DNA of 64,000 nucleotides from a bacterium (GCA_963623195.1 CAVFKA010000010.1:64398-128397); one strand, 5' to 3'; numbered from the stretch's first letter, positions 1 through 64,000 are shown. The notes: generated from the sequence alone by a model not told the origin. A program made the numbers and translations.

Positions 1-843
1 AAGATTGAGCTTTGTCAAATCATCGTTGGCTTTATTAAATTTGCTTTCTTGATATTTTTCTGCGTTATAAGCGTGAACGACACGGATTCCACCGATATGT
101 TCCCTTGTAATACCATTAAGTCTATCGATATAACGTTGAGATATTTTGAATTTAGGAAGAACTAAAACCATTGCTACAGCTAGAACGGCAACCAATAAGA
201 AAATAGCGGCCCCAGTAGTTAATGTAAGCTCAGTAGAGGTAGCTTGAATCTTGCAAATTGCCCAAATACAAGTAATTGGTGCGGCAAAAACCATTCTTAG
301 CATAAGAAGGATACACATCTGAACCTGCTCGATATCGTTTGTGGCCCTAGTTATAAGGGAAGCGGTTGAAAATTTATTAATCTCAGCAAGGGAAAACGAT
401 GAGACTTTTGCGTTGACCTCTGATCTGATGGTCGTAGCAAAATTAGCAGTTATTGCTGATGCGATTATCGAAATAACCATCGCGCTTAAGGTATAGCAAA
501 CGACAAATAAGGCAAAATAACATGCACTAATCGTGACAGAATGGATGCTAACATTCGCGATTGCTTCAATTGTTGCAATATATGTAGGATCCAATCCTTC
601 TACGGAGGAAAGTTGTTCTATGAGAGTGTTCCAATCCGAACCGCATGCTTTATATAGTTCATAGATTTGATCACCTAGCAAAGATGGATCCTTTTGATAG
701 GCGATATAGTTAATTTCCCTCATTAGTTCAGCTATGTAGTCCGTTAATTTCATCGTGCACCATACTTGAAATACAGTGAGTCCGACAATTAGCAAGACGA
801 ACAGCCAATCTAGAGGACGGAATTTTTTCAATAATTTAAACAT
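1..843 (-). CDS. ABC exporter, N-terminal transmembrane domain (5' part of the gene; continues past the window start)
   Basis: Reverse-strand ATG at 843-841, 7 nt after a GGAGG (complement of 851-855). My translation reads MFKLLKKFRPLDWLFVLLIVGLTVFQVWCTMKLTDYIAELMREI...ITREHIGGIRVVHAYNAEKYQESKFNKANDDL, the pattern of a type-1 ABC exporter TMD. It is absent from the ORF track because it runs off the edge. Confidence 0.7.
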   Translation of the reverse strand, partial: MFKLLKKFRPLDWLFVLLIVGLTVFQVWCTMKLTDYIAELMREINYIAYQKDPSLLGDQIYELYKACGSDWNTLIEQLSSVEGLDPTYIATIEAIANVSIHSVTISACYFALFVVCYTLSAMVISIIASAITANFATTIRSEVNAKVSSFSLAEINKFSTASLITRATNDIEQVQMCILLMLRMVFAAPITCIWAICKIQATSTELTLTTGAAIFLLVAVLAVAMVLVLPKFKISQRYIDRLNGITREHIGGIRVVHAYNAEKYQESKFNKANDDLTKLNL

Positions 844-857
844 TCAATTACCTCCGA

Positions 858-875
858 TAGTTCGCACTCGAACTA
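858..875. promoter_or_regulatory. Perfect 7-4-7 palindrome TAGTTCG-cact-CGAACTA next to the RBS of the ABC exporter gene (possible operator or 5'-UTR hairpin)
   Basis: Read directly from the sequence; it lies 3 nt from the SD of the minus-strand gene. Confidence 0.3.
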
Positions 876-969
876 ATATAGACATAATTAAATAAATGTC
901 AATGAGAATAATGTAATTTTTTGCTTATTTTTCTTTTAGAAAAGAAGCAGTTGTTTTTTTTGGGGGTAA

Positions 970-2337
970 CTATTTTACGAAATCTTTAACTTCTTGAATG
1001 ACTACTAAATTGGCCTCATGACCAATCTCAATATACGCTTGTTTCCCTTTAACTTCATATATGGAGAAAGATTGGCCTTTATAGGTTATTCTTGTCTTGA
1101 TTTTCTCTTCAGCCTTATCTAATTGAAAACCGTTATTCAAGAAGGCGAATATCGCGTCGTCGTTATTTTTCCAAACGTTTTGAATTTCATTTTCATCTAG
1201 CAAGACGTTAACTGGTCTAATGATCTTTGAGTCCATTCTGAATTTAGGCGCTCCCTTATGTACTAAGGAACCGGGGATATAGGTTTTTCCTTCATCAAAA
1301 GAGATTTCACGATATCTCAAAAGATTTTGATTTTCTTGATTCTCGCCAGGAACGGTGAAATAAAAATCTTTCTGATATGAAACATTTTCAATCACTGAAT
1401 TCTTTTTAAGATAGGAGATACCTGCATTGTTTATTATAGGAAAGGTGTCCCTTGTAACATATAAGTCACCAGATCTTAATTCCATGAAGGAGAAGTTGTT
1501 TTCTAAAACGATATCGGCGCATTCTTTCGTTGGAAGAATGGTTTTGTAATATGAGTCAAGAATGTATTTGAAATATAAGTCGATAGTGAAAGAAGTGCTA
1601 GCGGAAGTATTTTTCTTATCACGGATGATTCTTCTAAGGAAAAGAGTTTTAGGGTTTCCCTCAATGAAATTCTTTATAGGCCTTAAAGAGGACACTCTAG
1701 AAACGAATTCTTCATTTAATGCGTATATGCCCTCGATAATTATGACATCATAGTCTTTTCCGTCAAAACTTTCTTTGCTTGGCAATCTTTCAGAATAAAA
1801 TTTGGAGTAGTTTTTTGCGTCTATTTTTTCATTATTGAAAAGCTTATTGATGTCTTCCGCGGCTTCTTTAAGGTTATATACAGTAGGTTCATCGAAATTT
1901 AGCTTATGCCATTCTTCTTTAAGACCTTTTAAGAATGTTTCTAATTGGTTTTCTGGGAGAAGATCAACTAACGTATCCCTTATTTTTGCTATTGATGCAT
2001 CATCATATTTGGATTCAAAAGGAACATTGATGATGATCTCTTTGATCCTTTTTGAAATTTCTTCGATGTTTTTAAGTGAGGAGTTGAAGTAGTTAAGATT
2101 TACTTTGTTAGGAACAATACCTGATAAGCCATAGTTATATTGATCTATGGAAAAGGTTAGACAACGTTTGTTATGCTCTTTAAAGGCATTAGTCAATGAA
2201 GTTGATAAGAAACTTTTTCCGGATGAGGAGGCGCCAGAGATGATAATCAACGCTTTCGGCTGTCTTTCTAATTCCTCTTCGGCCAAATCCATATTGGCAT
2301 AGGTCCATTTATCGACATGATGGCATGTATACTTCAT
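970..2337 (-). CDS. Uridine-kinase/PRK-family P-loop kinase fused to a C-terminal CYTH-like (CyaB/ThTPase-type) domain
   Basis: Walker A GASSSGKS, plus IIEGIYAL and LRRIIRD motifs typical of udk/PRK. The C-terminal ~150 aa follow the CYTH beta-barrel pattern (QKDFYF..LLRYREI..KGAPKFRMDSKI..KTRITYKGQSFSIYEVKG..YIEIGHE). I prefer the start at M13, where GGAG lies 9 nt upstream. Confidence 0.7.
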   Translation of the reverse strand: MKYTCHHVDKWTYANMDLAEEELERQPKALIIISGASSSGKSFLSTSLTNAFKEHNKRCLTFSIDQYNYGLSGIVPNKVNLNYFNSSLKNIEEISKRIKEIIINVPFESKYDDASIAKIRDTLVDLLPENQLETFLKGLKEEWHKLNFDEPTVYNLKEAAEDINKLFNNEKIDAKNYSKFYSERLPSKESFDGKDYDVIIIEGIYALNEEFVSRVSSLRPIKNFIEGNPKTLFLRRIIRDKKNTSASTSFTIDLYFKYILDSYYKTILPTKECADIVLENNFSFMELRSGDLYVTRDTFPIINNAGISYLKKNSVIENVSYQKDFYFTVPGENQENQNLLRYREISFDEGKTYIPGSLVHKGAPKFRMDSKIIRPVNVLLDENEIQNVWKNNDDAIFAFLNNGFQLDKAEEKIKTRITYKGQSFSIYEVKGKQAYIEIGHEANLVVIQEVKDFVK

Positions 2338-2447
2338 ATTTAAATCTCCAACTATGCTAATTATTGTAATCAATTCATTTTTCTTTTTAAAGAAATAGAC
2401 TACAAATATTCCCTAAAACATTTAGAATGTTAATGTCGGAGAAACTC

Positions 2448-3065
2448 ATGAACGAAGAAGAGAAAATGCTTAAGGGTATGATATACGATTGTAACGACCC
2501 CTCATTGCTTGAAAAAAGAAACCACGCTCATGCTTTATGCGCTAAATTTAACGCTTTAAGTGAAGATGATGCCAAAGAAAGAAACACAATCATCAAAGAG
2601 TTGTTGCCAAATGCCCAAGAGGGAATTTATATAACGGGTCCCGTCTTTTTTGATTATGGTTGCAATTTTCATTCAGGAAAAAACTTTTACTGCAATTTCA
2701 ATTTTTCCGTTTTGGATACATGTCCAGTCTATATTGGTGATAATGTTTTGTGTGGGCCTAATGTTTCAATTAACACGCCTCTCCACCCTCTAATCGCAGA
2801 AGAAAGAGCCTTGTACTTAAGTGAAAAAGGATACATGACCGATAAGGAATACGGCAAAAGTATTTCGATTGGCTCTAATTGCTGGATTGCCGCAAACGTG
2901 ACGATCATCGGTGGCGCTAAAATCGGCAATAACTGCGTGATTGGCGCAGGTTCGGTGGTCACTGGAGAGATACCTGATGGATATCTTGCCTATGGAATTC
3001 CAGCAAAACCTATACGTAAAATAACTAAAGAGGATTCGATATATCTGAAGAAAGGTCTTTTCTAA
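2448..3065 (+). CDS. maa: Maltose/galactoside O-acetyltransferase (hexapeptide-repeat)
   Basis: N-terminus MNEEEKMLKGMIYDCNDPSLL and left-handed beta-helix repeats (IGSNCWIAANVTIIGGAKIGNNCVIGAGSVV). The start is chosen after GGAGAAACTC. Confidence 0.85.
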   Translation: MNEEEKMLKGMIYDCNDPSLLEKRNHAHALCAKFNALSEDDAKERNTIIKELLPNAQEGIYITGPVFFDYGCNFHSGKNFYCNFNFSVLDTCPVYIGDNVLCGPNVSINTPLHPLIAEERALYLSEKGYMTDKEYGKSISIGSNCWIAANVTIIGGAKIGNNCVIGAGSVVTGEIPDGYLAYGIPAKPIRKITKEDSIYLKKGLF

Positions 3066-3066
3066 T

Positions 3067-4452
3067 ATGCCTATTGTTGCTGCTTTTATGCTTCCACACC
3101 CTATATTTGCCATACCAGAAGTTGGCAAAGGAAAAGAAAAAGAGCTCGCCGCTACTGTAGCTTCTTTTAACCTAATCGCTAAGAAAATCGCTCAAATTCA
3201 ACCAGATACAATCATTTGGATTTCCCCACACGCCGAAAGCTATGCGGACTTTTTCCAGATTGCTGATGGAGAGGTAGCCGTTGGCTCATTTAAAGAATAT
3301 GGGGCTCCTGAAGTGTCCTTTAGAATGCTCTATGACAAAATTCTAGCCAGAGAAATTTCCCAAGAATGCAAGATTAATAAGGTGAATGGTGGAATTGAAA
3401 ATAGCACTGAGGAAGAACTCGATCACGGCACTATGGTCCCACTATATTTCATCAATCATGAGTTCAGAGATTTCCTAAATGTGAGGGTTGGCGTTTCTGG
3501 ACAATCTTTAGCGGAGCATTACCGCTTTGGCGAAATGATTAAATCTGCCGTAGATAAGTTAGGAAGGAAAGCCGTCGTCATTGCTTCAGGAGACTTATCG
3601 CATTGCCAATCAAAAGAAGGGACATATGGTTATCGTCCTGAAGGTGCGATATATGATGAACAAATAATGAAGACGATGTCCAAGATGAATTTTGGGGAAC
3701 TTTTATCGTTTAATAGATCTCTTCTTGGAGAAGCCGTCCAATGCGGACATGGGGCTTTTACAATCCTTGCTGGATGTCTTGACCGCCTTGATTTAGATTG
3801 CCTTCGCCTTTCTCATGAAGCGCCATTTGGAACAGGCTACGGATTTTGTTGCTACACCCCAAAAGGAGATAATCAATCCAGGGCTTTCTTAAATTTGTAC
3901 AAAGAACGTGAAAGACTCATTGCAAAAGAAAGAAAAGAGAAAGCGGATAAATATGTTTGCTTAGCCCGTGAAGCAATTGAGACATATCTTAAAAGCAAGA
4001 AAGTGCTTAAGCCTAGCCAACTAACGCTCAATAATATTGGCGATAGAAAAGAAGGGGTCTTTGTAACCATATATCATGAAGGGGAGATTAGAGGCTGCAT
4101 CGGAACCGTAAAACCAAAGAAAAAGAATCTCGCGGAAGAAATAATCGCAAACGCTATTGCGGCCGCTTTTAGCGATGATAGATTTGAACCAATAAGTGAG
4201 GAAGAATTTGAGAATTTAATTATCACGGTTGATGTGGTCGTAGATCTCATCCCTATTCTTTCGAGCGATGATCTTGACTCCGAGATTTATGGAGTTATGG
4301 TTGAAGCGGATGACAAGCATGCCGTTCTTCTCCCTAAGCTTCCGGGAATATTAACTCCTGAGAAACAAATAGAGATTTGCAAAAGAAAAGCCAACATTCC
4401 TTTGCATGAGGATGTTGACTTATATAGATTCAATGTTGAGCATCATCAATAA
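3067..4452 (+). CDS. Fusion protein: class-III extradiol dioxygenase/LigB-Memo-like N-domain plus AMMECR1 C-domain
   Basis: N-half has DHGTMVPLYF and ASGDLSH (LigB-type). C-half has GVFVTIYHEGEIRGCIGT (AMMECR1 RGCIG motif). Confidence 0.8.
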   Translation: MPIVAAFMLPHPIFAIPEVGKGKEKELAATVASFNLIAKKIAQIQPDTIIWISPHAESYADFFQIADGEVAVGSFKEYGAPEVSFRMLYDKILAREISQECKINKVNGGIENSTEEELDHGTMVPLYFINHEFRDFLNVRVGVSGQSLAEHYRFGEMIKSAVDKLGRKAVVIASGDLSHCQSKEGTYGYRPEGAIYDEQIMKTMSKMNFGELLSFNRSLLGEAVQCGHGAFTILAGCLDRLDLDCLRLSHEAPFGTGYGFCCYTPKGDNQSRAFLNLYKERERLIAKERKEKADKYVCLAREAIETYLKSKKVLKPSQLTLNNIGDRKEGVFVTIYHEGEIRGCIGTVKPKKKNLAEEIIANAIAAAFSDDRFEPISEEEFENLIITVDVVVDLIPILSSDDLDSEIYGVMVEADDKHAVLLPKLPGILTPEKQIEICKRKANIPLHEDVDLYRFNVEHHQ

Positions 4453-4899
4453 CTAATACCTAGTACGTGGACGGTAAGATTTCTTGCATAAGAATCTTGC
4501 CGTTTTTAAATACACGTCCCCGTCCTTTTTGATGATTTCGCCATTATTCGATTCATGATATCCGTTTTTGAAAACGAATTCTTTTAAGGCATATGGTATG
4601 AAGATAATTGACCATCGTCCGCCTAAATCTCTAATCTTAGTTTGCATGAATTTGAGCATATAGGAACCGATCTTTTTCTTTCTTACTTGTTCCCTTACAT
4701 ATATTGAAGTTATCTCCCAAGTTTCAGGATCCGATTCCCTAAAAGAGGCGACCCCTATAGGTATATTCTTGAAATAGATGATCAAATACCATGGTTTTCT
4801 TTCGCTTGTTAAGAATGGAGTTCTTTCTATGAAACCTACTTTCTCGATAGCTTCTTTCACCATCTCATTTTCTTCATGAAAAAATTTAAAATCAATCAT
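4453..4899 (-). CDS. GNAT-family N-acetyltransferase
   Basis: VREQVRKKKIGSYMLKF matches acetyl-CoA motif A (R/Q-x-x-G-x-G/A-like). Size is 148 aa. Confidence 0.65.
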   Translation of the reverse strand: MIDFKFFHEENEMVKEAIEKVGFIERTPFLTSERKPWYLIIYFKNIPIGVASFRESDPETWEITSIYVREQVRKKKIGSYMLKFMQTKIRDLGGRWSIIFIPYALKEFVFKNGYHESNNGEIIKKDGDVYLKTARFLCKKSYRPRTRY

Positions 4900-4918
4900 A
4901 TTTCCAAGTATACTAAAA

Positions 4919-5575
4919 ATGTATAAAATAATTCATATGAATAAAGGAATTTTTCTTCAAAAACTTAAATATCATTACAAAAGATATCTCTCGATAATCT
5001 TTGCATCGATAGGCTTAGCGTGTTTAGTTGGGGCCTTCACTTATTTTGGCATCGTTAATAGAACGGATTCCTACACCATGATGGGTTCCGTTTGGAATTA
5101 CGTCATTCTTTTAATATCCTTTATTTTCATTCTCTATGGCACGATTAACGGAACAGCTATTGCATATAACGGAATCATGATGTTCGTTTTCTATCTTATG
5201 TGGGATTTTGGTGCAACAGTGGTTGTTAATTGGATTAACGGAACCTTCCTTAACCTATTTTCAGGCGAGCCGATTATCATTGCTGAAACAATCATAAGCC
5301 TTGCTGGGAACATTGCCGCATTTGTTCTTGGTATCATGCTCTATATCAAATTGAGACAGTTCCTTACTGGAAGGTATTCTTCATATACTGGTTTAAGAAA
5401 TCTTGCACTGGCTTTCACCATTCTTGTCATTCTCTTTAACTTGGCCATTCCTACTCTTCTTTTGATTGCTTCGCCAACTCTTCAAACCTTCTTAACCTTA
5501 TTGATTTACTTTGCCATCATTTTTGAAGCCTTATCTGTTTTCTTTACGATTTGCCGTCTTAAGTCTAACTATTGA
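4919..5575 (+). CDS. Polytopic membrane protein, function unknown
   Basis: Five to six hydrophobic helices and no recognisable motif. The start is uncertain (alternative M at 4937). Confidence 0.55.
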   Translation: MYKIIHMNKGIFLQKLKYHYKRYLSIIFASIGLACLVGAFTYFGIVNRTDSYTMMGSVWNYVILLISFIFILYGTINGTAIAYNGIMMFVFYLMWDFGATVVVNWINGTFLNLFSGEPIIIAETIISLAGNIAAFVLGIMLYIKLRQFLTGRYSSYTGLRNLALAFTILVILFNLAIPTLLLIASPTLQTFLTLLIYFAIIFEALSVFFTICRLKSNY

Positions 5576-5578
5576 TTC

Positions 5579-5607
5579 TTGAAAAAATATCCTAATTGTT
5601 TTATTCT
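5579..5607 (+). promoter_or_regulatory. Sigma-A-like promoter for tRNA-Thr (TTGAAA-17-TATTCT)
   Basis: -35 at 5579-5584, -10 at 5602-5607, 17-nt spacer, about 10 nt before the tRNA 5' end. Confidence 0.45.
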
Positions 5608-5616
5608 TTTCCATGC

Positions 5617-5692
5617 GCCGTCTTAGCTCAGTTGGTAGAGCAACGCACTCGTAACGCGTAGGTCGTAGGTTCGATCCCTATAGACGGCACCA
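5617..5692 (+). tRNA. tRNA-Thr (anticodon CGT)
   Basis: Hand-folded cloverleaf: acceptor GCCGTCT/AGACGGC, D arm GCTC..GAGC, anticodon loop CTCGTAA, T arm GTAGG-TTCGATC-CCTAT, encoded CCA. It has an A31-C39 mismatch. Confidence 0.85.
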
Positions 5693-5704
5693 TAAAAGAA
5701 AAAT

Positions 5705-5730
5705 AACGAACCCAGTGGTTCGTTTTTTTT
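5705..5730. terminator. Bidirectional rho-independent terminator (AACGAACC-cagt-GGTTCGTT plus T-run)
   Basis: Hairpin followed by T8 on the plus strand and a T-rich tract on the minus strand. It abuts the stop of the 5729-6676 gene. Confidence 0.8.
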
Positions 5731-6676
5731 ATTTTTCTTTCTCTTTTATTGGTCGTCCATTTTCATCATAGTTGCCTTTTGCATTCTCTTTTGATGGATC
5801 AATCAATATGATCTTTCTAGCAAAATTGGAGAATTTCTTGGTGGTATTGGCTAATTTCTCTTTGTCCTTCGTGATTTTGAGATTCTCAGGCAAGGCGGCC
5901 TCAAGTTTCAAACGATATTCATTTCTTTGCTTCTTTTGTTCTGCGACGAGCTTTTCATAACGTGCAACAATTCCGCTTTCTTTAGCAATTTTGGAAATCT
6001 TATTGAAAAGACCAATGGATTTGATGAGATCAACAATAAAGATTCCATAGACAATACCTAAGAGAAATATAAAGCCGAAATGGGCTACGCTTCCGGATGT
6101 AGTATTTCCAAACATATAATCGAAACTTACGTTAAATGCCAAATACATAAATGGATTGAATCCGTAATAGAAAATTATTGCAACCGCGAACCAAATAATT
6201 GAGAACAAAGGGCAAATGATTCCTAAGATGTTCCCCTTCATATTGGTATAATCCCACAATCTAACCTTAAAACCTTTAACAAAGATAAGGCCTGCAACGA
6301 ATTCCAATATGACCATGCTCACGCCCATAATAGAAATAGGTATTAGATCATAGACTGTTGGCCCACTATAGTAATTTAGCCCGAATAATCCACCTGTAGG
6401 ATTGTAGAATTTTAAATCTTCAGGCATGAAGGATAAGACGATCCAACTAAAGATAAACATGATGACCACGCCAAATCCATATAAAGGTAGCCAAGGTCCA
6501 CTCATAAAACCTGGATTGACCCATTTCTTAGCGGAGACGAATCTTCTGAAAAGAACCTCTAAAAGATAGCCGAGCATGCAGCCGATGATGAACATGAAAA
6601 GAAGAGTGAGTATCACCTTGCTCGATAAATATTCATTCATTTCAAAGATGCTATTGAAAATCTTAAGTTCTATCAT
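5729..6676 (-). CDS. Membrane protein of the 'putative ABC-transporter type IV / CmpB' family with a Lys-rich C-terminal tail
   Basis: N-terminal GYLLEVLFRRF...NPGFMSGPWLPLYGFG signature and multiple TM helices. The C-terminal ~90 aa are charged. Confidence 0.6.
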   Translation of the reverse strand: MIELKIFNSIFEMNEYLSSKVILTLLFMFIIGCMLGYLLEVLFRRFVSAKKWVNPGFMSGPWLPLYGFGVVIMFIFSWIVLSFMPEDLKFYNPTGGLFGLNYYSGPTVYDLIPISIMGVSMVILEFVAGLIFVKGFKVRLWDYTNMKGNILGIICPLFSIIWFAVAIIFYYGFNPFMYLAFNVSFDYMFGNTTSGSVAHFGFIFLLGIVYGIFIVDLIKSIGLFNKISKIAKESGIVARYEKLVAEQKKQRNEYRLKLEAALPENLKITKDKEKLANTTKKFSNFARKIILIDPSKENAKGNYDENGRPIKEKEK

Positions 6677-6793
6677 ATTTTGTTATCCTATCTATACACA
6701 TATGTTAACACAATTCAATGAAGTTGTTACCTGATGTTGAATATATGAAAAACCCATTATCTTTCGATGATGGGTCAATAGATGCAAATTCTA

Positions 6794-7609
6794 TTAATCG
6801 TTACTGGATGAATAGGAGCTGCCATTTCCTTGGAAGATGGCAACGATTTGTAATACGCGATAGACAAGTTCAAGAAGGGCGATGATCATGTTGTTGACGT
6901 ATTCGATGTTATAAAGATGGAATAGTTTCTTGCACATCTCGATTTCTTCATCGTTTGCAAGGTTATCTTCTTTTAGAAGGGTTAAGGCTTTTTCTTGAGC
7001 ACGTTTCTCTGTTTTTAGAACAAGAATCGACATAACAAAGGAAATGATGTAGAAAAGAAGGCCGATACATGTAAGAACAATTGTGCATGGGAAGGCACTA
7101 TTCTTAAGGATGAAGAGATCAAGAAGAATGCCAATTATTACGAGTGGAATGAATGCCAAAGGTCCAAAATAGATAAAAGGTGTCAGCCTGATTTGTAATT
7201 TAAGCGCAGGATCTTTTTCCTTATCCATGACAGCCAAGGATGATTTTTGAGCGGCCATAGCAAGAGAGGTGACCGAGCTTTTTTGCCAAGTCAATCTTCT
7301 AAGACGAACTTTCTTGAAATAATGACTATAAGAGTTTCCGAAGAGGATCGAACCGTTTTTAGAAACCCTGATATCTTGCAAATCATTGTCATCTAAAATT
7401 TTTCTAGCGACTTCCTCGCCTGTTTTTCCGATGGAATTTGCTCTTCTGTTGTATTTGACATACTTGATTGCAAGACAAATTGAGATGACAAGAGCAACAA
7501 GCGAAGCGACGATAAGGAGACAACCAACCGCAAACATCAATATCAAGACAATATCTGATGCGCCAGTGAATCCTGTTGCTTCACGTAAAGCATTAACGAA
7601 TTCTTCCAT
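6794..7609 (-). CDS. Zn-metallopeptidase-2 (YugP-like) family homolog lacking the HExxH motif
   Basis: KYNRRANSIGKTGEEVARKILDDNDLQDIRV aligns to the family N-terminus. The position of AAHExGHAIQ reads AAQKSSLAVM. Confidence 0.6.
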   Translation of the reverse strand: MEEFVNALREATGFTGASDIVLILMFAVGCLLIVASLVALVISICLAIKYVKYNRRANSIGKTGEEVARKILDDNDLQDIRVSKNGSILFGNSYSHYFKKVRLRRLTWQKSSVTSLAMAAQKSSLAVMDKEKDPALKLQIRLTPFIYFGPLAFIPLVIIGILLDLFILKNSAFPCTIVLTCIGLLFYIISFVMSILVLKTEKRAQEKALTLLKEDNLANDEEIEMCKKLFHLYNIEYVNNMIIALLELVYRVLQIVAIFQGNGSSYSSSND

Positions 7610-7807
7610 AAAATATCCTTTCTAATTTATTTATGGAACTAGTATAGAACACAATAAGCAAAAAAGAAACAAAAATATTATATTTGTAACATAAACATAA
7701 AAATGATGTTTCCAGGAAGCACTTTTTTCTAACATTTAGCAAATTTTAATCAACATTTATTGAAAATAAGTGTATCTTTCTAAAAGGGAAACCCAAAGGA
7801 AATATTT

Positions 7808-9211
7808 ATGAATCGTTATGATGTAATTATTGTTGGCTGCGGTCCAGCAGGGATTTTTACCGCGTTAGAAATGGTCAAAAAAGGATCAAAGAAAAAGATT
7901 CTCATGATCGAAAAAGGGCAAAGCGTTGAAAAACGTGCTTGTCCAAAGGCAAAATTAGGCAAATGCGCTCATTGTGATCCATGCGCTATCACAACAGGTT
8001 TCTCTGGCGCTGGCGCTTTCTCTGATGGAAAACTTTCTCTTTCCTCATCCGTTGGCGGAGCTCTTCCTGAACTTTTAGGCTACGATACAATTGATGAACT
8101 TATTAAATATGCTGACTCCATATACCTATCTTTTGGGGCGGATAAGCATATCGAAGGAGAAAACGAAACCGAGGAAATAAGACAAATTCGTCTTCGCGCT
8201 ATCGAAGCAGGCCTCCATTTAGTCAATTGCCCTATTAGACATTTAGGAACAGAAAAAGCCCATGATATCTATTTAGCAATTGAAAAATACTTAGAGGAAA
8301 ATGGCGTTGAGATTCGTTATGGCTATGAATGTAACGACGTAATTCTCGATGAAAAGAAGTGCATTGGCGTTCGTGCTCATAAATATCGCGCAACAAATGA
8401 AGAAGAAATCTACGCTGATGATATAGTTATTGCGGCTGGAAGAAGAGGAGCGGATTGGTTAGAAAAGATTTGCTCCAAATATGATATTGCCCATGCTCCA
8501 GGACCAGTTGATATTGGCGTTAGAGTCGAAGTCCGTAACGAAGTCATGGAACCACTCAATAAGAATCTCTATGAAGCTAAATTGATTGGCTATTGCGGTC
8601 CTTATGGCGATAAGGTTAGAACATTCTGCCAAAATCCAGGCGGTTTTGTTGCCCAAGAAAACTATGATGGGGATCTCGCTGTCGTTAATGGGCACTCCTA
8701 TAAAGAAAAGAAGTCCCAAAACACCAACGTATCCATTCTTTGCTCCCACAATTTCCGTGAGCCATTCAACCAACCAATTCTTTATGCTCAAAAAATTGGC
8801 GAATTGACCAACATGTTAGGAAATGGTCACATCATGGTTCAAAGATTTGGCGATATACTTGACGGAAAGAGAACTTGGCAATATGAACTCAATAGATCGA
8901 ATATCACACCAACATTGCCTGATGCAATCGCTGGCGATATAACTGCCGCCCTTCCTTATAGAACGATGACCGATATCATTCACTTCATCAAGGCGGTTGA
9001 TCATGTCGTTCCTGGATTTGCCTCAAGCGAAACCTTGCTCTATTCTCCAGAAATCAAGTTCTATTCCAATAGAGTCAAAATGGATAAGAATCTAACGACA
9101 AACATCCAAAACTTATATTGCTTAGGCGATTCATCTGGCTGGACAAGAGGCTTGATGATGGCTTCTGTCATGGGCGTTGTCCTTGGTAGAAGACTTGCCT
9201 CAGAAGAGTAA
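7808..9211 (+). CDS. FAD-dependent oxidoreductase (COG2509-like)
   Basis: The Rossmann motif YDVIIVGCGPAGIFTA at the N-terminus and the C-terminal LYCLGDSSGWTRGLMMA are typical of this family. Confidence 0.75.
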   Translation: MNRYDVIIVGCGPAGIFTALEMVKKGSKKKILMIEKGQSVEKRACPKAKLGKCAHCDPCAITTGFSGAGAFSDGKLSLSSSVGGALPELLGYDTIDELIKYADSIYLSFGADKHIEGENETEEIRQIRLRAIEAGLHLVNCPIRHLGTEKAHDIYLAIEKYLEENGVEIRYGYECNDVILDEKKCIGVRAHKYRATNEEEIYADDIVIAAGRRGADWLEKICSKYDIAHAPGPVDIGVRVEVRNEVMEPLNKNLYEAKLIGYCGPYGDKVRTFCQNPGGFVAQENYDGDLAVVNGHSYKEKKSQNTNVSILCSHNFREPFNQPILYAQKIGELTNMLGNGHIMVQRFGDILDGKRTWQYELNRSNITPTLPDAIAGDITAALPYRTMTDIIHFIKAVDHVVPGFASSETLLYSPEIKFYSNRVKMDKNLTTNIQNLYCLGDSSGWTRGLMMASVMGVVLGRRLASEE

Positions 9212-9224
9212 AAAGAACCCACCA

Positions 9225-9256
9225 AACGCACGTTTCAAGCGTGCGTTTTTCTTTTT
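9225..9256 (+). terminator. Rho-independent terminator
   Basis: AACGCACG-tttcaag-CGTGCGTT followed by a T-run. Confidence 0.8.
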
Positions 9257-9278
9257 TCGAAAAAAATTAAAAATTCTC

Positions 9279-9307
9279 TTGCTTAGATTTTATGATATAT
9301 CTATAAT
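9279..9307 (+). promoter_or_regulatory. Sigma-A-like promoter for tRNA-Val (TTGCTT-17-TATAAT)
   Basis: -35 at 9279-9284, -10 at 9302-9307. Confidence 0.55.
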
Positions 9308-9345
9308 ACTTAAGCGACTTGCAAGAGCCGCTAAATATACGGACT

Positions 9346-9421
9346 GGGTAGTTAGCTCAGCTGGGAGAGCATCTGTTTGACGTACAGAAGGTCAGGAGTT
9401 CGAGCCTCTTACTACCCACCA
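9346..9421 (+). tRNA. tRNA-Val (anticodon GAC)
   Basis: Acceptor GGGTAGT/ACTACCC, anticodon stem TCTGT/ACAGA, loop TTGACGT, T loop TTCGAGC, encoded CCA. Confidence 0.9.
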
Positions 9422-9432
9422 ATCCTAAAATT

Positions 9433-9458
9433 AACTCAAGGAAACTTGAGTTTTTTTC
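9433..9458 (+). terminator. Rho-independent terminator
   Basis: ACTCAAG-gaaa-CTTGAGT plus T7. Confidence 0.8.
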
Positions 9459-9482
9459 TTTCTTTAAGGTAAGATATTCTCC

Positions 9483-10136
9483 ATGGAAAAAATTAAATCA
9501 CAATATCTCGTATTCGACTTCAATGGAACACTTATTGATGACATTGATATATGCTTATTCTTATTAAATAATATGTTAAAGGAGAAAGGGCATGATGGAA
9601 ATATCTCCAAAGAAAGATACCTCTCATTATTTACCTTCCCGATCATCGATTACTATGTTGCGTCAGGATTTGTTTTCCCGGAAGATGATTTCCCTGCTTT
9701 AGCAAAGGAATTTGATAAGGATTATTGCGATTCGTTTAAGGATCTAAAACTCTTCCCCGATGTAAAAGAAGTCCTTTCTTATTTCAAAAAGAAAGGGAAG
9801 AAATTAATCATTCTTTCCGCGACAAAACAATCTACATTAGAAATTGAGCTTAAAGAAAAAGGCATCCATGATTTCTTTGATGCGGTAATAGGCATCAAGG
9901 ATATATATGGAAAATCTAAGGTTAATGAAGCGATTGAATATTTCAGCAAAGAAAAGATAGACATGAATGAAGTGACTTTCATAGGCGATACATTGCACGA
10001 TAATGAAGTAGCGGAAACCCTACACGGGTCCTCTATTCTTATCTCAAGAGGCCACCAAAATAAAGAGAGATTGCTTAGCGCTAAAAACGCTTTAGTGATT
10101 CCTTCCCTAAAAGAACTAGAAAATATAATTGAATAA
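9483..10136 (+). CDS. HAD-superfamily hydrolase (phosphoglycolate-phosphatase-like)
   Basis: Motif I is LVFDFNGTLIDD, motif II ILSATK and motif IV FIGDTLHD. Motif I reads D-x-N rather than D-x-D. Confidence 0.7.
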   Translation: MEKIKSQYLVFDFNGTLIDDIDICLFLLNNMLKEKGHDGNISKERYLSLFTFPIIDYYVASGFVFPEDDFPALAKEFDKDYCDSFKDLKLFPDVKEVLSYFKKKGKKLIILSATKQSTLEIELKEKGIHDFFDAVIGIKDIYGKSKVNEAIEYFSKEKIDMNEVTFIGDTLHDNEVAETLHGSSILISRGHQNKERLLSAKNALVIPSLKELENIIE

Positions 10137-10166
10137 GCCTAAAATAATTGAAACGAGGTAAAAAAT

Positions 10167-10535
10167 ATGGCAACAAAAAAAGTTGAAACCAAGAAAACAA
10201 CAGCCACAAAACCAGCTGTTGCTAAAAAAGAGGCCGTAAAGAAGACCGAAACAAAGAAAGCCGAGCCAAAGAAGGCTACAGCCGCAAAGGAAACGACTGA
10301 AAAGAAAAACACTGGCGTTAAAGTCTATCACGTTTCCAAACGTGCTTCCGACAACAAATGGCAAGTCTTCATCAAAGGCAGCGATAAAGTCATTAAACTC
10401 TTCGACACAAAGGTTCAAGCCGAAGAATATTGCACAAAGATGGCTATCAACCAAGGCGCTACCTTACAAGTCCATAAATCTAAGGGTGCTAATAAGGGCA
10501 AAATCTCTAAAGCCATCGTTAAAGGCAAAAAATAA
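10167..10535 (+). CDS. DUF2188-like small protein with a histone-H1-like K/A/T-rich N-terminal tail
   Basis: The first ~50 aa are KKxxTKK repeats. The C-terminus YHVSKRASDNKWQVFIKGSDKVIKLFDTKVQAEEYCTKMA fits the DUF2188 pattern. Confidence 0.55.
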   Translation: MATKKVETKKTTATKPAVAKKEAVKKTETKKAEPKKATAAKETTEKKNTGVKVYHVSKRASDNKWQVFIKGSDKVIKLFDTKVQAEEYCTKMAINQGATLQVHKSKGANKGKISKAIVKGKK

Positions 10536-10557
10536 GTAAATTACTTATCGACAAATT

Positions 10558-10589
10558 AAAGGCTCTAGCTATAATTATAGAGCCTTTTG
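10558..10589 (+). terminator. Rho-independent terminator
   Basis: GGCTCTA...TAGAGCC hairpin plus TTTT. Confidence 0.7.
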
Positions 10590-10593
10590 GCGT

Positions 10594-10667
10594 GCATCTG
10601 TAGTTCAGTGGTAGAACACCAGCTTCCCAAGCTGGCTATACGGGTTCGATTCCCGCCAGGTGCTCCA
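10594..10667 (+). tRNA. tRNA-Gly (anticodon CCC)
   Basis: Acceptor GCATCTG/CAGGTGC, anticodon stem CCAGC/GCTGG, loop TTCCCAA, encoded CCA. It has an A49-C65 mismatch. Confidence 0.85.
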
Positions 10668-10678
10668 TTTAAAAATTC

Positions 10679-10701
10679 GGTTTGGTTTTCCAAACCTTTT
10701 T
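10679..10701 (+). terminator. Rho-independent terminator
   Basis: GGTTTGG-tttt-CCAAACC plus T5. Confidence 0.8.
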
Positions 10702-10930
10702 CTATAAATTTAGGTGATAAAAAATACTTGTATAAATAAGAATGAAGGGGTTTTGCAGTGGATTTTTGAATTTTTTGAACAAATAAAATAAGGGATACGT
10801 TAGTTGATTAAGATTTTTTAGGTAACAAAAATATTAAAAAATGTCGCTAATTTATGGTTTTTTCTTTGAAAATATTTTTCATATTGGTATATTATTATTG
10901 ACTAGAGATTTTTCTAGAGATGTCGAGGTG

Positions 10931-11794
10931 ATGAAAATGATGAGTTCTTCATACCCAACTGCGGGTTATGGTTTTGAAAGCGCTGCTGGAATTTGTTCCT
11001 TCATTTTCGGCATTATTTTGCTTGCCGTCTTAGATTTCATCCTTTTTAAATTTTTGAAGAAGAAGGTCTGGGCTTGGATAATTTTAGCTATTTTAGAAAT
11101 CTGCATCATCATTCCTATCGCTTTTGGAATGTGGTTCCTTGTTTTGATTGCATCCATTTCCTTGATTCTCTTCATTTCTTGTTATTGCATTATCAATCAA
11201 CTTGATCTCCGCGCTGCCGTTGAAAGCTTATCCTGGAAGAAAGATTTCTCTAAGATTTTCAAGAAGAGGGACAAAGGGGTCAAGCCTGAAACAATCTTTG
11301 ATCGTGAAAAGGTTTACCGTGAAATCTGCAAAGCCGCCATTGATATGTCTAAGGTCAAATGTGGCGCTTTGATTACCGTCATGAAAAACGATGACATCCT
11401 TGACTCATCCCAAATGGGTTCCGTCATTAAACAAACGGGCGTTGATTTAAATGCGCCTATCAAAGCAGAGCTCTTAGAAACTATATTCTATGAAGGAACT
11501 CGTTTGCATGATGGAGCAGTTGTTATCAAAGACGATAAGATTGCACGTGCTGCCGTCTTCTTCCAATCAACAAGCAAAGCGCTAACTGGAAAATATGGGG
11601 CTCGTCACCAAGCTGCTTTAGGCATTTCCGAAAATTCTGATGCCGTTACAATCGTTGTTTCAGAAGAAACAGGAAGAATCGCCCTTGCCATTCAAGGCGA
11701 ATTCACCCCAGTAAACCCTGATACGTTATTAAGAACCTTCACTGAGGCAATGGTTTCAACTTCAAGTATCGAAGTCTCAGAAGAAAACAAATAA
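10931..11794 (+). CDS. cdaA: Diadenylate cyclase (c-di-AMP synthase), membrane-anchored CdaA type
   Basis: Three N-terminal TM helices, then a DisA_N domain: CGALITV, LHDGAVVI (DGA motif), GARHQAALGISE (RHR position reads RHQ), TIVVSEETG. The ORF opens at 10841, but GAGGTG precedes the ATG cluster at 10931-10942. Confidence 0.85.
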   Translation: MKMMSSSYPTAGYGFESAAGICSFIFGIILLAVLDFILFKFLKKKVWAWIILAILEICIIIPIAFGMWFLVLIASISLILFISCYCIINQLDLRAAVESLSWKKDFSKIFKKRDKGVKPETIFDREKVYREICKAAIDMSKVKCGALITVMKNDDILDSSQMGSVIKQTGVDLNAPIKAELLETIFYEGTRLHDGAVVIKDDKIARAAVFFQSTSKALTGKYGARHQAALGISENSDAVTIVVSEETGRIALAIQGEFTPVNPDTLLRTFTEAMVSTSSIEVSEENK

Positions 11795-11871
11795 TTCTTC
11801 TTCTTGCATTCACATTTTCTCCTTTTGCATTTAAAATTACTTTAGTAAAAAATGCAAAGGAGATTTTTATT

Positions 11872-12606
11872 ATGCCAACACCACATATTGAATCGCAAAA
11901 AGGCGATTTCGCCAAAATAGTTTTAATGCCAGGAGACCCAAAAAGAGCCGAATGGATTGCTAAAACATTTTTAACTGATATCAAACTCGTTAACTCAGTA
12001 AGAGGAATCCTTGGCTTCACCGGAAAAGCGCCTGATGGTTCATTAGTTTCTGTCATGGCCTCAGGCATGGGTATGCCTTCAATTGGCATTTACTCCCATG
12101 AACTTTTCACCGAATATGGTGTCGAAGCAATCATTCGTATCGGTACGATTGGCGCATATCAAGAAGGAATTCAATTAAAAGACCTTCTTATTGGCCAAGG
12201 CGCTTGTACAAATAGCAATTGGATGGGCGAATATGGACTAAATGGTGGAACCTTCTCCGCTATTTCTGATTATGACATGCTCTCTTGGGCGGTTGAATCA
12301 GCAAAGAAAAACAATATTCCATCACATGTTGGTAACATTCTCTCATCCGATGTTTTCTATGGTTCTAACCCAGATTCATGGAAGAAGTGGCAATCTCTTG
12401 GCGTATTAGGCGTCGAGATGGAAGCATATTCCTTATATGCAACAGCAGCTAAGCTTGGCAAAAAAGCCTTAGCCATCTGCTCTGTTTCAGATTCATTCTG
12501 CTTCAAACAAATCCTTACTTCTAAAGAACGTCAAGAAGGTCTTGATAACATGATCAAAGTCGCTCTTGATGTCGCAATGAAATTCAACTCATGCCATACG
12601 AAGTAA
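11872..12606 (+). CDS. deoD: Purine nucleoside phosphorylase, DeoD type
   Basis: MPTPHIESQKGDFAKIVLMPGDPKRA..., GVEMEAYSLY. Confidence 0.9.
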   Translation: MPTPHIESQKGDFAKIVLMPGDPKRAEWIAKTFLTDIKLVNSVRGILGFTGKAPDGSLVSVMASGMGMPSIGIYSHELFTEYGVEAIIRIGTIGAYQEGIQLKDLLIGQGACTNSNWMGEYGLNGGTFSAISDYDMLSWAVESAKKNNIPSHVGNILSSDVFYGSNPDSWKKWQSLGVLGVEMEAYSLYATAAKLGKKALAICSVSDSFCFKQILTSKERQEGLDNMIKVALDVAMKFNSCHTK

Positions 12607-13241
12607 AATTAACAATATTCATTATTCTCGTTATTATCGTCTTTGGCTCCCTCTCTTTTTGGTGGCTTTTCCCATTGATTAGGAAATTCTTCTTAAACAA
12701 GAGATACAAAGAAGTCTATTTTAGGCATGTCGATCATTGTGTGAAAATCAATGATTATTATCTTATCAACAATTTCACGATGGATTTAGAGGGTCCTCAA
12801 ATGTTCCTAATCGATCACTTAATTGGTGGGGACAAATTCATCTATGTCATCATTGATTATTATGTTGAAGGAGGACTAGAAATCCATCAAGGTGATCCTC
12901 TTTCTTACATTTATAAGAAAAACAACATCAAACTAAAGTTAGCAAATCCATATGAGTTAGTTGAACATACAATTAAGACTTTAGCGAATTCAACTGGCAT
13001 TCCTAAAGAATTTTTCGAAGGCGTTGCCCTCATAAATGACGATTGCGAAATAGTTGGAATTGAAAATTATCAATCTAGCGTTAACATAGTTAGGCTATCA
13101 AAGTTAGATAAGTTCATTCTCTCTAAGGAAAATAGCCAAGTTAAGCCATTAGCAAAAAAGCAATTATGGCAAACCATCCAAGATTTACACAGAATTAAAG
13201 AAAATGCTCAATCAAGAAAAAACAAAGAAACCAATAATTAA
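12591..13241 (+). CDS. Membrane-anchored NERD-like domain protein
   Basis: An N-terminal TM helix is followed by the pattern YYLINNFTMDL..FLIDHLIGGDKFIYVIIDYY...NPYELVEHTIKTL, which resembles the nuclease-related NERD domain. It overlaps the deoD stop by 16 nt. Confidence 0.45.
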   Translation: MPYEVKLTIFIILVIIVFGSLSFWWLFPLIRKFFLNKRYKEVYFRHVDHCVKINDYYLINNFTMDLEGPQMFLIDHLIGGDKFIYVIIDYYVEGGLEIHQGDPLSYIYKKNNIKLKLANPYELVEHTIKTLANSTGIPKEFFEGVALINDDCEIVGIENYQSSVNIVRLSKLDKFILSKENSQVKPLAKKQLWQTIQDLHRIKENAQSRKNKETNN

Positions 13242-14319
13242 AGAAGCGATAGCTCATTACCCGAAGGCATTCTCAGGAATGTCCCTTTGGCTTTTTAACT
13301 TCCTTTTCATCCTTATTATAATATGCGCGTTAGGATTCCTTAGCACATATACCTTTTTCATAACTATCCCCTTCCTTCTAATCCCTTTCTTTTTTGCTTT
13401 GCAACAAACAGGGAATTATATTCGTTTCAAAAATGATTTCGATAATTCTAAGTTCAAAGGTTTCGTAAAACTTTATTATTCACCGGCATTCTTTGGAAGT
13501 TACCGTCTTTTAAGATCCGCTTTGATATCTTTATTGATAACTGTTGTATCATCATTCTTTTTCGTTGGTGCATATTATGGAATAGGAGCTGCAGCAGGAT
13601 TGGATTTCAATTCGGCATTTGACGCAATATATAAGGCATATATGGCTCAAGATGTTTCGGCACTTACTGAAGCAATGAATGCCGAGCCTTTGCTTTCCTT
13701 TATATCTTGGACTTCAATATTTGAATCATCAGTATTCGCTTTCTCTTTCTGGATGCATATCATGCGTTATTCGACTTTGACCTATTTCCGTTCGATGACA
13801 ATAGGGAAAGGAGATCCAAGAGAAGGGCTTTTCATGTATCGTGTGGTTTTACGATCAAAGAAGACGAAGGGGTATAACAAAGATTACATACTTGCTATGT
13901 TACCAATAATTCTCTTTTCCTTACTTGGCTTAGGACTAGGAATTTTCATTGGCTATAAATTGACTGACATTGAAAAGATTTCTGAATTCTTTTATTACTC
14001 TTCATATTTCTATGCTCAATCTTTCGTTGCACTCTGTGGCATTCTCATGATGGGTATCTTTATTGCCTTTACCATTCCGTATTATTTTGACTGTATTTAT
14101 CTCATAATGGATAAATATTCGCCAATGTTCCAAGAAGCGTCAATGGAATTTGCTAACGAGCAAATGAAGAATATTCAAAAGAATTTAGAGAAATATTCAC
14201 CTGAAGAAAGAGAAGAAATAGAAAAAGCGTTATCCGAGCTAAAAAAGAAACAAGAAGAGCAGGATAAAGTCGTCGATGAAAAACATGACGAAGATAACAA
14301 AGAAGATCCAAAAGAGTAA
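13204..14319 (+). CDS. Polytopic membrane protein with an acidic/Lys-rich C-terminal tail, function unknown
   Basis: About 6 TM helices and a charged tail (EEREEIEKALSELKKKQEEQDKVVDEKHDEDNKEDPKE). Confidence 0.55.
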   Translation: MLNQEKTKKPIIKEAIAHYPKAFSGMSLWLFNFLFILIIICALGFLSTYTFFITIPFLLIPFFFALQQTGNYIRFKNDFDNSKFKGFVKLYYSPAFFGSYRLLRSALISLLITVVSSFFFVGAYYGIGAAAGLDFNSAFDAIYKAYMAQDVSALTEAMNAEPLLSFISWTSIFESSVFAFSFWMHIMRYSTLTYFRSMTIGKGDPREGLFMYRVVLRSKKTKGYNKDYILAMLPIILFSLLGLGLGIFIGYKLTDIEKISEFFYYSSYFYAQSFVALCGILMMGIFIAFTIPYYFDCIYLIMDKYSPMFQEASMEFANEQMKNIQKNLEKYSPEEREEIEKALSELKKKQEEQDKVVDEKHDEDNKEDPKE

Positions 14320-14333
14320 TTGGATCTTTTTTT
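14305..14333 (+). terminator. Rho-independent terminator overlapping the stop codon
   Basis: GATCCAA-aagagtaa-TTGGATC plus T7. Confidence 0.8.
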
Positions 14334-14408
14334 GGCTACGCTCCTAAGCAAAAAGAAAATATTGATACTCTATAATTAATCAAAAATCCTTAAATATACC
14401 TTTTAATA

Positions 14409-14438
14409 TAAAAAAAGTCTGACACCATATATCAGACC
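14409..14438 (-). terminator. Rho-independent terminator of tRNA-Gly(GCC)
   Basis: GTCTGA...TCAGAC hairpin followed by a T6 run when read on the minus strand. Confidence 0.7.
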
Positions 14439-14450
14439 TATAAACTTAAA

Positions 14451-14524
14451 TGGAGCAGGCGACGGGAATCGGACCCGCGTATCCACCTTGGCAAGGTGGT
14501 GTTCTACCATTGAACTACGCCTGC
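14451..14524 (-). tRNA. tRNA-Gly (anticodon GCC) with an atypical T-loop
   Basis: The reverse complement is GCAGGCGTAGTTCAATGGTAGAACACCACCTTGCCAAGGTGGATACGCGGGTCCGATTCCCGTCGCCTGCTCCA. All stems pair well. The T-loop reads TCCGATT (C at position 55). Confidence 0.85.
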
Positions 14525-14556
14525 ATTTAACACGTCTTTCGTTTGACGCGTGGATT

Positions 14557-14585
14557 ATTATATCTATGTTAAAACGAATATGCAA
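14557..14585 (-). promoter_or_regulatory. Sigma-A-like promoter for tRNA-Gly(GCC) (TTGCAT-17-TATAAT on the minus strand)
   Basis: -10 is the complement of 14557-14562 and -35 the complement of 14580-14585. Confidence 0.5.
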
Positions 14586-14645
14586 TAGCAAATTTTAAAT
14601 ATCTGTTTTATAATCTTCTCCGTTACTGATTTAAGGAGAGAATAT

Positions 14646-16298
14646 ATGGCAACATACGAAGATTTAGCAAACCTCTTATTCCCAGATATTAACGAAACTA
14701 TTGATGATTTAGAAAAACGTTATCCAGAACGTAATCTTCCTGAAGGAGCACAAGTAACTCGTTTTGCTCCATCCCCAACAGGATTCTTGCATACTGGATC
14801 ATTATTTACGGCATTTATCGCCTACACTTTGGCAAAACAATCCAACGGCGTTTATTTCTTTAGACTTGAAGATACAGACACAAAACGCACAATCGCTGGT
14901 TCAGCTGATGAATTGATTGAGCAATTGTCTCAATTTGGAATCGTCGCCGATGAAGGATATTTCCCAGGTCAAGATAAAGGTGCTTATGGCCCATACCAAC
15001 AATCCAAGAGAGCGGATATATATAAGGTTGTTATCAAAGAACTTATCCGTCAAGGACAAGCATACCCAGATTTCATGACTTCCGATGAACTTGCAGCCCT
15101 TAGAAAATTCCAAGAAGACAATAAGATTCTTCCAGGTTACTATGGCCCATATGCAAGAGACCGCAAATTAAGCGTTGATGAAGCAATCGAGAAGATCAAA
15201 GCAGGCACCCCATGGGTTATTAGATATAAATCTGAAGGAGATCATAACAAAAAGATCAAATTCACTGATAGAATCCGTGGAACCATCGAACTTGCTGATA
15301 ATGATGTTGATATCGTCATCCTCAAATCTGATGGTCTTCCAACATACCACTTTGCTCACGTCGTTGATGATCATTTCATGAGAACGACGGTTGTCACACG
15401 TGGTGAAGAATGGATTCCATCGACCCCAATCCATATTCAACTTTTCAAGACACTCAATTGGAAAGCCCCAAAATACGCTCACTTGCCAGTTATCATGAAA
15501 CTTGATCATGGTAATAAACGCAAACTCTCCAAACGTAAAGACCCTGAAGCAGCAGTTTCCTTCTTCCTTAAGACAGGTTATCCACCAAAGGCCTTGCTCG
15601 TTTACCTTATGAGCATTGCTAATTCCAACTTTGAAGAATGGACCCTTTCCAATAAATCTTATGACTACAAAGCTTTCAAATTCACTTTCGCTAAGATGTC
15701 ATTAGATGGTGCCTTATTCGATCAAAGCAAGCTTAATTTCTTCGCCAAAGAGACAATCGCCACAATTCCAACAACTGAATTGGTCCATGACGTAACCATT
15801 TGGGCAAAAGATAACGATGAACTTCTCAATGCAAAAATTGAGAAAGACCCAGAATATTTCGCAAAGGTCTTAGGTATCGAAAGAGAAAGAGCAAATCCAA
15901 GAAAGGATTATGCTAAATATTCCGATATCGAACCTGCAACACGTTTCTTCTATGATGAAGACTATAAGAATTTAATTTCTAGCGAACTTCCATTCAATCC
16001 TAAGTTCGATAAGGCCTTCCTTAAAGCATTCATGGCTGACGCAGCCGAAAAGATGGCTTATAACGTTGATGAATCCACCTGGTGGAATTCCGTTAAAGAA
16101 GTGGCCGCGGCAAATAACTTTGCAATCGCCAACAAAGACTACAAAGCAAACCCAGACGCCTATAAAGGATCTGTCTCTGACGCAGCTGAAATCATCCGTA
16201 TCGCTCTTACTTGCTCAAAAGATTCCCCAAATCTCCATGAGGTAATTGAAATCTTAGGTCAAGAAAGAGTCAAAGAACGTTTGACAAAACTTTTCTAA
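14646..16298 (+). CDS. gltX: Glutamate--tRNA ligase (long form, 550 aa)
   Basis: RFAPSPTGFLHTGS (HIGH region) and KLSKRK (KMSKS). Confidence 0.9.
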   Translation: MATYEDLANLLFPDINETIDDLEKRYPERNLPEGAQVTRFAPSPTGFLHTGSLFTAFIAYTLAKQSNGVYFFRLEDTDTKRTIAGSADELIEQLSQFGIVADEGYFPGQDKGAYGPYQQSKRADIYKVVIKELIRQGQAYPDFMTSDELAALRKFQEDNKILPGYYGPYARDRKLSVDEAIEKIKAGTPWVIRYKSEGDHNKKIKFTDRIRGTIELADNDVDIVILKSDGLPTYHFAHVVDDHFMRTTVVTRGEEWIPSTPIHIQLFKTLNWKAPKYAHLPVIMKLDHGNKRKLSKRKDPEAAVSFFLKTGYPPKALLVYLMSIANSNFEEWTLSNKSYDYKAFKFTFAKMSLDGALFDQSKLNFFAKETIATIPTTELVHDVTIWAKDNDELLNAKIEKDPEYFAKVLGIERERANPRKDYAKYSDIEPATRFFYDEDYKNLISSELPFNPKFDKAFLKAFMADAAEKMAYNVDESTWWNSVKEVAAANNFAIANKDYKANPDAYKGSVSDAAEIIRIALTCSKDSPNLHEVIEILGQERVKERLTKLF

Positions 16299-16307
16299 AT
16301 ATGATTG

Positions 16308-16330
16308 AGCCCCTTCGTGGGGCTTTTTTC
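16308..16330 (+). terminator. Rho-independent terminator
   Basis: AGCCCC-ttcgt-GGGGCT plus T6. Confidence 0.85.
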
Positions 16331-16381
16331 TTGCAATAACTTTTTATAAAGTTATCCTAGTATGTTACAATCATTAGGCTT

Positions 16382-17509
16382 ATGAAGAAGATAAAAGACA
16401 CATTGCTCGAAAAAGAGTTAGATTTATACAAAAAATATTATGAGGTCGATGATGAAAACAAGCTTATTTGTTTTACCCTTCGTTTTGATTCTGCCTCAGA
16501 ATTGGTAGAAAAAGAAATCTCCACGAAAGAAAAACCCTTAATTAAATATGAGATTTTGGAAATGATATCCGAAAAGATACGCTCTCTCCCTGAAACATAT
16601 AGAGCAGACGTCAAATTGGATATCAAGGATCTTGAAGGATATACGAATGAATCCCTTATGGAAGCCATCAAGGATTCAATTGAATTCTCCCATTACCGCT
16701 CTGATAAGCAAGTTAAGAAGAACTGGGTTCTTGCTTCGATTTTCATTCTTGTTGGATTGGTGATCCTTTTAACGGCGGCTTTCTTAGCATCTTCGGCAGA
16801 AGAGTGGGTTTCCACCACGAATGGCTCTGTTTTCAAAGAGATTTTAGACATTGCTGCTTGGGTATTTATTTGGGAAGCGGTCTCGATACTCTTTATTTCT
16901 CCAACTGAAGAATCCATCGTTGAGAATTCTTTAAGAATCAGACTTCATTCCTTGACCATTTCTTCTAAAAAAGAAGGTGAGGATGCAATTGAGGAGGATT
17001 CCTCGTATCTTTTAAGCGATCATCATTGGAATAAAAGCAAAATCAAAAGAAGCGGTAAGTATATATTGCTTGTTTCTGGCTTTTTGATGATTGCCACAAG
17101 TATTGCTACGGTATTCTTCTTTGTCAGTGGAATCAGGCCTTCATTAGAGTCGATATTCGCTACTGGAAATAACGGAACAACCACAATCGATGGAAAAGAG
17201 GTCAATAATGCGGTGCTTATTACTACCTTTATTTTTGCCCTTATTGTTTGGCTTGGTTTATTAACTTTGCGCGTTCTTGGCGGGCTTGCTGCAGTTTCAA
17301 GATTCGTTGGCAGAGGAAAACTTCAAAAATTCGTCGGGCCTTATGCAATAACGATGCTTGCCCTCTATACTATATTCTTCGTGGCTATTGCGACAATGGG
17401 ATCGGGCTTAGGAGAGGATTTCATTGGAACTATATTCTCTTCAACATTGAGCATTATTCTCAATGTCGCTTATTTAACTGGTTATTTCTTGGACCGTATG
17501 GGACAATAA
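16382..17509 (+). CDS. Membrane protein (soluble N-domain plus about 6 TM), function unknown
   Basis: Long ORF. Hydrophobic helices begin at about residue 115. No motif recognised. Confidence 0.55.
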   Translation: MKKIKDTLLEKELDLYKKYYEVDDENKLICFTLRFDSASELVEKEISTKEKPLIKYEILEMISEKIRSLPETYRADVKLDIKDLEGYTNESLMEAIKDSIEFSHYRSDKQVKKNWVLASIFILVGLVILLTAAFLASSAEEWVSTTNGSVFKEILDIAAWVFIWEAVSILFISPTEESIVENSLRIRLHSLTISSKKEGEDAIEEDSSYLLSDHHWNKSKIKRSGKYILLVSGFLMIATSIATVFFFVSGIRPSLESIFATGNNGTTTIDGKEVNNAVLITTFIFALIVWLGLLTLRVLGGLAAVSRFVGRGKLQKFVGPYAITMLALYTIFFVAIATMGSGLGEDFIGTIFSSTLSIILNVAYLTGYFLDRMGQ

Positions 17510-17515
17510 AAGAGC

Positions 17516-18928
17516 ATGCAAAAGACTCTCGATTTAGAAAAAGATAGACTTGGCACCTTGCTTTTTAGGTTTTCTTTGCCATGCGTTGTCGCCCAATTGA
17601 TATCTTCTTTATACAACATCGTTGATCAGATATTCATTGGCAATTCGTCTTTGGGGTATTATGGCAATGCTGCAACAGGGGTTGTTTTCCCAATCGTTAT
17701 CGTTGCTAACGCTTTTGCTTGGGCTTTTGGAGATGGCATTGCGGCCTTCTTAAGTATTTGCCAAGGAAAGAAAGATTCTTCTAAAGCGGCTAAAGCAATA
17801 GGGACAGGTACTCTTTTAACTATCCTCGCTGCTCTAGGAATTCTTCTTGTGTCTTTTATTTTTGCCAACCCGATTTTGAGATTTTGCGGTGCTTCAGATA
17901 ATACGCTTGAATATGCAAAGACATATTTATTCATCGTTGGCTCTTTCTTCCCTTGCTATATGCTTATCGCCTATCTTAACTCTGTTATAAGAGCGGATGG
18001 ATCTCCGATATACGCGATGATAACAACAGGTGCTGGTGCGATATTGAATGTCATTCTCGACCCTATATTCATCTACGTCCTAAATTGGGGAATGGAAGGA
18101 GCGGCTTGGGCTACCGTAATAGGGCAATTGCTTTCAATTGTTTTAACGCTAATCTATTTCCTCAGATCAAAAACATTCAAACTTGGAATAAAAGATTTGA
18201 TACCTGATTTCAAAATATTCAAAGAGCCTCTTTTGCTTGGCATATCTTCCTTTATAACCGAGATATCAATCGCTGTTATTAACCTTGTTGCTAATGCCGT
18301 GGTCGTTAAATATGGCAATCTTTCCATTTATGGCCAGGATATTCCTATTTCTGCAACCTCAATCGAAACAAAGGTATTCACGCTTGTTCTTAATGTCGTT
18401 GTTGGAATAGTCCTTGGTGCTCAGCCAATAATTGGCTATAACAAAGGTGCAGGCAATATCGAAAGAATCAGAAAGACATATAAAATCATTCTTCTTTGGA
18501 GCTTAGGAATCGGTATTGTTTCAACTCTCTTATTCGAACTCTATCCTGAAGGAATAATCATGTTATTCGGTGGGTCTGAAGAACCTCTATATATGGAATA
18601 TGCCAAACTTGTATTCCGCCTATTTTTAGCCACGACGATCCTTACTTGTTTCATCAAGATGTCTTCAATCTTCTTCCAATCATGCGGAGAGCCTCTTAAA
18701 GCGACCGTTTCATCTCTTGTAAGGGATTTACTCTTTTTCATCCCTAGCGTGCTTCTATTGCCTTTTATTGCCGAGAATAATGAAGCAGGAAGTGGAATCG
18801 TTGCCGTTCTTTTTGCTCCAATGATAGCGGATGTACTCGCTTTCTTCATTGCCTTGGTTCTAACCATTAGACTATTTAAGAAACTTAAGCATTACGAAAA
18901 GACGAGCTTAGAAGAAATCGTCGATTGA
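17516..18928 (+). CDS. MATE-family efflux transporter
   Basis: 12-TM profile and an N-terminus LLFRFSLPCVVAQLISSLYNIVDQIFIG typical of MATE/NorM. Confidence 0.85.
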   Translation: MQKTLDLEKDRLGTLLFRFSLPCVVAQLISSLYNIVDQIFIGNSSLGYYGNAATGVVFPIVIVANAFAWAFGDGIAAFLSICQGKKDSSKAAKAIGTGTLLTILAALGILLVSFIFANPILRFCGASDNTLEYAKTYLFIVGSFFPCYMLIAYLNSVIRADGSPIYAMITTGAGAILNVILDPIFIYVLNWGMEGAAWATVIGQLLSIVLTLIYFLRSKTFKLGIKDLIPDFKIFKEPLLLGISSFITEISIAVINLVANAVVVKYGNLSIYGQDIPISATSIETKVFTLVLNVVVGIVLGAQPIIGYNKGAGNIERIRKTYKIILLWSLGIGIVSTLLFELYPEGIIMLFGGSEEPLYMEYAKLVFRLFLATTILTCFIKMSSIFFQSCGEPLKATVSSLVRDLLFFIPSVLLLPFIAENNEAGSGIVAVLFAPMIADVLAFFIALVLTIRLFKKLKHYEKTSLEEIVD

Positions 18929-18934
18929 TATCCT

Positions 18935-20200
18935 TTAAAAGATTTTTTGTACAAAATTATATAAGGCAAGATTCCAAGAAGAGAATGAATGTTTTTTGAA
19001 TGGGAATACATCAAAAGACGTATTCTTTCCTAAAATTAATCTATCTTCGATTTTCAAGAGGTTTCGATAATCGATTATTTGTTGGTGAAGGGAGAAATCA
19101 AACGTACCTGAAGTCATATAAAGATAGTTGATCGGAAACGATTTGAATTTCTCGCTTTGAAGGTGCTCTTGAAAATACTCTATACTCGTTCTCATGCCGG
19201 AAAATAACCCGAAGTAGCTAAAATAATCTAATGCCCCGCAAAGAATCGATCTAGATGTGGTAACGGCTCCTCTAGAAAGTCCAGCGAATGCACGATGGTT
19301 TCTAGAAGAAAGGAAACCTTCCCCATCTAATGATGTGGCATATGTGGAATATTTATCCTCAACTACGGGCATGATGTCGTTTAATAATTCGTCTTTGAAA
19401 TGATATGTGTATTGGTCTAAATCATTCGCCGAATCATTCTCGGTGTAGAAGGTAGGGGTCACGATAATTAAAGGCTCAATGATATTGTTACCTATCATAT
19501 AATCGAGCATTTTTTTGTTTTTGCTGTTTTTAATTAACCAGGATTCCGCATCATCTCCTGTGCCATGTAGCAAATACAAAATATTGTATTGCTTGTTTTC
19601 ATCATAATTATATGGAGTGTATACATATAGTTTTTTACTAACGTCGCGATTATCTGTCGTGTAAGCTTTGCTAGAATATTCAATTTCGTCTATTTTTCCT
19701 TCTTTTTCGCAGTCTTGATAAACAAAAGAAGGGACGCTATAAATGGAATTCTCAATTGTGGATTTGTTTGTATCTGTAATGTAAGCGGATAATGGGTAAA
19801 TCACAAGCGAAAGAAGCAATATAGATGTCAACGCCACATCAAGTGGGTACTTTTTTATTATTAGATGTTTCTCAAAGACAATTAAAGTCATGATTCCAAC
19901 GATGAAAGCGATAGTTGAGAGTATTGCGTTAATCAAAAAGTCAAAATTGTAGAGACTAGTTTCCAAATAATTTGTATTGAAGAATAAGATAAAGCAAAGC
20001 GCTGCATTGATTGAAAGTAAAAAATACCAATGATGGCGAAATGAAATAAAAGCCAATCCGCCCATGAATAAGTTAAGCAAGAGGATGACCCCAAAGGAGA
20101 CCCATTCGAATTGAACGAAATATTTACCTATTGAAAAAAGACACATCGCCATGATGGCAAAGCAAAGGATGTTCATCGTGTGTTTTTTAAATAAGTTCAT
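18935..20200 (-). CDS. Polytopic membrane domain fused to an esterase (putative-esterase/feruloyl-esterase-like alpha/beta hydrolase)
   Basis: C-half has YNILYLLHGTGDDAESW and FAGLSRGA (G-x-S-x-G). N-half has about 5 TM helices. The start is at M29 behind GGAGAGAA. Confidence 0.7.
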   Translation of the reverse strand: MNLFKKHTMNILCFAIMAMCLFSIGKYFVQFEWVSFGVILLLNLFMGGLAFISFRHHWYFLLSINAALCFILFFNTNYLETSLYNFDFLINAILSTIAFIVGIMTLIVFEKHLIIKKYPLDVALTSILLLSLVIYPLSAYITDTNKSTIENSIYSVPSFVYQDCEKEGKIDEIEYSSKAYTTDNRDVSKKLYVYTPYNYDENKQYNILYLLHGTGDDAESWLIKNSKNKKMLDYMIGNNIIEPLIIVTPTFYTENDSANDLDQYTYHFKDELLNDIMPVVEDKYSTYATSLDGEGFLSSRNHRAFAGLSRGAVTTSRSILCGALDYFSYFGLFSGMRTSIEYFQEHLQSEKFKSFPINYLYMTSGTFDFSLHQQIIDYRNLLKIEDRLILGKNTSFDVFPFKKHSFSSWNLALYNFVQKIF

Positions 20201-20259
20201 AATTCTCTCCTTTTTAGATAAAGGGCAAAGGCTTTCTTGTGACCTTTGCCCTCTGTGTT

Positions 20260-20640
20260 TTATTCTTTTTCGTGTTTTGCACAAACGCTAATGGCTGTGC
20301 AAATTAGAGCCAAGAAAGATAAGACCATAGCGAAGATGAAGAGGAAGGAAATCCCATCCATATCGTTTTTAGCCATTATATCGGCAAGGTTATTCAACAG
20401 TCTAAAGAAGAAGAACCCGAAGGCTAATGCCGAAGTGATAAATGGAACGTAAGAAGTGAACTTAATGTTCTTGACACAAATCAATAGAGCCAATACAGCT
20501 GTAATGATCGTGAAGATAAGAGGTAAGGAGTAGTTGTTTTCAACGCAAACCCCATAGCAGATCGCGCTTATTGCGGATAAGATTACTGCGAGAGCACTTG
20601 CGTAGAAGCCCAAGCCCTTATTACTTAAGAAGTTTTTCAT
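20260..20640 (-). CDS. Small 4-TM membrane protein coupled to GH3 (cassette 1)
   Basis: It starts 2 nt after the GH3 stop and has four hydrophobic helices. It occupies the same position as 58377-58721 in cassette 2. Confidence 0.6.
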   Translation of the reverse strand: MKNFLSNKGLGFYASALAVILSAISAICYGVCVENNYSLPLIFTIITAVLALLICVKNIKFTSYVPFITSALAFGFFFFRLLNNLADIMAKNDMDGISFLFIFAMVLSFLALICTAISVCAKHEKE

Positions 20641-20642
20641 AC

Positions 20643-23516
20643 TTATTTTTCCTCCTCTTTTTTGCCTTTTAGAATTTCACCGGCGACCGCTCCAGCTAAA
20701 GAGACAACGAACAATCCGCCAACAATCCAATCGATGGCGATGATTGTCGTTAACCACCAAGGGTTAACTGCAACAATCTTTGAAGTTGAAGAAATGTTAT
20801 TGAATGCCATAGAGTTGACAACGTTATAAAGAAGATAATGAGCTGAATCTCTAAGGTAACCAACTAATTTAGCATCAGTTTTGCAATCTTCGATAACTTT
20901 ATCATAGATTCCTGCACCTGAAGTTGCCCACATTGTTGTGCCAGCTTCCAATCCTGCTTTGAATCCCATTGAGGTGTTGTAGGAGAAAACAGCATCAGTG
21001 TCGGAGATGGCGGTAGAATTCCATTCTCTTCTCAAAAGATCGTATTGAAGGGATCTTGAAGCACCAGTCCAGGTGCAGCCAATTCTATTGAAGCCACCCA
21101 TTAATCCTTTGACTTCGCCTTCGACTATGCCAGTGTGGAAACCTTCGAGATAGATTTCTCTGAATGCTTGCTGATTGATGAAGGTTGAAACACCTTGTCT
21201 ATTGGTTTCTTGTTCGTTTCCTGCAAAGTGTTTTAAGAATGGGATAGCTCCTTTTTCTTGCATGCCTTTGATTGATGGGACAGCCATTTCACCACTCAGA
21301 TATCCATCTTCAGAGAAGTATTCGAAATTACGTCCTGAATATGGTGTTCTATGGATGTTGACAGATGGGGCATAGTGACCAGTTGTGCCAGTTCTAAGAT
21401 TGTCTTCACCAAAAGCTTGGCCGATTTCATACATCAAATCACGGTCATAAGAGGAGGCCATAATGACAGCAGAAGGGAAGGTGTAGGCATATGTATCAGT
21501 TTTATCTAGATATGTTCTATCGGATACACGATGTGATCCATCTTTCATAAATGTTGAAGGGTAGGCAATCGATTCGACTGCGACTAAACCTGAACGTCCG
21601 CAAAGAGTCACTAAGTCTTCAACGCTTAATTCATCAAGAATATCCTTCCAATGTGAATCATCAAATTCAGCTTCTCTCATCATTGCGACCGTATAGTCGT
21701 TTTTTGCACCAAGCGTGTATTCGCTTAAGTCAGATGAGCCCTTTTGATATTCACCTTCGATATTGAGGGCTTTCTTCATTGCGGCATTTGCGCTTAAACT
21801 CGTATATTCCTTTGGCCAAGTACCATTCCAATCGTTTCTAGAAAGATATGTAACGGCGTTTTCTTGAAAATAGTTAAGATCAATGTCGTCAAAGATGTTT
21901 GTGATTTGAACGCCTTCAGAAGTCTTTGAGTATGTCTTTGTGTCAGTAGAGGAAACGCTATATTGATACACGTCCTCGCTATTTCCATTAACTGCAGCAC
22001 CTTTCTTGGATAGAATGTTGTTCAATGCATCATGAACGTTTTCACCAATAGAAAGATAGTAGTTGCCTGCTTCCATGATATATGTTTTGTTCACGTATGA
22101 ATCATAATGAGCGAGGTCGTCTTTCTTGACTTTAATGGAAAGGGTTTCGCTTTCGTTAGCCCCAAGAGTTTTGGTTTTTTCAAATCCGGCTAATTGAACG
22201 GACGCAACTTCGATCTTGTTTTGCTTATCGAAATCAGTATATGGGGTTTGGGCATAAACTTGAACGGAATGTCTTCCGGCGGTATTACCGGTATTTTTAA
22301 CCTCTACATTAACAAGGAATGAATCTCCTTTGTCTTCAACGTTTTTTAAAGTCTCGCTGAATGTTGTGTAACTTAAGCCATAGCCAAATGGATAGACGAC
22401 TTCTTTTTCGTAATTCCAAGTCGTGTCCTTGAATGCCCCTTTAGAAGAAGTGGCGTTTCCTTGTTTCAAAATGGAATCTTCATATCTTGTTTCGTAATAT
22501 TTGTATCCGACATAAATTCCTTCGGCTTCGACAACGTATTTTGTTGCATTGGCTCCAGCGCCAAGTTCATTAACGATTTCTTCAGAATTTTGATAGGTGT
22601 AGTCGCCAAAATTGACACTTGCTGGAGAAGAGAGGGAATCAGCAGCAAATGTGTCGACTGTTTTTCCAGATGGATTGACTTTCCCGACCAAGATATCGGA
22701 AACTGCCTTGAATCCAGCATGGCCTACAGCACCGATCATTAAACATGCATCGATGTCGTATTCATCTAAGAAGGAAAGCTCAAAGGCGTAAGAGGTGTTA
22801 AGTAAAACGACAACTTTCTTGAAATGCGATTTCGCTTCCTGAATCATTGCTTTTTCGGAATCTTGAAGACTTAAGAATTTCTTTCCGCCTGCAAAATCGC
22901 CGACTGATAAGTCTCCGCCTTCCCCACCAGAACGGGAGATAACGATGATAGCTGCTTCGCCATATGAGTTATAATCGGCTCTGTCAGCATCTTTCATTAA
23001 TGATACATCAACCTCACTAACGGTATTGAACGCAAGCTTTGCGGTGGAATTGGTTGAATAGAAGTTATATAAGGATGGATTGATTTTTAAATTCCCATCG
23101 TTTTCCATACCATCTTTGAAAGAAATGTATGGCGCTGGTGATCCATAACGGACCATGCCAGTGGAAATGGAATTAATCGTGCCATAACCAAATGCCGAAA
23201 CCTTTGCTCCTACGCTTAAAGGTAAGGCGTTGTTCTTGTTCTTTAAAAGGACTGTGCCTTCAGCTTGAACCTTTCTTTCGATTTCTTCCTCACTCTTGAT
23301 CCATTCATCAATAGATTGGCCATTTGTTTTGTAATACTCCGTTTGAGCATTTTCGTCATTGTTGATGATTTTAGAAGTTTGGCCACCTAAAAATGTCGAG
23401 CAAAGTAATGATTTGTAGGAATTTGACCATACTGTTGCTGAGACCAAGACTGGTAAAATGCCGCCAAGAGCCACTGAAAGAATCTTCGCGGGCTTAGTGA
23501 TTTTTTTAAATCCCAT
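20643..23516 (-). CDS. Glycoside hydrolase family 3 (beta-glucosidase/xylosidase-like), domain-permuted, with an N-terminal signal/anchor and a C-terminal TM anchor
   Basis: The order is GH3 C-type sandwich domain (LLKNKNNALPL, ISRSGGEGGDL, VNPSGKTVDTFA), then Fn3-like (YPFGYGLSYTTF, VEVKNTGNTAGRHSVQVY), then the catalytic barrel (KHFAGNEQETNR, GFNRIG, AISDTDA). The terminal helix is IIAIDWIVGGLFVVSLAGAVAG followed by KGKKEEEK. Confidence 0.85.
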   Translation of the reverse strand: MGFKKITKPAKILSVALGGILPVLVSATVWSNSYKSLLCSTFLGGQTSKIINNDENAQTEYYKTNGQSIDEWIKSEEEIERKVQAEGTVLLKNKNNALPLSVGAKVSAFGYGTINSISTGMVRYGSPAPYISFKDGMENDGNLKINPSLYNFYSTNSTAKLAFNTVSEVDVSLMKDADRADYNSYGEAAIIVISRSGGEGGDLSVGDFAGGKKFLSLQDSEKAMIQEAKSHFKKVVVLLNTSYAFELSFLDEYDIDACLMIGAVGHAGFKAVSDILVGKVNPSGKTVDTFAADSLSSPASVNFGDYTYQNSEEIVNELGAGANATKYVVEAEGIYVGYKYYETRYEDSILKQGNATSSKGAFKDTTWNYEKEVVYPFGYGLSYTTFSETLKNVEDKGDSFLVNVEVKNTGNTAGRHSVQVYAQTPYTDFDKQNKIEVASVQLAGFEKTKTLGANESETLSIKVKKDDLAHYDSYVNKTYIMEAGNYYLSIGENVHDALNNILSKKGAAVNGNSEDVYQYSVSSTDTKTYSKTSEGVQITNIFDDIDLNYFQENAVTYLSRNDWNGTWPKEYTSLSANAAMKKALNIEGEYQKGSSDLSEYTLGAKNDYTVAMMREAEFDDSHWKDILDELSVEDLVTLCGRSGLVAVESIAYPSTFMKDGSHRVSDRTYLDKTDTYAYTFPSAVIMASSYDRDLMYEIGQAFGEDNLRTGTTGHYAPSVNIHRTPYSGRNFEYFSEDGYLSGEMAVPSIKGMQEKGAIPFLKHFAGNEQETNRQGVSTFINQQAFREIYLEGFHTGIVEGEVKGLMGGFNRIGCTWTGASRSLQYDLLRREWNSTAISDTDAVFSYNTSMGFKAGLEAGTTMWATSGAGIYDKVIEDCKTDAKLVGYLRDSAHYLLYNVVNSMAFNNISSTSKIVAVNPWWLTTIIAIDWIVGGLFVVSLAGAVAGEILKGKKEEEK

Positions 23517-23570
23517 AGTTGTCTCCTTTTTGACGTGTAAAATTTAACATTACAAAAGAAAAATATTTCT

Positions 23571-23604
23571 ATTTGGCAAAATTAAAGCCGTTTTTGGCAA
23601 AATT
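23571..23604 (-). promoter_or_regulatory. Two perfect 13-bp direct repeats (TTTGGCAAAATTA) with 21-bp phasing; candidate LytTR operator for the GH3 arm of cassette 1
   Basis: The repeats lie at 23571-23583 and 23592-23604, between the kinase stop (23608) and the GH3 start (23516). A TGtTAAATT extended -10-like element lies downstream on the minus strand. Confidence 0.55.
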
Positions 23605-23607
23605 ACC

Positions 23608-24876
23608 TTATTGAAGAGGGAAAATTATATTTAATTTGAATAGTTTATCTTCGATTGCAATATTCATATTGCCTTCATATTTGTTAACGGTATACCTAAT
23701 AGATTTAAGACCAAAACCATGCATATTTTGATCTGACTTGGTTGTTTTTGGAAGACCGTCAACGAGTGAATATTCTCCATCAAAATAGTTTTCAATGTGC
23801 AAGCAAATGATTCCGCCTTTTTTGAATAATTTCAATGATATATAACGGAGAGAGGGGTCTTCGATTTTCTTTTCGTATTCAATGGCATTGTCTAATGCGT
23901 TTCCAATAATCGAGGTGATGTCACCTGGAGATAAGAAAGAAAGCAATGAGCCATCCGCTATTATCGTGAATTCAATTTTCTCTTTAATGCAAAGGTAACG
24001 TTTTTCGGTAAGGATGATATCCAAGGCGGAGTTGCCGGTGATGACTTGGGTGTCATACTCGTTAACTACGTCAATGACTTCATTTATGAACTTATCGTTT
24101 TGTCCCTGCTTCATCATCAAAACTTGATTTTTAAGATCATGAGCTTTGTAATTGATGACTTCCATGTTCTTTTTGGAACTTTCAAATTGAAGGGCTTGCA
24201 ATCTGCTATATTCCTCGAGTGTTTTGTTTTCTTCTTTTTCTTTCGAATAATAGAGAAAATAATATAAGGACGTTAACCCATATAAAGAACATATGGCCAA
24301 AGGCATATGAACAATCCAATATCCATTTAGATCGAATTGCAAAAGCATGAAATGCATGAAATAGATGAAAACTGCGGTTATTATGGCAAAAAGGAACATA
24401 AAACCCGTTTTGATTGTTGTAACATTTTTCCCTGAGTCGATTTTTCTAGCAAAGAAAAAGTAACAAATTCCGTATATGATGACGTTTGTCGTTACTGATA
24501 AAACAAACCATAACGCATCGGTGAAGAAATCAGGAAACGCCCAATAGAAGATCGATTCGATGTTGTATGAAAGATTTTGAGTGAATTGCGCTGAGACACC
24601 AATAAAAAGCAAAGAGGACAAATCAACCTCAAATAAGAAAAAGAAGTAGCCTAAAGTCAAAAGAAAAATGATGAAGGAGAAAAAACCTGGAGTGAAATAT
24701 GCGATAATATTCGGGATGCAAATGACAGAAAGAGCATACACTAAAGTCCCAGGAATTATACGAATTAGGAAATGATTCCTTCTTTTTGCCTTATATCCAT
24801 ATATAAGAATGGCTAACAACAATTGGATGATGTAGCCATGATTAACGCCTATCGAAAAAACATCTGATACAGTCAT
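23608..24876 (-). CDS. AgrC/HPK10-like sensor histidine kinase (GHKL, polytopic sensor domain)
   Basis: About 6-7 TM helices, H-box YKAHDLKNQ, N-box IGNALDNAIEY and G-box HGFGLKSI. ATGA overlap with the upstream regulator. Confidence 0.8.
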   Translation of the reverse strand: MTVSDVFSIGVNHGYIIQLLLAILIYGYKAKRRNHFLIRIIPGTLVYALSVICIPNIIAYFTPGFFSFIIFLLTLGYFFFLFEVDLSSLLFIGVSAQFTQNLSYNIESIFYWAFPDFFTDALWFVLSVTTNVIIYGICYFFFARKIDSGKNVTTIKTGFMFLFAIITAVFIYFMHFMLLQFDLNGYWIVHMPLAICSLYGLTSLYYFLYYSKEKEENKTLEEYSRLQALQFESSKKNMEVINYKAHDLKNQVLMMKQGQNDKFINEVIDVVNEYDTQVITGNSALDIILTEKRYLCIKEKIEFTIIADGSLLSFLSPGDITSIIGNALDNAIEYEKKIEDPSLRYISLKLFKKGGIICLHIENYFDGEYSLVDGLPKTTKSDQNMHGFGLKSIRYTVNKYEGNMNIAIEDKLFKLNIIFPLQ

Positions 24877-25586
24877 TGTTTTTCCTCAGCTAAAAAGCTT
24901 GTTAGTTTTTGCATGAATTCTTTTTTGTAGATATCACTAAGAGGTAGGCGTTCTCCTTGGACAGATATTTCATTTGCCTTAAAAGATTCGACGAATGATA
25001 GATTGATCAATATGGATCTTGTTGAAAAGGCAAACGATTTGCCATTAAAAGAAGACGATATGTTTTGCATCTTGTTCCTCTCCCTTAATGTTTTGCCATT
25101 CGAGAGATGATAAAGAAGATAATGCTTTTCGGTTTCAATGAAGACAATTTCACTTAAATGAGCCACGTATGATTCATCTTGACCATTGATGACATATGTG
25201 GAATCATCCTCGTTTTCGAAACGCTCAACGATCCTATCTAATTTTATTTTGAAGGTGTTGTAGTTAATTGGCTTAAGAATGAAATCCAAGGCATTGACCT
25301 CATAACCCTTGATTGCGTATTGGGAAAGGTTCGTTAAAAAGACAAGAGTTAATTTCGAATCGATCTTTCTTAGTTCGGAAGCTACTTGCATGCCACTCAT
25401 TTTAGGCATATCGATATCCATAAAAACCAAATTAAATTGATTGGCGTAATTATTTAAAAAAGCGACTCCATCCTTATAATGAGTTACTTCAAAATTGATG
25501 TTTTTTTCTTTTCCGTATTCTTGGATATATTTAACCGTTTCGTCGGCAAAATGTTGATCATCTTCAACTAAAGCAATCTTTAACAT
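24873..25586 (-). CDS. LytTR-family response regulator
   Basis: Receiver domain (LVFMDIDMP, ILKP) plus a C-terminal LytTR domain (IVFIETEKHYLLYHL...SILINLSFV). Confidence 0.85.
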   Translation of the reverse strand: MLKIALVEDDQHFADETVKYIQEYGKEKNINFEVTHYKDGVAFLNNYANQFNLVFMDIDMPKMSGMQVASELRKIDSKLTLVFLTNLSQYAIKGYEVNALDFILKPINYNTFKIKLDRIVERFENEDDSTYVINGQDESYVAHLSEIVFIETEKHYLLYHLSNGKTLRERNKMQNISSSFNGKSFAFSTRSILINLSFVESFKANEISVQGERLPLSDIYKKEFMQKLTSFLAEEKQ

Positions 25587-25774
25587 ATCTAATTTTTAAC
25601 TCAATTGATTTTTTGTGTCAACAAATAAAAACTATCCTTCAGAGAGGAAAGACTTGATGGAATAAGAAGATATGTTGAATCCTTTTGTGGCTACGATGTA
25701 GCTTTTATGAAATCGATTGCCGAAAAAAACAAACTGTTGAAGAAATTGCGCAAATAAATGGAAACTCAAAGAAA

Positions 25775-25803
25775 ATAAAAAACAGCCGACTCATCATCGA
25801 CTG
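25775..25803 (-). terminator. Rho-independent terminator of tRNA-Glu
   Basis: On the minus strand CAGTCGA-tgatgag-TCGGCTG plus T6. Confidence 0.65.
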
Positions 25804-25815
25804 TATGCGGCTAAT

Positions 25816-25891
25816 TGGTGACCCAGCCGGGAATCGAACCCGGGATTCAACCTTGAGAGGGTTGCGTCTTGAACCGCTTGACCACAGGGCC
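25816..25891 (-). tRNA. tRNA-Glu (anticodon CTC)
   Basis: The reverse complement is GGCCCTGTGGTCAAGCGGTTCAAGACGCAACCCTCTCAAGGTTGAATCCCGGGTTCGATTCCCGGCTGGGTCACCA. It has the G2-U71 pair typical of tRNA-Glu and a U6-U67 mismatch. Confidence 0.8.
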
Positions 25892-25937
25892 GCGACAACA
25901 ATTAAACCATTATTTCATCATTCTTTCAAGAAACTTC

Positions 25938-27335
25938 TTAGTTATCTGATCTAGCAAAGCCATTCTTCATCGCACAAGAGACGACATATGTGAGGGTATT
26001 CAAGACTTTTTGAGTTAACTTTTGAGCCATATCAGAAAGTTCTTGGTTTGCTTCCTCAAGCTTACTTCCATCAGCTAATTCATCGTATTTATTGAGAATG
26101 ATATGAGAAGAAGTTGCAACATTGTTTTGATATCTTTCAATATGAATCGAACATATATTGAAATGAGAATCGGCAAGGCAAGAGATGAGGCGAGAATTCC
26201 AATAGAAGTTATTGGTGTCGACATCTAAAGTCGTGTTAGAGAAGTATTCAGGGAATTTCTTGACGTTTGCATATAAAGGAACAAATGCGTTAAATGGGTT
26301 TGAGGCGAAACAAATCCATTCGACGGCACTTAATTCTTCAGGAACGTTGTTTCTGACTTCTAAACAAGCCATGAAAGAAGTCCTTGAGATACCAATTGGA
26401 CGATATTTGTTCTTTTCTGGGGACTCTCCTTTTCCATATGGATCATATGGGGTTCCTTGATAATGGGAAGAAAGGAGATATTTCACGTCTTCAACCGTTA
26501 TCTTTCTATTTGGCTTAAGAGACCATGGTATGTCATCGTCTTCTGGGGAGAAATAATCATATCCTAGACGCTTGGCAAGATACCAGGCTCTTGGGGTATT
26601 GTAGACATGATCGGAATCTGAAGCGGATCCAAAAGCCAATCTTGGGTTGAAATCGATATCATCAATATTGCAATCAAGATTGTATTTTTTCATGAATTGT
26701 TGCAAATCAGGTGAACACATATTCTCTTTTTGAGAGATTAGAGCATCATCGAAATCGAAATTGTCGATGCCGAATTGGTTAGGCATTATGACGACCTCGT
26801 TATCTTTGACTCTTTTTGCAATCCAATGATGGCCACCAATAGTTTCTAACCACCATATCTCATCTTTATCCGAAAAGGCGATTCCGTTAGGCTCAGAGGT
26901 TCCATATTGCTCAAGAAGTTTCCCTAAGCGTATAACGCCTTCCTTGGCTGAGTGGATATATGGTAAAACGATTGAAACCAAATCTTCTTCGCCAAGACCA
27001 TCTCCAACATATGGATCAGCCCCTAAAACGCGTGAATTAGAAGTGATTGTTTCAGTCGCGGACATTCCAACGTTAGCTGAGTTAAAACCTGCAGCAGGCC
27101 AAATACCCTCACTTGGATCAACATTAGGAACCATAGAATAACGTAATGGATTGTCAGGCAACTCTATTTTGAAAGCCGAACCTTTTGCTTCATAATGCCT
27201 TGGTTGACGAGCTGGATCAACGCTGACTAATTTCTTTGCGTGGAATTTTCCAGAAGGAGAATCATCATTTCTTGCAATGAATGTGCTCCCATTATTTGAT
27301 GCCCCTTTTCCTACGAGAATTGTCGTACATGCCAT
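25938..27335 (-). CDS. C69-family dipeptidase
   Basis: N-terminal MACTTILVGKGASNNGSTFIARNDD (N-terminal Cys nucleophile signature). Confidence 0.85.
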   Translation of the reverse strand: MACTTILVGKGASNNGSTFIARNDDSPSGKFHAKKLVSVDPARQPRHYEAKGSAFKIELPDNPLRYSMVPNVDPSEGIWPAAGFNSANVGMSATETITSNSRVLGADPYVGDGLGEEDLVSIVLPYIHSAKEGVIRLGKLLEQYGTSEPNGIAFSDKDEIWWLETIGGHHWIAKRVKDNEVVIMPNQFGIDNFDFDDALISQKENMCSPDLQQFMKKYNLDCNIDDIDFNPRLAFGSASDSDHVYNTPRAWYLAKRLGYDYFSPEDDDIPWSLKPNRKITVEDVKYLLSSHYQGTPYDPYGKGESPEKNKYRPIGISRTSFMACLEVRNNVPEELSAVEWICFASNPFNAFVPLYANVKKFPEYFSNTTLDVDTNNFYWNSRLISCLADSHFNICSIHIERYQNNVATSSHIILNKYDELADGSKLEEANQELSDMAQKLTQKVLNTLTYVVSCAMKNGFARSDN

Positions 27336-27400
27336 AAATAAAAACCTCTTATTTTCTTTTACAAAGAAATCATAAAGGAAAATTGAGAGGTTTTCACTAA

Positions 27401-28720
27401 TTATTGAGCGCTATTTGTGTTTGGAGCGATTTTTCTTTCCAAGGTGATTTCTCCTGCCTTAGCAAGAGCGATTTTCGTGGAGATAGGGCCAACGATTTCA
27501 TAGATAAGCGTCGAGGTGAGGATGATTGCAAGAACCATTGCGCCAACGTTTGTTGAGTTACCAAATGAAACGGAAGCGGTGGAGGCTAAGCCAATAGCAA
27601 CACCAGCTTGAGGGACTAAGCAGAATCCTAAGAATTTTTGAACGGTAGGCTCGGCTCTTGTGATTTTTGCCGCGCCAAATGTTCCAACCCATTTTCCAGC
27701 AAAACGCATGGTGGCATATATAAGAGCCAAAGCAAGAACAATCAAACCGGTTGATGAGGCAAAGACGCTTAAATCAAGGGAAGCGCCAGAAAGAACGAAG
27801 AAGAGCATATAGACCGGAGAGGTGAATCTGTCCATGAAATCGAAGGTGACAGCCGCATCTTTTTGGAAATTGGCGAATATTGCTCCAGCAGCCATACAAA
27901 TAAGCAAGCTAGAAAGCTCAAATGATCCCATGAAGCTTTGTTGGAAGAGATAATAAAGACCTAAAGCGGCAAAAACGGTAACAATGACCCAAATGAGTCT
28001 GTTCGTTCTACTCTTGAAGAAATGAGACATTCCTGCAACGATGAAACCGAGAACTGAACCAAGGCCTAAGGAAATAAGAATTTCGATAATTGGCTTTGCT
28101 AACATCTCATATAAGTCAAAACCATTTCCAAGGGCCAATGCTTTAGCAATCTGGTAGAGAATTGCATACAAAATCAAGGCTGCCGCATCATCTAAGGCGA
28201 CGACAGGCAATAAGGTTTGAGTGACAGGGCCATGGGCCTTATATTGTTTGACGACCATCAAGGTTGCGGCAGGAGCCGTAGCAGCGGCAATCGCGCCAAG
28301 AGTCAAAGCCAAAGGCAAAGAGACGGCATCAGGCCAAATGAAATGAAGAAGAATCAAAGATAAGGCGACAACGAGGGATCCGCCTAATGCTTCAAAGATG
28401 GTGATTACGATGACCTTTTTGCCAACTTGCTTAAGAACGTTGGCTTTGAAAGATGAACCAATTGAGAAAGCGATGAATCCTAAGGCAACATTAGAAACCC
28501 AGGATAATTCTTTGACGAATGAGTATATTGGAGAGGAAGGATCTCCCGCTTTGGCGAAATCAAATCCATTGAAGAACAAACCAAAGACGAATGGACCCAT
28601 GATGATACCGGTGATGATATAGCCAGTAACATTAGGCAATTTGATTTTCTTCATCAAACGCGTTGAAAGAAGGCCCGCGCAAAAAAGAGCGGCGATATAA
28701 AGATATATGTAGATATTCAT
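27401..28720 (-). CDS. Cation:proton antiporter (CPA2-like Na+/K+-H+ exchanger), membrane domain only
   Basis: About 12 TM helices. The N-terminus LPNVTGYIITGIIMGP is typical of the Na_H_Exchanger family. There is no RCK/TrkA domain. Confidence 0.8.
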   Translation of the reverse strand: MNIYIYLYIAALFCAGLLSTRLMKKIKLPNVTGYIITGIIMGPFVFGLFFNGFDFAKAGDPSSPIYSFVKELSWVSNVALGFIAFSIGSSFKANVLKQVGKKVIVITIFEALGGSLVVALSLILLHFIWPDAVSLPLALTLGAIAAATAPAATLMVVKQYKAHGPVTQTLLPVVALDDAAALILYAILYQIAKALALGNGFDLYEMLAKPIIEILISLGLGSVLGFIVAGMSHFFKSRTNRLIWVIVTVFAALGLYYLFQQSFMGSFELSSLLICMAAGAIFANFQKDAAVTFDFMDRFTSPVYMLFFVLSGASLDLSVFASSTGLIVLALALIYATMRFAGKWVGTFGAAKITRAEPTVQKFLGFCLVPQAGVAIGLASTASVSFGNSTNVGAMVLAIILTSTLIYEIVGPISTKIALAKAGEITLERKIAPNTNSAQ

Positions 28721-29049
28721 TAAATGGTACCTTCGAAATCTTCGACTTTCTTTGTAAACATTCCGCCTTTGACTTTCTTGAAATCATTCGTGTGGGAACG
28801 AATTTCATTCTTCAAATCTTCGACTTTTTCTTCGTCGACAAGGAACATTGTGACCGTTGATTCACGGTTATTGAGCATATCCCAGTTCATCAATGAGAAG
28901 AAATGCGTTTCTTCCACTTGAGAATCGATAGCATGTCTGACGGAAATGGTTTCTAACATCGTTCCATTGAAACCCTTTTCCTTTACTGATGAGAGAACTT
29001 CAACTGCGATAGGGGAATTCTCCAAGAAGAGATATAAGATACGTTTCAT
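28720..29049 (-). CDS. Small cytoplasmic protein translationally coupled to the antiporter (PII/DarA-like size and beta-alpha-beta pattern; function unknown)
   Basis: 109 aa. The TAATG stop/start overlap is at 28720. The beta-alpha-beta pattern is KRILYLFLENSPIAVEVLSSVKEKGFNGTMLET...TVTMFLVDEEKVEDLKNEI. Confidence 0.5.
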   Translation of the reverse strand: MKRILYLFLENSPIAVEVLSSVKEKGFNGTMLETISVRHAIDSQVEETHFFSLMNWDMLNNRESTVTMFLVDEEKVEDLKNEIRSHTNDFKKVKGGMFTKKVEDFEGTI

Positions 29050-29100
29050 ATTACGTTACCTCGCTTAACTTCGATATTATAGAACTCTTTTTCCTAAGAT

Positions 29101-29115
29101 GTTACTAGAAGTAAC
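29101..29115. promoter_or_regulatory. Perfect palindrome GTTACT-aga-AGTAAC in a divergent intergenic region
   Basis: Read directly from the sequence. It lies between the antiporter operon and the HMA gene. Confidence 0.3.
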
Positions 29116-29186
29116 TTTCTAATCATTAAATTTGCAATAAAATAAGCAAGGTTTAAACTATATGTATATCTAGTTAGGAGAAAAAC

Positions 29187-29456
29187 ATGGCAGAAAATTT
29201 AATTGAATACATTCTTGGGGTAGAGGGAATGAAATGCGGGATGTGCGAATCCCACGTCAATGACGTCGTTAGAAGAGTAGAAGGAGTTAAGAAAGTAAAT
29301 TCCTCACATACTAAAAACAATTGCGTTGTCATAATGGAAGGAAATGCTTCAAAAGAAGCAATCAAGGAAGCAATAACTTCACAAGGGTACCGCGTCCTTT
29401 CTGAGCAAGAGAGGCCATACGTGAAGAAGTCTTTCTTCTCCATTTTCAAAAAATAA
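29187..29456 (+). CDS. Heavy-metal-associated (HMA) domain metallochaperone, CopZ-like
   Basis: GMKCGMCESHV (MxCxxC) in a ferredoxin-like fold pattern. Confidence 0.8.
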   Translation: MAENLIEYILGVEGMKCGMCESHVNDVVRRVEGVKKVNSSHTKNNCVVIMEGNASKEAIKEAITSQGYRVLSEQERPYVKKSFFSIFKK

Positions 29457-29470
29457 GCGACCCATATAGC

Positions 29471-29505
29471 AAAAAACGCCATCGAGAGATGACGTTTTCT
29501 TTTCA
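29471..29505. terminator. Probable bidirectional terminator
   Basis: AACGCCATC-gaga-GATGACGTT (one mismatch) flanked by A6 and a T-run, between convergent genes. Confidence 0.5.
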
Positions 29506-29742
29506 TTCGTTTTCTACTTTGCAACACCCACTACACTGATGACATTTCTTAGCTTCTTTAGCTTTTCTTTTCTCATCAGCTTTCTTTTGGATCTTGTAAA
29601 GCTTGATTAATTCTTTCTTTGTAAGATGAGGTTCATCAGAAAGAATTGGATGTCCCTTTCTTTTTTCAATGATGAAGTAAATTATTACTCCAATGAAAGC
29701 AAGAATGACCATCGCGAATACGACATATCCAGCCCATTCCAT
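29503..29742 (-). CDS. FeoB-associated Cys-rich membrane protein
   Basis: An N-terminal TM helix, a Lys-rich linker and C-terminal CHQCSGCC. It lies directly downstream of feoB. Confidence 0.7.
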   Translation of the reverse strand: MEWAGYVVFAMVILAFIGVIIYFIIEKRKGHPILSDEPHLTKKELIKLYKIQKKADEKRKAKEAKKCHQCSGCCKVENE

Positions 29743-29777
29743 AATAAACCTCCTTTCTTATAAAGATATTAATGGTA

Positions 29778-32099
29778 TTAAGCGGCAAGAGCTTCTTTAG
29801 CTTTGACGTGTCTGTCCCAAAGGAAGAGACCGACTCCACCAAGGATGATGATACCGACAGGAATTGCCCATCCCCATGCGGCCCAATTGAAGGTGACGTA
29901 TGTGAGACATCCTAATGCATATGAAGTGCCAATCCAGAAGAGAATTGTCCAAAGGATTGAGAATTTTCCAGGCAATTCGCCTTTTGCTGTACCAATTGAG
30001 GCAAAGCATGGGATAGTTGTCATATTGAAGACGGCGAAAGCGACTAATGAAGCGGTAGTGATGTTACCACCTGTTGCGTTAGCGGCATTGATAATTGCTT
30101 GTAAGCCTTCGAGACCTTCTTCAGTTTCGGTGCCAACGGCTGTTGCTAATTGGGTAAGTGTGGCAACGACATTTTCTTTTGCGACGATACCTTGGATGGA
30201 TGCGACCGCGAATGTCCAGCCATATTGACCACCTTGGACATTACCGAATCCCATAGGGACAAAGAGTGGTGATAGGAATCTTCCGATATAGGCGAGTATT
30301 GAATCGGATACGCCTAATTCCTCATGCATGTCGATGAATTGGAAGGTTGGGGAGAAGCTGGATAAGAACCAGATGATGACAGAAGAAGCAAAGATGATGG
30401 TGAATGCTTTCTTGATGTAGTGTTTTCCTCTATCCCAAACATGTAAGGCAAGGGCTTGGAATTGTGGAGCGTGGTAGGCAGGTAATTCCATGATGAATGG
30501 AGGAACCTTCTCACGTTGAGTCGTTTTGTTCATGACGATGACTGCGGCTATGGCGACAATGACGCCAAAGAGGTAGATCAAGAAGGTGAACAAGCCTTGA
30601 TCAAGCGAAGTTGCAGCAGCAACCGCAGCAGCGATCGTAACTAAGAATTCAGCTTTAGCTCCGCAAGTGAAGAAAGGAATTGCACGGATTGTTTTTGTTC
30701 TTTCCTTATCGGAGGCAAGGGTTCTAGTGTTAATCATGGCAGGAACACCACAACCAAATCCCATGACCATAGGTAAGAAGGCTCTTCCAGAGACGCCAAA
30801 GCGGCGGAAGATTCTATCAAGAACGAAGGCGATACGTGCCATATATCCGCTATCTTCAAGAAGAGAGAAGAAGGCGAATAAGAGAAGAATTTGAGGGACA
30901 AATCCCAAAACTGATGAGATACCGTTGAGTACGCCATCATAGATGAATCCAATTAACCATTCAGGTGAATTCCATAAGGTTAAGAGTTGTTTGATACCAA
31001 TACAAATCATACCTTGGATACCGGCATCGTTGCCTGCACCAAGTAAGCCTTGTAAGATCGCACCAGGTGAATTGATGCCATCTGCGGTATAGAAGAGTTC
31101 GGCAAATGGGTAGAATTCCTCTCCATCGACGGTCCAGTGGATCAAACCTTGATATCCTTCGCCAAAGTTAACGCCCATAGCGCCTAGATAGAACAAATCT
31201 CCGGCGAATACAAGGTGGAATATTAAGAATAGAAGGACGATCATAATCGGTATGGCAGCCCATTTATTGGTCAAAACCTTATCGATCTTGTCGGATCTAG
31301 AGAGTTTCTTCTTTTCTTGAGTGACTCCGCCTTTGCGGTGGATTGCTAGTTTAGTGGTAATGAACTTATAACGCTTATCGGCGGTGTCTGCTTCATATTC
31401 CTCTGGATTAGCTAGAGGTTCGACACCTTCATAAGCATGTTGGTTCTTTTCTTTTTCGATTTCATCGCCTTCAAGGGCTTTAATCGCATGGAAACGAGGA
31501 TCGGCAATGCCATCACCCTCATATTCTTTCATGGCTTTTTCGATGATTTCCTCATCCTCTTTTGAGGCCCAAAGAGAAACGCCTTTACGTTCTTTTGAAG
31601 CTGTTTTGACGGCTAAATCCATCAATTCATGAAGATTCTTCTTTCTTAAAGCGGAAATCTCAATAACAGGAACACCAAGTTCCTTAGAAAGAGCATCAAC
31701 ATCGATACATTGATTGCTTTCAGCTAGAGCATCGCTCATATTGAGTGCGACGACGACAGGAACGTTCATCTCAAGGATCTGAGTGGTCATATAAAGATTA
31801 CGTTCAAGGTTTGTTGCATCAAGGACGTTGATTACTAAATCTGGTTTCTCCTCAAGAATGTAGTTTCTAGAGATTACTTCTTCTGGGGTATAAGGGGAAA
31901 GGGAATAAATACCTGGAAGGTCTACGATTTCGATTCCTTCCTTGCTACCTTTCTTCTTGTAGGTTCCAGATCTTTTCTCGACTGTGACACCAGGCCAGTT
32001 ACCAACGTATGCGCTGCTTCCTGTCAAAGAGTTGAAGAGGGTGGTCTTACCACAGTTAGGGTTGCCAGCTAGGCAAAATCTCAATGTTTTCTCAGCCAT
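29778..32099 (-). CDS. feoB: Ferrous iron transporter FeoB
   Basis: G-domain GNPNCGKTTLFN, DLPG, NMSD, then the polytopic permease. The start follows GGAGG by 8 nt. Confidence 0.95.
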   Translation of the reverse strand: MAEKTLRFCLAGNPNCGKTTLFNSLTGSSAYVGNWPGVTVEKRSGTYKKKGSKEGIEIVDLPGIYSLSPYTPEEVISRNYILEEKPDLVINVLDATNLERNLYMTTQILEMNVPVVVALNMSDALAESNQCIDVDALSKELGVPVIEISALRKKNLHELMDLAVKTASKERKGVSLWASKEDEEIIEKAMKEYEGDGIADPRFHAIKALEGDEIEKEKNQHAYEGVEPLANPEEYEADTADKRYKFITTKLAIHRKGGVTQEKKKLSRSDKIDKVLTNKWAAIPIMIVLLFLIFHLVFAGDLFYLGAMGVNFGEGYQGLIHWTVDGEEFYPFAELFYTADGINSPGAILQGLLGAGNDAGIQGMICIGIKQLLTLWNSPEWLIGFIYDGVLNGISSVLGFVPQILLLFAFFSLLEDSGYMARIAFVLDRIFRRFGVSGRAFLPMVMGFGCGVPAMINTRTLASDKERTKTIRAIPFFTCGAKAEFLVTIAAAVAAATSLDQGLFTFLIYLFGVIVAIAAVIVMNKTTQREKVPPFIMELPAYHAPQFQALALHVWDRGKHYIKKAFTIIFASSVIIWFLSSFSPTFQFIDMHEELGVSDSILAYIGRFLSPLFVPMGFGNVQGGQYGWTFAVASIQGIVAKENVVATLTQLATAVGTETEEGLEGLQAIINAANATGGNITTASLVAFAVFNMTTIPCFASIGTAKGELPGKFSILWTILFWIGTSYALGCLTYVTFNWAAWGWAIPVGIIILGGVGLFLWDRHVKAKEALAA

Positions 32100-32100
32100 T

Positions 32101-32403
32101 TTATTTTGCCTCCTTTTCTTCAACGCTTAAATCTGTGACTTTGACAATAACGTGTATTGCTTCGTCTTTTCTTAAGGTTAATTCATAACCTCTTAATGTA
32201 ACTTCTAATGGGTCGCCAAGCGGAGCCTTCTTTCTTAAGAAAACTTCAGCACCAGGAGTCAAACCCATATCGAAGATACGTCTTTTGATTCTTCCTTCTC
32301 CCTCAATTCTAACGATGTCTCCAGACATTCCAATTTTAAGGGATGACAAAGGAAGTTCGTCACCTAAACCGATTTGTTCAGGCTCAAGTTCTTTTTCTTC
32401 CAT
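32101..32403 (-). CDS. feoA: FeoA-domain protein
   Basis: SH3-like FeoA pattern (RIFDMGLTPGAEVFLRKKAPLGDPLEVTLRGYELTLRKDEA). Confidence 0.85.
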   Translation of the reverse strand: MEEKELEPEQIGLGDELPLSSLKIGMSGDIVRIEGEGRIKRRIFDMGLTPGAEVFLRKKAPLGDPLEVTLRGYELTLRKDEAIHVIVKVTDLSVEEKEAK

Positions 32404-32432
32404 AAATAATTTCCTACGCTTCTTATAAAGAT

Positions 32433-32651
32433 TTAGTTAGTTTCAACAATGATGTTTCTTGCGACATTCTTATCAAGAGCAAGTCTAGTCTCTCCAACAC
32501 GAACGATAATTCCACTCTCAGTATGAGAAAGAAGCCTTATTATCGTGTTTGGAACCAATCCTAGTTCTCTAAGATGTTTGCAAGTTTTGTCATTTCCAAC
32601 AATTCTGACGATTGTTAGATCTGTATCTACTGGCGCAATCATTATAGGCAT
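32433..32651 (-). CDS. feoA: FeoA-domain protein
   Basis: HLRELGLVPNTIIRLLSHTESGIIVRVGETRLALDKNVA. Confidence 0.85.
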   Translation of the reverse strand: MPIMIAPVDTDLTIVRIVGNDKTCKHLRELGLVPNTIIRLLSHTESGIIVRVGETRLALDKNVARNIIVETN

Positions 32652-32707
32652 AGTTAGTTACTCCTTATGCAATGATTATATGCGTATAAATTTTCAAATC
32701 AAGAAAA

Positions 32708-32725
32708 AGTTAGTTCCACTTAACT
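32708..32725. promoter_or_regulatory. Weak inverted repeat AGTTA-N8-TAACT in the feoA/dtxR divergent region (candidate metalloregulator operator)
   Basis: Seen in the sequence. The arms are only 5 bp. Confidence 0.2.
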
Positions 32726-32774
32726 AAAAAAATGGTTAGAATATTATTACTCAGTTAAAAAGAGAGGTATTTTT

Positions 32775-33149
32775 ATGGCAATTGATGCGTTAGAATCAGC
32801 AGAAGACTATTTAGAGAGAATCCTTATGTTGCAAGAAAGCGGAATGAAAGAAATTCACGCTGTCGATCTTGCTTCCTCATTTGGATATTCGAAAGCGTCT
32901 ATCTCAATCGCTTTACATAAATTAGAGGAGAAGGGCTATGTCGCTCTTGGCCTTAGAAGCCAACTTTATCTAACACCAGCCGGATACGATATCGCAAAGA
33001 AGGTTTACGATAAGCACCAAACCATCTCCGCTTGGCTTATCTCGATTGGCGTTTCTAAGGAAACTGCCCTTAAAGACGCATGCCGTATGGAACACTTCAT
33101 TTCCGATGAAACCTACGAAGCATTAAAGAAACAAATCGAGAACAAATAA
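32775..33149 (+). CDS. DtxR/MntR-family metal-dependent repressor (short form)
   Basis: SAEDYLERILML..., wHTH LASSFGYSKASISIALHKLEEKGYV, and CRMEHFIS metal-site region. It is divergent from the feo operon. Confidence 0.8.
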   Translation: MAIDALESAEDYLERILMLQESGMKEIHAVDLASSFGYSKASISIALHKLEEKGYVALGLRSQLYLTPAGYDIAKKVYDKHQTISAWLISIGVSKETALKDACRMEHFISDETYEALKKQIENK

Positions 33150-33167
33150 AAATCTTAAATAAGAATT

Positions 33168-33190
33168 AGACCGTTCATCGGTCTTTTTTC
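33168..33190 (+). terminator. Rho-independent terminator
   Basis: AGACCG-ttcat-CGGTCT plus T6. Confidence 0.85.
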
Positions 33191-33295
33191 TTACCTAAAA
33201 TTAATTACCCCTTTAATTTTTCTAAAATAAGACTACACTTTATAAGTAATAAGTGAAGTCCTTATTACATAGTTAATGAAAGAAGGATTTTTAAA

Positions 33296-34576
33296 ATGTC
33301 AACTCTCGCGATTCAAGGTATGCAATGGGGCGATGAAGGAAAAGGAAAGGTAACCGATTATTTTTCTTCACGCGCTGATGTGGTCGTTCGTTCACAAGGC
33401 GGAAATAACGCCGGACACTCTATCGTATATGGTGGAAAAAGATACGCTTTAAGACTTTTGCCATCAGGCGTATTTCATAAAGAGACCACAAATGTTCTTG
33501 CAGATGGAGTCACGATCAATCCTATTGCTTTGATTGAAGAACTTGATTCCTTAAATGAACAAGGCATCAAAGATATCAAACTTCTCATTTCCAATCGTGC
33601 GACGATTCTTATGCCATACCATATTGCTTTAGATAAGGCTAGAGAAGAAGCACTTGGCAACGCCAAAATTGGAACAACTGGCAAAGGAATCGGTCCTTCC
33701 TATGAAGATAAGGCGTCACGTTTAGGCTTAAGAATGGGCGACATTCTTGATAAAGAATACCTTCGAGTTAGATTAGAAGAAGTTCTTCCGTTGAAAAATC
33801 TCGAACTTAAAGCTTTTGGCGCAAAAGAATATACGGTTGATGAACTTCTTGAATACCTTGAAGTGGCAAGAAAACGTTTATCTTCTTTGATAACCGATAC
33901 ATCCTTATATTTAGAAGGAGCCATCAAAGAGGGAAAGAGAGTTCTTTTCGAAGGTGCCCAAGGGGCCATGCTTTGTATCACGCATGGCACATACCCATAT
34001 GTCACCTCCTCTTCCCCATTAGCTACGGCAATCCCACTTAATACAGGACTTCCTTTAGATTCCATTAACACAATATGCGGTATCACTAAAGCATATTGCA
34101 CTCGTGTTGGTGCTGGTCCATTCCCTTCAGAAATTGAAGGAGAAGACGCTATTGCCATAAGAGAAAAAGGCCATGAATATGGCACAGTTACCAAACGTCC
34201 AAGAAGGATTGGCTGGTTGGATCTTATGCAACTCAAATACAGCGCACGCATTACTGGCGTTAAATATTCTTCCCTTATGTTGCTTGATGTTCTTTCTTCT
34301 GTTTCTGAATTGAAACTTTGCGTTGGATACAAACTCCATGGAAAAGAAATAGACACAATGCCATCTACTGTCAAAGAAGTTGGAGAAATCGAACCAATTT
34401 ATATCACTCTCCCATCTTGGAAAGAAGATATCTCCAAATGCAAGAGCTTTGAAGAACTTCCTCTCAACGCTCAAAACTATATTAAGAAAATTGAAGAAAT
34501 CACTGGCATCTTCTTTGCCATCATTTCCGTTGGACCGGATAGAGAAGAAACAATCATTCGTAAGGAGCTCTTCTAA
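33296..34576 (+). CDS. purA: Adenylosuccinate synthase
   Basis: QWGDEGKGK, GGNNAGHS, GTTGKGIGP. Confidence 0.95.
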   Translation: MSTLAIQGMQWGDEGKGKVTDYFSSRADVVVRSQGGNNAGHSIVYGGKRYALRLLPSGVFHKETTNVLADGVTINPIALIEELDSLNEQGIKDIKLLISNRATILMPYHIALDKAREEALGNAKIGTTGKGIGPSYEDKASRLGLRMGDILDKEYLRVRLEEVLPLKNLELKAFGAKEYTVDELLEYLEVARKRLSSLITDTSLYLEGAIKEGKRVLFEGAQGAMLCITHGTYPYVTSSSPLATAIPLNTGLPLDSINTICGITKAYCTRVGAGPFPSEIEGEDAIAIREKGHEYGTVTKRPRRIGWLDLMQLKYSARITGVKYSSLMLLDVLSSVSELKLCVGYKLHGKEIDTMPSTVKEVGEIEPIYITLPSWKEDISKCKSFEELPLNAQNYIKKIEEITGIFFAIISVGPDREETIIRKELF

Positions 34577-35871
34577 TGATTGAGCGTTACGCCCCAAAAA
34601 AGATTGAGGAACTCTTTTCCGATGAATCTCGCTTCCAATCCTATCTTGATATCGAAATAGCAGTTGTTGAGGGATGGAATAAGATAGGTGTCGTTCCTTC
34701 CTCTGATTTAGAAAAAATTCAAAAAAACGCAAAAATAAACGTCACACGTATCAAAGAAATCGAAACAATAACGAAACATGACGTCGTTGCTTTCACTCGC
34801 CAAGTCTCAGAAACTTTAGGAGAAGAAAGAAAATGGATCCATTATGGCTTAACCTCAACCGATGTGGTTGATTCAGCTCTTTCTTTAATATACAAAAAAG
34901 CTAACGATATTATCGAAAACGACTACACGTCCCTCATGGATTCCTTAAAAGAGAAGGCTTTGGAATACAAATACCAACCATGTATTGCCCGTACGCATGG
35001 CATGCATGCAGAGGTTTATTCTTTCGGTTTGAAGTTTGCCTCCTTCTATGATGAAGCGGCTCGTTCCTTAGCCCTTTTTAAAGAAGCAAGGAAGCAAGTT
35101 GAAGCTGTAAAGCTCTCTGGAGCAGTAGGGACATATGCAAATATTGACCCACGTGTTGAAGAATACGTTGCCACAAAACTTCATTTGACTAAGCCAAACG
35201 TCTCCACTCAGGTCTTATCTAGAGACAGACATGAGCAATACGCCTCGGCAATGACCATAGGCTCCTCCTTAATTGAGAAAATCGCCGTGGAAATACGTAA
35301 TCTTTCCCGTACGGAAATTGGAGAATTAGAAGAAGGATTCGCCAAAGGACAAAAAGGAAGCAGTGCCATGCCACAGAAAAGAAATCCTATCTCCTCTGAA
35401 AACCTTACTGGCGCGGCAAGAATGATGAGAGGATATCTTCTTCCTATCTTAGAAGATAATGCCTTATATCACGAAAGAGACATTTCTCATTCTATCGTTG
35501 AGAGGGTTTCCCTCATCGATATGATCGAATTGTTCGATTACATGCTCATTCGAATGAAAAAAGTCGTCGATAATCTCTCTATCTTCCCTTCCAAGATGGA
35601 AGAAAACATCATGAAAACACATGGTGCTATCTATTCTCAAAGAGCGATGAACGCTCTCATTGAGAAAGGGTTAACAAGAGAAGAAGCATATGATCTTGTT
35701 CAACCTTTGGCTATGAATTCAGTTACCAAAGGCGAAGATTTCATAAACCAACTTTTAAATAACAAAGAAGTATTGTCTCATTTAAACGAAAAAGATATAA
35801 CTGGACTAACTTCAAACGAATATTATTTTAAAAATATTGATTACATTTATTCAAAAATTGGCATCAAATAA
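34576..35871 (+). CDS. purB: Adenylosuccinate lyase
   Basis: GSSAMPQKRNP signature; TAATG overlap with purA. Confidence 0.95.
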   Translation: MIERYAPKKIEELFSDESRFQSYLDIEIAVVEGWNKIGVVPSSDLEKIQKNAKINVTRIKEIETITKHDVVAFTRQVSETLGEERKWIHYGLTSTDVVDSALSLIYKKANDIIENDYTSLMDSLKEKALEYKYQPCIARTHGMHAEVYSFGLKFASFYDEAARSLALFKEARKQVEAVKLSGAVGTYANIDPRVEEYVATKLHLTKPNVSTQVLSRDRHEQYASAMTIGSSLIEKIAVEIRNLSRTEIGELEEGFAKGQKGSSAMPQKRNPISSENLTGAARMMRGYLLPILEDNALYHERDISHSIVERVSLIDMIELFDYMLIRMKKVVDNLSIFPSKMEENIMKTHGAIYSQRAMNALIEKGLTREEAYDLVQPLAMNSVTKGEDFINQLLNNKEVLSHLNEKDITGLTSNEYYFKNIDYIYSKIGIK

Positions 35872-36004
35872 CTCTTTTTGAATTTCCCTCATATTGGTTA
35901 GCCTTTACAAACTAGTAAAAAGTAAAAGTTTTTTCGCTATTTTTGTGTTTAACTTTCATATATTTACGAAGTAAAATAACTTTGTCTTGAAAGGATTTTT
36001 ACAT

Positions 36005-36253
36005 ATGGAAACGAGTAAAAAAACAGCTCAGGCTTGTATTCGTTGCGCCCGTTGTGTTCAAAAATGCCCATTAGGCCTTAATCCAGTCATGATCATGACG
36101 ACGATGAAGAGTATGCCTGTGGATAAAGCAAAGGTGAAGTTATTAAATCCAACCGTTTGCGATGAATGCAAGAAATGCAACGATGCTTGTCCAAGCAACA
36201 TTGATTTAGCAACAATAGTCAAAAGAGCGAAAGTTGTTGCAAAACTTCCTTAA
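36005..36253 (+). CDS. rnfC: RnfC-type 2x[4Fe-4S] module only (82 aa; no RnfC_N, NADH/FMN or SLBB domains)
   Basis: CIRCARCVQKCPLGLNP...CDECKKCNDACPSNIDL matches the C-terminal RnfC/RsxC cluster region (CIRC..C...CP / C.EC..C...CPSNIPL). Only 133 nt separate it from the purB stop. Confidence 0.75.
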   Translation: METSKKTAQACIRCARCVQKCPLGLNPVMIMTTMKSMPVDKAKVKLLNPTVCDECKKCNDACPSNIDLATIVKRAKVVAKLP

Positions 36254-36267
36254 TATGAGGTGATTTT

Positions 36268-37431
36268 ATGGCAGAAGAAGTAATACAAAATAAACCTCAA
36301 GCTGAAGTTAGCGCGCCTAAGAAAGTTCATAAGCAATCTGTCGAATGGATGTTATTTGACGTTCTTATTGCCTTAGCTCCAACTTTGATTTTCTCAATTT
36401 TAGCCTATGGTGTTTACGCCATTCGCAACGTTTTGATTCCAGTGGTGACGATGTTCATCTCTGAAATGGTTTTCGTTCTTATCAAAAACCGCAAAGCTCT
36501 CTTTAGCAAAGATGAAAAGACAAAAAAGAGTTTCTTTGAAGTTCTTAACGTCGTTGATATTGTCTCACCAATAATCTCAGGCATTATCTTTGGCTTAATG
36601 ACTCAAAGCAGGGACACAAATCCAACATGGTTGATTTATTTCATCCTCATTGTTTCCTCTTTGTTTGGCATTATCTTCGGAAAACTATGTTTTGGTGGAC
36701 TTGGAAAGAATATTTTCAATCCAGCAGCGGTTTCCTTCATTTTCATGCTTATTTGTTTCAATAGCAAATTCACGGGAGTCTCCCACTATAACCCATTTGG
36801 GCTTTCTTTCTTAGGAAGTGCCTCATCTACATTTGGAATTGAAACTAATGCTACAGTTTTATCTGCAGGATTTAACGCTTCTAATTACACCTTAGAGAAT
36901 ATCTCATCTTTATTCTTTGGCACGTTCAATGGCGGAATTGGTGAATCATGCAAGATTCCTCTCTTAGTTGGCATGGCCTATTTATTAATAAGAAGAGACG
37001 CTGATTGGAAAGTTGTCCTTTCTTTCCTCTTAACATTCTTAGCAATGACTTTAGTCGCAGGACTCTTCATGATGAGAAAGGATATAAATCCAATTTATTA
37101 CACCCTCTATCAACTCTTATCTGGCGGAGTCATATTCGGCATGGCCTATATGATTGTTGAGCCAGTCACTATGCCTTTGACCGCCCCAGCTAGAGTAATG
37201 TATGGAATGATCATCGCAATCATCGCCGTCTTCATCCGTACCTTTGCTTCCGCTCCAGAAGGAATGGCCTATGCCATTGTTATGGGCAATGCAATCGGCT
37301 GTTTTGTCGATTACTATAAGTGGAGCAAAGTCAAGTTCGATTGGAAGAGCTGGGTTGCTATCGCCTCAATTGCCGTTGTTGCCTTAGGCGTATTTGCCTG
37401 GTGCATGAATGGCTATAACTATGGAGCATAA
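36268..37431 (+). CDS. rnfD: Rnf complex subunit D
   Basis: Polytopic NQR2/RnfD family: FNPAAVSFIF, GGIGESCKIPLLVGMAYLLIRR, LLSGGVIFGMAYM. A GAGGTGA RBS precedes it. Confidence 0.85.
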   Translation: MAEEVIQNKPQAEVSAPKKVHKQSVEWMLFDVLIALAPTLIFSILAYGVYAIRNVLIPVVTMFISEMVFVLIKNRKALFSKDEKTKKSFFEVLNVVDIVSPIISGIIFGLMTQSRDTNPTWLIYFILIVSSLFGIIFGKLCFGGLGKNIFNPAAVSFIFMLICFNSKFTGVSHYNPFGLSFLGSASSTFGIETNATVLSAGFNASNYTLENISSLFFGTFNGGIGESCKIPLLVGMAYLLIRRDADWKVVLSFLLTFLAMTLVAGLFMMRKDINPIYYTLYQLLSGGVIFGMAYMIVEPVTMPLTAPARVMYGMIIAIIAVFIRTFASAPEGMAYAIVMGNAIGCFVDYYKWSKVKFDWKSWVAIASIAVVALGVFAWCMNGYNYGA

Positions 37432-37435
37432 AAAT

Positions 37436-38881
37436 ATGTCAAACGAAAATAAGAAAAATAACGACTTACTTAAATGGTTGAAAGTCGGTGGCATATTATG
37501 TGCTATCGCAGGTGGTTCAGCCGTTATTCTAACTTCCCTTAATTTATTAACCGCCCCAATCATTCAAAAGAACAATGCTAGCAAGACTGCTGGTGGATAT
37601 CTCTCTATCTTCTCTAATTATGATCATAGTGGAGATAAGGTTGCCTTAGAGAGCGACACCCTTGCCTCATATGAAATTGCATATGATTCAAGCAATGCCG
37701 AACTTGGATATGTCTATACGACAAAATCCATCGCCGTCAAAGCCTATGGCAACATTACTGCCATGATTGGCGTAAGCGGATCAACTGATTCCCCAACTCT
37801 TGGAAAAGTCTATCTTGTTGAAGATTCCCTTTCTTACAAGACGACATTCGAATCCAATTATGTTGAGAAATATAACGCAAATCCATCTGATACGACGCTT
37901 AATGACGTCAAGTGTGGTGCAACATTCGCAGCTAGCGCTCTTCAAGAATTAGTAAATGCCGCAAGAGACCATTACATCTCAATTGGCGATCCTTTCAAAG
38001 AAGATTTAGCAAGCGATATTACAGCCATTTGGGGAGATAAAGCAGGATATGTGACCGATTATTGCGTAACCAGCAATTTCTCTGATGCTTCAAGCAATCT
38101 TAAGAAATACCATTCGTTCTATGAAGATGATACGATGACTGGTGAAATGGGCCGTCTCTATTCAGGCAAGTTCAAAGATGCCGCAGGAGACGTATATATC
38201 ACCGTTGGTTTTGAATCTGAAGAATATGGCAAACTTGTCATCACAAAGAATACTGTTGAAGATGAAGCTGAAAAGAACACGATCTCAACCTTTGTTGACG
38301 CATATAACGCAAACCCATCCATCGATGTTTTGAATACGGCAAGTGGAAAATACGCCACAGCCATCAAAGATATGGTCGTTGCCGCTCATTCTGATTTAGC
38401 GACAAACACTCTTAAGTCATCAACAAACGCGATTCCAACAATTGTTAACACAAGTGCATATAAGTCCATCTCCAAACCAACTGTATTAGAGGCGTCTTCT
38501 GACAATGAGAGAGTTCTTCGTTATTGGAGTCTCTTCTCCGATGAAGAAGGAACAAAAGAAGTCGCAAAAGTCTATAAGATTAACGTCGATATGGCTGAAG
38601 AGGAGAATCCTGGCAAAGGAATTTATGCCAATATCGAATCCCATACGACTTTCTTGATCACGATTTCTGGCGAAACCGAGCCAATCCTTGGCAAGATTGC
38701 AACCCTTAAATCTGAAGGTGGTGCAGGACAACTTAAAACCATCAACAACTACCTTGATAACTTTGATGGAAGCCAAAATGAAGATTCTGCTAACAAAACA
38801 GGTGCCACATATACCCTTAAAGCGGTATGGAGAGGTATCAACAAGGCCAAAGAATTATATTCTAAGGACTTAGCAAAATAA
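37436..38881 (+). CDS. rnfG: Rnf complex subunit G, expanded: N-terminal TM anchor plus three tandem FMN_bind-like repeats
   Basis: Each repeat ends in ...YNANPSDTTLNDVKCGATFAASALQELV, ...YNANPSIDVLNTASGKYATAIKDMV or ...FDGSQNEDSANKTGATYTLKAVWRGI. Canonical RnfG has a single S/TGAT(S/T) site and about 200 aa. Confidence 0.8.
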   Translation: MSNENKKNNDLLKWLKVGGILCAIAGGSAVILTSLNLLTAPIIQKNNASKTAGGYLSIFSNYDHSGDKVALESDTLASYEIAYDSSNAELGYVYTTKSIAVKAYGNITAMIGVSGSTDSPTLGKVYLVEDSLSYKTTFESNYVEKYNANPSDTTLNDVKCGATFAASALQELVNAARDHYISIGDPFKEDLASDITAIWGDKAGYVTDYCVTSNFSDASSNLKKYHSFYEDDTMTGEMGRLYSGKFKDAAGDVYITVGFESEEYGKLVITKNTVEDEAEKNTISTFVDAYNANPSIDVLNTASGKYATAIKDMVVAAHSDLATNTLKSSTNAIPTIVNTSAYKSISKPTVLEASSDNERVLRYWSLFSDEEGTKEVAKVYKINVDMAEEENPGKGIYANIESHTTFLITISGETEPILGKIATLKSEGGAGQLKTINNYLDNFDGSQNEDSANKTGATYTLKAVWRGINKAKELYSKDLAK

Positions 38882-38894
38882 GGAGGAAAGAGAT

Positions 38895-39653
38895 ATGTCT
38901 ACGAATTCTATTGCACGTTCTGAGCACAAAGCGAATTTCATCAATCCTATTTGGAAAGCAAATCCTCTCTTTGTCTTGCTTCTTGGAACATGTCCAGCTT
39001 TAGCTGTTACAACCACCATCGAGAATGCTATCGGTATGGGTATTCTCTTCACATTTGTTCTTATTGGTTCCTCAGTCTTGGTTTCTCTTCTTAGAAAATT
39101 CATCCCTGAAGAAATCGAAACCCCAGCGTTCATCATTATCATTGCTACATTCGTTACAATCGTTAAGATGCTCGCTGAAGCCTTCCTTCCTGAACTCTAC
39201 ACAGGCTTAGGCGTGTTTATCTCCTTGCTTGTCGTTAACTGTATCGTCTTAGGAAGAGCAGAAGCCTTTGCTAAGAAAAACACGGTCTTTGATTCATTCT
39301 TAGATGCTTTAGGAAACGGCATTGGCTATATCATTGCTATTCTTATTATTGCCGCCATCCGTGAAATCTTAGGAACAGGTGTTATTACAATCGGCGCCGT
39401 CTTTACTTTCATTCCAAAGACTGAAATCCCCGTCTTGAAGTTTGGAGATGTTGATTTATCGATCTCTCTATTTGCAAAGCCAGCTGGCGGTTTCATCGTC
39501 TATGGTGTTATTGAAGCAATCATCGCTTGTGTCAATATCTCTAAGGCAAATAAAGAAGCGGCAGCTAAGAGAGCTGCTCTCTTAAAAGCCCAAGAAGAAA
39601 AGAAAGCGGCTCTTGCAGCCCAACAAGCTCAAACAGCTAAGGAGGCAAAATAA
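38895..39653 (+). CDS. rnfE: Rnf complex subunit E (with a K/A-rich C-terminal tail)
   Basis: NPIWKANPLFVLLLGTCPALAVTT is the classic RnfE/NqrD N-terminus. AAGGAGG RBS. Confidence 0.9.
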   Translation: MSTNSIARSEHKANFINPIWKANPLFVLLLGTCPALAVTTTIENAIGMGILFTFVLIGSSVLVSLLRKFIPEEIETPAFIIIIATFVTIVKMLAEAFLPELYTGLGVFISLLVVNCIVLGRAEAFAKKNTVFDSFLDALGNGIGYIIAILIIAAIREILGTGVITIGAVFTFIPKTEIPVLKFGDVDLSISLFAKPAGGFIVYGVIEAIIACVNISKANKEAAAKRAALLKAQEEKKAALAAQQAQTAKEAK

Positions 39654-40243
39654 TGACAGCCACTAATTTATTTACGGCATTCTTGCTCGCTATAGTATCA
39701 TCGATGCTCATCAACAACGTCGTTCTTTCAAGATTCTATGGCATCTGTTCTTATTTAGGCGTTTCCAACAAAGTCAAATCAAGTGCTGGCATGGGCGTTG
39801 CAGTCGTCTTTGTCATCATGCTTGCATCATTGGTTTGCTATCCTATTTATAATTATATTCTTGTGCCAGCTGGACTTTCTTTCTTAGATACGATTGTCTA
39901 TATCTTAGTCATCGCCTCATTAGTCCAACTTGTCGCTCTCTTCATCAAGAAATATTCGCCATCCCTCTATAAGAGCCTTGGTATCTATCTTCCTTTGATC
40001 ACCACCAACTGCGCTGTTCTTGGTGTTGTTCAAGAAAATAATGCCCTTTCCTTTGCTGATTCAATGGCTAACGCTATTGGCACAAGCTTAGGCTTCCTTA
40101 TCATGATTGTTCTATTCTCCGCAATCCGCGTAAGACTAGAATCAACTGATTCCCCTAAAGCATGGAAAGGTCTCCCTCTTGCCTTGATTACCGCTGCCAT
40201 TATGGCGATGGCCGTCATGGGCTTAAGCGGAATGATTGCCTAA
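39653..40243 (+). CDS. rnfA: Rnf complex subunit A
   Basis: NNVVLSRFYGICSYLGVS and LPLITTNCAVLGV (RnfA/NqrE family). TAATG coupling to rnfE. Confidence 0.9.
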   Translation: MTATNLFTAFLLAIVSSMLINNVVLSRFYGICSYLGVSNKVKSSAGMGVAVVFVIMLASLVCYPIYNYILVPAGLSFLDTIVYILVIASLVQLVALFIKKYSPSLYKSLGIYLPLITTNCAVLGVVQENNALSFADSMANAIGTSLGFLIMIVLFSAIRVRLESTDSPKAWKGLPLALITAAIMAMAVMGLSGMIA

Positions 40244-40244
40244 T

Positions 40245-40454
40245 ATGCCTCAATACGCATATATCATCATTGCAATTGCTCTTATCATCGTCTTAGCGGC
40301 CACATTCTTCGTTAGTTTCATTCTCTATAGAAGAATGCCCGCCCCTAAGGGATGTGAAGATGTCAAAGCAGATCCCGAGATGTGTCCAAATTGTCAAAAG
40401 ACAAATTGCCCATTCTTCGAGGAATTTCACAAAGAAGATAAAGGAGAAAAATAA
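40245..40454 (+). CDS. Small TM plus Cys-rich protein inserted between rnfA and rnfB
   Basis: One TM helix, then C-x10-C-x2-C-x4-C (GCEDVKADPEMCPNCQKTNCP). Tightly packed in the operon. Confidence 0.55.
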   Translation: MPQYAYIIIAIALIIVLAATFFVSFILYRRMPAPKGCEDVKADPEMCPNCQKTNCPFFEEFHKEDKGEK

Positions 40455-40456
40455 AT

Positions 40457-40783
40457 ATGGATCCACTTACGATACTTTGGGGCGTTCTCGTCCTTGCAGG
40501 ACTTGGCTTGCTCTTAGGCTTCTTACTTGCCTTGGCCGCCAAATTCCTTCATGTTGAAGAAGATAAACGTATAAAAGAAGTTGAAAATATGCTTCCAGGT
40601 GCAAACTGTGGTGCTTGCGGATATGCCGGATGCCACGATCTTGCTGAAGCATTAGTCACCGGACAGGCAAAGAAAGTAACCGCTTGTAAGGTTGGCAAAA
40701 AAGAGAAAAACTTCGATCCAATTGTCGCTTATATGAAGGCCACACCAGGCCCAGATGGAAAAATTACTGAAGTTAGTGAATAA
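40457..40783 (+). CDS. rnfB: RnfB N-terminal module only (TM anchor plus CxxCGxxGC Fe-S domain; no ferredoxin domains)
   Basis: LPGANCGACGYAGCHDLAEALVTGQAKKVTAC follows a TM helix. 108 aa. AAGGAG RBS. Confidence 0.75.
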   Translation: MDPLTILWGVLVLAGLGLLLGFLLALAAKFLHVEEDKRIKEVENMLPGANCGACGYAGCHDLAEALVTGQAKKVTACKVGKKEKNFDPIVAYMKATPGPDGKITEVSE

Positions 40784-40788
40784 TTTGC

Positions 40789-40817
40789 TTGCAGTATTTA
40801 TTTCATTTGAATATAAT
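40789..40817 (+). promoter_or_regulatory. Sigma-A-like promoter for the tRNA-Ala/tRNA-CAT pair (TTGCAG-17-TATAAT)
   Basis: -35 at 40789-40794, -10 at 40812-40817. Confidence 0.55.
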
Positions 40818-40845
40818 AAACACCGCTCATTGTGAGCGGATACGT

Positions 40846-40921
40846 GGGACTTTAGCTCAGTTGGGAGAGCACCTGCTTTGCAAGCAGGGGGTCGCCAGTT
40901 CGAGCCTGGTAAGTTCCACCA
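40846..40921 (+). tRNA. tRNA-Ala (anticodon TGC)
   Basis: Acceptor GGGACTT/AAGTTCC with the G3-U70 identity pair, anticodon loop TTTGCAA, encoded CCA. Confidence 0.9.
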
Positions 40922-40928
40922 TTTAAAT

Positions 40929-41005
40929 GGCTAAGTAGCCCAGTTGGTTAGAGCAATCGGCTCATACCCGATATGTCGAGGGTTCGAGTCCCCCCTTAGC
41001 CACCA
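40929..41005 (+). tRNA. tRNA with anticodon CAT (elongator Met or lysidine-dependent Ile2; not distinguishable by eye)
   Basis: Acceptor GGCTAAG/CTTAGCC, anticodon stem ATCGG/CCGAT, loop CTCATAC. It has C12-A23 and A50-C64 mismatches. Confidence 0.75.
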
Positions 41006-41016
41006 ATAATTAATTT

Positions 41017-41044
41017 AGACCTGACAATTGTTGGGTCTTTTTTC
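41017..41044 (+). terminator. Rho-independent terminator
   Basis: AGACCTGAC-aatt-GTTGGGTCT (two G-U pairs) plus T6. Confidence 0.7.
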
Positions 41045-41111
41045 TTGCTTATTTTCAGATCTTAATTGATACCAATTGTGCTTTAAATGTATCGATTCCA
41101 TCTAATCTTTT

Positions 41112-41129
41112 AGTTTGTTATAGCAAACT
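41112..41129. promoter_or_regulatory. 18-bp near-perfect palindrome AGTTTGtTATAgCAAACT upstream of the oxidoreductase-tetR pair (candidate TetR operator)
   Basis: Read directly from the sequence, about 80 nt upstream of the 41206 start. Confidence 0.35.
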
Positions 41130-41205
41130 TTCTCATTGTGTGAAAATAAATGTTGAAAGGGTGTTTTTTGAATGCTAACATAAATTTACTCACATGGAGA
41201 AAAAT

Positions 41206-43998
41206 ATGGAAGATTTAAAAAAGAAAAGAGATGAACTTCTAGACGTAAAACCGGATATTCAATTCGATAATCCGCCAAGAGAAAAGATTTTAGCCTTAGC
41301 ACAAAAGATGACTCCGCGTAGTGGGGTTAGTATTACCTCAAGCGATCCAGAATATTATGGCATTGCTTGCATCACTAGCGATGAAGAAGCGGAAATCATG
41401 CTAAAGATGAAAATAAGAAAGCCATACACTTTTGCTCAATTGCTTAAGCTTTCTGGCCTAGATGAGAAGACCTTGCAAAAGGATTTAGACCATATGGCCT
41501 TATATGGCATGATTGAATATAACTGGGAAAACAAAAAGAGAGAAAAACAATATATTCTTCCTATTTTAGTTCCTGGCAGTGCTGAATTTACCAATATGAG
41601 ATGGGAAGAGATGGAAGAACATCCTGAACTTGCCCGTTATTTTGACCGCATGACATTGGTTCCTCTTGAAAAGGTAGGCTCTCTTGTACCTATGGGCGGA
41701 GCTGGAATTGGAATGCACGTCATTCCAGTGGAAAAGGCAATCCAAGCGGAAAACAAATCCGCTTCAGTTGAACATATCTCTCACTGGTTAGATAAATACG
41801 AAGGCAAATATGCCGCCTCCCCATGCTCTTGCCGTATGGGAAGACATTTCTTAGGCGATGCAACACCAGATGATTATCGCGATTGGTGCATTGGCTTAGG
41901 TGACTATGCAACCTACTTAGTCGAAACTAAAAAAGGTAGATACATCAGCAAAGAAGAATGCTTGAAGATTCTTGAAAAAGCCGAGAAGAATGGCTTTGTC
42001 CACCAAATCACCAACATTGATGGAAAAGATAAAATCTTTGCTATCTGTAACTGTAACAAAGATTCTTGCACAGCCATTAGAAGCTCTCAAATCTATAATT
42101 CTCCAAATTTGATGAGATCTGCATATGTTGCTCATGTTGATAAGAGCAAGTGCGTCGCTTGTGGAAAATGTGTCGAAACATGTCCAGCCGGCGCTTTGAA
42201 GTTAGGCCAAAAATTATGTTCAAAGAATGGCCCTATCACATACCCTACCCAAGAATTGCCAGGAAACGTGCCATGGGGACCAGAAAAATGGAACTTTGAA
42301 TATCGTGATACAAATAGAGTCAATTGCCATAAGAGTGGCACCTCACCATGTAAAACGGCTTGCCCTGCCCATGTTTCTGTTCAAGGCTATATCAATTTAG
42401 TTGCCCAAGGCCGTTATAAAGATGCCTTGGAATTAATCAAGAAAGACAACCCATTCCCTGCAATTTGCGGCCGTGTCTGCAATAGACGTTGCGAGGAAGC
42501 ATGCACAAGAGGAAACATCGATAGAGCTTTAGCAATCGACGCCATCAAGAAATTTGTCGCCGAACAAGACTTAAAGAAAGAAACAAGATTCGTTCCTGAA
42601 ATCGTAATGCCTTCTACAACCTTAGATCATTGGGATGAAAAAATCGCGATTATCGGTGGTGGTCCTAGCGGATTATCATGCGCCTATTTCTTAGCGTTAC
42701 ACGGCTATAAGCCAACAGTCTTTGAAAAGAACAAAGAATTAGGTGGCATGATGACATATGGCATTCCTTCATACAAGCTTGAAAAAGACGTCATCAATGC
42801 TGAAATTGAGATTCTTAAAGATTTAGGCGTCGAATTCAAAACTAATGTCAATGTTGGAAAAGACATCAGTATTGCCTCTTTAAGAAAAGAGGGGTACAAA
42901 GCCTTCTATCTCGCTATCGGTTGCCAAGGTGGCAAGAAACCTAACGTTCCAGGAGATGATGCTAAAAATACATTCATTGCCGTAGATTTCTTACATGATG
43001 CGTATGAAGGCAAGAAAAAGAAACTTGCTGGAAATGTCGTTGTTATCGGCGGAGGCAACGTTGCAATAGATTGTGCACGTGTTGCCGCACGTTTAGGCGC
43101 AAGCTCAGTTTCAATGTTCTCCTTAGAAAAGGAAAACGAAATGCCAGCAGCTAAGGATGAAGTTCTCGAAGCCAAAGAAGAAAAAGTGGACATCAAGAAT
43201 TCTTGGGGTCCAAAAGAGATCAAGAAAGACGAAAATGGCAAAGTGACCTCCATCATCTTTAAGAAATGTGTCAGCGTCTTTGACGAAGAACATCATTTCA
43301 GCCCGAAATATGATGAAAATGAATTGTTGGAAGTCAATGCCGACTATGTCATATATGCCATCGGGCAAGATGTCCTTTGGGGCAACTTGCTTAAAGGCGA
43401 GAATGTTGAGATGGCTAAAGGGAACTACCCTAAAGCAGATCCTATCACCTATCAAACCACGGTTGAAGATATCTTCATTGGCGGAGATTTGTTGACCGGA
43501 CCTAAGTTTGTTATCGATGCTATCGCCACAGGCCATAACGCAGCCGATTCCTTGAACCTATTCGTTAGACCTCAAGCCGATCTCCTTAAAGGTAGAAACA
43601 GAAGAGAATTCATCGCCTTCGATGTTGATAATGTCACTCTTCCAACCTACGATAAGACCCCTCGTCAAGAAGAAGGAGTCGATCCTAATGTTGAAGCATT
43701 ATCATTCAAGGATAAGCGCTTAACATTTAGCGAAGAGCAAGCAAAGAAAGAAGCATCACGTTGCTTAGGATGTGGTCTTACAATCGTCGATCCAAATAAA
43801 TGTTACGGTTGCGGTATTTGCACCCTTAGATGTAAATTCGATGCAATCCATCTTGAGAGGGACAACCCTAAAGCAAGCAGAATGCATTCAAATGAGCAAA
43901 AACTCAAGATACTCTTACCGATCATCATCAAACGTAAGATGAAATTCAAAAAACTTGCCAAAAAGCAGGCAAAAGAAGTTAAAAAAGCCGAAAAATAA
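41206..43998 (+). CDS. Large multidomain Fe-S flavoprotein: Cys-motif N-domain, 4Fe-4S, GltD/DPD-like NAD(P)H:FAD oxidoreductase and C-terminal 2x[4Fe-4S]
   Basis: SPCSCRMGR...ICNCNKDSC; CVACGKCVETCP; CKTACPAHVSVQGYI...ICGRVCNRRCEEAC (GltD-type cluster domain); KIAIIGGGPSGLSCAY; VVVIGGGNVAIDCA; CLGCG...CYGCGICTLRC. The start follows GGAG. Confidence 0.8.
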   Translation: MEDLKKKRDELLDVKPDIQFDNPPREKILALAQKMTPRSGVSITSSDPEYYGIACITSDEEAEIMLKMKIRKPYTFAQLLKLSGLDEKTLQKDLDHMALYGMIEYNWENKKREKQYILPILVPGSAEFTNMRWEEMEEHPELARYFDRMTLVPLEKVGSLVPMGGAGIGMHVIPVEKAIQAENKSASVEHISHWLDKYEGKYAASPCSCRMGRHFLGDATPDDYRDWCIGLGDYATYLVETKKGRYISKEECLKILEKAEKNGFVHQITNIDGKDKIFAICNCNKDSCTAIRSSQIYNSPNLMRSAYVAHVDKSKCVACGKCVETCPAGALKLGQKLCSKNGPITYPTQELPGNVPWGPEKWNFEYRDTNRVNCHKSGTSPCKTACPAHVSVQGYINLVAQGRYKDALELIKKDNPFPAICGRVCNRRCEEACTRGNIDRALAIDAIKKFVAEQDLKKETRFVPEIVMPSTTLDHWDEKIAIIGGGPSGLSCAYFLALHGYKPTVFEKNKELGGMMTYGIPSYKLEKDVINAEIEILKDLGVEFKTNVNVGKDISIASLRKEGYKAFYLAIGCQGGKKPNVPGDDAKNTFIAVDFLHDAYEGKKKKLAGNVVVIGGGNVAIDCARVAARLGASSVSMFSLEKENEMPAAKDEVLEAKEEKVDIKNSWGPKEIKKDENGKVTSIIFKKCVSVFDEEHHFSPKYDENELLEVNADYVIYAIGQDVLWGNLLKGENVEMAKGNYPKADPITYQTTVEDIFIGGDLLTGPKFVIDAIATGHNAADSLNLFVRPQADLLKGRNRREFIAFDVDNVTLPTYDKTPRQEEGVDPNVEALSFKDKRLTFSEEQAKKEASRCLGCGLTIVDPNKCYGCGICTLRCKFDAIHLERDNPKASRMHSNEQKLKILLPIIIKRKMKFKKLAKKQAKEVKKAEK

Positions 43999-44006
43999 AC
44001 ATTAAA

Positions 44007-44035
44007 GGGAGGACTGTTCCTCCCTTTTGTTCTTT
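44007..44035 (+). terminator. Rho-independent terminator
   Basis: GGGAGGA-ctgt-TCCTCCC plus TTTT. Confidence 0.8.
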
Positions 44036-44069
44036 ATCAAGCAAATTTGTGATAACATAACTCTATTAT

Positions 44070-44684
44070 ATGGAAATCAAGGTTAACTACAACGAATCAA
44101 GACTCAAAAGCAAGCAAAGGAACTATATTTTGAGCATTGCTTATGACTTGTTCGTTAAAAAAGGAATCGAAAGCGTGACGATGCAAGAGATCGCCTCAGC
44201 TTGTGATATTGAGAGAAGGTCTTTGTATAATTATTATAACGATAAGGATCAAATTGCTTTCGATATCGCTAAATGTTTCTTGTTATCGATTGAAAAAATC
44301 AGCGCCATAAAAGATAAAACATTCGAAAACAAATTCTTAGAGATCAAAGAACTAGTTCATGCTTTCTATGATTATGCGATAAGTGATCCTGATGCGATAA
44401 AGTTCTCCTTGCATTTTGACCATTATTTCGGGGATAGGGAAGAATACACCTCATATTTAAGAAAGGCAGTAGACAACATTTTGCATGTTGCTTTGATAAA
44501 AGAAGGCATAGAGGATGGCTCAATAAATCCTTCATTCAAAGGCAATGAGAAAAACATTTGTTTTGTTATCCAAGGTGCTATGCTCTCTTTTGCCCAAAGA
44601 GCCATTTTTAAAACGACCTTAGAAGAAGCAAAAGTAAATCTCAAACTCTTGCTTGATGTATTTCTAAGTTCGATCAAAGCCTAA
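44070..44684 (+). CDS. TetR/AcrR-family transcriptional regulator
   Basis: N-terminal HTH ILSIAYDLFVKKGIESVTMQEIASACDIERRSLYNYY. Confidence 0.85.
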   Translation: MEIKVNYNESRLKSKQRNYILSIAYDLFVKKGIESVTMQEIASACDIERRSLYNYYNDKDQIAFDIAKCFLLSIEKISAIKDKTFENKFLEIKELVHAFYDYAISDPDAIKFSLHFDHYFGDREEYTSYLRKAVDNILHVALIKEGIEDGSINPSFKGNEKNICFVIQGAMLSFAQRAIFKTTLEEAKVNLKLLLDVFLSSIKA

Positions 44685-44861
44685 TGAAACTAATGTTTCA
44701 ATAAAAGCCTCTTTTGGGTTTGCTAACGCCTAATCTTAAAGGAAATAACATCCTAACTCACGTTAATGTTGGCGCATATGATGAAAACACAAGTACTGAC
44801 GATACTGGTAGTAGAGTAGCAGGAACATATTCCTACACCGACAATTAATCAAAGAACATTA

Positions 44862-44890
44862 AAAGATGTGCTCTAGGGCACATCTTTTTT
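44862..44890 (+). terminator. Rho-independent terminator
   Basis: AAGATGTGC...GCACATCTT plus T-run. Confidence 0.8.
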
Positions 44891-44891
44891 A

Positions 44892-44922
44892 ATTAAAAAC
44901 GGCTCTCCGTTTGGAAAGCCGT
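44892..44922 (-). terminator. Rho-independent terminator of the GPH transporter gene
   Basis: On the minus strand ACGGCT-ttccaaacggag-AGCCGT plus T5. Confidence 0.7.
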
Positions 44923-44929
44923 CATTTAA

Positions 44930-46441
44930 CTATTTCTTTTGGCTTTTATTTTCTTCTTCAGCAAGAATCTTTTGCTCATATGCTTCTTGCTTTGCCGCAT
45001 GTTCTTCTGACAAACGTTTCTTTGTCTCATCCCATTCTTTTCCACGTAATGGGAAGAAATACATAGCAACAAATGAAAGAAGTAACAATATGCCAGTAAT
45101 CAAGAACCAGCAAATGAATAAACCTTCTTTTGCACTTGCAGCTTGGTTTGCATAGTCGATAACCTCAACCGTTTTGCCAGTTATATCATCAACGGCAGAC
45201 ATTTTGAGATCTTTGTTGAAACCAAAAAGCGCAATCATGACAGGGAATAAAGCGGTCGCAATTGAGCCAGCAGGCTTAGTGATGAGAGAATTGATGCCCG
45301 CATAGACTCCTTCGCGTCTAGTTCCGTTATCAACCTCATCTTTATCGATGACGTCCCCGTTGATCATCGGGATGAGATAGATTCCACCTGCTAGACCAAC
45401 CCCACAACAAAGGAAGGTGAAAATAAGCGCATAGAAATATTTCCCAAGGAAAGCACCTAATATGCAGCCAACCCCCATCACGGCAGTCATGATAAGCATT
45501 TCATTACGAAGACCGAGTTTTGGACGCGTGAAATGGAATATGGCAATGCCAATAATCAACCCTAGAGCCAAAGCACCATAAAGAATGATAATAGAAGTGC
45601 CACCCATCCAACCGTTTCCACTTCCATCTATCGCCCACATGCCAGAGACATATGTTAAGCCAACCATCAATGCGTTTTGGGCAAAGATGATCGTCCAGGA
45701 AATCACTTCGAAAAGAAGGAAGGACTTGTTCTTAAGACAAAGTTTCAACCCTTCAAAGAATTTAGGTTGTTTTTCTTCAACAACATAGCCGTTCTCTTTG
45801 TAAAAGAAGGTCGACACAAATGTGATTGCCCCACATAAAAGGCCCATTCCAGCCATAACTAGAGGGAAGATGTTGGAATGATACTCAATAAGCTTGTCTA
45901 GTTGGGAATTAAGAACCATTGGGGCGCCAAAGTTAACAAGTGAGAAGATGATATTAAATAAGAATATCTTGTTTCTTGCTTTGTTGGTGACAGCCATCTC
46001 ATAAGGCATGACGTATATTGCCGATGCGATTGCGGTATAGAGGATATCAAAGAGGAATAATCCTAATAACTCTTGGACAAATAGCCATCCTTGTGAAACT
46101 CCTCCACCTTGAAGGGAAGGTAACCACATCAAAGCATAAATTACCGCCATAATTGGTGCGCCATACCTAATCCAAGGGATACGTCTTCCAAGTTTTGAGT
46201 GGGTCCTATCAGCAAGGAAGCCATAAATTGGGTCATTAATGGCATTCCATATGCCAAAGATGATCCAGACGATCATATTAAGGGTCTCGTCGAGTCCTAA
46301 TTTGTTGACAAAAAGATATTGGAAAGCCGCTCCCTCAGCAAAAGCGCAAAGTAGCCCCGTTCCAGCATTTGCCGCTCCAAGCCATACGGCCGAGGAAGTC
46401 TTTACTTTCTCTTCTCTTTTTGGCAATGTTTGTTGTTCCAT
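44930..46441 (-). CDS. MFS transporter, glycoside-pentoside-hexuronide (GPH) cation symporter type
   Basis: INDPIYGFLADRTHSKLGRRIPW signature, 12 TM helices and a charged C-terminal tail. The start is taken after the upstream gene's TGA (AAGGAGAAATGAATATG). Confidence 0.8.
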   Translation of the reverse strand: MEQQTLPKREEKVKTSSAVWLGAANAGTGLLCAFAEGAAFQYLFVNKLGLDETLNMIVWIIFGIWNAINDPIYGFLADRTHSKLGRRIPWIRYGAPIMAVIYALMWLPSLQGGGVSQGWLFVQELLGLFLFDILYTAIASAIYVMPYEMAVTNKARNKIFLFNIIFSLVNFGAPMVLNSQLDKLIEYHSNIFPLVMAGMGLLCGAITFVSTFFYKENGYVVEEKQPKFFEGLKLCLKNKSFLLFEVISWTIIFAQNALMVGLTYVSGMWAIDGSGNGWMGGTSIIILYGALALGLIIGIAIFHFTRPKLGLRNEMLIMTAVMGVGCILGAFLGKYFYALIFTFLCCGVGLAGGIYLIPMINGDVIDKDEVDNGTRREGVYAGINSLITKPAGSIATALFPVMIALFGFNKDLKMSAVDDITGKTVEVIDYANQAASAKEGLFICWFLITGILLLLSFVAMYFFPLRGKEWDETKKRLSEEHAAKQEAYEQKILAEEENKSQKK

Positions 46442-46443
46442 AT

Positions 46444-47364
46444 TCATTTCTCCTTTCTTATATGATCAACAAAATCATTTACAATTTTTTGATATCTATC
46501 AGAATCTGTTTGAAAACTTAGGGCATGTTCCGCATTAGGAAAGGTCTCTCTCCTTGAGTGAGAAGAAGTTGCTTCATATATATCTAAAGAATGTTCTAAT
46601 GGGATGTATGTATCAGATTCGCCATGGATTATAAGCAATGGGACGTTGCTATTTGATACGGCTTTAAGAGGGATGACCTCCTTATAAGAATAATGGTAGA
46701 GAAGTTTTAAGAAAATATCCGCCCCAAAAAGGAAGAAAGAGGGAATGTGCATGTTTTTCATTAGATGTTTCAAAAGTTTTTCTAAGGATGAAAAACCGCA
46801 ATCTTCAATCGCGAAATCAACATCGCTTGTCTCCTTTAACGCCATCATTACGCATGAGGCGCCTAAACTTTCACCATGTATGCCAATTAACGCATCTTTC
46901 CCTAGTTTCTTTCGGAAATATTCAACTATTGTAGCAATGTCTTTTCCCTCTTTATACCCCATTGTCGTGTATTTGCTTGCACTTTCCCCATGCCCTCTTA
47001 CATCAAATAGATACACGGAAAAGCCAAGTTTGTAGAACATGAGAGCATATTTGACATTCCCTTCCCTAGTCCAGGTGTAGCCATGTGAGGTAATAATCAA
47101 TCCTCTAGGATTTGGGTGAGGGGAATAATCTCCATGGATTAGAAGACCATCAAATGAAGGAATATTCAATTCTTCCCTCTTTAATTCAGGCGTATTTGGA
47201 GGAATTAGCCCTTTCTCTATGTCCACTTGCTTGCAGAATTCCGCACTATAACGTTTAGGGAGAGAAAGATATCTAGCAAGAAAGAAACCGATGACAAAGT
47301 AAAGAATTGTCAAAAAGGCGAAAAAAGATAATGAAATTATGGTAATTAGCAGAGGTAATGACAT
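46444..47364 (-). CDS. Membrane-anchored alpha/beta hydrolase
   Basis: N-terminal TM helix, HGYTW, nucleophile elbow HGESLGA and IIHGESDTYIP. Confidence 0.8.
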   Translation of the reverse strand: MSLPLLITIISLSFFAFLTILYFVIGFFLARYLSLPKRYSAEFCKQVDIEKGLIPPNTPELKREELNIPSFDGLLIHGDYSPHPNPRGLIITSHGYTWTREGNVKYALMFYKLGFSVYLFDVRGHGESASKYTTMGYKEGKDIATIVEYFRKKLGKDALIGIHGESLGASCVMMALKETSDVDFAIEDCGFSSLEKLLKHLMKNMHIPSFFLFGADIFLKLLYHYSYKEVIPLKAVSNSNVPLLIIHGESDTYIPLEHSLDIYEATSSHSRRETFPNAEHALSFQTDSDRYQKIVNDFVDHIRKEK

Positions 47365-47579
47365 CTGATAGACGTATTATAAACCAACAAAGGCCAAATG
47401 GCGATTATTTTCATACCGATTTATCGAAAGAAAATATTCTCTTTTGTTTCCTTAATACATAATAAAACGTTATTTTTCCAATTCATCCTTAAATAGAAAT
47501 GCAAAATAGTTTATATTTATCTCATGAATGAAAATGGTCTTTGGATCATATGCTCATCTAAATAATAAGATTAATAATT

Positions 47580-48527
47580 ATGGAAAAAGAAGTTAGCGTC
47601 ATCGTTCCAATTCATGGAGTTGGGAAATATTTGGATAAATGTCTTGATTCATTATTGAAACAAGATTTTGATAAGCCATATGAGGTCATCTGCGTTAGCG
47701 ATAACTGCAACGACAATTCAGATGAAATCATCGAGAAATACGTCAAAGAGCATCCTGATATGTTCAAATCCATATCCGTTTGCAACAAGAATCCATCAGG
47801 AAGTAGAAATGACGGATTAAAGATTGCGAGTGGCAAATACATCCTTTTTGTCGATGGAGATGACAGCGTGCTTCCTAAATATATTTCCTCTTTATATAAT
47901 TCCGTCATTAAAGACGACTTAGATATAGGCTGTTCAAATTTCTATAACGTCGTCGAAGGAAACGAAAAGAAACTTCATAAGGAATTCACCTCCCATTTCG
48001 TCTTAAGAAAGCAATCATCCATCAAAAAAGCAAGGAAGGCATATGCTTACGACATAAGGATGAGGGGCTTTGTCTGGAACAAGATATATAAGAAGAAGTT
48101 CTTAGATGATAACAACATCACCTTCCATAAGCTTCTTTTGCCATATGACGATGTCAATTTCAATTTCCGTTGCTTTGCTAAAACAAACAAAGACATTGGT
48201 TTTTCTGGATATAGGGGATACCTATATCTCCAAAGAAAGGTTTCCTATACAAAAGGGACTAAGCAACTTGTTTTGATGGATTCAACCATCGCCTGCATAA
48301 CCTACGTTAAGGCATATCAGCTTATCAACCACAATTCTTTCCCATATAAAAATTTCTTTAGGGCCAAGAAATTCTTGCTTAATTACAATTTCTTCATGAA
48401 TAAGAAACAAATCGAGAATTATTCCAAAGTCAAAAAAGAATATAACAAGAAATTCAAAGACATCGTCAATGCTAAATCTCTTTCTGAATTAAATCCTGAA
48501 ATCGTCGGACTTTTTGACAACAAATAA
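47580..48527 (+). CDS. Family-2 glycosyltransferase
   Basis: VSVIVPIHGVGKYLDKCLDSLLKQ..., FVDGDD. Confidence 0.85.
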   Translation: MEKEVSVIVPIHGVGKYLDKCLDSLLKQDFDKPYEVICVSDNCNDNSDEIIEKYVKEHPDMFKSISVCNKNPSGSRNDGLKIASGKYILFVDGDDSVLPKYISSLYNSVIKDDLDIGCSNFYNVVEGNEKKLHKEFTSHFVLRKQSSIKKARKAYAYDIRMRGFVWNKIYKKKFLDDNNITFHKLLLPYDDVNFNFRCFAKTNKDIGFSGYRGYLYLQRKVSYTKGTKQLVLMDSTIACITYVKAYQLINHNSFPYKNFFRAKKFLLNYNFFMNKKQIENYSKVKKEYNKKFKDIVNAKSLSELNPEIVGLFDNK

Positions 48528-48609
48528 AGGAATTTTCAAACATCTAAAAAAGAATTCAAAAATGGATGAATCTTTGACATCATACCAAAGAAAATGGAGC
48601 AAGCTTAAG

Positions 48610-49002
48610 ATGAAACACCATAATGTCGTATGCGCATTGATAGAAAACGATAAAGGAGAAATCTTCGCCTGCAAAAGAGGCCCAGGAAGAGCCTTAGAAA
48701 ACAAATGGGAATTCCCAGGTGGGAAGGTCGAAGAGAATGAAACGCACGAAGAAACAATCATTCGTGAAATAAAAGAAGAACTAAATTCAATAATTGAACC
48801 AATCGAATATATTGGGGAATCCACATACGAATATACAAATATCGACCCGTATCCGTCATTTTCAATAACCTTATATGCATATAGGTGCAAGCTTATTGAA
48901 GGGAGCCTCGCTCTTTCTGAGCATATCGACTCTTGTTGGAAAAAGAAAGAAGATCTCCGAAACCTAGATTTTGCTCCAGCAGATAAACCATTTCTGAAAT
49001 AA
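48610..49002 (+). CDS. NUDIX hydrolase (MutT-like)
   Basis: Nudix box GKWEFPGGKVEENETHEETIIREIKEEL. The ORF opens at 48514, but a 130-aa product from M33 fits the family size. Confidence 0.8.
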   Translation: MKHHNVVCALIENDKGEIFACKRGPGRALENKWEFPGGKVEENETHEETIIREIKEELNSIIEPIEYIGESTYEYTNIDPYPSFSITLYAYRCKLIEGSLALSEHIDSCWKKKEDLRNLDFAPADKPFLK

Positions 49003-49076
49003 ACTTACTGCCGCTATAAACAAGCGGCTTTCTTTTTGCTATAATATTTTTAGCGAATTCAGTGAGGAATTAACAT

Positions 49077-50933
49077 ATGGAATCAAAAGAAATTCTCTAT
49101 AAGCCAAAAGAGCTTTACGAAAGACAATTGAAAGATCAATATCACAAAGGCGCGGAAGAATATTTCGATAAATTGGCAAAAGAAGCCAACACGGATATTC
49201 AAACAAACGCGACGCACGTGAAAGAATATAAGAGCTTGCTTGCAAAGCAAAAAGAAGCAGAGGACAAACTAGGTTCCTCAAAAGGACTTAGAGGCTTCTT
49301 CATTTTCTTGATTGTCGTCACTTTCTTAGCTGCGCTCATTTGCGGAATCGTTGGAGCTATGAACATCTCAAATATGTGGTGGATGTTACTTATTGCTGCA
49401 GCAATGCTTGGATTAGGGATATATCTCATCGTTCATATCACGACCAAAGTCAATAAAGCTATCGCCCAAAGACAAGAAGCAGTTAACAAGTTAAAAGCCG
49501 AAGTTGACGCAAAACTTCAAGAATGCTATGCCGACATGGCTACACTAAATTCATCATTTGATTGGTCTTTGCCTTCAAAAATCATGGAAGACGTCACCAA
49601 CATCATCGATCTTGACCCATATTTTTCCACCCCAAAACTGTATTATCTTCATGATAAATTCGGCTTTGCCACAGAAGACGAGGAAAACGAATCAGTTTTA
49701 GGGATTCTTTCAGGAAACATTCAAGGGAACCCATTTATCTTAAAGAAAACATTGTCGGAACATTATTGCGACAAGACATATACAGGTTCTTTAGTCATTA
49801 CCTGGACGACATATTCAAGAGATTCTAAAGGCAACACGGTTGCTCATCACCATTCGGAAACTTTACACGCCTCAGTTGATCATAAGGCCCCTTTGTATTC
49901 AAAAGGCACAATGCTCGTTTATGGAAATGAGGCAGCCCCTCACCTTCATTTCAGCCGTTCCTCATCTAGCATCAATACATTAGATGCAAAAGGAAGAGAA
50001 AAAGAAGTGAAGAACAAAATGAAGGATATTAGAAAGAAAGCTGACAACGCCATTATAAACGGTTCGACCTTCACTCAAATGGATAATGATGAGTTCGAAG
50101 TATTTTTCGGAGGAACCGACAGAGACAACGAAGTTGAATTCCGTCTCTTATTCACCCCACTTGCCCAAACAAACATGATGGCCTTGCTTTCAGACCCTAA
50201 CCCATATGGCGATGATTTCTATATGAAAAAGGATGGCATGTGTAACTACGTCGTATCTAGACATTCTCAATCCTTCGATTATTCTTCAGACCCAAGCATA
50301 TATACCTCATATGATTACACTGTTTCAAAGAACACGTTCGTTTCATATTGCGACGAATTTATCAAACATCTCTTCTTTGATTTAGCCCCATTACTCTCCA
50401 TCCCTCTATATCAGATGCATAAGCCTAGAGAATATATCTATGAGAAAGATGTCGAATCCAATTATTCATTCTATGAACATGAGGCGATGGCAAACTCCAT
50501 GGATCAATCCCTCTTTATGCCTGAGGGCGCAGATGACTCCTTACCAGTCATGATTAGAGAGACTTCCTCAAGGAAAAACGGCAAGGTCGATATCATCAAT
50601 GTTCATACCTATTCCTATGAAACAACCCCTATGACAGATTATGTCCCTGTCCATGGTGGAGATGGTTGTTGGCATGATGTCCCAGTCCATTGGATCAAAT
50701 ATGACAGAGTGGATGACGATAAGTCTTTCTCTCTTGCATATACTGGCTCTTCAAGAAAGAATTTCAACGACAAGATGAAAGAAAACAGCAAGCTTTCAGG
50801 ACTCGTTAATTCTTCTAAAGCCGCATTCTTCGGACGTGGAATGTTATCGGCGATGTTTGATGAAGAAACGCGTAACGACATCAATGAAATCCTTGATGAG
50901 GTTTTCGAAGAAAAAAATGATGCAAGCAAATAA
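49077..50933 (+). CDS. 618-aa protein of unknown function (coiled-coil N-terminus, two TM helices, large C-terminal domain)
   Basis: Long uninterrupted ORF with a TM pair (FFIFLIVVTFLAALICGIVGA / WWMLLIAAAMLGLGIYLIVHI). No motif recognised. Confidence 0.6.
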   Translation: MESKEILYKPKELYERQLKDQYHKGAEEYFDKLAKEANTDIQTNATHVKEYKSLLAKQKEAEDKLGSSKGLRGFFIFLIVVTFLAALICGIVGAMNISNMWWMLLIAAAMLGLGIYLIVHITTKVNKAIAQRQEAVNKLKAEVDAKLQECYADMATLNSSFDWSLPSKIMEDVTNIIDLDPYFSTPKLYYLHDKFGFATEDEENESVLGILSGNIQGNPFILKKTLSEHYCDKTYTGSLVITWTTYSRDSKGNTVAHHHSETLHASVDHKAPLYSKGTMLVYGNEAAPHLHFSRSSSSINTLDAKGREKEVKNKMKDIRKKADNAIINGSTFTQMDNDEFEVFFGGTDRDNEVEFRLLFTPLAQTNMMALLSDPNPYGDDFYMKKDGMCNYVVSRHSQSFDYSSDPSIYTSYDYTVSKNTFVSYCDEFIKHLFFDLAPLLSIPLYQMHKPREYIYEKDVESNYSFYEHEAMANSMDQSLFMPEGADDSLPVMIRETSSRKNGKVDIINVHTYSYETTPMTDYVPVHGGDGCWHDVPVHWIKYDRVDDDKSFSLAYTGSSRKNFNDKMKENSKLSGLVNSSKAAFFGRGMLSAMFDEETRNDINEILDEVFEEKNDASK

Positions 50934-50979
50934 TTAATGCATATAATATAGGCAGCTTATTTAGAAAGGAAAAATAAAT

Positions 50980-51648
50980 ATGGCACAATTAGATGAAACA
51001 GATGTTAGCTTAGAAAACACCGCTGGCAGAGATGTCCACGTCATTGACAAGAAAGTTCCTGTCGAACTCAATGGCACAGATAAATTTGTTAACGTTGGCG
51101 TTTGGTTCTTATTCATTATCGGAGGTGTTGTTTACACCGTTAAGAAGAATCATGCAAGAAGCTATTTCAAACAACTCGAGCAAAAGATTCAACACGATGC
51201 ATCCACAATCGATAACTACATGGCACAACGTGTTTCCATCCTTCAAAACACAGCAAAACTCCTTGATAAGGCAATCGCTTTAGACAAAGAGACGTTTGTC
51301 GAAGTTGCAAAAGCCCGCTCAGGCGCTTCTAGTGATGCCGATGTCGCTCGTAATGAACTCCAAGGCAAACTTGATATGGCTCAAAATTCCATCAATGTCG
51401 CTTTAGAGAAATACCCAGACCTCAAAGCTCACCAAGAAATCCAAGACGCATTGCAACAAAACTCCTATCTCCAACAAGAAATCACAGCTGCTAGAGAAGT
51501 CTATAACAATGCTGTCGCAAAATGGAATACTGAGATCTTCTCCCTTTGGGCAAAGAAATATGTCGCAGCTCAAGAAGGCTACACAACCCGTATCCCATTC
51601 ATTGCTTCAAAAGAAATCAAAGAAAAAGCAGAAGGCGTATTCTTCTGA
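50980..51648 (+). CDS. lemA: LemA-family protein (with an N-terminal extension)
   Basis: EKYPDLKAHQEIQDALQQ...AAREVYNNAVAKWNTEIFSLWAKKY matches the LemA C-terminal signature. One TM helix. Confidence 0.8.
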   Translation: MAQLDETDVSLENTAGRDVHVIDKKVPVELNGTDKFVNVGVWFLFIIGGVVYTVKKNHARSYFKQLEQKIQHDASTIDNYMAQRVSILQNTAKLLDKAIALDKETFVEVAKARSGASSDADVARNELQGKLDMAQNSINVALEKYPDLKAHQEIQDALQQNSYLQQEITAAREVYNNAVAKWNTEIFSLWAKKYVAAQEGYTTRIPFIASKEIKEKAEGVFF

Positions 51649-51663
51649 TTCTAAGATTATCTC

Positions 51664-51690
51664 AAGGCCACCATTGGTGGTCTTTTTCTT
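51664..51690 (+). terminator. Rho-independent terminator
   Basis: AGGCCACC-att-GGTGGTCT plus T5. Confidence 0.65.
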
Positions 51691-51785
51691 ATGAAAAAAC
51701 TCCTAAAAGAAACCAAAATAGAGGATTTTTTTCATGACTAAAGATAAAAATGATATACTACTACGGAATTTTTAGAGGAAAGAAT

Positions 51786-52232
51786 ATGAAAAAGAACAAA
51801 ATATTAGTTACGTTATTAGCCATATCTGGGTTATTCGCGGGCGGATTAACATCTTGTGGCCAAACGAATGCGGATAATGTTTCAACTTCGTCAATCACCG
51901 AAGATTTGAAAACAAAATACACCCTATATATAGGTACAAACGACAAAGATACTTATAAACCTGTAATGGAATTTGATAAGTGCATCGAGAAAGTCACTGA
52001 AATCTGCGTCAAATACACGGATGGTTGCACAATCTATGAAGCAAACGGCTATTGGAAAGATGAAAAAGGTGAGATAACAAAAGAGCAAACAATCGTTGCT
52101 ATCTTAGAAGATATAACCTTAGAAACCGTTCATAAGGTTTGTGATGATGTAATCGTTGCCTTAAATCAGAATTCAATCCTTATTGAGACTTCATATGTAG
52201 GAACAACTTTTTATTCAACACCTTCGAAATGA
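51786..52232 (+). CDS. Lipoprotein, DUF3574-like
   Basis: Signal peptide with lipobox LTSC (MKKNKILVTLLAISGLFAGGLTSCGQ). The body pattern YTLYIGTND...GCTIYEANGYWKDEKGEITKEQTIV resembles DUF3574. Confidence 0.6.
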   Translation: MKKNKILVTLLAISGLFAGGLTSCGQTNADNVSTSSITEDLKTKYTLYIGTNDKDTYKPVMEFDKCIEKVTEICVKYTDGCTIYEANGYWKDEKGEITKEQTIVAILEDITLETVHKVCDDVIVALNQNSILIETSYVGTTFYSTPSK

Positions 52233-52243
52233 CATAGCATTAA

Positions 52244-52278
52244 AAAGATCCTTAGAGCGAAATCTAAGGATTTTTCTT
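52244..52278 (+). terminator. Rho-independent terminator
   Basis: GATCCTTAG-agcgaaat-CTAAGGATT plus T-run. Confidence 0.75.
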
Positions 52279-52399
52279 TGAATTTATTGATTTGCAATAT
52301 ATTAAGGACGTAAGTTTTAAAAAACCGAAAACTTAAATGCATACCCACGCAATGAAAACTATTGCGATAAAAAAATAGAAACATATAAAATATTAGCAA

Positions 52400-53125
52400 A
52401 TGATAAAAGTTGCGATTGTTGAAGATTCAAAACAAGATTTAAACGATTTATTATCCTGTCTTACCCAATATGAGAAAGAACATTCAGAGGAATTTCAAAT
52501 CGATTCATTTTCCAATGGTTTAGATTTCATTGAGAAATACAATGAAGGATACGACCTGGTTTTCATGGATGTTAATATGCCTTATGAAAACGGTATTAGC
52601 ATTTCTAAACGCTTACGCCTTATTGATAAAGATGTTCCTATTGTTTTCGTAACTCAAATGGCTCAATATGCCATCTCAGCCTTCGATGTAAGTGCTAAGG
52701 ATTACCTTCTTAAACCAATCATATATTCATCTTTTGCTTTTCGCTTTTCCAAAATTCTCGATGGAATAAAAATCAATTCAGGGAATGATGGCGTTTCTTT
52801 TCTAGTTAAAACATCGGATGCACACATTAAAATAAACTCAAACGATATAACTTACGTTGAAGTCGTAAGGCATACTCTTATTTTCCATACGTTGGATGGA
52901 GAATTTGAAACAGGCGGTTCATTGAAAAATATAGAAGCTAAGCTATCTGGTCAAGGAAAGACGTTTGCTAAATGCAACAATTGTTACCTCATTAATCTTA
53001 GATATATTGAAAAAATAGAGAGCGAAACGCTTTATCTTAAAGGGGCGGCATTAAAAATTAGTCGTTCACGCAAAAAAGAATTCATGGATCGCGTTTGTCT
53101 CTATTATGCAGAAGGTGGACATTAA
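52400..53125 (+). CDS. LytTR-family response regulator (cassette 2)
   Basis: Receiver (LVFMDVNMP, LLKP) plus LytTR domain (ITYVEVVRHTLIFHT...CYLINLRYI). Confidence 0.85.
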   Translation: MIKVAIVEDSKQDLNDLLSCLTQYEKEHSEEFQIDSFSNGLDFIEKYNEGYDLVFMDVNMPYENGISISKRLRLIDKDVPIVFVTQMAQYAISAFDVSAKDYLLKPIIYSSFAFRFSKILDGIKINSGNDGVSFLVKTSDAHIKINSNDITYVEVVRHTLIFHTLDGEFETGGSLKNIEAKLSGQGKTFAKCNNCYLINLRYIEKIESETLYLKGAALKISRSRKKEFMDRVCLYYAEGGH

Positions 53126-54435
53126 TGGAATTCCTTAACGCCATTTTTGTTACGCTTCAACAATATCAATTTCGCTTGTTTTGGCCTGAACTTTTATTCA
53201 TGATTCATTTGCCAAAACGCTCATTTTACTGGCTAAGATCGCTGGTTTGGATTCCTTTTTTAATCGTTCCATTTTTCTTTAGTACCTTTTTTACTAGTCC
53301 CTTTTTCAAATTGGGTTTTTATAATTGGAGCTTTTTGCTTTGGTTCGTCTATTCCATTTTTGCTGTCTGCTTTTGCCATAAGACAAATGTTTCAAATTTT
53401 ATTTTTGCTTTGGCCTCTGCCTATACCATTCAGAATTTATTTGTCGACTTCAAATTCTTTATTTACTATATGCTTAGCCCCGATGAAACTCTTTTGTATA
53501 ACATCTTGACGTTCTTGCTAATGGTTGGCATATATGCAATTACATATTTCCTTTTTACGAAACCATGGTCGAAAAAAATCAATGAAGGTTTGAAAATCAA
53601 CCATATATCCTTGGTTGTCATCTCTATTTTTATCCTTCTTTTCCTCAATGTTCTAAGTTCCGTTCTCGTTAATATTACCGATAACACAAAAACACTCGCG
53701 ATAATTTGCCTTCTTTTCTCTATTTGTTCTCTTTTTGTCTTGATGCTTCTTTCTACCGCTTATGACAAATCATATTTTCAATACGAAACCGAAAGCGTTA
53801 AAAAAATGCTGGATGAGTTCGAAAGACAAAGAAAAATATCCGAGCAAACAATCGATATCATTAACATGAAATGCCATGACATGAAACATCAACTTATGGC
53901 TTTAAGAAGTTCAAAAGAAAACATCGATGACGATTTTTATAAAAAAGCAGTAGACTCCATCGCCATATATGATTCTTTCTTTAAGACGGGAAATGAATCC
54001 CTTGATTTGGTTCTTACGGAGAAAAGCCTTCTTTGCAACAAAGAAAACATAAGACTTACGTGTGTTGCGGACGGTGAGGCGATTTCTTTCATGAAGCCAA
54101 GTGATGTTTACTCTTTCTTTGGAAATGCAATAGATAACGCTATGGAATGCCTCGTCAAATATGATAAAAGCAAAAGAGATCTAAGCATAATTGTTAGAAA
54201 AACAAATACAGGTTTTGTTAGCATTACGATTGAAAACTATTGCCAAGAGGATGCCAAGTTTGTAAATGGATTGCCAAAAACCACAAAAAACAATGTCTCA
54301 TTTCATGGCTTTGGAACTAAGAGCATGAAATACATAATCGAAGATATATATCACGGAACTATCTTGATGGAGCGTAAGAAAGATGCATTTTGTGTCTCCG
54401 TGTTGATCCAAATCGATCAAGAAAAGACCAAATGA
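53125..54435 (+). CDS. AgrC/HPK10-like sensor histidine kinase (cassette 2)
   Basis: About 6 TM helices, H-box MKCHDMKHQ, N-box FGNAIDNAMEC and G-box HGFGTKSM. TAATG coupling to the regulator. Confidence 0.8.
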   Translation: MEFLNAIFVTLQQYQFRLFWPELLFMIHLPKRSFYWLRSLVWIPFLIVPFFFSTFFTSPFFKLGFYNWSFLLWFVYSIFAVCFCHKTNVSNFIFALASAYTIQNLFVDFKFFIYYMLSPDETLLYNILTFLLMVGIYAITYFLFTKPWSKKINEGLKINHISLVVISIFILLFLNVLSSVLVNITDNTKTLAIICLLFSICSLFVLMLLSTAYDKSYFQYETESVKKMLDEFERQRKISEQTIDIINMKCHDMKHQLMALRSSKENIDDDFYKKAVDSIAIYDSFFKTGNESLDLVLTEKSLLCNKENIRLTCVADGEAISFMKPSDVYSFFGNAIDNAMECLVKYDKSKRDLSIIVRKTNTGFVSITIENYCQEDAKFVNGLPKTTKNNVSFHGFGTKSMKYIIEDIYHGTILMERKKDAFCVSVLIQIDQEKTK

Positions 54436-54479
54436 ATTCTTTTGAAACGTTAAATTGAAAGCGCTTTATACGCAAACCG

Positions 54480-54528
54480 TGCAAGAAAAACGACAACTTA
54501 TGCAAGAGCAAGAGCAAGTTATGCAGGA
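54480..54528 (+). promoter_or_regulatory. Three TGCA(A/G)GA-centred direct repeats at exact 21-bp phasing; candidate LytTR operator for the cassette-2 glycosidase arm
   Basis: TGCAAGA at 54480, TGCAAGA at 54501 (within ACTTATGCAAGA) and TGCAGGA at 54522 (within AGTTATGCAGGA), about 80 nt upstream of the 54608 start. Confidence 0.5.
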
Positions 54529-54607
54529 ATGAATACTGAGTGTTTTGGGTTTGTTGCACCTTCATTTTTCCCTTTTTAAAATTCAATCAAATCTAAAAGG
54601 AGAAATT

Positions 54608-55585
54608 ATGACAAAACCAAAAAAGATTATTGTCGCTTTGATTCCTCTTGCGCTTTACGCCGTCGCTGGCGCAAGCTATGGCATTGTTACTGCTATCCAG
54701 AACAATGCTAGCAAGTCGAACACAGCAAAAAAGCAAAATGATACTGGCGATTATCAGTTTGCTTTCTCTGGGACGGTTGAAACTGTCACAGGAAGAACCT
54801 TCACCCTTGATCTTAACGGAAACAAAGATGAAGAGAAAACTCTTACTTTAGCAGTAGAGGAAATGCCAGCCCTTTCAATTGGCGGAAATTGGGAATACGT
54901 CGAAAACAAAGGCTACAAAATTTTCCTCAACGACGCTAATGGCACATTCGCTTACACAAGGTATCACACAGATAGCAAAACATTTACTGTCATGTTTGAT
55001 TACGACATGGGCAATTTTGGCCAACCAAAAGTCAATCTCACATATAAAGATGAGGATTTTGCAACTAAATACGATGGAATCGGTTTAGGGAAAAAACCTC
55101 CGTCATTTAGTCTTACAGGCTATACAACCTTTAACCATTATGGTTATGGCTCCCTTCTTTTTAAGGAAGATGGAAGCGTTGTTGCAAACCTTACTAACAC
55201 CGGCGCTGGTTGGTATTTCAATAGAAGTGGTAAATGGGAATTTAATGAAGAAACCCAAGAATACGATTATTGGTTCACCGATCAAACGATATCCCTCACT
55301 GACGGAAATTTAAACATCCGTGGTGAAGATGGAGCTCATTACGTATGGTGGACAAAATTCACGAAAGATAGCGAAACTCCTGAGTTCCGTATTCAACTTG
55401 ATTATGATGAATTCGTAAATAAGTATCATCTTTTCACAGGTGAAGAATACAAATATCATACGGAATTCATTGAAGCGGAAAGCAAATATTATGCAACCGT
55501 GGACGCACAATATAACTGGGGTCTTAACACTGGAGATATCGTCGAATTCTCCGGATATGCATCCTTAGCTGATATGGAGGGTTAA
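54608..55585 (+). CDS. Signal-anchored, aromatic-rich extracytoplasmic protein of unknown function (possible glycan-binding partner of GH3)
   Basis: Strong AAAGGAG RBS and an N-terminal TM/signal (IIVALIPLALYAVAGASYG). The Y/W/F/N/G/T-rich body suggests a beta-rich fold. It ends 5 nt before GH3. Confidence 0.6.
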   Translation: MTKPKKIIVALIPLALYAVAGASYGIVTAIQNNASKSNTAKKQNDTGDYQFAFSGTVETVTGRTFTLDLNGNKDEEKTLTLAVEEMPALSIGGNWEYVENKGYKIFLNDANGTFAYTRYHTDSKTFTVMFDYDMGNFGQPKVNLTYKDEDFATKYDGIGLGKKPPSFSLTGYTTFNHYGYGSLLFKEDGSVVANLTNTGAGWYFNRSGKWEFNEETQEYDYWFTDQTISLTDGNLNIRGEDGAHYVWWTKFTKDSETPEFRIQLDYDEFVNKYHLFTGEEYKYHTEFIEAESKYYATVDAQYNWGLNTGDIVEFSGYASLADMEG

Positions 55586-55590
55586 TCAAA

Positions 55591-58380
55591 ATGAGTAAAA
55601 AACCAAGAATAGAACTGTTTATTCTTAAATGCTTAGGTGCCACCTATATATTGTCTGCTCTTATCGCAGGTAATGTGGCCGCCAATCAATATTCTTCATT
55701 GGTAACTAAGTTTTTCCATCAACAAGAAACAAAGATCATCAATAATGACGATGGTGGAAAAAAGAACACAGAAGATTACAAACTTGACTACAATTCAGTA
55801 GAAGAATTAGAAAAAGATGAGAGAGCTTACGCGGAAGAAGTCCAATCTGAAGGCGTTATTCTTCTTCAAAATAAGAATCTTCCTCTTCAAGGTTGCAAGA
55901 CGACCCTTCTAGGCTTATATAGCCGTGATGACAAACTCTCTGGTGGCGTTTCCGTTTCTAGCAACGCACCAAAGATGGCAGACAAATTCAAAGAAGCAGG
56001 TTTCGACATCAATCAAACAATGGTCGATTATTATAAGACTCTTGATGCTGAAACGGATCCAGCCGAATTCTCTAGCAAGGCGATTTCATCAATACAAAAT
56101 TACAATGATCTTGCCGTTGTCGTCCTCTTTAGCGGCGGTGCAGAAGGCGTAGATATCACAGCAAACGACCTTCGTTTCTCTGATACAGAAAAAACTTTAA
56201 TCTCATACGCTTCAAAGAATTTCAAGAATGTTGTCGTTCTTCTAAACACATCAAATACCGTTGAACTTGGATACTTGGAACAATTCAACAATCTTTCAAC
56301 CTTGTATATCAACTTTGCTGGCGATGCCGGAATTGGTTCTGTTCCAAAAATCATCAACGGAACAATCAATCCTTCTGGAAAAACGGCAGACACCTTTGCC
56401 TACAACGTCGAATCGCCGATCTCAATGCTTAACTATGAAAATAGTTCTTCCGATCAAGCCATAATTGGAGGAGATGGTAAAAAGGCAGGTAACTACGTCA
56501 ATTATATCGAGGGCATCTATGTTGGCTATAGATATTTCGAAACAAGATACGAAGATGTGGTCTTAGGAAATGCCAATACTGGTTCGTTTGACTATAAGAG
56601 CCTTGTTCAATATCCGTTTGGCTATGGGCTCTCCTATACGACATTCGACTATTCTAATTTCGACTGCCAAGAGAGCGGATCTTCATTTAAACTCTCTGTC
56701 AAAGTAACGAATACTGGCAAAGTTGACGGAAAAGAAGCAGTTGGCTTCTATATGCAATCTCCATATACCGATTATGACAAAGAAAACGGCATCGAAAAAG
56801 CATCCGTCCAACTTGTGGAATTCGGAAAAACAAGCACTTTAAAAGCAGGCGAGAGCGAAACAATATCCGTTGAAGTCAGCAAAAAAGAAATGCGCGCTTA
56901 CGATGAAACAAAAGCGAAGACATATATCGTTGATGATGGAAAATATTACTTTACTGCCGCTAGCGATTCCCATAAGGCCATCAATAATATCCTTATGGCA
57001 AAAAACAATGAAGGCGATGTTAAGGTAAACGCAAGCTTGATGAGTGGGAATGGTGATGCCACACTTGTTGGAAGCTATAACCAAAAGACATTCGATAATA
57101 CAACCTACGCTATTGGAAAAGACGGCAAGACAATCACAAATCAGTTTGCCGATGTCAACATGAATTACTATTACGAAGGTTCAACAACCTACGTTTCTAG
57201 AAAAAATTGGGTTGGCACAATACCAGCCGAAAAAGCAGGAGACATCCAAGCAACCGATAAACTTCTTGCTGATTTCAACCCAACATATGACACCGATGGT
57301 CAAGAGGCCCCAACTTTAAACGAGAGCAACGGATTGTCCCTTGCTTCGATGATTGGCATTGACTATGACAATGAATATTGGGATAAACTTCTAAATCAAA
57401 TGTCCGCTGAAGAGCTTATGTCTTTGGTTGCCCATGGCGGTTTCCAAACCGAAGCGGTCTCCTCGATTAACAAGCCAGCATCAACAGATAAAGATGGTCC
57501 AGCGGGACTTGACGCCTCTCAACTTGGCGGCGATACTTGCTATACCTTCCCATCTGATAGCATGTTTGCTTGCACTTGGAACAAAGAACTCATCGGCAAA
57601 TATGGCTACTATATCTCACAAGATTGCCTTATCACAGGTACAACAGGCTGGTATGCACCAGCATGTAATATCCACAGAGTCGCAATTTGTGGCAGAACAA
57701 GAGAATATTTCTCTGAAGATCCATATCTTTCTGGTGCTATGTCTTATGTTATTTCCTCATCGGCTCAGAAAAATGGCGTTGTAACATACGTTAAGCACTT
57801 TGCCTTGAATGAGCAAGAGAACAATCGTTCAAACGTCTGCACTTTCTCTAACGAACAAGCAATCCGCGAAATTTACTTAAAGCCATTTGAAATGGCCGTC
57901 GCTGAAGGCGGATCGATGGGCGTCATGACCTCCATGAACAGAGTTGGAACGGTCTATTCTTCCTCCAAACGTTCTCTTTGCACTGATGTCTTGAAGAATG
58001 AATGGGGCTTTAAAGGCGTCGTCATTACAGATTTCGTCAGCGGTGCTTCAAGCAAAGTTGTCGCTCTTGAGATGATTATGGCTGGCACAGATCTCTTCCT
58101 TTGCACAGCAAGCGGAACAGGCCTTTATGTTGCTGATTACGCAACAAATAACGCTGTTCTCAATCAATTAAGAGATTCAGCACATAGAATTTGCTATGCA
58201 TATGCCAACTCTAACTTGATGAATGGTCTCTCTTCGAGTTCGATCATCGTTAAAGTCACACCGGCTTGGAAATATTTCATGATTGCCGCCGATGCCATCA
58301 TTGTCTATGCCCTTTATCTCTGGGTTTTATCCCCAATACTTTTCAAGAAAGATAAAAAAGAAGGAGAAAATGACAAATGA
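55591..58380 (+). CDS. Glycoside hydrolase family 3, domain-permuted, N-terminal signal/anchor plus C-terminal TM anchor (paralog of 20643-23516)
   Basis: Same domain order as cassette 1: LLQNKNLPLQ, FSGGAEGVD, INPSGKTADTFA; YPFGYGLSYTTF, VKVTNTGKVDGKEAVGFY; KHFALNEQENNR, SMNRVG, VVITDF. The terminal helix is followed by KKDKKEGENDK. Confidence 0.85.
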   Translation: MSKKPRIELFILKCLGATYILSALIAGNVAANQYSSLVTKFFHQQETKIINNDDGGKKNTEDYKLDYNSVEELEKDERAYAEEVQSEGVILLQNKNLPLQGCKTTLLGLYSRDDKLSGGVSVSSNAPKMADKFKEAGFDINQTMVDYYKTLDAETDPAEFSSKAISSIQNYNDLAVVVLFSGGAEGVDITANDLRFSDTEKTLISYASKNFKNVVVLLNTSNTVELGYLEQFNNLSTLYINFAGDAGIGSVPKIINGTINPSGKTADTFAYNVESPISMLNYENSSSDQAIIGGDGKKAGNYVNYIEGIYVGYRYFETRYEDVVLGNANTGSFDYKSLVQYPFGYGLSYTTFDYSNFDCQESGSSFKLSVKVTNTGKVDGKEAVGFYMQSPYTDYDKENGIEKASVQLVEFGKTSTLKAGESETISVEVSKKEMRAYDETKAKTYIVDDGKYYFTAASDSHKAINNILMAKNNEGDVKVNASLMSGNGDATLVGSYNQKTFDNTTYAIGKDGKTITNQFADVNMNYYYEGSTTYVSRKNWVGTIPAEKAGDIQATDKLLADFNPTYDTDGQEAPTLNESNGLSLASMIGIDYDNEYWDKLLNQMSAEELMSLVAHGGFQTEAVSSINKPASTDKDGPAGLDASQLGGDTCYTFPSDSMFACTWNKELIGKYGYYISQDCLITGTTGWYAPACNIHRVAICGRTREYFSEDPYLSGAMSYVISSSAQKNGVVTYVKHFALNEQENNRSNVCTFSNEQAIREIYLKPFEMAVAEGGSMGVMTSMNRVGTVYSSSKRSLCTDVLKNEWGFKGVVITDFVSGASSKVVALEMIMAGTDLFLCTASGTGLYVADYATNNAVLNQLRDSAHRICYAYANSNLMNGLSSSSIIVKVTPAWKYFMIAADAIIVYALYLWVLSPILFKKDKKEGENDK

Positions 58381-58721
58381 ACCTCAAAATTAATAACAAA
58401 TTAGACTATCTCAATCTTGGCTCAGTAATTGGCTCGTTGATTGGATTCGTTCTTGCTCTTGTTGGCTGCTTAGCCTTATCAAACAAGGTTGGCATTGGTG
58501 TAAACACATCTCTCTCCCCTGTTGTCTATGTTGGCATAGCTGTCCTCGTTGTTGGTCTCGCTTTATCGATTGCTGGCAACATCTACTATGAGAAGAAAGA
58601 TGACATGAATAGAATCTTCGCTAGCACAGCTCTATATGTTGCCGTGATAGCCTTGATGATTGTTGCAGTTGTTATCATTCTTACAATCCTCATGCCTGTT
58701 CTTCATCCAACAAACGGTTAA
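58377..58721 (+). CDS. Small polytopic membrane protein coupled to GH3 (cassette 2)
   Basis: ATGA overlap with the GH3 stop. Three to four TM helices. Confidence 0.6.
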   Translation: MNLKINNKLDYLNLGSVIGSLIGFVLALVGCLALSNKVGIGVNTSLSPVVYVGIAVLVVGLALSIAGNIYYEKKDDMNRIFASTALYVAVIALMIVAVVIILTILMPVLHPTNG

Positions 58722-58738
58722 AGAATTATCAAAAAAGA

Positions 58739-58770
58739 AGTCGGAATTGAAAAAAGTTCCGGCTTTTTTT
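58739..58770 (+). terminator. Rho-independent terminator
   Basis: AGTCGGAA-ttgaaaaaag-TTCCGGCT plus T7. Confidence 0.75.
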
Positions 58771-58883
58771 GATAAATGAATATCAAAAAAAACAACAACA
58801 TGGTTTAAATGAAGATGATTGCTCATTCTTAGAAAAACATTCAATTATCCTAACTATTGCAGGTTCTAAGAATGATGAAGAAA

Positions 58884-58892
58884 TGGTATAAT
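58884..58892 (+). promoter_or_regulatory. Extended -10 element TGgTATAAT, 8 nt upstream of the recQ ATG
   Basis: Read directly from the sequence. No SD lies between it and the ATG at 58901. Confidence 0.4.
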
Positions 58893-58900
58893 CTTTAGGT

Positions 58901-61192
58901 ATGTCATTATTCGGAAACAAAGAGAAAGCAATTGAAATAGTGCTCCTAGAATCTTTTAGGGATACCATTCAATCTCTTTTGAATAACAAAGAAAGATATA
59001 TCGAAGAGAGCCTTTTTCTTTCTTCATACGAAAAGGCAAGGGATGCCCACGCAAAACTTCAAGGAATGGAGGATGAGAGTTTCCTTAAGAAATGGTGCAA
59101 GAAGAAAAATGTCTTGTATGCATACGTTATAGAACTTCTCGTTTTCTTTAGAAACTCTAAGTCGAAAGTTGAGTTTCATAACAAAGAATATCTAAAATCC
59201 CACCCATTTCCAAATGAGCCTGAAACCATAGAAAAAGAAGAACCATCAATAATTGAAGAGGTTCAAGAAAAGCCCGTGACTTTAGAGGAAGAGGTTGAAG
59301 AGACACCAATTTCTATAGAACCAGAACCTTCTGAAGAAAAGCCCTCTAAGACTCTAGCAAAAGAAATCCTAAAAGATCATTTTGGCTACGATTCATTTAG
59401 GAAAGGCCAAGAAGAAATCATTAACAGCATTCTTAGTGGCAAAGATACCTTAGCAATCATGCCAACAGGCGCTGGAAAATCAATTTGTTACCAGATACCT
59501 TCCTTGATTTTAGAGGGAGTCACGCTAGTTATCTCCCCTCTTTTGTCTTTGATGCAAGATCAAGTCAAAGCCCTTAAAGAAGCAGGTATCGCGGCCGCAT
59601 ACATAAATAGTTCATTGAATATGAATCAATATAACAAAGCCTTGGAAAATCTTTCAAAAGGCCTATATAAGATTGTATATGTCGCACCAGAAAGACTTAG
59701 CAATGAGAGATTTATCGAGGCCATCAAAGAACTAGATATTTCTATGCTAACCATCGATGAAGCACATTGCATCTCCCAATGGGGACAAGACTTCAGGCCT
59801 GATTATATGAAAATCGTCGATTTCATCAAGAAATTAAAGAAAAGACCGATACTGAGTGCTTTCACCGCAACCGCAACCAATAACGTAAGAGAAGACATCA
59901 TTTGCATTCTAGGGCTAAATGATCCTTTTGTCTTGATCAATGGTTTCAATCGAGAAAATCTTTATTTCGAAGTCCAAAGAATTCCTGAAAACGTCAAGAT
60001 TGATTACGTGCTCAAATATATTTCATCTCATGAAGATGAATCAGGAATCATCTATTGCTCAACTAGAAATAACGTGGATGAAGTCTATAACGTTTTGTTA
60101 TCTAATGGCATTTCAGTTAGCAAATATCATGCCGGAATGAATGAAAACGCACGTAAGATGATGCAAGATGGTTTCATCTACGATAAAACGAACATCATGG
60201 TTGCCACTAACGCTTTCGGAATGGGCATCGATAAATCGAACGTTAGATTTGTAATTCATTACAATATGCCACAAAGCATCGAGAATTATTATCAAGAAGC
60301 AGGTAGAGCTGGGAGAGATGGCCTAGATTCTAAGTGCATCCTCTTATATTCCCCAAGAGATGTAAGGATTAACGAATTGCTAATTGGTCATTCAGACAAT
60401 GAAGATCTATCTTTTGAAGAAATCGAAAGCATCAAAGAAAGAAATCTTAAAAAGCTAAGAATAATGCAAGGATATTGCTATACGGCAGATTGCTTAAGAA
60501 ACTACATTCTTAAATATTTTGGCGAGAACCCTCTTGAACCTTGTGGCGATTGTTTTAATTGCAACCACAACTTTGAAACGCTGGATGTCACCGAAGAATC
60601 AAAAACGATAATCAATTGCGTATCCGAACTTAAAGGCAGATATGGCAGAGGCGTGATAGTTGACGTCTTATCCTCTTCAAAAAGTGCGAAGATGGAACAA
60701 ATCGGGGCTACAAACCTCAAAACATATGGAAAATTGTCTTCAACGAAGAAGACTTTGATTAACAAAATCATCGATCAATTACTCTTAGAGGAGTATCTCG
60801 TTTCAAGAACGATTCATGATTTCCCAGTAATAGGTATTGGAAATATCGAAGAACTAAAAAATCCAGAAACGAAAGTAATCATCAAAATAATCGAAGAAGA
60901 CAAACTTCCAGAACGCATAGTTAAGAAGAAAAACGTCTCCAAAGGAGATCTCGACTCATCTCAACATAGATTGTTTGAAGTATTAAGGAAACTAAGATTA
61001 GAAATAGCAAGAGAGATAAACATGCCCCCATACATCGTATTTGACGATAAATGCTTGATTGATATGGCCCTAAAGGCTCCAACAAACAAAGAAGAAATGC
61101 TTAATGTTTCTGGTGTAGGAGAAGTTAAGTTTGAAAAATACGGGGAAAGATTCCTAGAGGCTATTGAGGCATTCGCTCTTTCGAATAAGTAA
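58901..61192 (+). CDS. recQ: ATP-dependent DNA helicase RecQ with a ~150-aa N-terminal extension
   Basis: FGYDSFRKGQEEII, MPTGAGKS, DEAH box TIDEAHCISQWGQDFR, Zn-finger CGDCFNC and a C-terminal HRDC (LFEVLRKLRLEIAREINMPPYIVFDD). Confidence 0.9.
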   Translation: MSLFGNKEKAIEIVLLESFRDTIQSLLNNKERYIEESLFLSSYEKARDAHAKLQGMEDESFLKKWCKKKNVLYAYVIELLVFFRNSKSKVEFHNKEYLKSHPFPNEPETIEKEEPSIIEEVQEKPVTLEEEVEETPISIEPEPSEEKPSKTLAKEILKDHFGYDSFRKGQEEIINSILSGKDTLAIMPTGAGKSICYQIPSLILEGVTLVISPLLSLMQDQVKALKEAGIAAAYINSSLNMNQYNKALENLSKGLYKIVYVAPERLSNERFIEAIKELDISMLTIDEAHCISQWGQDFRPDYMKIVDFIKKLKKRPILSAFTATATNNVREDIICILGLNDPFVLINGFNRENLYFEVQRIPENVKIDYVLKYISSHEDESGIIYCSTRNNVDEVYNVLLSNGISVSKYHAGMNENARKMMQDGFIYDKTNIMVATNAFGMGIDKSNVRFVIHYNMPQSIENYYQEAGRAGRDGLDSKCILLYSPRDVRINELLIGHSDNEDLSFEEIESIKERNLKKLRIMQGYCYTADCLRNYILKYFGENPLEPCGDCFNCNHNFETLDVTEESKTIINCVSELKGRYGRGVIVDVLSSSKSAKMEQIGATNLKTYGKLSSTKKTLINKIIDQLLLEEYLVSRTIHDFPVIGIGNIEELKNPETKVIIKIIEEDKLPERIVKKKNVSKGDLDSSQHRLFEVLRKLRLEIAREINMPPYIVFDDKCLIDMALKAPTNKEEMLNVSGVGEVKFEKYGERFLEAIEAFALSNK

Positions 61193-61490
61193 ACTAAAAC
61201 TTATTTTTTCGACTGATCTTTTCGTTGTTTACGGGATCATCATCAGGGGTTTTTGAAGTTTTTCTTTCTATTCATTAATATGAGGATTGTGAAAACAATA
61301 ACTTCTCTTATCAAACGGATCCCTAAACATCAATTTTTAATTCCATTTATCACATTGCATCGAGTTTTTTCTGATAACTTGATTAATCGACTGTCAATTT
61401 ATGGATTGATATATTTATATATAGTGCTAAAATATTGTACAAGCGATAACGTTAAGTTGTTACTAAGAAAGTTTCTGTAGAGAAAGAATT

Positions 61491-61949
61491 ATGACGAAGA
61501 AATTAACTTATTTATTGATGAGTTTCGTTCTTTTAGGCTCTTTAAGTGCGACCGTAATTCTCTATAATACTTTCAAAAACAACAATAACGATATCCTTAG
61601 CAATGGCGAATCGCTTAAAGAAATGGTGACAAACATCACCGATATCGCCCCAGGAAAGGGAGAAGAGGTTACCTATACTTTGAATAACAAAGGTAGCTAT
61701 TCTCTTTCAGTTGCTTTCAGAGAAAAAGACAAAGACGCTCTTTTAAATGATTATCTTGTTGTGACTATCAAAGCAAGTGATTACACGTTTACAGCCAATC
61801 TCAAAGACGTTTTAAACAAAGAAAGAATGAGCGTTGGAGATAACGTTAAAGAAGTCACCTTAACCTACACTTTGCCTGAATCAGCTGATAACTCCACCCA
61901 AAATCAATCGACGTCCTTTTACGTTGATTTGATCACCAAAAGAAAATAA
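61491..61949 (+). CDS. Small secreted beta-sandwich-like protein (TasA/camelysin-neighbourhood family)
   Basis: N-terminal signal/anchor (LLMSFVLLGSLSATVILY), then IAPGKGEEVTYTLNNKGSYSLSV. It is the first gene of the sipW cluster. Confidence 0.55.
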   Translation: MTKKLTYLLMSFVLLGSLSATVILYNTFKNNNNDILSNGESLKEMVTNITDIAPGKGEEVTYTLNNKGSYSLSVAFREKDKDALLNDYLVVTIKASDYTFTANLKDVLNKERMSVGDNVKEVTLTYTLPESADNSTQNQSTSFYVDLITKRK

Positions 61950-61954
61950 AAACA

Positions 61955-62722
61955 ATGGAAGACATTAAACCTAAGAAAAACATATTTAAAATCATCCTTA
62001 AAACGGTTGAATATATCTTTGTCGGAATTATTGCCGCATTAGCGATCTTCTCCATTTCGATAACGATTGCTTCAAAGAAAGATAGCGATGGCACAGCGAC
62101 TGTATTTGGCCATCAATTGAGATTCGTCCAATCCGCTTCGATGGAAAAATGCGATTTAGTCGATGTATCGCAATACCAAATCAAAGACATTCCAGTGAAA
62201 TCGTGCGTATTCATTGAAACTGTTCCTACCTTAGAAAATGAAGCGAAAGAATGGTATGCTTCTCTCAAAGTAGGTGATGTCCTTACCTTCAAATACGTTT
62301 ACACCAAACAAGAAACAATCACCCATAGAATCACAAGCATCACTCAAAATACCAACAATGACGGATATACCATCCAATTAAGAGGTGATAACAGAAATTC
62401 CGAAGATGGAGTTTCAACCCAAATCATCGATACTTCCCTAACAGCATCAAGTAACTATGTCATTGGGAAGGTTGTCGGACAATCATACGCCTTAGGACTT
62501 CTCGTATACGCGATAAAAACACCTGTTGGAATAATCTGCATCTTCATCGTTCCATGCACCCTCATCATCATCTGGGAAATAATTAGGATCGTAAGAGCCT
62601 TCTCTTCCGAAAGAAAAGAGAAACAACTTGCTCTCCAACAAGGAAAAGACGCTGAAATCGAACAATTGAAGAAACAACTTGAAGAACTTAACGCTAAAAA
62701 CGATAAGAAGGAGGATGAATAA
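61955..62722 (+). CDS. sipW: Signal peptidase I, SipW (archaeal/ER) type, with a C-terminal TM helix and coiled-coil tail
   Basis: VFGHQLRFVQSASMEK (Ser box), ITHRI (His box) and LRGDNRNSEDG align with B. subtilis SipW boxes. Confidence 0.8.
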   Translation: MEDIKPKKNIFKIILKTVEYIFVGIIAALAIFSISITIASKKDSDGTATVFGHQLRFVQSASMEKCDLVDVSQYQIKDIPVKSCVFIETVPTLENEAKEWYASLKVGDVLTFKYVYTKQETITHRITSITQNTNNDGYTIQLRGDNRNSEDGVSTQIIDTSLTASSNYVIGKVVGQSYALGLLVYAIKTPVGIICIFIVPCTLIIIWEIIRIVRAFSSERKEKQLALQQGKDAEIEQLKKQLEELNAKNDKKEDE

Positions 62723-63432
62723 TGGAAATTCTTATCTATATATTAATAGGTTTAGTCGCATTAGTGACCATCTTCATCGGATTTACTGTCGTTAAAGACG
62801 CTGTGAAAGAAAGAAAAGAAGAAAAAGCCAAAGCTGAGGAAGCAAAAGAAGAAACTCCAGTTGAGGAAAAGCCAATCGTTCCTGAAACTCCTGCTGTTAT
62901 AGAAGAGGAAGCAAAAGAAGAGGAAGAAACCCCAAAAGAAATCCTTGTTCCTCAAAGCGATGTCAGTTTTGATGTAAAATCTAAGACCCTTGAAGAGAAA
63001 TACCTCGCATTGTCTCCTGAATACAAAGGATATTACGATGAAATCGTTAAAGTCGCCATGTCCGTTGAAAACTCCAAGCGAATCAAGAATGCTTCATATG
63101 AAGACTACAAACTTGGCAAGAACAGACTCGTAAGACTCAAAATCAAGAGAGAACAAGTCGTTGCCGAACTCATCATCCCAAATCTCTCCTTCAAAACATA
63201 CACATCTGAAGGAAATAACGCACTAAAAGCTGCCCCATCAATCGTAAAAGTCGTTGATGAAGCGTCGCTTAATGCCGTTAAAGAAGGCATTGCCTACACC
63301 TTAAAGGCAATAGATGACGAAAAGGCATATAAGAAAGAACTTGCCAAAGAAAAAAGACGTAAAGCAAAAGAAGAAAAGGAAACACTCGCCAATGATGGCG
63401 AAGATAAAACAAAGGAAGGAGGAAAACAATAA
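62722..63432 (+). CDS. TM-anchored protein with an E/K/P-rich linker, function unknown
   Basis: ATGA/TAATG coupling on both sides. N-terminal TM helix. No motif recognised. Confidence 0.5.
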   Translation: MEILIYILIGLVALVTIFIGFTVVKDAVKERKEEKAKAEEAKEETPVEEKPIVPETPAVIEEEAKEEEETPKEILVPQSDVSFDVKSKTLEEKYLALSPEYKGYYDEIVKVAMSVENSKRIKNASYEDYKLGKNRLVRLKIKREQVVAELIIPNLSFKTYTSEGNNALKAAPSIVKVVDEASLNAVKEGIAYTLKAIDDEKAYKKELAKEKRRKAKEEKETLANDGEDKTKEGGKQ

Positions 63433-64000
63433 TGAAGAAGAAAGCATTAGGAATCGTAATGGTCGCTAGCTTAGGAATTTTGTTAGCTGGAAGTATCGCC
63501 ATTGGCGCTACCTATTCCTTATGGTCTAGTAAATCTAGCGTTGAAAACCATTTAACATCCGGCAATCTCACACTTAAGTTAGAAAGAACGAAGCTCACCA
63601 AGTGCACGCTTAATAACGACACAGGTTACTTAGTTACCAAAACTGATGAGACGGTCAAAGATTTCAGCAACACTACAACCGCCAATTCAAATATGTTTGA
63701 TATTGAAACGGGCGAATTAGTTGTTCCTGGAAGCTATTATGAAGCAACGCTTAAATTATCCAACGTTGGATCTGTTGCTTTTGACTACACCGTCAAATTA
63801 ACTCTTAGTGATGAGACACCAAGCGCTTTAGCTTCCCAAATCAAGGTCTATATCGATGATACGGCTTCCGATTATCTCTACACAGAGACAAATAGTGGCA
63901 AATTCGATATAACGACTGGTCAAATGGGCAAAGCCGATGCTGCCAAGGAATTCAAAGTCAAAGTCGCATTTGAAGATTTAGACACAAACAATTCTGCAAT
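63432..64000 (+). CDS. TasA/CalY (camelysin)-like protein with a SipW-dependent-type signal peptide (3' end beyond the window)
   Basis: My translation reads MKKKALGIVMVASLGILLAGSIAIGATYSLWSSKSSVENHLTSGNLTLKL...VVPGSYYEATLKLSNVGSVAFDYTVKL. The G-x-TY-x-W/F-S..N.(F/L)xxGxL pattern is the SipW-cognate signal. It is not in the ORF track because no stop lies in the window. Confidence 0.7.
   Translation, partial: MKKKALGIVMVASLGILLAGSIAIGATYSLWSSKSSVENHLTSGNLTLKLERTKLTKCTLNNDTGYLVTKTDETVKDFSNTTTANSNMFDIETGELVVPGSYYEATLKLSNVGSVAFDYTVKLTLSDETPSALASQIKVYIDDTASDYLYTETNSGKFDITTGQMGKADAAKEFKVKVAFEDLDTNNSA

Follow-up and report, generated by a model that had tools for sequence, protein, structure and literature searches.

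Histidine kinases of the AgrC-like class are best known for peptide signalling, and plant-glycan sensing is much less understood in Gram-positive gut and rumen bacteria than in Bacteroidetes. The closest described loci are PUL7, 21 and 33 of Butyrivibrio proteoclasticus B316, where three LytTR regulators each lie near a secreted GH3 bearing a membrane helix at its C-terminus, and where a shared carbohydrate-sensing role was suggested for the LytTR regulator and the GH3 (Kelly et al., 2010; PMC2914790). The link between such a regulator and a membrane-anchored GH3 has been known since that report (2010; PMC2914790). Moreover, GH3 enzymes of a permuted-domain subfamily occur in gut and rumen microbes (PMC5104943; PMC11233000).

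In this context, we analysed a bacterial DNA stretch of 64 kb (64,000 nucleotides, hereafter the window) carrying two cassettes, each with a LytTR regulator, an AgrC-like kinase, an anchored GH3 and a small membrane protein. Likened to them by description, the B316 loci share the regulator-GH3 pairing and the presence of multiple copies per genome (PMC2914790). Our best overall explanation, to which we assign a probability of about 0.6, is a two-component-controlled surface GH3 with a small membrane partner, present here in two lineages. The source of the window is low in G+C, and its nearest labelled relatives are metagenome-assembled genomes named "Bacilli/Bacillales bacterium".

Results

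Organisation of the two cassettes

Cassette 2 lies on the plus strand at 52400-58721, where every gene, length, TAATG or ATGA overlap and phased repeat claimed by the first-pass annotation is present, together with the two GH3 peptides that it quoted, which can be aligned with each other. Its features, with two sites upstream of it, are as follows.

52244-52275: terminator-like hairpin 5' of the regulator gene (consensus match only)
52362-52391: promoter-like site 5' of the regulator gene (consensus match only)
52400..53125, plus strand: response regulator, 241 aa, REC and LytTR DNA-binding domains
53125..54435, plus strand: AgrC-like histidine kinase, 436 aa, GHKL ATPase domain
54480..54528, plus strand: three direct repeats in 21-bp phase, probable LytTR regulator site
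54554..54582, plus strand: candidate GH3 operon promoter, weak in its -35 hexamer (TTGCAC, 17 nt, TAAAAT)
54608..55585, plus strand: accessory protein "X", 325 aa, N-terminal membrane helix and predicted all-beta ectodomain
55591..58380, plus strand: 929-aa GH3 glycosidase with permuted domains, an N-terminal signal peptide or anchor and a C-terminal anchor
58377..58721, plus strand: small membrane protein "type A", 114 aa, three predicted membrane helices
58726..58775, plus strand: intrinsic terminator at the end of the operon, a hairpin followed by a U run

Cassette 1 is encoded on the minus strand at 18935-25586.

24873..25586, minus strand: response regulator, 237 aa, REC and LytTR domains
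23608..24876, minus strand: AgrC-like histidine kinase, 422 aa
23572..23605, minus strand: two perfect copies of the 13-bp direct repeat TAATTTTGCCAAA, spaced by 21 bp, probable LytTR site
20643..23516, minus strand: GH3, 957 aa, permuted and doubly anchored like the cassette 2 GH3
20260..20640, minus strand: small membrane protein "type B", 126 aa, four predicted membrane helices, N-terminal K..GFY
20220..20254, minus strand: stable hairpin between the type B and esterase genes, possible terminator or attenuator
18935..20200, minus strand: membrane-anchored esterase, the fifth gene, 421 aa

Both regulators scored above the Pfam cut-offs for REC and LytTR (PF00072 at 4.3e-17 and PF04397 at 2.2e-15 in cassette 2; 3.4e-17 and 4.3e-9 in cassette 1), and each shows the acidic pocket motif FMD(V/I). 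As in HPK10/AgrC-like enzymes, both kinases combine PF14501 and an H-box with five to six hydrophobic segments in the first ~215 residues. In the cassette 2 kinase (HATPase_c_5 at 1.7e-17), hydropathy places about five to six such segments between residue 1 and residue ~215, followed by the GHKL ATPase domain, and an H-box CHDMKH and an N-box GNAIDNA can be read from the sequence; the cassette 1 kinase (PF14501 at 1.3e-26) has the H-box AHDLKN. The kinase start overlaps the regulator stop as TAATG in cassette 2 (ATG at 53125) and as ATGA in cassette 1, and the type A gene overlaps the stop of the cassette 2 GH3 as ATGA.

RNA folding gave -21.9 kcal/mol (z = -6.9) for the terminator at 58726-58775 and -19.9 kcal/mol (z = -4.8) for the hairpin at 20220-20254, behind which stands a weak U tract. 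The esterase of cassette 1 matched PF00756 (1.8e-9) and, in part, a feruloyl-esterase model; its homologues sit directly 3' of the type B gene in three related loci (L034, L083 and L008), and the esterase is a conserved fifth gene of the type B cassette.

Putative regulatory sites

In cassette 2, TGCAAGA at 54480 and 54501 and TGCAGGA at 54522 are spaced by exactly 21 bp, and a longer form of the repeat, TTATGCA[A/G]GA, begins at 54498 and 54519. The 13-bp pair of cassette 1 lies between the kinase and GH3 genes and comprises the sole exact copies in the 64-kb window. AgrA, ComE and PlnC/D bind paired repeats with a periodicity of about 21 bp, and the paired repeats upstream of the GH3 operon have the period of about 21 bp expected for a LytTR system. 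Among the matches listed, repeats agreeing in at least 10 of 12 positions showed a peak at 21-bp spacing (10 of 33 loci), most other spacings in the same 33 loci giving 0-3 loci, along with a smaller, unexplained peak at 27 bp; the related locus L022 carries AAATT[A/T]TTGCCA twice at 20-bp spacing. The 21-bp-phased direct repeats 5' of the GH3 operon fit LytTR binding sites, as read from their sequence and position.

The candidate promoter at 54554-54582 was read by eye and was not called by the consensus scan; promoter and terminator consensus scans of the window gave counts no higher than in shuffled sequence and were uninformative. Apart from tRNAs, an Rfam scan of the window gave no match, so that neither a known riboswitch nor a known leader is involved.

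Paralogy and descent of the cassettes

The GH3 pair aligned over its full length by BLASTP with 38% identity (E = 0), in agreement with the first-pass description of two enzymes alignable along their whole length and clearly diverged, and the kinase and regulator pairs with 31% (2e-50) and 30% identity (5e-46), respectively. These values support the presence of two diverged cassettes in the window and, on alignment evidence, make the regulator, kinase and GH3 true paralogues between them. The type A and window type B proteins gave no BLASTP alignment at E <= 100, their profiles compared at 27.9% probability across 28 columns, and the type B HMM reached one type A member at E = 0.003 only, a match treated as compositional. 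Homology between the types was considered and rejected, with support from neither BLASTP nor profile-profile comparison; judged by sequence, they are two distinct families and not demonstrably homologous. Consequently, of the four component pairs proposed for alignment and phylogeny, three align and the small-protein pair does not, and the four-component synteny put forward earlier holds for the regulator, kinase and GH3 and fails for the small proteins.

The old duplication suggested as the origin of the two cassettes fared differently. In neighbour-joining trees, built without bootstrap support, each regulator/kinase/GH3 trio was nearer to the cassette of another organism than to the other window cassette: cassette 1 grouped with Bifidobacterium asteroides and cassette 2 with a metagenome contig (L001). 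Because each trio groups in this way, the cassettes do not look like a within-genome duplication, which is not supported. Gene content also differs, the 325-aa protein being present in cassette 2 only and the esterase behind cassette 1 only.

The GH3 enzymes

Pfam matches in the 929-aa GH3 run as GH3_C (PF01915, 89-313), Fn3-like (PF14310, 397-460) and GH3_N (PF00933, 645-844), and the 929-aa and 957-aa enzymes alike have a permuted order of (alpha/beta)6 sandwich, FnIII-like domain and (beta/alpha)8 barrel. Hydrophobic segments at 7-31 (signal peptide or anchor) and 894-919 (membrane helix, followed by a basic tail) flank these domains in the cassette 2 enzyme. Its match to GlyA1 (PDB 5k6l) is collinear and of moderate similarity (217 bits). 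E185 (GGAEGVD), invariant in the family alignment, aligns with SGEGYD of TnBgl3B, whose glutamate we take to be the acid/base, and thus occupies by alignment the place of the acid/base Glu in the GH3 sandwich domain. Likewise, D814 (VITDF) aligns with SDW of TnBgl3B (2x40; SAW in the mutant 2x42) and with MTDW of GlyA1, is invariant across 12 diverse family members (AISDTD being the cassette 1 equivalent), and stands where the catalytic nucleophile Asp is expected in the barrel domain; this GlyA1 motif contains the nucleophile of that enzyme, Asp-709 (PMC5104943). By domain order and aligned residues, the GH3s of both cassettes belong to the known permuted-domain subfamily of GlyA1. No specificity can be assigned to them, because NCBIfam equivalog models scored far under their cut-offs (255 bits vs 1300). 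One database entry (P0001) is 100% identical to the window GH3.

Two families of small membrane proteins

Type A proteins are ~107-116 aa long, with three helices, a GxGxN loop after helix 1 and a C-terminal P-x-N-G, their conserved motifs being predicted to face outward; the window protein fits this pattern (GIGxN loop, C-terminal PxNG). A search of 1.84 billion proteins returned 19 matching representative clusters, diverged yet constant in length and with the motifs kept, and the gene abuts, or is fused to, an anchored permuted GH3. In-frame fusions 3' of the GH3 membrane helix were found in five metagenomic proteins (P0038, P0042, P0043, P0046 and P0165), the C-terminal extension of P0043 sharing 40% identity with type A over 95 aa (E = 1e-17), and in one locus (L091) a fused GH3-type A gene stands in place of the separate ORF within the same cassette. 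These fusions, in frame and at the C-terminal end of the GH3, tie type A to the enzyme. A distant type A member (P0167) lies on contigs too short to show its gene context.

Type B proteins (~125-160 aa, four helices, N-terminal K..G(F/Y)(Y/W)), which the window protein also fits, are very weakly conserved, with a mean column identity of 29%, and their genes abut an anchored permuted GH3; in one locus (L029) the type B gene is 5' of the GH3 gene, and the two overlap by 11 nt. Used as the query of a single-sequence search, the window type B protein returned nothing but itself, and an HMM built without the window sequence recovered it at E = 1.7e-18 among 6,841 ORFs. The corresponding type A HMM, also built without the window sequence, recovered the 114-aa protein at 2e-29, and the leave-one-out HMMs of both types did not pick up unrelated membrane proteins.

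Whether a type A or a type B protein is present goes with the clade of the GH3. Co-presence with the two-component system gave an odds ratio of 1.75 (p = 0.42, among the matches listed), and because its presence is independent of that system, the small protein is tied to the enzyme and not to the kinase. It is missing from many cassettes, such as those of B. dentium and of loci L009, L011 and L016, and is therefore not essential to the module.

The 325-aa accessory protein

The 325-aa protein had no Pfam or NCBIfam match, and 24 homologues were found. Its AlphaFold2 model (pLDDT 84.5, pTM 0.73) matched nothing in the PDB at E <= 0.001 by Foldseek (best 0.009, TM-scores <= 0.44). Residues 46-160 modelled alone form eight strands, for which the best PDB matches, all non-significant, were small closed beta-barrels, namely designed barrels, GID4, lipocalins and PliC; assignment to a known fold family was attempted and not made, these residues giving fold-level hints only. 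The models are consistent with a membrane-anchored protein with a beta-barrel ectodomain. The family occurs only beside the GH3 clade nearest the 929-aa enzyme (the window and loci L001, L004, L008, L009 and L091), and an iterated HMM run over all loci did not recruit the single-pass proteins upstream of other GH3 clades.

Distribution beyond the window

A census covering 80 loci in other Bacillota and in Actinomycetota found at least 69 doubly anchored GH3 genes; ORF calling and helix prediction from hydropathy were both crude, and all census numbers are therefore approximate. Among the matches listed, 33 of the 69 lay within 5 kb of both a LytTR regulator gene and a kinase gene, and 36 had no such two-component system within that distance. 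Also among the matches listed, a small ORF with at least three hydrophobic segments began no more than 30 nt after the GH3 gene in 19 of 69 cases, 18 of these 19 being type A or B, so that about one quarter of the 69 genes have an abutting type A or type B gene. One metagenome contig (L001) carries three cassettes within 21 kb, four other loci (L004, L008, L009 and L091) one or two each, and in Bifidobacterium dentium the regulator and kinase genes are divergent from the GH3 gene. The module is widespread among Gram-positive gut bacteria and recurs, frequently as multiple copies in one genome, in Lachnospiraceae, Oscillospiraceae, Bacilli, Bifidobacterium and other Actinomycetota; its cultured carriers include B. 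asteroides, B. dentium and S. suis HCJ31.

Discussion

The first-pass annotation had proposed that the cassette is a functional unit and had made this depend on synteny in other genomes and on conservation of the small membrane ORFs. Both were found: among the matches listed, nearly half of the anchored GH3 genes (33/69) have both regulatory partners, a synteny reaching far past the genome of the window, and HMMs built without the window sequences recover both small proteins. Our data support the module as a genuine functional unit that varies on a type already known though uncharacterised; its signal, and what the small proteins do, we infer.

In the mechanism that we propose, the AgrC-like polytopic histidine kinase would phosphorylate the LytTR response regulator, which may then bind the 21-bp-phased repeats just 5' of the enzyme operon and activate it. 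The operon would encode a permuted-domain GH3 exo-glycosidase, probably tethered by its C-terminal membrane helix to the outside of the cytoplasmic membrane, with the small polytopic protein as a putative physical partner of the GH3 anchor. To this, cassette 2 would add a membrane-anchored beta-barrel ectodomain protein and cassette 1 a membrane-anchored esterase, and the enzymes probably act on glycosides or oligosaccharides of plant origin, which for cassette 1 may be esterified. The cassettes would represent two anciently separated lineages of the module with unrelated small partners, of three helices in type A and four in type B.

Short hydrophobic ORFs are easily over-called and the window type B protein has no homologue by single-sequence search, as would be expected if the small ORFs were chance ORFs in hydrophobic-looking sequence and not genes; but both families are recovered by leave-one-out HMMs (1.7e-18 and 2e-29), the 19 type A clusters, though diverged, keep their length and motifs, in-frame fusions of type A occur, and both window ORFs begin within 4 nt of the GH3 stop. 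Conservation effectively refutes this reading, whose probability we consider negligible, and supports the small ORFs as real genes, conserved, translationally coupled to the GH3 and, for type A, sometimes fused to it. As real proteins, they might instead be minimal sugar channels or transporter subunits importing the monosaccharide released by the GH3, the three-helix form acting as a SemiSWEET-like dimer: type A has the size of a SemiSWEET (three helices, ~110 aa), its gene lies immediately 3' of a putative exo-glycosidase gene, and neither window cassette encodes any sugar or other transporter. We find this quite improbable, since no Pfam match to MtN3/SemiSWEET (PF03083) or another transporter family was obtained beyond sub-threshold noise (at E <= 0.01, type A matched DUF998 only, with 18.9 bits against a cut-off of 30), the Trp and PQ-type motif are absent from type A, fusion to an enzyme anchor would be unusual for a transporter, and type B is unrelated and has four helices.

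Concerning the signal, a polytopic HATPase_c_5 kinase with a LytTR regulator belongs to the classes of the Agr, Com, Blp and Fsr systems, which brings to mind an Agr-type peptide quorum sensing, with a shared extracellular enzyme being induced once cell density is high. Yet Pfam families of the AgrD/AgrB or ComC/ComAB kind, very short ORFs not being covered, were found neither in the cassettes nor in related loci, so that no AgrB-like or peptide-exporter gene accompanies the kinases there; the spacer between kinase and operon in cassette 2 holds no ORF, and the partner that is consistent across phyla is a glycosidase. Quorum control thus seems to us very unlikely here. By analogy with other systems, the anchored GH3 and its small partner, with the beta-barrel protein in cassette 2, might act as a co-sensor of the kinase through membrane-helix contacts, and the kinase, lacking a sizeable extracellular domain, would detect that the enzyme complex binds its substrate or turns it over. 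Short loops between the hydrophobic segments of the kinase are in line with this, as are the kinase/regulator/anchored GH3 linkage that holds across phyla, the retention of the GH3 membrane helix, with a W-x7-D motif at its outer end in 29 of 69 cases (among the matches listed), and the predicted outward orientation of the type A motifs. Furthermore, the accessory genes lie within the operon presumed to be under regulator control, and feedback would therefore arise. Against it, among the matches listed, the small protein is uncorrelated with the two-component system, over half of the anchored GH3 genes lie more than 5 kb from any such system, and W-x7-D, tried as a marker of kinase coupling, was weakly enriched near it (17/33 vs 12/36) and was set aside. 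We regard co-sensing as a rather unlikely, speculative extension, and are similarly doubtful that these AgrC-like kinases may be glycan sensors, not peptide sensors, with the GH3 as co-receptor.

The two-component-controlled surface GH3 with a small partner pairs a kinase class of peptide signalling with a surface glycosidase, and, if co-sensing were true, it would amount to a widespread, cross-phylum route of carbohydrate sensing in Gram-positive gut bacteria. The parts defined here, namely two unrelated families of small partners, a beta-barrel protein, an esterase, likely operator repeats and a partner-enzyme fusion, are testable handles on an uncharacterised regulatory circuit, and the type A and B families improve the annotation of many "hypothetical" small membrane proteins. 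Nothing is overturned by these results, the core linkage having been noted in 2010 and the enzyme subfamily being already known; the small membrane partners are previously undescribed and not related to each other.

Comparison with known systems

The B316 report is a one-sentence genome observation, without binding sites, small partner, beta-barrel protein, fusion or cross-phylum distribution (PMC2914790). GlyA1 (PDB 5k6l, PMC5104943) and BrGH3A (PMC11233000) have the domain order and aligned nucleophile of the window GH3s. GlyA1 differs from them in a C-terminal domain of ~120 residues, and neither a signal peptide nor a transmembrane segment is mentioned in its paper (PMC5104943); unlike it, the window GH3s have two anchors each and are associated with a two-component system. 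Compared by description, another published GH3 is, like those of the window, predicted to be surface-bound through a C-terminal membrane domain, and illustrates that the specificity of enzymes of this sort may be unexpected; its main text contains none of the terms "two-component", "histidine kinase" or "operon".

The AgrC/AgrA, ComDE, BlpRH, FsrCA and VirSR systems have in common with the cassettes a polytopic HATPase_c_5 kinase, a REC-LytTR regulator and paired direct repeats, ~21 bp in period, ahead of the target operon. The cassettes, unlike these Agr-like systems, include no genes for a peptide precursor, its processing or export, and the genes presumably regulated are those of a glycosidase and its membrane partners. 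BceAB-BceS is a case of flux sensing, and SaeP/SaeQ control SaeS. In SaeP/SaeQ-SaeS, BceAB-BceS and LiaF-LiaS, likewise, genes for small membrane proteins or anchored extracellular proteins accompany those of the two-component system and are under its control, and the kinases SaeS, BceS and LiaS, like those of the cassettes, lack a large sensing domain. The resemblance to SaeP/SaeQ, BceAB and LiaF is one of analogy only, with no sequence similarity, and in the cassettes it is the enzyme that the small protein tracks.

Results

We consider the two cassettes most likely to be surface glycosidase operons under two-component control, a reading to which we give a probability of about 0.6. Every element of cassette 2 named in the first-pass annotation was borne out when ORFs were listed and the sequence was read directly, and the genes of both cassettes are as follows.

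Cassette 2
52400-53125, plus strand: regulator, 241 aa, with Pfam REC and LytTR domains
ATG at 53125, plus strand: kinase, 436 aa, with Pfam HATPase_c_5
54608 (ATG) to 55585, plus strand: 325-aa protein, no match in Pfam or NCBIfam
55591-58380, plus strand: GH3 protein, 929 aa, with three Pfam GH3 domains
58377-58721, plus strand: small membrane protein of type A, 114 aa, ATGA overlap with the GH3 stop
Cassette 1
24873-25586, minus strand: regulator
23608-24876, minus strand: kinase
20643-23516, minus strand: GH3 protein, 957 aa
20260-20640, minus strand: membrane protein of type B, 126 aa
18935-20200, minus strand: membrane-anchored esterase, 421 aa (PF00756; partial feruloyl-esterase match)

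In cassette 2, the kinase ATG shares its A with the TAA stop codon of the regulator (TAATG), a spacer of 172 nt lies 3' of the kinase, and a strong intrinsic terminator (z = -6.9) lies 3' of the 114-aa gene, whose product gave sub-threshold matches only in the Pfam and NCBIfam scans. The window holds seven tRNA genes, one of them directly upstream of cassette 1 (25819-25891, minus strand) and followed by a terminator-like hairpin (25782-25804). Just upstream of cassette 2 (49077-51648, plus strand) are genes for a LemA-family protein (222 aa) and a 618-aa protein without Pfam match; near a related cassette on another contig (L009, 13927-16497) a LemA gene is paired with a 619-aa gene, the likeness to the window pair being one of arrangement and size.

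The arrangement was also found well outside this genome, and its synteny is not restricted to it. A protein search yielded about 7,700 relatives that share this three-domain pattern; the collection also has a 100%-identical NCBI counterpart of the 929-aa GH3 (P0001, on a 268-kb contig). Scanning genomes at one per species gave at least 80 further loci, whose hosts, among the loci listed, include Lachnospiraceae, Oscillospiraceae, Christensenellales, Bacilli, Bifidobacterium, Alloscardovia, Streptococcus suis, Thermophilibacter, Demequina, and Microbacterium. On a G+C-rich metagenome contig (L001), whose GH3 is 67% identical to that of cassette 2, three cassettes are packed into 21 kb, each closing with a small ORF of 110-135 aa. 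Gene order at other loci runs regulator, kinase, 303-aa protein, GH3, and 111-aa protein (L004), or regulator, kinase, 246-aa protein, and GH3 with the small ORF absent (L009); L008 has two cassettes, one with regulator and kinase downstream of GH3, and in Bifidobacterium dentium both are divergent from GH3, among GH43, GH5, and GH30 genes, and the small ORF is absent. The census combined a basic ORF caller, phmmer queries made from the C-terminal halves of the window LytTR regulator and kinase, and Kyte-Doolittle hydropathy. Among the loci listed it gave 69 doubly anchored GH3 proteins (900 aa or more), of which 33 had a LytTR regulator and a kinase both within 5 kb, 19 had a small ORF (at least three hydrophobic segments, start no more than 30 nt past the GH3 stop), and 11 had the regulator-kinase pair together with the small ORF, counts that are approximate given the crude methods and the early end of some contigs.

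The Pfam domains of the GH3 proteins run GH3_C, Fn3-like, and GH3_N, the same order as in the rumen enzyme GlyA1, for which this permuted topology was first reported (PDB 5k6l; PMC5104943). When the 929-aa GH3 was aligned with HMMER to solved structures, D814 fell opposite the SDW Asp of Thermotoga Bgl3B (Ala in mutant entry 2x42) as well as the MTDW motif of GlyA1, and E185 opposite the SGEGYD motif of Bgl3B; both residues were invariant across an alignment of 12 diverse relatives. No specificity is assignable, with NCBIfam equivalog models (arabinopyranosidase, glucosidase, xylosidase) scoring several-fold under their cut-offs. Both window proteins have a hydrophobic N-terminus and, at the C-terminus, one hydrophobic helix with a Lys-rich tail after it, features that predict ectoenzymes tethered to the membrane. 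A W-x7-D motif, whose Asp marks the outer end of that C-terminal helix, is present in both (58267-58293; 20730-20756) and in 29 of the 69 anchored GH3 proteins (17/33 with a nearby two-component system, 12/36 without).

The ORFs downstream of GH3 genes fall into two types. Type A (107-116 aa, three predicted helices) is marked by a conserved GxGxN...SP loop following helix 1 and, in most members, by P-x-N-G at the C-terminus; type B (125-160 aa, four predicted helices) has an N-terminal K..GFY motif and is weakly conserved overall. Type HMMs built without the window sequences and run on 6,841 ORFs recovered the window members (type A, 2e-29; type B, 1.7e-18), and significant matches (E < 1e-8) were confined to GH3-adjacent ORFs, indicating that both types are real families and that the small membrane ORFs are conserved, as the first-pass annotation supposed. 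Type A is rare, a search of 1.84 billion proteins giving 19 representative clusters, and the window type-B protein had no homologue by single-sequence search.

Type A is fused in frame past the GH3's own membrane helix in four diverged metagenomic GH3 proteins of 1057-1069 aa (P0038, P0042, P0043, P0046) and in a fragment (P0165); the window protein is 40% identical to the P0043 tail over 95 residues (E = 1e-17). At one locus (L091) the fused gene belongs to a cassette that is otherwise the same (regulator, kinase, 328-aa protein, GH3), the separate small ORF being absent. The predicted topology of the fusion (GH3 helix out to in, cytoplasmic linker, module helix 1 in to out) matches that of the free protein. 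Furthermore, type B lies upstream of GH3 with an 11-nt overlap in L029, and in L057 it is joined to a large ectodomain rich in aromatic residues. Presence of the small protein was statistically independent of whether a two-component system was there (odds ratio 1.75, p = 0.42). Taken together, the fusions, topology, type-B placement, and independence argue for the small protein as a partner to the GH3 anchor and against a role as kinase accessory.

The L057 protein (687 aa, 10754-12817, directly 3' of GH3) has the type-B module at its start (E = 6e-10), then an extra hydrophobic stretch and an aromatic-rich region of about 500 residues. At L036, L042, L047, L055, L062, L063, and L088, non-anchored GH3 genes (about 805 aa) precede genes for membrane proteins of 185-210 aa, GtrA-like by eye from a sequence motif and unrelated to types A and B. 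The fused-GH3 cassette of L091 is flanked by phage-type integrase, NikA-like, and relaxase genes (2-1192; 9617-10302), which hints that the module is able to travel on mobile elements.

Binding to paired repeats with about 21-bp periodicity is well established for LytTR regulators, AgrA, ComE, and PlnC/D among them. In the kinase-GH3 gap of cassette 1, TAATTTTGCCAAA occurs twice, perfectly and 21 bp apart, these being its sole exact copies in the 64-kb window, and a cassette 1 relative (L022) has AAATT[A/T]TTGCCA twice. The phased repeats reported earlier for cassette 2 are present at 21-bp intervals (TGCAAGA, TGCAAGA, TGCAGGA), the last two lengthening to TTATGCA[A/G]GA, with a TTGCAC-17-TAAAAT element 3' of them. 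When 260-nt stretches preceding the enzyme operon were profiled at 33 loci with a two-component system (at least 10 of 12 positions matching, each spacing), the count peaked sharply at 21 bp (10/33 loci), the other spacings of 12-26 bp and those of 28-40 bp having 0-3 loci each. A smaller peak was seen at 27 bp (6/33). We infer that the 21-bp repeats are putative binding sites of the LytTR regulator.

For the 325-aa protein, 24 homologues could be detected, and its family occurs only beside the GH3 clade nearest the window's 929-aa GH3; cassette 1 has no gene of this type. An AlphaFold2 model (pLDDT 84.5, pTM 0.73) has an N-terminal helix and then an all-beta ectodomain, residues 46-160 giving eight strands when modelled separately. 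By Foldseek, the whole model had no significant PDB match and the first domain had fold-level resemblance only to small closed barrels (designed barrels, GID4, lipocalins, PliC); we have filed the protein in no family. In cassette 1, a stable hairpin precedes the 421-aa esterase gene, homologues of which lie directly 3' of the type-B gene in three other loci (L034, 11314-12609; L083, 11471-12772; L008, 4493-5440). Consequently, the unit of four components described at first extends further here, cassette 1 being better seen as a five-gene unit reaching 18935. Bifidobacterium asteroides is among the loci with an esterase after the type-B gene. An MFS_2 (glycoside-pentoside-hexuronide type) sugar transporter gene is co-directional with an alpha/beta hydrolase gene (BD-FAE match; 44930-47364, minus strand). 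The pair could be an uptake/esterase partner for cassette products, although at a distance of 5 kb.

The first-pass annotation had four components syntenic across an old duplication. By pairwise BLASTP, GH3 (38% identity, full length), regulators (30%), and kinases (31%) do align between cassettes, but the two small proteins gave zero alignment at E <= 100, and the type A versus type B profile-profile comparison reached 27.9% probability over 28 columns; homology of the two types is not demonstrable. In neighbour-joining trees without bootstrap support, type-A-linked GH3 genes formed one sub-clade and type-B-linked genes a separate deep clade; GH3, kinase, and regulator of cassette 1 each clustered with the B. 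asteroides cassette (L034), and the cassette 2 trio with L001. Since each trio groups with another organism's cassette in these unbootstrapped trees, the cassettes appear to be two old lineages of the module, and the duplication does not look like an event within this genome.

Discussion

Two rival readings were considered. Agr-like quorum sensing has a low probability, because the kinase has short loops only and Pfam showed no genes for a peptide precursor, its processing, or its export in the window cassettes and the related loci examined. That the anchored enzyme complex serves as co-sensor for the kinase is a circumstantial proposal which we regard as unlikely, and the small protein's independence of the two-component system counts against it. 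Surface glycosidase operons under two-component control remain our preferred reading.

The literature searched yielded no account of the small partner families or the fusion, of the 325-aa family and the esterase linkage, or of the operator repeats and how the module is spread across phyla. The permuted GH3 subfamily is already known (PMC5104943; PMC11233000), and for Butyrivibrio proteoclasticus B316 a genome paper of 2010 noted three LytTR regulators, each near a secreted GH3 bearing a membrane helix at its C-terminus (PMC2914790). A Roseburia survey placed a LytTR regulator and kinase in an arabinoxylan locus (PMC5320581), and a characterised GH3 beta-glucuronidase has a signal peptide and a C-terminal membrane domain (bioRxiv 10.1101/2022.04.25.489410). 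Because the GH3 subfamily and the LytTR-GH3 link are published and the other parts were not found, we rate the module as a variant of a known but uncharacterised kind.
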